Of a DNA stretch of 24,153 nucleotides, positions 1 to 24,153 are shown piece by piece. Every line of letters starts with the position of its first letter. The stretch's first letter is position 1. The notes beneath the pieces were generated by a model that did no database searches, had not been told where the DNA came from, and saw only the letters and a program-made list of their open reading frames with translations. The stretch comes from Thermodesulfovibrionales bacterium (GTDB lineage: Bacteria > Nitrospirota > Thermodesulfovibrionia > Thermodesulfovibrionales > UBA6898). The translations under genes were made by a program, and so were the position numbers. The stretch covers positions 1 to 24,153 of the forward strand of contig JBIOIY010000047.1 of the NCBI GenBank assembly GCA_044450345.1, in the 5' to 3' direction.

Positions 1-126
1 AAGGACGAAATACCACGACTGATAAAGAACTGCATGAAATCCCGCCAACGATCTCGACAAACTACACTTGAAATAATCAGCTATGAAGAACTTAAAGCGG
101 CATCGGTTGCGCTCGATGCCGCTTAA
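1..126 (+). CDS. 3' end of an unidentified CDS entering from the left edge (…KDEIPRLIKNCMKSRQRSRQTTLEIISYEELKAASVALDAA*)
   Basis: Frame 1 is open from base 1 to TAA at 124-126 and converges on the 156..923 gene. No recognisable domain. Confidence 0.4.
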   Translation, partial: KDEIPRLIKNCMKSRQRSRQTTLEIISYEELKAASVALDAA

Positions 127-155
127 GTTAACACCTATGGGTTTTAAACCCGCCC

Positions 156-923
156 TTACTCTCTGATGACGGGGCTGGCCTTTGCGTCCATCGGGTTCGT
201 CCTTAATGCGAGTGAGAAGAGGTAAGGGTAGTCTCCCTTCAGATGTTCCATATAAGAAAGCCACTCTGAGAGGAGCTGCGTATAGGCCCTGTTGATATCT
301 CCGGTGAGATGGTCGTAATCGGTCTGCGGCAGTCCTTCAAGCGCAGGTCTTGACGCCAGTTCTTCCATAAGGTGGAAGACCGCCCAGAGAAGGTCGGTAA
401 ATGTGTCATGTTCGAGGAGGTTGGGGTTTGCGAGAAGGCTGAGAAGGAACCCCCTCTTGTCTTCGAGGAACCTCTTTAATTTCTTCAGGTCGTTCCGTCT
501 CGAATCTGTCCTCAAGTCTACGGTACGGATCTGCTTCGTCGCAGACGCGAAATCTTTATGTGTCCATGAGTCGGCGACGAGGAGATGCGGGGCCAGTTCA
601 GAGAGGTCGGAACTGAAGTCGGAACAGGATTTCATCAGGTGCGTGCCGACTTCGCTGTAAAAGGCGCCGATGAGCATATTAAGTTTTTTCAGAAGCGCCA
701 GCTTTTCCCTTTCGTTAAGGAGACGTGCGATGATAAATGTCACAAGCAGCACCTGGATTGGGACGAAGGCTATGTCCTGCAGCAGGGAAAAGAATGTGTC
801 CTCAGGCCTGTGAAAAATGACTATCTGGATAAAATAGGCGGCGACGGATATGCCGATCAGGAGACAGGATAATACTACGTACCACTTCAGGCTCTCCTTG
901 TTTCGTTTGCCGAGCATATTCAT
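156..923 (-). CDS. Hypothetical membrane protein (two N-terminal TM helices, helical soluble C-terminus)
   Basis: 255-aa ORF with hydrophobic segments WYVVLSCLLIGISVAAYFIQIVIF and IAFVPIQVLLVTFIIARLL. Function not recognised. Confidence 0.75.
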   Translation of the reverse strand: MNMLGKRNKESLKWYVVLSCLLIGISVAAYFIQIVIFHRPEDTFFSLLQDIAFVPIQVLLVTFIIARLLNEREKLALLKKLNMLIGAFYSEVGTHLMKSCSDFSSDLSELAPHLLVADSWTHKDFASATKQIRTVDLRTDSRRNDLKKLKRFLEDKRGFLLSLLANPNLLEHDTFTDLLWAVFHLMEELASRPALEGLPQTDYDHLTGDINRAYTQLLSEWLSYMEHLKGDYPYLFSLALRTNPMDAKASPVIRE

Positions 924-930
924 TTTTTTT

Positions 931-959
931 AGTTTACCGGAAGAGACAGGGCAGGTCTA
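931..959 (-). promoter_or_regulatory. Putative sigma-70 promoter of the 156..923 gene (probably leaderless mRNA)
   Basis: Minus strand TAGACC-N17-TAAACT, then 7 nt to the ATG at 923. No Shine-Dalgarno. Confidence 0.45.
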
Positions 960-1093
960 GCACCGATTACCCACGAACGCAGCGTAGGATCGCTTTTCGC
1001 TCGTTAGCCATCAGTGCGAATCTTGCAATGAAAGACCGCATGAAAATACAGCTGCGAATTTAAGGACGCATTACCTCCTGCGAGAGACGCGCC

Positions 1094-1306
1094 TTACGCC
1101 TTATTGGTTTTTGTGTCCTGATCGATCGTTTCCTTTTTGCTTTCGAGCAGAGGGTTCTTCTCTTCGGCGGAAAGGGCCTTCTTAAACTCCCTGATACTCT
1201 TGCCCAGGCCTGCCCCTATTTCGGGCAACTTGCCGGGACCGAAAATAATCAGTACGATCGCAAGGATCAGGATCATGTGCATAGGCTGAAATAATCCTTC
1301 AAACAT
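1094..1306 (-). CDS. tatA: Twin-arginine translocase subunit TatA/TatE
   Basis: TM helix, [22 protein letters not shown] hinge and amphipathic helix. GGAGG RBS upstream. Confidence 0.92.
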
Positions 1307-1416
1307 ATTTTCACCTCCCTACTTTTCTTATTTTACATCATCGGGACGTGAAATTGTCTTTTTTTCTTTCCGAATAATGCCTTTTCTTTAATGACAGCAC
1401 TTAGTCAGGGAACAGA

Positions 1417-2727
1417 CTACAAAGTGTAACCGCTCTCTTCGTGCTGGGTCAGATCGAGGCCCATGACCTCCTCTTCGTCGGATAGCCGAAGTCCGATCGT
1501 CTTTTCTATAAGTTTCAGCATTATAAAAGTGACGGTAAAGGAATAGAAAGCTGCGACGGCCACGGCCATCCCCTGGACGGCGAGCTGATGAGCATTGCCA
1601 AAGAACAGGCCGTCCGCTCCCGCGCTATTGATTAACTTCTGCGCAAAGAACCCGGCGCAGATAGTCCCCAGAATTCCGCCTACGCCGTGGACTCCAAAGG
1701 CGTCGAGTGAATCGTCATACCCCAGTTTGCCTTTGAGATTCAGCGCGGTGTAACAGGCCGCGCCGGCAAGCAAGCCGATAATGAGCGAAGACATCGGTCC
1801 GACAAAACCCGAGGCCGGGGTTATCGTTGCGAGTCCCGCTATGGAACCTGTTGCTGCGCCGAACATGGTAGGCTTTCCTCTGTGGAGCCATTCGATAATG
1901 ACCCATATCAATGTTGCCGACACGGCGGCGATATGCGTGGTCACGAACGCGATCGTACTGAGGGCGCCCGCCGCAAGTGCGCTCCCCCCGTTGAACCCGA
2001 ACCAGCCGAACCAAAGCAGCCCCGCCCCCAGGACCGTCATCGGCAGATTGTGAGGCGGCATGGGTTCATGAAGGTACCCTTTTCTTTTCCCTATGACTAA
2101 GGCGGCTGCAAGGGCTGACAACCCTGACGTAGCATGGACGACTATGCCCCCTGCAAAATCCAGTACTCCGAGGCCTTTCATCCAGCCGCCGGTCCCCCAT
2201 ACCCAGTGGGCCACCGGATCGTAGACAAGGGTCGTCCATAACAAGATGAATATGAGATACGCCGAAAATTTTATCCTCTCGGCGATTGCCCCGCTGATAA
2301 GGGCCGGTGTGATCATCGCAAACATCGCCTGATAAATCATAAACGCCAGGTGGGGAACCGTGGGCGCATAGTCCGGGTTCGGTACGGTCCCGACACCCCG
2401 CAGAAATGCCCAATCCAGTCCCCCGATGATGCCTTTAATATCCGGCCCAAAAGAAAAGCTGTATCCAATGAGGACCCATTGCATGCTCACAATGGCGATG
2501 GCGATAAAACTGTGCATAATGGTGCCCAATACATTTTTTTTCCTGGCCATGCCCCCATAAAACATGGCAAGCCCGGGGGTCATGAGCATTACGAGGGCGG
2601 CCGACAGAAGGACGAACGCCGTATCACCAGTGTCTATTTTCGTGTCAACCTGGGCGTAAACGCTCATTGGGATGAGAAACAGAATCGCCGGCAAAAATAC
2701 AGCAGACAGGATCATTCTTTTCTTCAT
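1417..2727 (-). CDS. amtB: Ammonium transporter (Amt family) with N-terminal signal peptide
   Basis: Motifs GDTAF..LMTPGLAMFYGG, DFAGGIVVH, LLWFGWFGFNGGS, DDSLDAFGVHGVGG and C-terminal GLDLTQHEE. Twin-His pair present. GAGGAG RBS. Confidence 0.97.
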   Translation of the reverse strand: MKKRMILSAVFLPAILFLIPMSVYAQVDTKIDTGDTAFVLLSAALVMLMTPGLAMFYGGMARKKNVLGTIMHSFIAIAIVSMQWVLIGYSFSFGPDIKGIIGGLDWAFLRGVGTVPNPDYAPTVPHLAFMIYQAMFAMITPALISGAIAERIKFSAYLIFILLWTTLVYDPVAHWVWGTGGWMKGLGVLDFAGGIVVHATSGLSALAAALVIGKRKGYLHEPMPPHNLPMTVLGAGLLWFGWFGFNGGSALAAGALSTIAFVTTHIAAVSATLIWVIIEWLHRGKPTMFGAATGSIAGLATITPASGFVGPMSSLIIGLLAGAACYTALNLKGKLGYDDSLDAFGVHGVGGILGTICAGFFAQKLINSAGADGLFFGNAHQLAVQGMAVAVAAFYSFTVTFIMLKLIEKTIGLRLSDEEEVMGLDLTQHEESGYTL

Positions 2728-2785
2728 CGATAACTCCTCTTTATTGAGATATCCCTTTCGTAGGCATAGAGATCTTCAAGAAAGA

Positions 2786-2801
2786 AGCGAAAGTCGTGCC
2801 A
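2786..2801 (-). promoter_or_regulatory. Sigma-54 (-24/-12) promoter of amtB
   Basis: Minus strand TGGCACGACTTTCGCT (GG-N10-GC), about 60 bp upstream of the amtB ATG. Confidence 0.75.
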
Positions 2802-2855
2802 GATGATAACCGCTTGATTCATGCCCGAAGGATGGCGACGCGTAGCTGTGACTAG

Positions 2856-2958
2856 CGACAAAAATGTAGGCTTTTCTCGGGCCGCGAACGTATTTATGCT
2901 GAAAAAACGCAGAGATATCTGCAGTAGCTACAAAAATGTTCTAACTACATAAATGTAG
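2856..2958. promoter_or_regulatory. Three palindromic sites, putative enhancer for a sigma-54 activator
   Basis: CGACA-AAAA-TGTAG (2856-2869), CTACA-AAAA-TGTTC (2928-2941) and CTACA-TAAA-TGTAG (2945-2958), 55-157 bp upstream of the -24 box. Confidence 0.6.
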
Positions 2959-3108
2959 CTACTATTCCGGTGACAATAATGCCGTATTAAGGCATTCTGT
3001 TGCCCCGGCCCTAATGCAAAAGGACCGATTTGCCGGAAACTCCTCCCTTTTTCATCTTGCCGGGCTTTTCATCCGGCTACGTGCGGTTTATGAGCCTCTA
3101 CCAGGACA

Positions 3109-3124
3109 TGCCAAAAGCGTGCCA
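3109..3124 (-). promoter_or_regulatory. Second sigma-54-like promoter oriented toward amtB
   Basis: Minus strand TGGCACGCTTTTGGCA (GG-N10-GC). Confidence 0.5.
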
Positions 3125-3198
3125 GCTATACCTTGTGAGGAAATTCGCAATGGTGACCATGTATAATGAGTCATGCATTGCTGCAGTGAGGTGAATAT

Positions 3199-3972
3199 AT
3201 GTACCCGGTACTTATAAGGCTGGGACCGCTCACTATACATACGTACGGCGTTCTTATCGCAACGGCTTTTTTGATCGCCCTTTGCCTCGCAGTCAGCCAG
3301 GCAGGAAAACGAGGCATCGCCTACGAAAAGGTCGTTGACCAGGCCTTTTATACCCTGGTCGCCGGCCTCGTCGGTTCCCGGTTGTTTTTTATCGCGACGA
3401 ACTGGCCTTATTATGCGGCCCACCCGCTGGACACGGTTAAAATTTGGGAAGGTGGACTCGTCTTTTATGGGGGCGTATTGCTGGCCTTGCCGACTGCCGT
3501 CTGGCTTGCGAAAAAAGCCGCTCTCCCTTTATGGGAAGCCGCCGACATATGGGCGCCTTCGATCGCCCTCGGACATGCCATCGGCCGTCTGGGCTGTTTT
3601 TGTGCCGGATGCTGTTACGGTAAACCCGCAGAGGGTCTGCCCTGGGCCGTTATCTTCAGGAACGCCGATTCCCTCGCGGTGAAGGGAGTACCTCTCCATC
3701 CGGCGCAGCTCTATGAATCGGCAGGGGAGGTCCTTAACTTCCTGATCCTCATCACGCTGAGACGCCGCCAGGCATTCAGAGGACAGCTGTTTTGGGTCTA
3801 TATCTTGAATTATTCCATTATCAGGTCTGTGGTGGAGATCTTCCGGGGAGACGAGGTGAGAGGCTTCATCGGGGGCGGTATTTCGATTTCACAGGGCATA
3901 AGCGTGGTGATGTTTGCCTCGTCTCTGGCGATGCTGAGACTGCTTGGGAGAGGCCGGCGCGCGGAGGCATAA
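3199..3972 (+). CDS. lgt: Prolipoprotein diacylglyceryl transferase
   Basis: IHTYG, GSRL, IWEGGLVFYGG, AIGRLGCF.AGCCYG, HPAQLYES and RSVVEIFRGD motifs. GAGGTG RBS. Confidence 0.95.
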   Translation: MYPVLIRLGPLTIHTYGVLIATAFLIALCLAVSQAGKRGIAYEKVVDQAFYTLVAGLVGSRLFFIATNWPYYAAHPLDTVKIWEGGLVFYGGVLLALPTAVWLAKKAALPLWEAADIWAPSIALGHAIGRLGCFCAGCCYGKPAEGLPWAVIFRNADSLAVKGVPLHPAQLYESAGEVLNFLILITLRRRQAFRGQLFWVYILNYSIIRSVVEIFRGDEVRGFIGGGISISQGISVVMFASSLAMLRLLGRGRRAEA

Positions 3973-4077
3973 TCCTTCTGTTGATAGGCGGAGTTGCGGA
4001 TTATTCCGGGGAAGGTACAATAGAGCAGATGGCTTCCGCCTTTTTTAGATGGAAACCGTATATGAAGGGAGAAAACG

Positions 4078-5274
4078 TTGATCGGATTAAAGGATGTAAG
4101 CGAGGCGGCAGAAAGGGTCGGTCCCTTTATTCATAAGACCCCCCTGGTCTATTCGAATTCGTTCAGCGGGATGACCGGAGCCGATATTTTTCTCAAAGCA
4201 GAAAACCTTCAGAAAACCGGCTCCTTCAAGGTGAGAGGCGCGTTCAACAGGATCGTAGACGTCCGTGGGGACAAGGTGATTGCTGCCTCGATGGGCAACC
4301 ACGCGCAGGGGGTCGCCTTCGCGGCCGGGAGACTCGGTAAAAGGGCAAAAATCGTAATGCCTGTCACGGCCCCCATAGTCAAACAGGAAGCGACAAGGGG
4401 CTACGGAGCAGAGGTAATATTGCACGGCGACAGTTTCAGCGAGGCCCTGGATTACGCGCTTTCCCATAAAGACCATGAGTTTATACATGCCTTCGACGAC
4501 GACGCAATCATTGCGGGTCAGGGGACTGTCGGACTGGAGATCGCAGAGGGACTTAGAGACGCCGACTATGTCCTGGTGCCGGTCGGGGGTGGCGGCCTCG
4601 TTTCAGGGGTCGCAACAGCATTGAAATCGCTGTCTCCCGGGACGAAGATCATAGGTGTTCAGACAGCTGCAGCTCCTTCGGCATATGTCTCGTTCAGAGA
4701 TAAAAAGGTTTCCGAGCGGCCGCCTCATGCGACCATAGCCGACGGCATCGCAGTGGGCAGGGTGGGCGAGAGGCCTTTCGAGATTATCAGGAACTATGTG
4801 GACGATATGCTCCTGGTTGAAGAGGATGATGTCGCCATGTCCATCCTCTTGTTTCTAGAACGGAAGAAACTGGTGGTCGAGGGCGCAGGGGCCGTGGCCC
4901 TGGCTGCCCTGCTCGCAAATAAAAAAATGTTCGAGGGCAGGAAGGTAGTGCTTATTGTAAGCGGGGGGAATATCGACTTTACGCTTATCGACAGGATAAT
5001 ACATAAGGGCCTTGTGAGCAGTGGCCGGATAGGGGTGTTTGAGGTCACGGTTGACGATGTCCCCGGCAGACTCCAATCGCTCGCAGGGATCATAGCCGAC
5101 CGGAGGGGGAATATCCTGAACGTCGTGCATGACAGGTTGTCCCCCGACCTTCCGGTTGTCAAGACAAGGGTGATATTTACCGTCGAGACAAAAGGGAGAG
5201 GCCATCTTGAGGAGATCCTTTCTGCCCTGCAGGAAAAAGGGTTTGAATTGAGAAAGAGGGAGGGTGTCTCATAA
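4078..5274 (+). CDS. ilvA: Threonine ammonia-lyase (PLP-dependent, single C-terminal ACT domain)
   Basis: KAENLQKTGSFKVRGA PLP-lysine motif, GNHAQGVA, PVGGGGL, SGGNID and ACT-like DVPGRL. TTG start with GGGAG RBS. Confidence 0.92.
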   Translation: MIGLKDVSEAAERVGPFIHKTPLVYSNSFSGMTGADIFLKAENLQKTGSFKVRGAFNRIVDVRGDKVIAASMGNHAQGVAFAAGRLGKRAKIVMPVTAPIVKQEATRGYGAEVILHGDSFSEALDYALSHKDHEFIHAFDDDAIIAGQGTVGLEIAEGLRDADYVLVPVGGGGLVSGVATALKSLSPGTKIIGVQTAAAPSAYVSFRDKKVSERPPHATIADGIAVGRVGERPFEIIRNYVDDMLLVEEDDVAMSILLFLERKKLVVEGAGAVALAALLANKKMFEGRKVVLIVSGGNIDFTLIDRIIHKGLVSSGRIGVFEVTVDDVPGRLQSLAGIIADRRGNILNVVHDRLSPDLPVVKTRVIFTVETKGRGHLEEILSALQEKGFELRKREGVS

Positions 5275-5354
5275 CCAGTGAGCAAGTAAGTGGGCAAGCC
5301 ATTCCCTGATCCTGGGAAACAAAGGTCTTTTCCTCCACTCTCCCCACTGAATCT

Positions 5355-5496
5355 GGCATTCCGTCTCTCATAGAGTTTCGTCCCTGATTTCAGGAAGGTC
5401 GGAGTAATAGTACTTGCCCGCGTAAAACGCGATCGGGGAATCGCTCATGCCGGGAAGAATAATCGTTACGTTGACGCCGCGTTTGGCCGCATCGGT
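5355..5496 (-). pseudogene. Internal fragment of a cardiolipin synthase / phospholipase D family gene with a frameshift
   Basis: Minus strand reads TDAAKRGVNVTIILPGMSDSPIAFYAGKYYYSDL, then after one extra C near 5394, LKSGTKLYERRNA. This matches the segment before the second HKD motif of Cls. No start codon and no HKD motif remain. Confidence 0.7.
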
Positions 5497-5502
5497 CTTG
5501 AT

Positions 5503-5530
5503 TTGACATTACAAGGTCACGAGCTATAAT
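5503..5530 (+). promoter_or_regulatory. Sigma-70 promoter of the OB-fold gene
   Basis: Perfect TTGACA-N16-TATAAT, 30 nt upstream of the ATG at 5561. Confidence 0.75.
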
Positions 5531-5560
5531 TATTTCAACGGGAAAGGAAATAAGATAGTC

Positions 5561-5932
5561 ATGTCAAGAAACGTCATAATAGCGATTGTAATAGTAATGA
5601 TCATTGCGATAGGGGGCGGGGCATGGTATTACTCCAGCAGGGTCCGCCACGCCGAGATTGAAAAGATCCTCAGCAATCCGAGGGAGTACGAAGGGAAAGT
5701 AGTCACTATTGAAGGAGAAGTCACAGACCGGACGGCATTTTTTGTAGTGGTAAAATTTTTTAAGGTCAAAGACAAAACAGGAGAAATAACGGTTGTTACC
5801 AGGAGAACCTTGCCTGCGATAAAATCAACAGTCCGTGTAAAGGGCAGGATAGACGGGGCGTTTGCAGTCGGCGATCAGAAGCTTGTCGTGTTCGTCGAAG
5901 AGTCTATCGATGAAAAGGCCGGGAACAAGTAA
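5561..5932 (+). CDS. Membrane-anchored OB-fold protein, function unknown
   Basis: N-terminal TM helix followed by the OB-fold-like pattern YEGKVVTIEGEV…FKVKDKTGEITVV…VRVKGRI. Confidence 0.7.
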   Translation: MSRNVIIAIVIVMIIAIGGGAWYYSSRVRHAEIEKILSNPREYEGKVVTIEGEVTDRTAFFVVVKFFKVKDKTGEITVVTRRTLPAIKSTVRVKGRIDGAFAVGDQKLVVFVEESIDEKAGNK

Positions 5933-6082
5933 AAGATAAGGCTTGAAAGAGGCCAAAAGATCGATGGAAAACGCAAATAAATCTATGCTCTCCAATTGCA
6001 ACCGCACAGGGAGCGTGCAGACGTAAATTGGAGGGGCATCGTGATACCCTCTTCGGAACCAAGATGAAAGGTGAGAGAAAAA

Positions 6083-6739
6083 ATGGCTGAAACGTTCGTA
6101 TTCAGGGAGTGCGTGAGTCTTATCAAATCTACCGGTAGGATGGCGACCCGCCTCAGTGAATTTAAGGATATGTTGTCCCTTGTGCCCGACGAATCCATAT
6201 TCCATCATACGTGCCAGTACTTTTTGAGGAGTCCCGGTCTTGAGTATACTAATGATTTCGCGCATTGGGCGGGCGAAAACCTCGGAGAAAGGGTGCTCGC
6301 GGAGTACCTCTCTAACATAGACCCCTATGAGTACACCACTATCGGAGATTTGAGGAAGGGGTTGCTCGGCGTCATAGATGTCTACCTCGAAAAATTTCCC
6401 GAACCAAGGGAGACGCTCCCTGGCGAGGAATTCTATTTCGACGAGGCGGTGACTATGATATTCCCGGCCGGGATCAGGGCCCGGAATCTCGCCGAATTCC
6501 TCACGGGCATCACGTATGTAGACTCAAACTCCATTTACTACCACTTTTATGAAGCGAAAATGCGCCTCGGGAGTGCCGTCGATGATTTTTCGAGGTGGCT
6601 GGAAGAGAGTCTGGGCAAGAAAGAACTGGCCGCAAAGATAAGGTCGATAGACCCCTTCATGCACAGTGTTGAGGGGATCAGGGAGCACCTGGTTGAAGAG
6701 ATTGAGAAAGAACTCCGAAAAGACATGGAGGAGGTTTAA
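6083..6739 (+). CDS. DUF5752-like protein (internally duplicated), first gene of the trehalose cluster
   Basis: Two homologous halves (F.F.EC..…SIFHH…NDFAHW…IDPY / F.F.EA..…SIYYH…DDFSRW…IDPF). ATG at 6083 is preferred to GTG at 6071. Lies 2 nt from treT. Family name is from recall. Confidence 0.72.
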   Translation: MAETFVFRECVSLIKSTGRMATRLSEFKDMLSLVPDESIFHHTCQYFLRSPGLEYTNDFAHWAGENLGERVLAEYLSNIDPYEYTTIGDLRKGLLGVIDVYLEKFPEPRETLPGEEFYFDEAVTMIFPAGIRARNLAEFLTGITYVDSNSIYYHFYEAKMRLGSAVDDFSRWLEESLGKKELAAKIRSIDPFMHSVEGIREHLVEEIEKELRKDMEEV

Positions 6740-6741
6740 CC

Positions 6742-7953
6742 ATGCTGTCCGGTTACTCAGGAATATCTCCCAAGAGTGATCTCACTCTCTTAAAAAGGCT
6801 TGCGGATAAACTGAGAGGGCGGACCTTTCTCCATGTGAATTCCACTCGCGCAGGCGGCGGCGTCGCTGAAATTCTCCAGAGGATGCTCCCGATACTGGAG
6901 AACATCGGCATCAATGTCAGATGGGAGGTCCTCGAAGGGGACGAGCGGTTCTTCGACATCACGAAGAAGATACATAATGCCCTTCAAGGCAATGCCGAGA
7001 CGATCACCCGCGAGATGTGGGACTACCATTTCGATGTGAATAAGAGGAACGCCGGGAGGCTGAACCTCGAGGCGGATGCGGTGCTCATCCATGACCCCCA
7101 ACCCGCTCCCCTTATCGAGTACAGAAAAGCCGGGACCTGGATGTGGCGCTGCCATATAGATCTTTCGAGTCCGGCCCGCGAAGTATTCGATTTTATCAGA
7201 CGGTATTGCGAGCGGTATGACGCGGCCATCTTCTCGGTAGCACGTTTTGCAAAGTCGATGCCGATTGACGAATTTATAATCACTCCATCTATAGACCCTC
7301 TCAGCGACAAGAACAGGGACCTGACAGAGAGCGAAATACGAGAGACCGTAGAAAGGCTTAATATTCCCCTGGACAAGCCGGTCATCCTTCAGGTCTCCCG
7401 GTTCGACAGGTTCAAGGACCCGCTCGGCGTTCTGCAGGCTTTCCTGAGCATCAAGAAATACAATGACTGCATCCTCGTCCTCGCAGGGAGCCCCGCAACC
7501 GATGACCCCGAAGGGGAGGCGGTACTGAAGGAAGTGCGGGAGCAGGCAGCCGATGATCCGGACATTTACATATTGCTGTTGCCGCCTTACAGCGATAGGG
7601 ACATAAATGCCCTGCAGCGCATTGCAGCCGTAGTATTCCAGAAATCCGTCAGGGAGGGCTTTGGTCTCACCGTATCAGAGGCCATGTGGAAAGGGAAGGC
7701 GGTCGTGGCCGGCGCTGCCGGGGGAATCCCCGTCCAGATCACCCATGGTGTTAACGGGTTTCTCGTCAATTCTGTGGAGGGCGCCGCGTTCAGGGCCAGG
7801 CAACTCCTTAACAATCCCGAAATGGTGAAGAAGATGGGGGAAAATGCGAGAGAATATGTGAGAAAGAATTTCCTCATCACAAGGCAGACCAGGGATTACC
7901 TCTCCGCGTGGTATTCCATTGAAAATAAAGGCACGAGCGTATTGGAGCTATAG
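6742..7953 (+). CDS. treT: Trehalose glycosyltransferring synthase (GT4, TreT-type)
   Basis: HVNSTRAGGGVAEIL, TKKIHNALQG, IHDPQP, WRCHID, QVSRFDRFKDP, DDPEG and QKSVREGFGLTVSEAMWK motifs. GGAGGAGG RBS. Confidence 0.85.
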   Translation: MLSGYSGISPKSDLTLLKRLADKLRGRTFLHVNSTRAGGGVAEILQRMLPILENIGINVRWEVLEGDERFFDITKKIHNALQGNAETITREMWDYHFDVNKRNAGRLNLEADAVLIHDPQPAPLIEYRKAGTWMWRCHIDLSSPAREVFDFIRRYCERYDAAIFSVARFAKSMPIDEFIITPSIDPLSDKNRDLTESEIRETVERLNIPLDKPVILQVSRFDRFKDPLGVLQAFLSIKKYNDCILVLAGSPATDDPEGEAVLKEVREQAADDPDIYILLLPPYSDRDINALQRIAAVVFQKSVREGFGLTVSEAMWKGKAVVAGAAGGIPVQITHGVNGFLVNSVEGAAFRARQLLNNPEMVKKMGENAREYVRKNFLITRQTRDYLSAWYSIENKGTSVLEL

Positions 7954-7957
7954 TTCG

Positions 7958-9823
7958 GTGCCGGTAATCGAAAAACCCTGGAAACTGGACCTGGGAGCGA
8001 CGGTGGACGGCCCGAAGGGAGTCTGCTTCAGGGTCTGGGCACCCGTAAGAGATTCTGTATCTGTCGCCATAATCTCCGCCGGAAGGACCGCTGAAATCCT
8101 ACTCAGTAAAGACGCAGAGGGATACCTAGCCGGTATTGCGGAAGGTGTCCGGGCCGGAGATCGCTACTTTTACATATTGGATCGTGATTACCGTTGCCCT
8201 GACCCTGCTTCGCGATTTCAGCCGGAAGGCGTTCACGGCCCCTCACAGGTGGTCGATCCGGGTGAATTCTTATGGGAAGATTATGAATGGAGAGGGATAT
8301 CTCCGAGGGACCTTATCATTTATGAACTGCATACGGGCGCATTCACAAAAGAAGGGACCTTCGAATCTATCATTCCCCGCCTGGACTATCTCGCAGACCT
8401 CGGAATAACCGCGATCGAACTTATGCCGGTTGCCCAATTTCCGGGAAACAGGAACTGGGGATATGACGGCGTGTATCCCTTCGCTCCACAGAATACGTAC
8501 GGCGGTCCCTCTGGGTTAAAAAAGTTGATCAACGCGGCCCATAAAAAAGGGCTGGCGGTGATCCTTGACGTGGTGTATAACCATCTCGGCCCCGAGGGCA
8601 ACTATCTCGGCCGCTATGGACCCTATTTTACGGACCGGTACAGGACGCCATGGGGCGAAGCGATTAATTTCGACGGTCCTTACAGCGACGAGGTGAGGCA
8701 TTTTTTTATTGACAATGCCCTTTACTGGGTCGACGAGTTTCACATCGATGCACTCAGACTCGATGCCGTGCACGGGATCTTTGATTTCAGCGCCGGACAT
8801 TTTCTGAAGGAGTTGTGCGATTCGGTGCACCTGCACGCACAGAGACTCGGCAGGGAAGTCTCAGTCATCGCTGAAAGCGACCTCAATGATGCAAGGATCA
8901 TAAACCCTCCGGAGATCGGCGGGCACGGCCTTGACGCGCAATGGAATGACGATTTCCATCACTCCCTCCATGCGCTCATCACCGGTGAACGCACGGGATA
9001 TTATGAAGACTTCGGGAAAATGGAGCATCTCGAAAAGGCCTTCGGAGAGGGCTTCATATACACGGGCCAGTATTCCCGGTACCGAAAACGGAGACATGGA
9101 AATAGTTCGAAAGACCGGCCGGCGGACCAGTTTATTGTTTTCTCCCAAAGTCATGATCAGATCGGAAACAGGATGGCGGGAGACAGGTTAAGTCAGACCC
9201 ATTCCATCGAAAAACTTAAGCTCGCTGCAGGAGTTGTGATCTTCTCACCATTTATCCCGCTTCTTTTTATGGGAGAAGAATACGGCGAGACCGCGCCTTT
9301 TTGTTATTTTATAAGTCACTCCGATCATGATCTCGTACAGGCTGTGAGGGAGGGCAGAAGAAAGGAGTTTGCCTCATTCGGATGGAGAGACGACATCCCG
9401 GATCCTCAGGACGAAAGAACTTTTTTTGATTCGAAGCTCCTGTTTGACTTCTCTGAAAAGGGAAAGGCTCTTTACAGATTTTACAGGGAATTAATAAGGC
9501 TGAGAAAAGAAATCCCTGCCCTTCATCAAACCGGGAAGGAAGACATTGAAACGCATTGTTTTGAGGGTGATAGGGCTTTACTCGTCAGAAGATGGTGCAA
9601 TCAGGACCAGGTCTTCTCTTTTTATAATTTCGGCGAAAAAGTCTTGAACGCAAATCCCGTGCTTCCGGACGTGACATGGGAAAAAATACTGGAATCTTCC
9701 TCCCGGGAATGGGGTGGGAGCCGAAACACCTCGCCCGAAAAAATAGAGTCGCCTAACGGTAATATGTCGCTAAGGATAGCTCCGCACAGTTTTGTCCTGT
9801 ACAGGATGCTCAAGGCGGGTTAG
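7958..9823 (+). CDS. treZ: Malto-oligosyltrehalose trehalohydrolase (GH13)
   Basis: FRVWAP, DPASRFQPEGVHGPS, NWGYDGV, DVVYNHLGPEGNY, LRLDAVH, IAESDLND, QWNDDFHH and HDQIGNR motifs. Start is likely GTG at 7958 (GGAG upstream) rather than the track's 7919. Confidence 0.95.
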   Translation: MPVIEKPWKLDLGATVDGPKGVCFRVWAPVRDSVSVAIISAGRTAEILLSKDAEGYLAGIAEGVRAGDRYFYILDRDYRCPDPASRFQPEGVHGPSQVVDPGEFLWEDYEWRGISPRDLIIYELHTGAFTKEGTFESIIPRLDYLADLGITAIELMPVAQFPGNRNWGYDGVYPFAPQNTYGGPSGLKKLINAAHKKGLAVILDVVYNHLGPEGNYLGRYGPYFTDRYRTPWGEAINFDGPYSDEVRHFFIDNALYWVDEFHIDALRLDAVHGIFDFSAGHFLKELCDSVHLHAQRLGREVSVIAESDLNDARIINPPEIGGHGLDAQWNDDFHHSLHALITGERTGYYEDFGKMEHLEKAFGEGFIYTGQYSRYRKRRHGNSSKDRPADQFIVFSQSHDQIGNRMAGDRLSQTHSIEKLKLAAGVVIFSPFIPLLFMGEEYGETAPFCYFISHSDHDLVQAVREGRRKEFASFGWRDDIPDPQDERTFFDSKLLFDFSEKGKALYRFYRELIRLRKEIPALHQTGKEDIETHCFEGDRALLVRRWCNQDQVFSFYNFGEKVLNANPVLPDVTWEKILESSSREWGGSRNTSPEKIESPNGNMSLRIAPHSFVLYRMLKAG

Positions 9824-9850
9824 ATGGAACGATATATTTGCGTCCACGGC
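9824..9850 (+). pseudogene. 5' stump of a co-directional GH57/DUF3536 gene (MERYICVHG)
   Basis: ATG immediately follows the treZ stop. MERYICVHG aligns with RFICIHG of the minus-strand GH57 gene, then diverges exactly at the hairpin starting at 9851 and stops at 9880. Confidence 0.7.
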
Positions 9851-9902
9851 AAATCGCAGGTTTGCGATTTACCCCGTTAGAAGGTCTTCTAACGGGGTTT
9901 AC
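9851..9902. repeat. Two abutting palindromes (possible terminator or miniature palindromic element)
   Basis: AAATCGCA-ggtt-TGCGATTT (9851-9870) and ACCCCGTTAGAAG-gt-CTTCTAACGGGGT (9871-9898). TTTAC occurs at both ends of the second (9868-9872, 9898-9902). Confidence 0.7.
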
Positions 9903-12343
9903 TCGGCCTGGGGCACCTGCAGCTTGAAATTCTCGGACACTTCCGTGCAATTGCGTATCCATTCCTGAGCTTTTTTGTCGCCCAGGCCGGCTTTCTCCCT
10001 GAAGCCGGCCCATTTTGTGTGAAGGATCTTGTAGCAGATGTTCTGGATTTGCCAGAGATTAATCTCGAACGGCAATGTCCGGACTAGTTTTGCAGCCTTA
10101 TTCAATCTGTCCATGCAAGAAAGGTCCTCACATTGCTCGAGGGCTTGCTGAGCGAGACGCTCAATGTTGATTTTCAGCAACAATCCCAGGGCGGCCTCAT
10201 CCAGGATTGCGCCGGCCAAACGAGCTTCTTCCAGAAGAGGTTTCACTACCTGGGGATTGAGTCCATCTTCTTGAAGTATCCTGCGAATCTTGGCATTCAG
10301 GCACAGGTCCGCTGCGACGGACAGGACTATTGGCCGTGGCGTGCCGGTCCCGGTCAGAAAGCGAATCAGGGGAGCATGGTGTTCATAAATCGAGCTATAT
10401 GCAGCTTCAGCTTCTCTCAGAGTCGGCCCCATGATGATGTTCAGGACTTTTCGCCGCTCATCGGCAAACAACGAGGTCAGAGAGTACGTGGACGTTCCGA
10501 AGTATTTACCCAGCAGAAGTATGGTCTTCGGGAAGTCAGCTCCGGCGAAGGCAGCTGAAATCTCTTTGGCCAGCGCTTCATATTTTTGCGCGCCCTGATA
10601 TTCGCCGGTGCCGCAGGCGATACTGTGATCACCAAGATGCAGAACGCCAAAGCACAAGCTGGAGGATATGCGCGTAATCTTTGAAGTGACCGTGGCCCGC
10701 CCGATTACCAGTCTTGAGCCTCCGACCTGAAAACTGCGGTAGTCCTCACGGGTGGCGGAATACGCATAGATCGAGCTGCGTTCGCCGATGTCCTGGAACA
10801 GTGAGCTTAAGGCATAGTGGGCGCCCACGTCTTTCATATCGAGCATGACAGGCCTGACCAAATTCTCATATATGGTGCGACCGTCACGGTGTTCAGGTAT
10901 GTTGCTCTTGGCCAGTTCAAGATGATCGAGAAAGCCAGGTTCGAAGGGTTCGCTAAAAAGCTGGTCGGCCAACTGCAGAACTCTGCCGGCATATTTTATG
11001 TCCTGAACCGTCTCAATCCCGGAAAGCTCGTCAAAAAACCAACCACAACTTGTGTACATGAGCATTAAGTGACGTTGGAGCTCCATAAGATTCAGGACCG
11101 TGATCTCGTCCTCGGAGTTTAATGGGCGGGTCGCGTGGCGACTCAGAAACGCACTGACTCGCTCGGGTGATCGATCCACGATGATGTCGATGTAGGCGTC
11201 CCGGGCCGCCCACGGATCGGACAGAAATTGTCCGGCCAATTGTTCATAAGCCGGGGCAACGGCATCTCGCAGCCAGTCGAACGCCGCACGCAGCGGGGCC
11301 CGCCAGGCCTGGTTCCAACCCGGGTGGCCTCCGCTGTTACACCCGCAATCCGACCGCCAACGCTCTATTCCGTGAGTGCAGCTCCACGAACTGTTCTCAA
11401 AGATTTTCACTTCGTGCGTCGATGGATGGTCCGCCAGATACCCGCCATAATTCGTCAACTGCGCAAGTCCGTTGGACTCAATGTATTCGAGCGCGTGAGC
11501 GAGGGCCATGTCGCCTCCGCGATGGTGATGGCCATAGCTTTCGCCATCCGTTGCGATGTGGACGAGGCGAGGAGAGGAATGGCCGTCGGGGAACGCGGAC
11601 AACAGCCTCTTGGCGAATGCCTCTCCGCTGTTGAGCAATCCTTCAAATGCCAGAGCATGTGAAATGGAGCCGTCGTAAAAGAACAGGTTCATGACGCTGC
11701 CTGAGGGCAGCGATACCCTGTAAGCCATGCCGGGATCGATTCTTCCACCGCTCACATCTTGCCATTTATCTCCGTCGATGGACCGGACCTTCCGTGCCTG
11801 GCTGGGGGAAAGTATGGCAAATCCGATTTCGTGTTGTGCCATTATGTCCAGGGTCTCGAGATCTACCGCCGTCTCCGGGAGCCACAACCCTTCCGGCTTA
11901 CGTCCAAAGCGATACTCAAAATCCTTTATTCCCCAGATAACCTGGGTCTTCTTGTCGCGGCTGTTGGCCAGCGGCAGGATCATATGATTGTAAGCCTGGG
12001 CCAAAGCAGAGCCATGACCCGAGAATTTCTCTACACTCCGCCTGTCACCCTCCAGAATTGCCTCATAGGCTTCGCCGCCATACTTCTGCATCCAGAGCAG
12101 GACAGTCGGACCAAAGTTGAAGCTTATGTTGACATAATTGTTCACCAGCTGGGCGATTCGTCCTTCAGTGTCCCAGATCCTCGACACTGCGTTTGCGGCG
12201 TAGCATTCGGCTGAAATCCGCTCGTTCCAGTCGTGATACGGGAACGCAGAATCCTGGATCTCAATTGCCTCCAGCCACGGGCTTTCCCTGGGAGGCTGAT
12301 AAAAATGTCCATGGATACAGATAAATCGGTTAGATCGGTCCAT
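9899..12343 (-). CDS. Glycoside hydrolase family 57 / DUF3536 domain protein
   Basis: HGHFYQPPRE, HDWNERI, SFNFGPT, YNHMILPL, GLWLPETAVD, FFYDG, ATDGESYGHH and MYTSCGWFFD motifs. Start is likely ATG at 12343 (GAGGAG RBS) rather than 12385. Confidence 0.88.
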   Translation of the reverse strand: MDRSNRFICIHGHFYQPPRESPWLEAIEIQDSAFPYHDWNERISAECYAANAVSRIWDTEGRIAQLVNNYVNISFNFGPTVLLWMQKYGGEAYEAILEGDRRSVEKFSGHGSALAQAYNHMILPLANSRDKKTQVIWGIKDFEYRFGRKPEGLWLPETAVDLETLDIMAQHEIGFAILSPSQARKVRSIDGDKWQDVSGGRIDPGMAYRVSLPSGSVMNLFFYDGSISHALAFEGLLNSGEAFAKRLLSAFPDGHSSPRLVHIATDGESYGHHHRGGDMALAHALEYIESNGLAQLTNYGGYLADHPSTHEVKIFENSSWSCTHGIERWRSDCGCNSGGHPGWNQAWRAPLRAAFDWLRDAVAPAYEQLAGQFLSDPWAARDAYIDIIVDRSPERVSAFLSRHATRPLNSEDEITVLNLMELQRHLMLMYTSCGWFFDELSGIETVQDIKYAGRVLQLADQLFSEPFEPGFLDHLELAKSNIPEHRDGRTIYENLVRPVMLDMKDVGAHYALSSLFQDIGERSSIYAYSATREDYRSFQVGGSRLVIGRATVTSKITRISSSLCFGVLHLGDHSIACGTGEYQGAQKYEALAKEISAAFAGADFPKTILLLGKYFGTSTYSLTSLFADERRKVLNIIMGPTLREAEAAYSSIYEHHAPLIRFLTGTGTPRPIVLSVAADLCLNAKIRRILQEDGLNPQVVKPLLEEARLAGAILDEAALGLLLKINIERLAQQALEQCEDLSCMDRLNKAAKLVRTLPFEINLWQIQNICYKILHTKWAGFREKAGLGDKKAQEWIRNCTEVSENFKLQVPQAE

Positions 12344-12380
12344 CAATAGCACTCCTCTTGCGAAACCCTCTTTCACTAAA

Positions 12381-12408
12381 AGCATATCAAAATATCAGAT
12401 ACTGTCAA
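12381..12408 (-). promoter_or_regulatory. Putative sigma-70 promoter of the inverted GH57 gene
   Basis: Minus strand TTGACA-N16-TATGCT with an extended TG. Confidence 0.55.
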
Positions 12409-12532
12409 TGCGACGCTATTCTGGAATTTCCTGAGTTTCTCACCGAACTCGAAGTGGAGTTGAAAATCGTCGGGGAGATTGTCACAAAAAACAAGACATG
12501 ATAAGATTTGAAAAAAGGAGAGTGATAGAGGA

Positions 12533-12613
12533 ATGGAAGAAACAATCGCCCCCTTCGCATTTAAGCACTGTGCAAGCATCTACAATCTATCGGCCGTATT
12601 GCCGGAAGGGTAG
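12533..12613 (+). pseudogene. 26-codon relic ORF resembling the N-terminus of a DUF5752 gene
   Basis: MEETIAPFAFKHCASI resembles MAETFVFRECVSL of the 6083 gene. GAGG/AGGAG lie upstream. Stops 1 nt before the treY ATG. Confidence 0.45.
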
Positions 12614-12614
12614 C

Positions 12615-15608
12615 ATGGAGGGTACAGACAAGTCCTTTCCCAGGATACCTGTTTCGACCTACAGGCTTCAGTTCAATTACACCTTCGGATTCAATGATGC
12701 CCGGGGGATAGTCTCCTATCTCCATGAACTCGGCATTTCCGATATCTATGCATCCCCCTACTTCAAGGCACGAAAGGGGAGCCTTCACGGATATGATGTC
12801 GTTGACCCCTCTGCATTGAATCCGGAAGTGGGGACAGAAGAGGAATATAATACCTTTCTACGAGAGCTGGGGAAATACGGAATGGGACAGATCCTTGATA
12901 TCGTTCCGAACCACATGAGCTGCGAAAGTGAAAACCCCTGGTGGATGGATGTCCTCGAAAACGGCCGGAGTTCTCCCTTTGCCGACTTCTTCGATATCGA
13001 CTGGAATCCGGCCATTAAAAAGCTCTCCGGCAAACTGCACATCCCTGTTCTTGGAGACCAATACGGCAAGGTACTCGAAAGTCAGGAACTGAAGTTACGC
13101 TTTGAGGAGGGTGCTTTCTTCATCTACTACCGGGACATTAAGTTTCCGATACTGCCGGAAACGTATGTCCTCTTGCTCCATCACCACATGGAGGACCTCG
13201 GGAATCTTGTCACTAATGATAACCCTCATTTCACCGAACTCTTAAGCATAGTCACCGCCCTGAAGCATCTGCCTCCAGCTGCAGAGAAAGATGAGGGAAA
13301 AATCGGCGAACGATACCGCGAAAAGGAGATCATCAAAAAGCGTCTCTTGACCCTGTACCTTGAGAGTTCCGAAATAAGGAAGTTCATTGACGACAATGTG
13401 GATATATGTAACGGCAAGAAGGGCGACCCGAGGAGTTTCAACCTTCTGGACGGGCTCCTCGCCGAACAGGTATGGAGACTCTCACACTGGCGTGTCGCAA
13501 ATGAAGAGATTAATTACCGCAGGTTTTTTGACGTCAATACTCTCGCCGGGATCCGGATCGAAGAGCCGGCCGTCTTCAGGGAAACCCACAAATTGATATT
13601 CAGGCTTATTGTAGAAAAAAAGATCACCGGGTTGAGGGTCGACCACCCGGACGGCTTGTACGACCCTTCACACTATTTTGAAAAACTCCAGCGTGAATGT
13701 TTCAGCCGACTCGTCTCCACGAAAGCCACGGAAGATGATGATCATGAACAGTCTGATGCGGACCCGGAAGTGTTGAGGCGATATGAGAGGCTATTGTCAT
13801 CAGACCCGCAGTACAAGCCCTTCTATATAGTCGGAGAAAAAATCCTCACAAAGGGCGAAAAAATGCCTGAGGACTGGCCTATTTTTGGAACGACGGGTTA
13901 TGTTTTTTTAAACTCCTTGAACGGAATCTTCGTTGACACAAAAAATGCGAAGCTCTTCGATGACCTCTATGCAAAGTTCGCAGGGACCAAAGATCATTTT
14001 TCCGACGTGGTGTATGAAAAGAAGAAGCTTGTGACACAAGTAGCCATGTCAGGTGAAATAAACACCCTTGGACATTACCTGAACAACATCTCTGAAAAGA
14101 ACAGGCATACCCGGGATTTTACTTTGAACAGCCTCACCAGGGCGCTAACGGAAGTCATCGCTTTTTTCCCGGTCTACAGGACTTATATAAATTCATGGAC
14201 CATTACAGACAGAGACCGTCAGCACATAGAGACTGCGGTATCGAAGGCGAAAAGGAAAAATCCCGCTATCAGCGCATTCATATTCGATTTTGTCGGCGCT
14301 GTCCTTTTGCTCAGGTTCCCTGTCGACTTTAGCGAAGAAGACAAGAAGGAATGGCTCGATTTCGTGATGAGATTCCAGCAGATTACAGCGCCCGTCATGG
14401 CAAAGGGGGTTGAAGACACGGCCTTTTACGTGTATAACCGCCTCGTATCGCTCAATGAGGTCGGCGGAAGTCCTGACAGGTTCGGTCTGTCCCTGGAGGC
14501 ATTTCATGGACAGAATCTGGACAGGATCAAGTTTTGGCCCTACGCCCTTATCACCACTTCCACCCATGACACAAAACGGAGCGAAGATGTAAGGGCAAGG
14601 ATAAATGTCCTCTCCGAGATTCCTGAAAAATGGAGGGAATGCCTGATAAAGTGGAGCTCCCTTAACAAGAAGAAAAAGACTGCCGTGGAAGGACAGGAAG
14701 CGCCGGACCGGAATGAAGAGTGTCTTCTCTATCAGACACTTGTCGGCGCCTGGCCCCTTGGTCGGCTTGCGGAGACCGAATACGACGCCTTCAAAACGAG
14801 GATCAAGGATTATATGGTAAAGGCGCTCAGGGAGGCTAAGGTCAATACGAGCTGGATAAACCCCAACGCAGAGTATGAAGATGCGGTGATCTCTTTTATC
14901 GATGCCATCATGGCGGTTGCTCCCGGAAATAAATTTCTCATGAAATTCGAACCTTTCCAAAAGACGCTTTCGTGGTTCGGGATGCTGAATTCCCTTTCGC
15001 AGATACTCCTTAAAATAGCATCACCGGGCGTTCCGGATTTCTATCAGGGGAACGAGGTGTGGGACTTCAGCCTCGTCGATCCGGACAATCGGAGGCCTGT
15101 CAATTTTGCGGGCATGAGGGAGACACTGGCCGCTTTGAAAAAGGAGATATCAAATTCCGGATCGGATTTCACCGGGTTTCTGAGGGAACTCATTCAGAAC
15201 TGGGAAGATGGTTCCATAAAACTGTATGTCACATTGCAAGCCCTGACATATCGAAAAGAGAACCACCAACTCTTTATGGAAGGAGCGTATATCCCGCTTA
15301 TCGGCGATGGAGAATTAAAAGATCATATCTGCGCATTCGCGCGGCAAAGTGACAACAAAGCTGTCTTGGTCGTTGTTCCGAGATTTATGACTCAAATCCC
15401 GCGTTTCACCTATGAAGCGCAGTCTTTGGGGAAGGTATGGGAAAATACCGGGATTCTGCTCCCGGATGATATCCCCGGTAACATTTTCAATAATGTTCTG
15501 ACCGGCGAAAAGTCGGAAGCCGTTCGCCGCTCGGGGAAAAGAGAATTGCCCCTTGGCCCTGTCTTTTCCGGTTTCCCCGTGGCGATGCTCAGCGGCGAGG
15601 GACCGTGA
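12615..15608 (+). CDS. treY: Malto-oligosyltrehalose synthase (GH13)
   Basis: STYRLQF, GSLHGYDVVD, DIVPNHM, NYRRFFDVN, GLRVDHPDGLYDP, VGEKIL, STHDTKRSEDVRAR, PGVPDFYQG and SLVDPDNRRPV motifs. Start is likely ATG at 12615. Confidence 0.95.
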   Translation: MEGTDKSFPRIPVSTYRLQFNYTFGFNDARGIVSYLHELGISDIYASPYFKARKGSLHGYDVVDPSALNPEVGTEEEYNTFLRELGKYGMGQILDIVPNHMSCESENPWWMDVLENGRSSPFADFFDIDWNPAIKKLSGKLHIPVLGDQYGKVLESQELKLRFEEGAFFIYYRDIKFPILPETYVLLLHHHMEDLGNLVTNDNPHFTELLSIVTALKHLPPAAEKDEGKIGERYREKEIIKKRLLTLYLESSEIRKFIDDNVDICNGKKGDPRSFNLLDGLLAEQVWRLSHWRVANEEINYRRFFDVNTLAGIRIEEPAVFRETHKLIFRLIVEKKITGLRVDHPDGLYDPSHYFEKLQRECFSRLVSTKATEDDDHEQSDADPEVLRRYERLLSSDPQYKPFYIVGEKILTKGEKMPEDWPIFGTTGYVFLNSLNGIFVDTKNAKLFDDLYAKFAGTKDHFSDVVYEKKKLVTQVAMSGEINTLGHYLNNISEKNRHTRDFTLNSLTRALTEVIAFFPVYRTYINSWTITDRDRQHIETAVSKAKRKNPAISAFIFDFVGAVLLLRFPVDFSEEDKKEWLDFVMRFQQITAPVMAKGVEDTAFYVYNRLVSLNEVGGSPDRFGLSLEAFHGQNLDRIKFWPYALITTSTHDTKRSEDVRARINVLSEIPEKWRECLIKWSSLNKKKKTAVEGQEAPDRNEECLLYQTLVGAWPLGRLAETEYDAFKTRIKDYMVKALREAKVNTSWINPNAEYEDAVISFIDAIMAVAPGNKFLMKFEPFQKTLSWFGMLNSLSQILLKIASPGVPDFYQGNEVWDFSLVDPDNRRPVNFAGMRETLAALKKEISNSGSDFTGFLRELIQNWEDGSIKLYVTLQALTYRKENHQLFMEGAYIPLIGDGELKDHICAFARQSDNKAVLVVVPRFMTQIPRFTYEAQSLGKVWENTGILLPDDIPGNIFNNVLTGEKSEAVRRSGKRELPLGPVFSGFPVAMLSGEGP

Positions 15609-15634
15609 ATTCTTCGGTGAGCCGGGCAATCTAC

Positions 15635-15691
15635 AAAGATTTTTTCGGCTGGCACTCCGCCGAAGTCGAAGATCGCCACCGCCTTTGTCAT
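15635..15691 (-). pseudogene. 5' relic of a HAD-family hydrolase gene
   Basis: MTKAVAIFDFGGVPAEKIF matches HAD motif I (KAVIFDFGGVL type) with GGGGA upstream. The frame then runs antisense into treY with no further HAD features. Confidence 0.5.
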
Positions 15692-15744
15692 GTCTCATCC
15701 CCGGCGGGAGCACCCCGTCGAATTTGTCACAGAACATGGGAATA

Positions 15745-15772
15745 TTGACAATGATACTGGATGTGGTAGGCT
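15745..15772 (+). promoter_or_regulatory. Putative sigma-70 promoter of sod
   Basis: TTGACA-N16-TAGGCT with an extended TG. AGGAGG RBS downstream. Confidence 0.5.
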
Positions 15773-15822
15773 TTATTAAGCATTATTAAACGGCAGCACT
15801 TTATGAAAAGGAGGAAACGGAT

Positions 15823-16413
15823 ATGCCTTATGCATCAAAGGATTACGCCAAATTGATAGGGATGAGCGGGTTCAGCGAAACACTCCTGAAGAACCATTTT
15901 ACGTTGTACCAGGGGTATGTGACGAACACGAACAAGGCGCTCGATATCCTTGCACAGATGCTGAAAGACGGAAAGACGGGGGCCCCGGAATATGCCGAAC
16001 TGAAGAGGAGACTCGGCTGGGAGTTCAACGGAATGAGGCTCCATGAGTACTACTTCGAAAACCTCGGAGGCAAGACGCCCCTGGACAAATACGGCGCCCT
16101 GGGCAAGCAGATGCAGTGCGACTTCGGCAGTGTTGAGGAATGGGAGAAGGACTTCAGGGCGACGGGGGCGATGAGGGGCATCGGTTGGGCGGTGTTGTAT
16201 CAGGACAACGTCAGTCAAAGGGTTTTCAATTGCTGGATAAACGAGCATGATGTCGGACACCCGGCCGGGTGCGTACCGATACTGATTATGGACGTATTCG
16301 AGCACGCCTTCATGATCGATTACGGGCTGAAAAGGGCCGATTATATCGAGTCCTTTTTCAAGAATGTCGACTGGAAGGGTGCCGAATCAAGGTTGCTCAA
16401 AAAGGTGGGTTGA
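15823..16413 (+). CDS. sod: Fe/Mn-family superoxide dismutase
   Basis: Metal-ligand motifs KNHFTLYQGY, LHEYYF and MDVFEHAF. Strong RBS. Confidence 0.9.
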   Translation: MPYASKDYAKLIGMSGFSETLLKNHFTLYQGYVTNTNKALDILAQMLKDGKTGAPEYAELKRRLGWEFNGMRLHEYYFENLGGKTPLDKYGALGKQMQCDFGSVEEWEKDFRATGAMRGIGWAVLYQDNVSQRVFNCWINEHDVGHPAGCVPILIMDVFEHAFMIDYGLKRADYIESFFKNVDWKGAESRLLKKVG

Positions 16414-16437
16414 TGCCGACCTGATCCCGCGAGCATA

Positions 16438-16478
16438 GAAAACCTCCCGGACCCTCTGAATGGGACCGGGAGGTTTTC
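16438..16478. terminator. Bidirectional intrinsic terminator between sod and the radical SAM/peptide operon
   Basis: 13-bp inverted repeat GAAAACCTCCCGG…CCGGGAGGTTTTC with A and T tracts on the two sides. Confidence 0.75.
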
Positions 16479-16497
16479 ATCGTAAGGCCTGAATCCC

Positions 16498-16560
16498 CTA
16501 ACAGGAACTCTTGCACTTACAGGTGAGAGCGGACTTTTTCTGGACCTTTCTGATTGTCAT
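16498..16560 (-). CDS. Unannotated 20-aa Cys-rich peptide MTIRKVQKKSALTCKCKSSC, putative RiPP precursor
   Basis: ATG 33 nt after the radical SAM stop. SD AAAGGTGGT (16567-16575) is 6 nt upstream. Basic N-terminal leader with a C-x-C-x3-C C-terminus. Followed by the terminator. Confidence 0.75.
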   Translation of the reverse strand: MTIRKVQKKSALTCKCKSSC

Positions 16561-16593
16561 ATGCACACCACCTTTCATAGGGGAATCCCAGCT

Positions 16594-17745
16594 TCATGCC
16601 AGGGTGTCATCTGAACCCATTATATCATACATAGCGCATCTGTAGAGGTCTCTCCCCAGCGGATTGCCAAGGATCTCGGCCCTGTACCTGCAACCGCCCC
16701 TGCAGTCCTCAAGATGTCTGCAGTCGCATGTAAGGTCGGTGAGTCTGACAGGTGCTATTTTTTGCCAGCATTTCCCAAGGCCGTCGGCAACGGCGCCCGC
16801 CGGTCTGTCGGAATAGAACGTGCATTTCGAAGCCCACCCGTCTGCGGATACGGACATAAGGTGAAGACCGCAGGCAAAACCGGGCGCGCCCGAGTGGACC
16901 CAGCCTCCATATCCATATGCGAGACACCTCCCGCCTTCCACCGGGCTTACCCGCAGGTCCTTATTGCTTTTCATCCTCCCCGCTATGCACGGCACGTCAA
17001 CGGTCCAGTCTTTGATACCCAACCCCCGGAAGAGTTTTTCCATCGCATCAAAGTCGCGCAAATTCGCGGAGTGGACCATGGTAGAGACGGAGACATCAAA
17101 GCCTTTGTCAAGACAGTTTCTCGCCGCATTAAGGGAATCCCGAAAAGTTCCTGTGCCCCGCAAGAGGTCGTGTGCGTCCTCAAGGCCGTCTATGCTTATC
17201 TGTATTTCATGGAAATTTAACCCTTCTAAACTCTCCCTGTTTAACAAGGTGCCGTTGGTGAGCAGGACCGTCCTGAGCGAGAATGCCGGGAGCATGCGGT
17301 TGATCTCCGCAAAGCTGCTGTGTAACAGAGGCTCTCCACCTGTAATGAGCAGTCTCAGCCCCTGCATTTTCTCGAACTCGATCAGCACCTTTCTTATGTC
17401 ATCGAGGGAGAGTTCTCGCTTACCGCTTTCTCCTATATAGCAGTGTCTGCACCTCAAGTTGCACCTGTCCGTGATCTGTAACTCCAGATACCGCAGAGAA
17501 TGGCGGGGAGATTTCATAAGGGGCGGCCTCCGGCACTTCACTACTTCCCGGACTAAAATGCCTTCCACGAGGCAATAGGCTGTAAATTCACGGTTTTCAG
17601 ATAGCCCTCCATCCTCGGAAGAACACTCTTTGAGAAACTCGAAGGATTCGTTGTCGAGCTCGTAAAGCTCGTCCGATTCGATATTATATACCGAAGGCGT
17701 CTCGAGCCATTTGAGCGCACATGTCTCCGATAAGAAGAAGCGCAT
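16594..17745 (-). CDS. Radical SAM/SPASM-domain protein, probable peptide maturase
   Basis: CNLRCRHC (CX3CX2C), ITGGEPLLH and QISIDG motifs. SPASM-like C…GWASKC…CDCRHLEDCRGGC…C. About 80-aa N-terminal extension ahead of the rSAM core. Confidence 0.88.
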   Translation of the reverse strand: MRFFLSETCALKWLETPSVYNIESDELYELDNESFEFLKECSSEDGGLSENREFTAYCLVEGILVREVVKCRRPPLMKSPRHSLRYLELQITDRCNLRCRHCYIGESGKRELSLDDIRKVLIEFEKMQGLRLLITGGEPLLHSSFAEINRMLPAFSLRTVLLTNGTLLNRESLEGLNFHEIQISIDGLEDAHDLLRGTGTFRDSLNAARNCLDKGFDVSVSTMVHSANLRDFDAMEKLFRGLGIKDWTVDVPCIAGRMKSNKDLRVSPVEGGRCLAYGYGGWVHSGAPGFACGLHLMSVSADGWASKCTFYSDRPAGAVADGLGKCWQKIAPVRLTDLTCDCRHLEDCRGGCRYRAEILGNPLGRDLYRCAMYDIMGSDDTLA

Positions 17746-17795
17746 TTCTTATATTACCCCGAATCCCCGGGCGGGGCCAACACCCCGCAGCAATT

Positions 17796-17899
17796 AAAAA
17801 AAATAAGCGGGCAGGCCCTGGGGATCGGGGATAGGCCTGCCCTTGGGGATCGAAGGTAAGCTTTCAAAATGGGGATCATTTGGAGGGTACTTACCTTCA
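17796..17899 (-). ncRNA. Candidate small RNA with four AUCCCC motifs and an intrinsic terminator
   Basis: Extended -10 TGGTAAGAT (17905-17913). 9-bp stem 17890-17898/17852-17860, 9-bp stem 17834-17842/17809-17817, then U8 (17796-17803). ATCCCC occurs four times, mostly in loops or the linker. Confidence 0.55.
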
Positions 17900-18011
17900 T
17901 AATTATCTTACCACGATTGGCAGGCAATCTGCCAGTGGAATGTGCTAAAAATTCATCAGCTGGGTCAATGGGCGGCATCGACCGTAAAGACAGCCTCCCC
18001 GTCAAATAATT

Positions 18012-18041
18012 TTGCACCGGCCCGGTTTTTAGAGATAGTAT
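18012..18041 (+). promoter_or_regulatory. Putative sigma-70 promoter giving a leaderless mRNA for the 18047 gene
   Basis: TTGCAC-N18-TAGTAT, 5 nt before the ATG. No SD. Confidence 0.45.
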
Positions 18042-18046
18042 AAATC

Positions 18047-18376
18047 ATGGCGCTTGTACAACAACTTTGCCTTCACTTTTGTCCCTACTACAAATCCTCA
18101 AAAAATGAGGAGCTTGCCTGCAGGGGGTTTATTGAGGTGCAGTCGCTGGTAGAGAAGGGCTGGCAGATCTCCTTTCATGGCCGCGGCGGCGCGGTGCGGA
18201 CGGAGACCGTAACGGCACTTGTGCAGAAAATATGCAAGGTCTGTCAGTTCCACAATGAAGATTGTGATTTCATCCTGAAAGGCCGTAAGGCTCCGCCCTG
18301 CGGCGGGTTTTTGTTGCTGGGACATCTTGTTGATGAGGGAACTATATCTATTGACGACATCGGGAAGATGGATTAA
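18047..18376 (+). CDS. Small Cys-rich hypothetical protein, probably metal-binding
   Basis: Seven Cys: CLHFCPYYK…LACRG…CKVCQF…DCDF…PPCGG. First of three co-directional genes. Confidence 0.7.
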   Translation: MALVQQLCLHFCPYYKSSKNEELACRGFIEVQSLVEKGWQISFHGRGGAVRTETVTALVQKICKVCQFHNEDCDFILKGRKAPPCGGFLLLGHLVDEGTISIDDIGKMD

Positions 18377-18409
18377 TCTTTATGTATCTTCTAGTATCGA
18401 GGGGGAATC

Positions 18410-18880
18410 ATGGAAACATTTTCATTGCGCGAAGCGGTAGAGCAGGCGGTGCAGACAGAAAGATTGGGGCATGAGTTTTACCTGGAGATGGCGAAACGTT
18501 TCAGGGACAACGCGCAGATGAAGGAGTTGTGCGAGACGCTTGCAAAGAAGGAACTTGATCATGAGAAAAGATTTTCGGAGCTGTTGGGGGATATAAGGGA
18601 TGACGGTGAGGCGGACTGGGACGAGGTCTCCAAATATTTGAGGGCCATCGTCGAGTCCGAGTTTTTTCTGGGCAAAGGAAAGTCGCTGCCTTCGCTGGAA
18701 AGAGTGAAGACCGTTGCCGATGCGGTAAAGCTCGCCATGGGTTTTGAGAAAGAGACGCTGCTATATTTTTATATGATAAGGGAAGTCCTTGCGGGAAAGG
18801 ACGTCATCTCCCGGATCATCGATGAAGAAAAGAGCCACATCGTCTGGCTTAACCGGTTCGCCCGAAGCGTTGCATACTAG
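18410..18880 (+). CDS. Ferritin-like / rubrerythrin-family diiron protein (no rubredoxin domain)
   Basis: Duplicated E…ExxH ligand sets (QTERLGHEFY…KELDHE; GFEKETLLYFY…EEKSH). GAGGGG RBS. Confidence 0.85.
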   Translation: METFSLREAVEQAVQTERLGHEFYLEMAKRFRDNAQMKELCETLAKKELDHEKRFSELLGDIRDDGEADWDEVSKYLRAIVESEFFLGKGKSLPSLERVKTVADAVKLAMGFEKETLLYFYMIREVLAGKDVISRIIDEEKSHIVWLNRFARSVAY

Positions 18881-19302
18881 TGCGGCAACTGATAGGATAT
18901 TCGCGGCTCCTCCATGGTGCGTTCAACCTTGCGGTCACGATTCTTTTCACTTACCATGGATGGACCGGTATCAGGATAAGAAAGGAGAGGAATGCCGGTG
19001 CCGTGACGCCTTCACTTATAAAAAAACACCGGAAGGCCGGGCCTTTTTTTGCGGCTTTGGGGCTTTTCGGCTTCATGTCAGGGATCATAATAGTTTTTAT
19101 ACACTTTGGCGTCATCGTTAAATATCCCCCGCATCTTGCCGTAGGGTCAGTGCTGGCCCTCTGCATCGTTACGACTTATGGGATATCCAGGGGAATCAAG
19201 ATCGGTTTGCCTGAGATGAGGACAATGCATTTTGCCCTTGGTCTCTGCACCTTGATCCTGTACGCTGCTCAGATCTTCTTGGGCCTTGGGTTGCTCTTTT
19301 GA
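18880..19302 (+). CDS. Four-TM His-containing membrane protein (DUF4079-like)
   Basis: Four hydrophobic helices, each preceded by His (LLHG, KKHR, PPHL, TMHF). GTG start overlaps the upstream TAG. Confidence 0.7.
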   Translation: MRQLIGYSRLLHGAFNLAVTILFTYHGWTGIRIRKERNAGAVTPSLIKKHRKAGPFFAALGLFGFMSGIIIVFIHFGVIVKYPPHLAVGSVLALCIVTTYGISRGIKIGLPEMRTMHFALGLCTLILYAAQIFLGLGLLF

Positions 19303-19347
19303 GAAGCCGGCTAGTGGCCCTAACACATTCAGATACATGGCCATTCC

Positions 19348-19376
19348 TTTACAAAGGGCGAAAGTTGTTGTAGAAT
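19348..19376 (+). promoter_or_regulatory. Sigma-70 promoter of tRNA-Ser
   Basis: TTTACA-N17-TAGAAT with an extended TG-like context, 11 nt upstream of the tRNA. Confidence 0.65.
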
Positions 19377-19387
19377 ATTTCGTTTTG

Positions 19388-19480
19388 GGAGAGGTGGCCG
19401 AGTCGGTCGAAGGCAGCCGCCTGCTAAGCGGTTGTGGGGGTAAAACTTCACCCAGGGTTCGAATCCCTGCCTCTCCGCCA
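19388..19480 (+). tRNA. tRNA-Ser(GCT)
   Basis: Acceptor GGAGAGG/CCTCTCC, G discriminator and encoded CCA. Anticodon loop CTGCTAA, long variable arm, GGTTCGAATCC T-arm. Confidence 0.97.
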
Positions 19481-19568
19481 TTTGGTGTTTATTGATTTGG
19501 TCTGATAATTACATGAAGGTCTGAAAGGAAGGTCTTTTAAGACTGAGTTAAATGAGGAGGTTATTATT

Positions 19569-20252
19569 ATGAAGAAAGTCTTAGTTGTAGTCTGCAGTCT
19601 TTCGTTGCTTCTGGCAGCAGGGGCCTGCAAGAAAAAACAGGAGCAGCCGGGCATGCAGCCCTCTATGCCCGGAGCACAGCAACAACTGCCGCCCGGACAT
19701 CCGGGGATGGGGCCGGGTGCACCCGGCGCCCCTGGAACTCCTGGGACCCCTGGAGCGCCTGCGATGCCTGGAGCACCTGCGATGCCTGGAGCACCTGCGA
19801 TGCCTGGAGCACCTGCGATGCCTGGGACGCCTGCGATGCCTGGGACGCCTGGCGGTGTGGTGATGCCGAAAGGTGAAACGAGGGTGAGCGTTCCGGATCC
19901 TGTAAAAGGCAAATGGAAGGGCGTGGTCCTGGTAGTCGAGGATAAGACTACCAAGAAGTCGGCGGAATATAAAGTGAACCTTAACAGCGAACTCAAGATC
20001 CCGAATTCAAATCTTAAGGTTGAAGTGGGAGAATTTCTGCCTGATTTCAGGATGAACGGCCTTGAGATCACGTCCATGTCAAATGATCCCAACAACCCTG
20101 CGGTCGGGATAAAGGTCTTCGAGGGCGGCAAACAGATATTCCCTGCCCCCGGGAAAAAGTGGGGTTGGCTATACGCCAAGTTCCCCACAATGCATCCTTT
20201 TGAGCATGCGAAGTATGCTATTGGACTTAAGGAAGGAATGAAGAAAGGCTAA
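19569..20252 (+). CDS. Lipoprotein with a Pro/Gly/Met-rich repeat linker and a beta-rich C-terminal domain (DUF2155-like)
   Basis: GAGGAGG RBS. Signal peptide ending LAAGA-C. PGHP motif, (PGAPAM)n linker, C-terminal GWLYAKFPTMHPFEH. Family name is from recall. Confidence 0.8.
   Translation: MKKVLVVVCSLSLLLAAGACKKKQEQPGMQPSMPGAQQQLPPGHPGMGPGAPGAPGTPGTPGAPAMPGAPAMPGAPAMPGAPAMPGTPAMPGTPGGVVMPKGETRVSVPDPVKGKWKGVVLVVEDKTTKKSAEYKVNLNSELKIPNSNLKVEVGEFLPDFRMNGLEITSMSNDPNNPAVGIKVFEGGKQIFPAPGKKWGWLYAKFPTMHPFEHAKYAIGLKEGMKKG
19749..19850 (+). repeat. 18-bp coding tandem repeat, about 5.7 copies (CCTGGAGCACCTGCGATG)
   Basis: Units start at 19749, 19767, 19785, 19803, 19821 and 19839 (partial). The three units at 19767, 19785 and 19803 are identical. 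Encodes PGAPAM/PGTPAM. Confidence 0.92.
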
Positions 20253-20270
20253 TAGGAAATCTTAAGGTGT

Positions 20271-20347
20271 GCGCCCTTAGCTCAGCTGGATAGAGCGTCG
20301 GACTACGAATCCGCAGGTCGGGGGTTCGACTCCCTCAGGGCGCGCCA
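20271..20347 (+). tRNA. tRNA-Arg(ACG), probable integration site
   Basis: GCGCCCT/AGGGCGC acceptor, anticodon loop CTACGAA, GGTTCGACTCC T-arm and encoded CCA. Confidence 0.97.
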
Positions 20348-20394
20348 CCTTTACCCTTGATAGAAGCCATTCTAAAGAGTGGTTAAGCTAAAAG

Positions 20395-20445
20395 AGACAA
20401 TAAAAAAGCAGGTGTACGGACAATGCACCTGCTTTTTTATTGTCT
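20395..20445. terminator. Bidirectional terminator between tRNA-Arg and the integrase
   Basis: Perfect 20-bp inverted repeat AGACAATAAAAAAGCAGGTG…CACCTGCTTTTTTATTGTCT. Confidence 0.85.
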
Positions 20446-20446
20446 A

Positions 20447-21808
20447 CTATACGTTTGCAGTGGTTTCTGAAAGTTGAAACAATGGGGAATTAGTATTGGT
20501 GTGATAAAAGTGTGATAGATTGGCAGGGGTGTGATTAGAAGCTATCTTCTTGCAAGCTGCCTTTATATCGCTCTCGTCAATTATCAAATAGCGCCTGAAC
20601 ACAGCATCGGTCTTGTGACCCGATATCAGCATGGCGGTTTTTTGTGGCACACCTTGATGTATAAGGTTCCTAACTCCCGTCCTCCTGAGGTCATGGAACA
20701 GGCGATCATCCCTGACAATTGAAGTACTACCACAATGAGAGCAGGGTATTTTTTTGCTTGCACGTTCAGCGGTATTGACAGTAAGGGCAAAGGTGTTTTC
20801 GCAGTCACGGCAGCGAAACTGTAAAGACCCCTTGAATTTAATAATGGCACTATCAAATGATTTTCTGAATTCGCCTATCTGTTTACCGTCAGGGGTAAAG
20901 AATAGATATTTGCAGTTGGGGAACCGTGTATCTCTGATTTGCTTATGATTTAGCATGTAAGACCACAGTGCATCGTCATAAACAAAAAATACACGGGGTT
21001 CATTGTTCTTTGTCTGAATACGTCTCAAGGTAATCTTGCGTTCATTCCAAGTGACTTGGTTATGCTCAATCCTTGTAATTTCTCCTTTACGCATTCCCGA
21101 AAAATACGCGAGCATATAAACTCCTTTAACGTGAAACGGTAACAAGTCCTTGAATGCTTCATATTCTTCCGGCTCAACAAACCCCTCCCTTATATGGTCT
21201 TCGGGTAGGGATGATATTTTGAGTGGTTCTGGAATTTTGCGGGGCCTAGATTCATAAGCGAGTGTGAACATACATTGAAGGGCTGAAAGTTCCCGATTAA
21301 TTGTTCCATTTTCTTTTCCTGCTTCAAGTCTGCTTTCGATATAAGCGTTAATATCATCCGTACTTATAGAGGTTGCTTTGCGGTTACTTCCCTTCCACTG
21401 TTTCATAAATCCGGCAAGGTCGTTTTTATGTAGGTTAAGATAGTCCTCCATCTGTGATATCTCAAGAACAGACATACTTAAAAAATAGCGTAATATATTT
21501 TTTGTCCGTGATACTAGACCTCGATAATCCTTGAGATTTCTTTTTTTAGGATCGGTAAGCATATCAACTGCAAGCTCAGTAAGTGTTGTGGTGTAGTGGC
21601 GCAATCCCATGAACCTTCCGTCTACTACCTCCCCTTGACGTGATTGTAAAGCACGTCTTACGGCGGTAATGGTCTTTGCCTTGCGTACGGGTTCACGGTA
21701 TTGTTTTCCGTTTCGGCTATACGCTATATAGTATCGGTTACCTCTCATATAAATTCCCTTTTCAACCCATTCGTATCTTTTGCTGTCGTTCTTTGTTTCT
21801 GTTCCCAT
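20447..21808 (-). CDS. int: Tyrosine recombinase / phage-type integrase with an inserted zinc-ribbon
   Basis: Arm-binding-like N-terminus (GIYMRGNRYYIAY), TINRELSAL, and catalytic GMRKGE, TKN, HDLRR, SGHKT and RRY motifs. Start is likely ATG at 21808 (GGAGGT RBS). Confidence 0.92.
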   Translation of the reverse strand: MGTETKNDSKRYEWVEKGIYMRGNRYYIAYSRNGKQYREPVRKAKTITAVRRALQSRQGEVVDGRFMGLRHYTTTLTELAVDMLTDPKKRNLKDYRGLVSRTKNILRYFLSMSVLEISQMEDYLNLHKNDLAGFMKQWKGSNRKATSISTDDINAYIESRLEAGKENGTINRELSALQCMFTLAYESRPRKIPEPLKISSLPEDHIREGFVEPEEYEAFKDLLPFHVKGVYMLAYFSGMRKGEITRIEHNQVTWNERKITLRRIQTKNNEPRVFFVYDDALWSYMLNHKQIRDTRFPNCKYLFFTPDGKQIGEFRKSFDSAIIKFKGSLQFRCRDCENTFALTVNTAERASKKIPCSHCGSTSIVRDDRLFHDLRRTGVRNLIHQGVPQKTAMLISGHKTDAVFRRYLIIDESDIKAACKKIASNHTPANLSHFYHTNTNSPLFQLSETTANV

Positions 21809-21916
21809 ATTATTTACCTCCATTTTATTGTAACCCACTTAGAGAAGCCGGTTAACAAATTTATATATACATTCAGCCAGACCCGAAGCCGTTATGTCAA
21901 TAATTAGTCAAGCACC

Positions 21917-23126
21917 TAGTGTAGTGTCTCATAAACGACTGGTGTTATTCTTTCTTGTCTTGCGAGAACGTGGTAATGTACAACCCGGCTGAATCTTTTC
22001 CAAAGTTTGTTTGCAGCCGGAAAGTTTTGCCATAATTGATTCTACCGTTGCTGTCCAGACAAATGGTTTTGGATCTGCATTCCAAACCTGCATGTATTCA
22101 TTGATTGAGGCGACAAGATCATTGACACTGATGAAGGTGCCGCGACGTATCCGTTTCCCGGTCAACTCTCCAAACCAGCGCTCTACCAAATTCAACCAGC
22201 TTGAACTGGTCGGGATAAAATGAGGCACAAAACGCGGATGCCGCTGTAGCCAGCCTTGAACTTTTGGGTGTTTATGTGTGCCGTAATTATCCATCACTAC
22301 ATGCAGTTTTATTTCTGAAGGAAACTCAGCATCCAGTCGTTTCAGGAATTTTAGAAATTCCTGGTGACGATGCCGAGCATAACACTGTCCAACCACTTTG
22401 CCCTGAGCCACTTCAATGGCCGCAAAAAGTGTCGTGGTGCCGTTACGTTTGTAATCATGGGTCATGGTTCCACAACGACCTTTCTTCAAAGGCAATCCCG
22501 GTTGCGTGCGATCTAATGCCTGAATCTGACTTTTCTCGTCTACACAAAGTACAAGAGCTTTCTCTGGAGGGTTGAGATACAGACCCACCACGTCGGTAAG
22601 TTTCTCCAAGAACCTGGGGTCGCGAGATAACTTAAACTGTTTGATTCGGTGTGGCTGGAGGCTATGGCTTTGCCACACCCGATTGATCGTTGACTTGCTC
22701 ACCCCTTGCTTCTTAGCCATTGCCCGGCAACTCCAGTGCGTGGCTCCGGCAGGTTTGGTTTGCAGCGTGGCGTTAACAACTGACTCAATCTTCTCTACCG
22801 TTAACTGTGGTTTACGGCCACGGCCTGCGGCGACTTCCCAGAGACAGTCGGGTCCTTCACTGTAAAAGCGATGCCGCCATAACGCTACAGTCTTATAGTT
22901 GATCTGCATGCTCATTGCTATATCTTTGTCTTGCCTGCCTGTAGCTGCAGCTAATATAATCCGACAACGTTGTGCGACCTGCTGCGGTGTTAGATGCGCA
23001 CACGCCCATCGTTTTAACTCCTGGCTATCTGTTTCACTTAAGGTTATCTGCACAGCACGCCGCGACATGCATACAGTTTAGCACAAAATATTATATAACA
23101 CCATCTATTTAAGGGACATTACACTA
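21917..23126 (-). mobile_element. Complete IS630-family insertion sequence with TA target duplication (CTAG site)
   Basis: Ends CTAGTGTAGTGTCTCATAAA (21916-21935) and reverse-complemented CTAGTGTAATGTCCCTTAAA (23108-23127) match at 17/20. TA at 21917-21918 and 23125-23126. Confidence 0.9.
21929..23068 (-). CDS. IS630-family transposase
   Basis: N-terminal HTH region, then CVDEKSQIQALDR, HDYKRNGTTTLFAA, VMDNYGTHK and SSWLNLVERWF (DDE triad). Uninterrupted 379 aa. Confidence 0.95.
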   Translation of the reverse strand: MSRRAVQITLSETDSQELKRWACAHLTPQQVAQRCRIILAAATGRQDKDIAMSMQINYKTVALWRHRFYSEGPDCLWEVAAGRGRKPQLTVEKIESVVNATLQTKPAGATHWSCRAMAKKQGVSKSTINRVWQSHSLQPHRIKQFKLSRDPRFLEKLTDVVGLYLNPPEKALVLCVDEKSQIQALDRTQPGLPLKKGRCGTMTHDYKRNGTTTLFAAIEVAQGKVVGQCYARHRHQEFLKFLKRLDAEFPSEIKLHVVMDNYGTHKHPKVQGWLQRHPRFVPHFIPTSSSWLNLVERWFGELTGKRIRRGTFISVNDLVASINEYMQVWNADPKPFVWTATVESIMAKLSGCKQTLEKIQPGCTLPRSRKTRKNNTSRL

Positions 23127-23129
23127 GCG

Positions 23130-23336
23130 TTAATTAAGGCTATTCGATATTGTGTTATTATCTATCCAGGAATCCATCTCATCTTTCGTGAGATAAATTG
23201 TTCGACCCCGTCCCCTGCGAACAAATTTCATCTCTCCTGCCGATATAATCGAGCGCAATGTCGATACAGGCATGGACATGTAGATGCTTGCCTGCTTCAG
23301 TGGGTATAGTCTCTTTTCTAGTGTTTGTGTCTTCAT
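23130..23336 (-). CDS. Excisionase-like helix-turn-helix protein
   Basis: 68-aa basic protein (LYPLKQASIYMSMPVSTLRSIISAGEMKFVRRG…DEMDSWI) with an Xis/HTH_17 pattern, upstream of int. Confidence 0.8.
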   Translation of the reverse strand: MKTQTLEKRLYPLKQASIYMSMPVSTLRSIISAGEMKFVRRGRGRTIYLTKDEMDSWIDNNTISNSLN

Positions 23337-23494
23337 TTCACGGACGTAAAGTTATTTTGAGTAGTTTTGGCCGAATGATTTTCTTCTTGGCTATAGTTTT
23401 TATCTTCTGCTTATTTTTGCCCGTAATTTGAGACGTCCTTTAGTGTCAAGTCTTCTTATTAGTTCCCTTTTCTTAATACTACAGCGAAGTTTGC

Positions 23495-23737
23495 TTAGAC
23501 AAACAAAATAGAAATCTGAATATAAATTACGTAAAGGCGCGTGAAATAGGCGATCACGGTTACGCGCATATCCGATATCTCTTCCGACAGCACTTTGATA
23601 ACATTATCCAGGCCGCCGCCTCTATGCAGCGATTCGTAGATTTGTTTTAAGTCTTTCAGCTCACGAGCTTTTTTGACATATATCCCGCAAGAAATGAAGC
23701 TAATTGCGATGCTGATAAGAAGTAAAACAGCCATCAT
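23495..23737 (-). CDS. Small hypothetical membrane protein (hydrophobic N- and C-termini)
   Basis: 80-aa ORF with AAGGAG upstream. No family recognised. Confidence 0.5.
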   Translation of the reverse strand: MMAVLLLISIAISFISCGIYVKKARELKDLKQIYESLHRGGGLDNVIKVLSEEISDMRVTVIAYFTRLYVIYIQISILFV

Positions 23738-24051
23738 GGAGAGGAAACTCCTTTATGGATAAACTCTGAGAAATATTATTTTTGCAGTGGGGGATGAAAG
23801 CGAGGTAGGGAGACCATTAATGCCGGTATGATTAGATCGGCAGTTGTATTTTATCGCCGAATGTTATCATTATGTAGTTGCGCATCGAGGAAATGCCCGC
23901 TGTCGTTATCACGGGAACCGGCAACGGGGATGAGAGTCCTTAAATGAGCAGACATTTCAAGGCACTATGTAACATTTGTCGATTTTCTACGTCAGATGCA
24001 GCCAAGCTTGATTAGAAAGAGTTATTGTTAAGAAAAGGCATTTTATATATA

Positions 24052-24153
24052 ATGTTACCTACGAGATATTCAGCGAATACGAACAAAAAGACCATTCTGC
24101 TCATCGACGACGATAAATCTGTACATCTGAGTCTCAAGATGGTGTTCGATAGC
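24052..24153 (+). CDS. 5' part of a response-regulator receiver-domain protein, truncated by the window edge
   Basis: MLPTRYSANTNKKTILLIDDDKSVHLSLKMVFDS: ILLIDDD plus helix 1 of a REC domain. Start codon uncertain. Confidence 0.7.
   Translation, partial: MLPTRYSANTNKKTILLIDDDKSVHLSLKMVFDS

Follow-up and report, generated by a model that had tools for sequence, protein, structure and literature searches.

Our data indicate that a dedicated peptide-maturation system is encoded in the window, the whole 24,153-nt stretch of Thermodesulfovibrionales DNA that was analysed. In this system a radical SAM/SPASM-type enzyme would modify a 20-residue cysteine-rich peptide, and the product would remain inside the cell; we put the probability of this reading at about 0.7. 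The precursor gene (MTIRKVQKKSALTCKCKSSC, 20 codons) lies on the minus strand at 16498..16560, with its ATG at 16560 and the end of its stop codon at 16498. The gene of the putative maturase (383 aa, P0001) occupies 16594..17745 on the same strand, and a gap of 33 nt (16561-16593) separates its stop codon from the peptide ORF. The initial annotation had proposed a 63-nt ORF 33 nt downstream of the radical SAM gene, and its coordinates were verified in the sequence. The peptide contains three Cys in 20 residues and ends in Ser-Ser-Cys. Residues 1-12 are taken as the leader and residues 13-20 (TCKCKSSC) as the core, a division based on the conservation pattern and the complex model. With the predicted modification, the pair would found a new family of peptides modified by radical SAM enzymes, whose precursor is very short (12-residue leader, 8-residue core), a size that is handy for enzymology and peptide engineering.

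The peptide gene was missed by gene callers. Exact look-up of five of the peptide sequences among about 15 billion predicted proteins found none present. NCBIfam models gave no match to five 20-aa forms at E<=10 or to a 26-aa form at E<=1, and Pfam models gave none to the 26-aa form at E<=1. Comparison of relatives shows that the 20-codon ORF is a true protein-coding gene under purifying selection, because codon periodicity is evident in 77 distinct ORF DNAs, which encode 65 distinct peptides. Third codon positions are about three times more variable than first and second positions (entropy 0.45, 0.43 and 1.22 at positions 1, 2 and 3). The peptide consensus is M[TK]I[KR]K[VI]..K....TCKCK[SGN]SC. 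Of 41 related genomes, 31 contain the pattern CKCKxSC-stop, as do 157 of 401 from the phylum Nitrospirota, and the reversed control pattern had no match in any genome of either set. A conserved short ORF ending in CxCxxxC, which the initial annotation expected downstream of homologues of the enzyme, was present directly downstream at all of the first 20 orthologous loci and at 61 of 80 further loci, the best ones from named genome records (58 recognised by the pattern, 3 by visual inspection). An in-frame ATG at 16578, which would give the 26-aa form, is not kept in relatives, and therefore the 20-aa reading is correct. An overlapping ORF in an alternative frame (16517-16597) was rejected because it is not conserved.

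The peptide gene co-occurs with one orthologous radical SAM family across anaerobic Nitrospirota. A table of the 401 genomes was compiled by hand from the peptide pattern scan and from orthologues of the enzyme at E<=1e-60, which were found in 163 genomes. Peptide and enzyme were both present in 155, the enzyme alone in 8, the peptide alone in 2 and neither in 236; the genomes are kin, and these counts overstate independence. At least three of the ten discordant genomes have a simple explanation, one (G284) being a pattern miss and two (G050 and G075) contig-edge cases. Among the 41 relatives, 30 had both genes and nine had neither, one had the enzyme gene at a contig edge, and one had the peptide with 3' pieces of the enzyme gene at a contig end. 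Losses were concordant within several families; in family f3 the count was three of nine, with the identical three genomes for each gene. The peptide gene was unlinked from the enzyme gene in five of 30 relatives, yet both genes were still in those genomes. The pair is single-copy in each genome, and the core is almost invariant across two classes. The pair thus appears to be kept in a housekeeping-like manner, unlike an antibiotic cluster, and this lineage-wide, single-copy and near-invariant pattern therefore argues against an antibiotic.

The enzyme scored 82.6 bits against PF04055 (cut-off 29.5), which places it in the radical SAM superfamily. The CX3CX2C cluster motif (C95, C99 and C102; 17440..17463, minus strand) is invariant in 22 orthologues. 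So are the seven Cys of a SPASM-like auxiliary-cluster region at 16636..16872 on the minus strand (C292-x10-G-x4-C308, C340-x-C342-x5-C348-x3-C352 and C370), and at least 90% of them retain C253. The seven-cysteine SPASM motif, CX9-15GX4C, gap, CX2CX5CX3C, gap, C, binds two auxiliary clusters; the region here has CxC at the place of the motif's CxxC. Neither the Pfam SPASM model PF13186 nor the Pfam PqqD model matched the enzyme at E<=1, an observation that counts against the maturation reading. None of its 25 best NCBIfam matches reached the curated cut-off. The best score was to NirJ (92.5 bits, cut-off 515), and PapB gave 51.7 bits (cut-off 340). The family-model scan proposed in the initial annotation thus left the peptide without a match and the enzyme below all curated cut-offs.

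In a sequence-profile search against the PDB, SkfB came top (E 1.9e-21), and SkfB (E 9.9e-15) and CteB were the top Foldseek matches of the AlphaFold2 model (pLDDT 90). VIA-align gave Z 25.8-25.9 for SuiB (354 aligned residues, rmsd 4.3, model residues 2/3-376, identity 16-17%), Z 25.7 for SkfB, and Z 23.6 for CteB (276 aligned, rmsd 3.0). The likeness to SPASM enzymes extends to about residue 376. The SuiB alignment starts at SuiB residue 1-2 and model residue 2-3 and covers the N-terminal domain, a putative leader-binding (RRE-like) domain of about residues 1-70 (17536..17745, minus strand), whose residues 3-60 are modelled as four strands and two helices. RRE (PqqD-like) domains are N-terminal winged helices of three strands and three helices, which bind the leader as an extra strand. 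The initial annotation had called the enzyme a maturase, and the modelled leader-binding, radical SAM and SPASM-like domains agree with this in matching those of SuiB, SkfB and CteB. The model therefore supports a RiPP-maturase architecture.

In the predicted complex, residues 1-12 of the peptide lie on the N-terminal domain of the enzyme, with a score of 0.89 against 0.01 for the best of three controls. Among solved complexes 116 of 157 attained this mark, and among mismatched pairs 2 of 215. The small molecules included in our model were not part of that calibration, and the peptide was entered as a 31-residue sequence reaching back to the preceding stop codon rather than as the bare 20-mer. 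Contacts agreed by at least 79% between runs, and the pLDDT of the partner was at least 58. The predicted leader contacts involve enzyme residues 18, 25-31, 33-34, 37, 51, 54, 57-58 and 61, with the leader lying along strand 25-31 and against two helices. The peptide residues K15 and C16 are placed near W247-D250, G278-H284, C292 and C352. The high score may reflect likeness to the solved complexes SuiB-SuiA, CteB-CteA and ChlB-ChlA. According to this model, the RRE-like domain would bind residues 1-12 as an added beta-strand and feed the invariant C-terminal core into the radical SAM/SPASM active site. A 5'-deoxyadenosyl radical would then abstract a hydrogen, and one or more of the three Cys would form intramolecular thioether cross-links by analogy with sactipeptides and ranthipeptides. 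We infer that thioether cross-links are probably the chemistry of this peptide. Since the pair is single-copy, near-invariant and lineage-wide, and since genes for an exporter, a leader protease or immunity do not accompany it in the flanks scanned, an intracellular role of the product is most likely, in redox, metal or oxidative-stress physiology.

Several known systems resemble this pair. SCIFF peptides may contain a CK(T/S)SC stretch similar to that of the core, as the initial annotation proposed. The SCIFF ranthipeptides of Clostridia (CteA/CteB and Tte1186a/Tte1186) likewise pair a short Cys-rich precursor with an adjacent RRE-radical SAM-SPASM enzyme, and CteB is among the best structural matches of our enzyme. 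Both systems are spread through a whole anaerobic lineage without export genes, and for SCIFF a passage in PMC8326336 takes this as an argument against an antimicrobial role. However, SCIFF precursors have about 45 residues and six Cys, whereas the peptide here has 20 residues and three Cys. The present system also differs in belonging to Nitrospirota, in the predicted promoter of the peptide gene, in the possibility of unlinking and in a third, Cys-rich protein. SCIFF peptide models did not match any of six forms of the peptide, and the enzyme stayed under every curated cut-off. SuiB/StrB is the best whole-length structural match, including the N-terminal domain, the radical SAM barrel and the SPASM region, and its complex with the precursor SuiA has been solved (5v1t). 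According to PMC5491770, SuiB forms a Lys-Trp carbon-carbon bond. The peptide here has no Trp, and the identity of the enzymes is low, as noted above. For SkfB/AlbA as for the present system, Cys are the evident reactive residues in the substrate, but our enzyme scored far below the sactipeptide-maturase cut-offs for AlbA (54.7 bits, cut-off 850) and StsB (67.3 bits, cut-off 625). Sactipeptide clusters are usually strain-specific and accompanied by export and immunity genes.

Pfam and NCBIfam models and the published literature that was searched yielded no description of this peptide-enzyme system. The motif strings CKCKSSC and CKCKGSC were absent from the literature searched, and TCKCK occurred only in papers unrelated by title and abstract. 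We found no paper that combines Thermodesulfovibrio with radical SAM and precursor peptide, or Nitrospirae with ranthipeptide. Neither Nitrospir- nor Thermodesulfovibrio is mentioned in the text and one supplementary file of the rSAM-RiPP compendium PMC10288494. Cultured Thermodesulfovibrio strains would permit direct testing.

A third gene, divergent from the enzyme gene, encodes a 109-aa protein (P0123; 18047..18376, plus strand) with seven invariant Cys (C8, C12, C25, C63, C66, C73 and C85). It adjoins the enzyme gene in 57 of the best 80 loci and occurs in 154 of the 401 phylum genomes, and its family tallies track those of the pair. Pfam gave nothing better than E 0.045 among 22 members, NCBIfam gave no match, and all 36 relatives found are unnamed or annotated as hypothetical. 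Foldseek had no match to its model at E<=0.001, and VIA-align against 48,161 chains gave a best Z of 3.8, the pLDDT of the model being only 72. The product of the maturation system possibly partners with this protein. Downstream of the 109-aa gene lies a rubrerythrin-like gene (18410..18880, plus strand), and a Fe/Mn superoxide dismutase gene (15823..16413, plus strand) is the convergent neighbour of the peptide gene; both are given as context. Among the best 80 loci, superoxide dismutase genes were found within 3 kb in 23 and rubrerythrin genes in 32, and nitroreductase (18) and peroxiredoxin (7) genes also occurred nearby. These recurrent redox neighbours may simply be synteny among relatives. 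The housekeeping-like spread, the separate transcription unit and the co-occurring Cys-rich protein point to an unrecognised physiology of anaerobes rather than to another bacteriocin.

In a different view, the peptide would give rise to a small cofactor or metal-binding prosthetic molecule, as PqqA does to PQQ and MftA to mycofactocin. The enzyme would rebuild the C-terminal residues, and the piece would be excised later and used by partners such as the 109-aa Cys protein. Mycofactocin (MftA/MftC) and PQQ (PqqA/PqqE) also involve a tiny conserved precursor and a radical SAM/SPASM enzyme, and their products are used intracellularly and conserved lineage-wide. The lineage-wide, single-copy pair with its near-invariant core, the co-occurrence of a third protein without an assigned family and the recurrent redox enzymes nearby would fit such a role. 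The core here lies at the extreme C-terminus. This also holds for the mycofactocin precursor, of which a tyrosine and an adjacent valine are the targets of the enzyme according to a passage in PMC8326336. However, in none of the loci scanned does a peptidase or further tailoring enzyme accompany the pair, genes of the MftB/D/E or PqqB/C/F type are absent from the neighbourhood, and the core chemistry would need to be cysteine-based. Mycofactocin maturases are recognised by the MftC cut-off together with a precursor ending in Val-Tyr, whereas our enzyme scored 71.5 bits (cut-off 265) and its peptide ends in Cys; PqqE was only a mid-rank structural match. The strong dedicated promoter and Shine-Dalgarno sequence suggest a stoichiometric product and not a trace cofactor. 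We therefore consider a cofactor precursor unlikely. It is likewise doubtful that the three genes serve to produce and exploit a peptide-born redox or metal cofactor derived from cysteine in the core physiology of strictly anaerobic Nitrospirota, for example in defence against oxygen or metal stress or in sulfur handling; if true, it would be a counterpart of mycofactocin or PQQ built on another chemistry.

RiPPs with an antimicrobial function tend to be patchy and variable. An ordinary secreted RiPP, that is, a bacteriocin or signal of the sactipeptide or ranthipeptide type with its export and processing genes elsewhere, would share the enzyme architecture of the sactipeptide, ranthipeptide and streptide maturases. 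Such a product is improbable here, as the pair is present in one copy per genome with a core almost invariant across two classes, and genes for an ABC exporter, a leader peptidase or immunity are missing beside it in the flanks scanned across loci, as the initial annotation had remarked of adjacent protease and exporter genes. A passage in PMC8326336 lists a quorum-sensing role for SCIFF ranthipeptides, but its argument from their wide spread in Clostridia also tells against an antimicrobial function.

Comparison of loci indicates that the peptide gene has a promoter of its own, structure in its 5' UTR, a strong ribosome-binding site and a terminator. The predicted promoter (TCTACA, 16 nt, TG-n-TATAAT; 16619..16646, minus strand) lies within the last codons of the enzyme gene and scores 10/12 with a TG (extended -10). 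Of 81 distinct loci, 56 have a promoter scoring at least 10/12, which includes the TG in 54 of them, and shuffled sequences gave 2 of 81. The promoter also stands ahead of peptide genes unlinked from the enzyme gene. The motif AAAGGTGGT stands 6 nt ahead of the peptide ATG, the spacing given in the initial annotation, and the Shine-Dalgarno sequence AAAGGUGGU occupies 16567-16575 (minus strand; GAAAGGRGGUG nearly invariant). With a loose pattern, an SD-like motif precedes the start at all 81 loci. The intrinsic terminator claimed for the pair was also recovered, as a hairpin at 16438..16478 (minus strand) that reads as a terminator on both strands and is common to the peptide gene and the convergent superoxide dismutase gene. 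On the minus strand it has -32.5 kcal/mol (z -4.28, none of 200 shuffles as stable) and is followed by UUUUC, and on the plus strand -30.8 kcal/mol (z -4.42); a hairpin and U-run lie 3' of the peptide ORF at 63 of 81 loci. The proposed two-gene unit held for the adjacency of the genes but not as a closed unit, since the peptide gene has its own predicted promoter, is unlinked from the enzyme gene in some genomes and co-occurs with a third gene. The separate promoter and the unlinking in five of 30 relatives would also be expected of an independent small protein.

It is very improbable, however, that the 20-residue product is such an independent metal- or thiol-active protein while the enzyme acts elsewhere, for example on the 109-aa Cys protein that co-occurs with it too: its own promoter, SD and terminator, its unlinking in those relatives, and a C-x-C-x3-C that could bind metal, with a heavy-metal P-type ATPase (HMA domains) beside the unlinked peptide gene in one genome (G028), stand against 155 genomes with both genes and only 10 of 401 discordant, some by pattern miss or contig edge, a position directly 3' of the enzyme gene in about four-fifths of loci, the predicted docking of the leader on the RRE-like domain, and the finding of that ATPase neighbour at only 1 of the 15 peptide loci without an enzyme gene directly upstream.

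The 5' UTR of the peptide gene may also be structured. In Rfam, no match to the region of the 5' UTR and terminator or to the spacer upstream of the enzyme gene came close to a gathering score, and the window's own 5' UTR folds no better than shuffles (z -0.51). A UUCCCC at 16580-16585 (minus strand) could pair with the Shine-Dalgarno sequence (element span 16567..16585), and at columns 115/153 of this pairing C-G occurs in 24 loci and U-A in 15. A hairpin at 16587..16603 (minus strand) has a 6-bp stem and the loop AUGAA, which contains the stop codon of the enzyme gene; all six pairs show changes on both sides among 81 loci, the evidence for this 5'-UTR structure being comparative counts alone, on pairings derived by eye from the very sequences counted.

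Behind the radical SAM (rSAM) gene of the window (16594-17745, minus strand, 383 codons), and reading in the same direction, lies a 20-codon ORF encoding MTIRKVQKKSALTCKCKSSC, with its ATG at 16560 and its stop at 16498, 33 nt past the rSAM stop codon. A Shine-Dalgarno sequence, AAAGGTGGT, lies 6 nt ahead of the ATG, and a terminator hairpin (16438-16478, -32.5 kcal/mol) starts 19 nt past the peptide stop and runs into UUUUC. The ORF, its ribosome binding site and the terminator described in the initial annotation were all found in place. The hairpin has a z-score of -4.28, and none of 200 shuffles reached equal stability. It is equally stable when read on the plus strand, and because it folds on both strands it also terminates the convergent superoxide dismutase gene (15823-16413). 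A 26-residue form of the peptide starting at an in-frame ATG at 16578 was rejected, since this ATG is not kept in relatives.

The initial annotation proposed to look for a conserved short ORF behind rSAM homologues, and a short frame ending in [TN]CKCK[SNG]SC-stop was directly downstream in all 20 of the first loci returned. Among 41 related genomes, a protein search found a clear enzyme orthologue (E<=1e-60) in 31. The DNA pattern CKCKxSC-stop also matched 31 of the 41, nearly always a single time, and the reversed control pattern matched none. A profile of 22 enzyme orthologues searched against one genome per species returned no fewer than 477 loci. The best 80 of these are nearly all from metagenome bins titled Nitrospirota, Nitrospirae or Thermodesulfovibrionales, with one titled as Betaproteobacteria and another as Desulfovibrionales; among them, Candidatus Sulfobium mesophilum (70%) is the closest record with a name. 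The peptide ORF lies right behind the enzyme gene in 61 of the 80 (58 by pattern, three by eye). Sixteen loci have no peptide ORF across at least 290 nt downstream of the enzyme gene, and three offer less than 170 nt of downstream DNA. Pooling gave 81 different stretches, with 77 different ORF DNAs that encode 65 different peptides. Mean entropy of the pooled ORFs at codon positions 1, 2 and 3 is 0.45, 0.43 and 1.22, a pattern that marks the frame as translated and under purifying selection, and this comparative evidence shows the 20-codon ORF to be a real gene. The peptides share the consensus M-[TK]-I-[KR]-K-[VI]-x-K-[KR]-x-x-x-T-C-K-C-K-[SGNAE]-S-C, in which the CKC K..C positions were imposed by the search pattern itself. 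With a looser pattern, C.C...C-stop, the same loci gave no further peptide form. One variant, TCTCKSSC, adjoins an orthologue and was overlooked by the CKCKxSC pattern.

Peptide and enzyme occur together. Both genes are present in 30 of the 41 relatives and neither in nine; in one genome the enzyme gene is truncated at a contig end, and the remaining one carries two peptide copies that each stand behind a 3' fragment of the enzyme gene. Where both are present, they are adjacent in 24 genomes, 2.3 kb apart in one, and on separate contigs or 24 kb apart in five. Across 401 genomes of the phylum, the peptide pattern was found in 157 (the control pattern in none) and the enzyme (E<=1e-60) in 163. 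Comparison of the two tables by hand gave 155 genomes with both, eight with the enzyme only, two with the peptide only and 236 with neither. One of the eight enzyme-only genomes carries the variant peptide, and in two others the peptide could not be judged, one enzyme gene standing at a contig start and the other having just 84 nt downstream. Family tallies for the two genes agree almost one to one: two large families lack both (0 of 75 and 0 of 28 genomes), and a family of another class has them in 57 and 53 of 64 genomes. In mixed families both genes are missing together; one such family retains each in three of nine genomes, the same three. These counts overstate independence because the sampled genomes are kin. 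Repeated concordant losses, and the retention of both genes when unlinked, nevertheless point to a functional tie between peptide and enzyme in these genomes.

The pair is more than the two-gene unit of the initial annotation, in that the peptide has a predicted promoter of its own within the enzyme gene. A consensus scan placed TCTACA-16-TATAAT with an upstream TG at 16646-16619 (minus strand), in the last enzyme codons. Of the 81 distinct loci, 56 had a promoter scoring 10 or more of 12 matches no farther than 120 nt from the start, 54 of them with the TG; among 81 shuffled controls, only 2 had one. The median distance from the end of the -10 box to the ATG was 57 nt. Where the two genes are adjacent, the -35 and -10 boxes lie in codons for ..LYRC..YDII. 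As the boxes are encoded by the conserved C-terminal LYRC..YDI(I/M), these codons are doubly constrained. Promoter-like boxes also precede peptide genes that are unlinked from the enzyme. In one relative (L027, G011:C26), two peptide copies lie 1.5 kb apart (6031-6054 and 7576-7599), each preceded by the last 50-60 or so rSAM codons, the upstream copy ending at the contig edge; the duplicated unit therefore takes in the 3' end of the enzyme gene together with its promoter for the peptide.

Between promoter and start, the transcript would form a hairpin whose stem has 5-6 bp and whose loop reads AYGAA, and it contains a pyrimidine stretch able to pair with the Shine-Dalgarno sequence. On a MAFFT alignment not gapped by structure, pairing was found in 76.5% of cells vs 66.3% in shuffles and the covariation score was 0.263 vs 0.165, with 0.263 attained by none of 500 shuffles, the structure having been drawn from the same sequences. 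All six hairpin pairs vary on both sides, and one anti-Shine-Dalgarno pair alternates between C-G (24) and U-A (15). By itself, the UTR of the window shows no unusual stability, and no Rfam family matches it. Taken together, the alignment makes a conserved structured 5' UTR of the peptide transcript likely. In the window, the rSAM stop codon UGA sits within the AUGAA loop of this hairpin (16594-16603).

The enzyme matches only the radical SAM core in Pfam (82.6 bits). None of its 25 best NCBIfam families reached the curated cut-off, the top one being NirJ (92.5 bits vs 515), and it fell far under the cut-offs of the AlbA, StsB, PapB, MftC and GeoRSP enzyme models. C95-x3-C99-x2-C102, C292-x10-G-x4-C308, C340-x-C342-x5-C348-x3-C352 and C370 are kept in the alignment of 22 orthologues, and C253 in at least 90% of them. 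By sequence, this arrangement is SPASM-like, with CxC replacing CxxC. The AlphaFold2 model (pLDDT 90, pTM 0.89) has four strands and two helices ahead of the barrel. SkfB was the top match in a profile search of PDB sequences (E 1.9e-21), and SkfB and CteB were the best Foldseek matches. VIA-align ranked SuiB first (Z 25.9, 354 aligned, rmsd 4.3), with model residues 3-376 on chain residues 2-439, followed by SkfB (Z 25.7), CteB (Z 23.6) and anSME (Z 23.5). These matches indicate the complete three-domain plan of RiPP maturases: a predicted leader-binding domain, a radical SAM barrel and a SPASM-like auxiliary-cluster domain.

A complex model was built with three 4Fe-4S clusters, SAM and an unaltered 31-residue chain, read from the stop codon ahead of the ORF, whose last 20 residues are the peptide. 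It scored 0.89 (median of three runs), against 0.01 for the best of three controls, and passed a mark that 116 of 157 solved complexes and 2 of 215 mismatched pairs reach in a calibration without ligands. The three runs agreed in at least 79% of contacts, with a partner pLDDT of at least 58. The contacts of least error are those of enzyme residues 26-31, 34, 54, 57-58 and 61 with T2-Q7 of the peptide, numbered 13-18 in the 31-mer. The modelled interface spans M1 to L12 plus K15 and C16, which suggests that the peptide divides naturally into a leader of 12 residues and a core of 8. K15 and C16 were placed against enzyme residues 246-250, 278-286, 292-293, 296 and 352, surroundings that include the invariant W247, D250 and H284 and the cluster ligands C292 and C352. 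The model supports binding of the peptide by the enzyme, with the leader on the N-terminal domain. Because complexes of this kind have already been solved, the pass may partly reflect likeness to them.

Our data indicate that the system operates like a radical SAM RiPP pair outside all named families. The leader would dock on the N-terminal domain, as modelled; radical hydrogen abstraction within the core and the formation of one to three Cys-to-carbon thioether links are suggested by the enzyme class and the all-cysteine core. Thioether links have about even odds of being the product chemistry; epimerisation, C-terminal oxidative chemistry or another cross-link are possible instead. The initial annotation named it a candidate new RiPP system. 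Neither Pfam nor NCBIfam has a model that covers the peptide, and the enzyme is likewise claimed by none. Among about 15 billion predicted proteins, none is identical to any of the peptide sequences tried, and neither motif nor topic was found in the papers searched, which comprised those open without subscription and a minority of supplementary data sets. What sets the system apart is an unusually small precursor that has its own regulated promoter, together with a putative partner gene as third component and a distribution resembling that of housekeeping genes.

No exporter, leader peptidase or immunity gene adjoins the pair in the window or the scanned flanks, in agreement with the earlier remark that protease and exporter genes are not adjacent. 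The pair is single copy, has a near-invariant core and occurs in two classes of anaerobic Nitrospirota. Oxygen-stress and redox genes are recurrent neighbours of the enzyme: rubrerythrin in 32 of the 80 loci, superoxide dismutase in 23, nitroreductase in 18 and peroxiredoxin in 7. From the missing export genes and the distribution, the peptide would act inside the cell, and together with the redox neighbours, single copy and near-invariant core these features suit a modified peptide of intracellular, housekeeping type better than an antibiotic. A published argument of the same kind exists for the SCIFF peptides of Clostridia (PMC8326336).

By far the commonest neighbour, adjoining the enzyme gene in 57 of the 80 loci by tblastn, encodes a 109-residue protein (18047-18376, divergent from the enzyme gene, with a rubrerythrin-like gene and then a DUF4079 gene behind it). 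Seven of its cysteines are invariant (C8, C12, C25, C63, C66, C73 and C85), it belongs to no Pfam or NCBIfam family, and its relatives are labelled just unnamed or hypothetical. Its model is helical (pLDDT 72), with no convincing structural match. Of the 401 phylum genomes, 154 match its profile, and family tallies track the pair. Families in which the three genes are scattered are also concordant (14 of 14 in one), and other families lack all three. The exceptions are one relative with this gene and no pair, and one family with the pair and no such gene. A cluster of language-model look-alikes has Thermodesulfobacteriota as its commonest source, so the range of this protein may exceed that of the pair. 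Partner, electron donor, second substrate and sensor are candidate roles. The complete rSAM, peptide and 109-residue arrangement also occurs in the bins titled Betaproteobacteria and Desulfovibrionales (L099 and L107), which are either mislabelled or reflect transfer beyond Nitrospirota.

The spacer between the rSAM and 109-residue protein genes (17746-18046) is about 300 nt in the window and 284-293 nt in two same-genus genomes, and merely about 45-150 nt in other relatives. It has no Rfam match at gathering score. A 10-bp GC-rich hairpin followed by GCUUAUUUUUUUU lies just upstream of the rSAM gene (about 17795-17843, minus strand; z only -1.44) and could be an inserted element, a leader or an attenuator.

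Other gene orders recur around the peptide. In several families (loci L019, L020, L023, L028 and L128-L131), a gene for a 550-580-residue TPR protein lies 3' of the peptide gene on the same strand, followed in L023, L028 and L128-L131 by a GHMP kinase, and this order is kept with or without the rSAM gene upstream of the peptide. One unlinked peptide gene adjoins a heavy-metal ATPase. These neighbour patterns, the redox neighbours included, may be inherited synteny. Upstream of the superoxide dismutase gene, the window carries a trehalose/glycogen set (6071-15608: DUF5752, TreT-type synthase, alpha-amylase family, GH57). In another relative (L021, G030:C1:1905137-1913160), an unlinked peptide gene comes directly after TreT and trehalose-6-phosphate synthase/phosphatase; the peptide has thus retained its trehalose neighbourhood there, with the enzyme gene 24 kb off. 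Sulfur-relay-type genes were noted in loci such as L005, L006, L008, L041, L050 and L055: in some loci they adjoin the pair, DsrC-like genes being present in 12 of the 80, and a protein that by eye looks DsrE-like is encoded immediately 3' of the rSAM gene at loci lacking the peptide. Further along the window are two overlapping opposite-strand ORFs (19448-20188 minus and 19569-20252 plus), one with collagen-like repeats, and two minus-strand genes, for a phage-type integrase carrying a zinc ribbon (20447-21838) and for a DDE_3 transposase (21929-23068). The stretch 19448-23068 may be the border of a mobile region.
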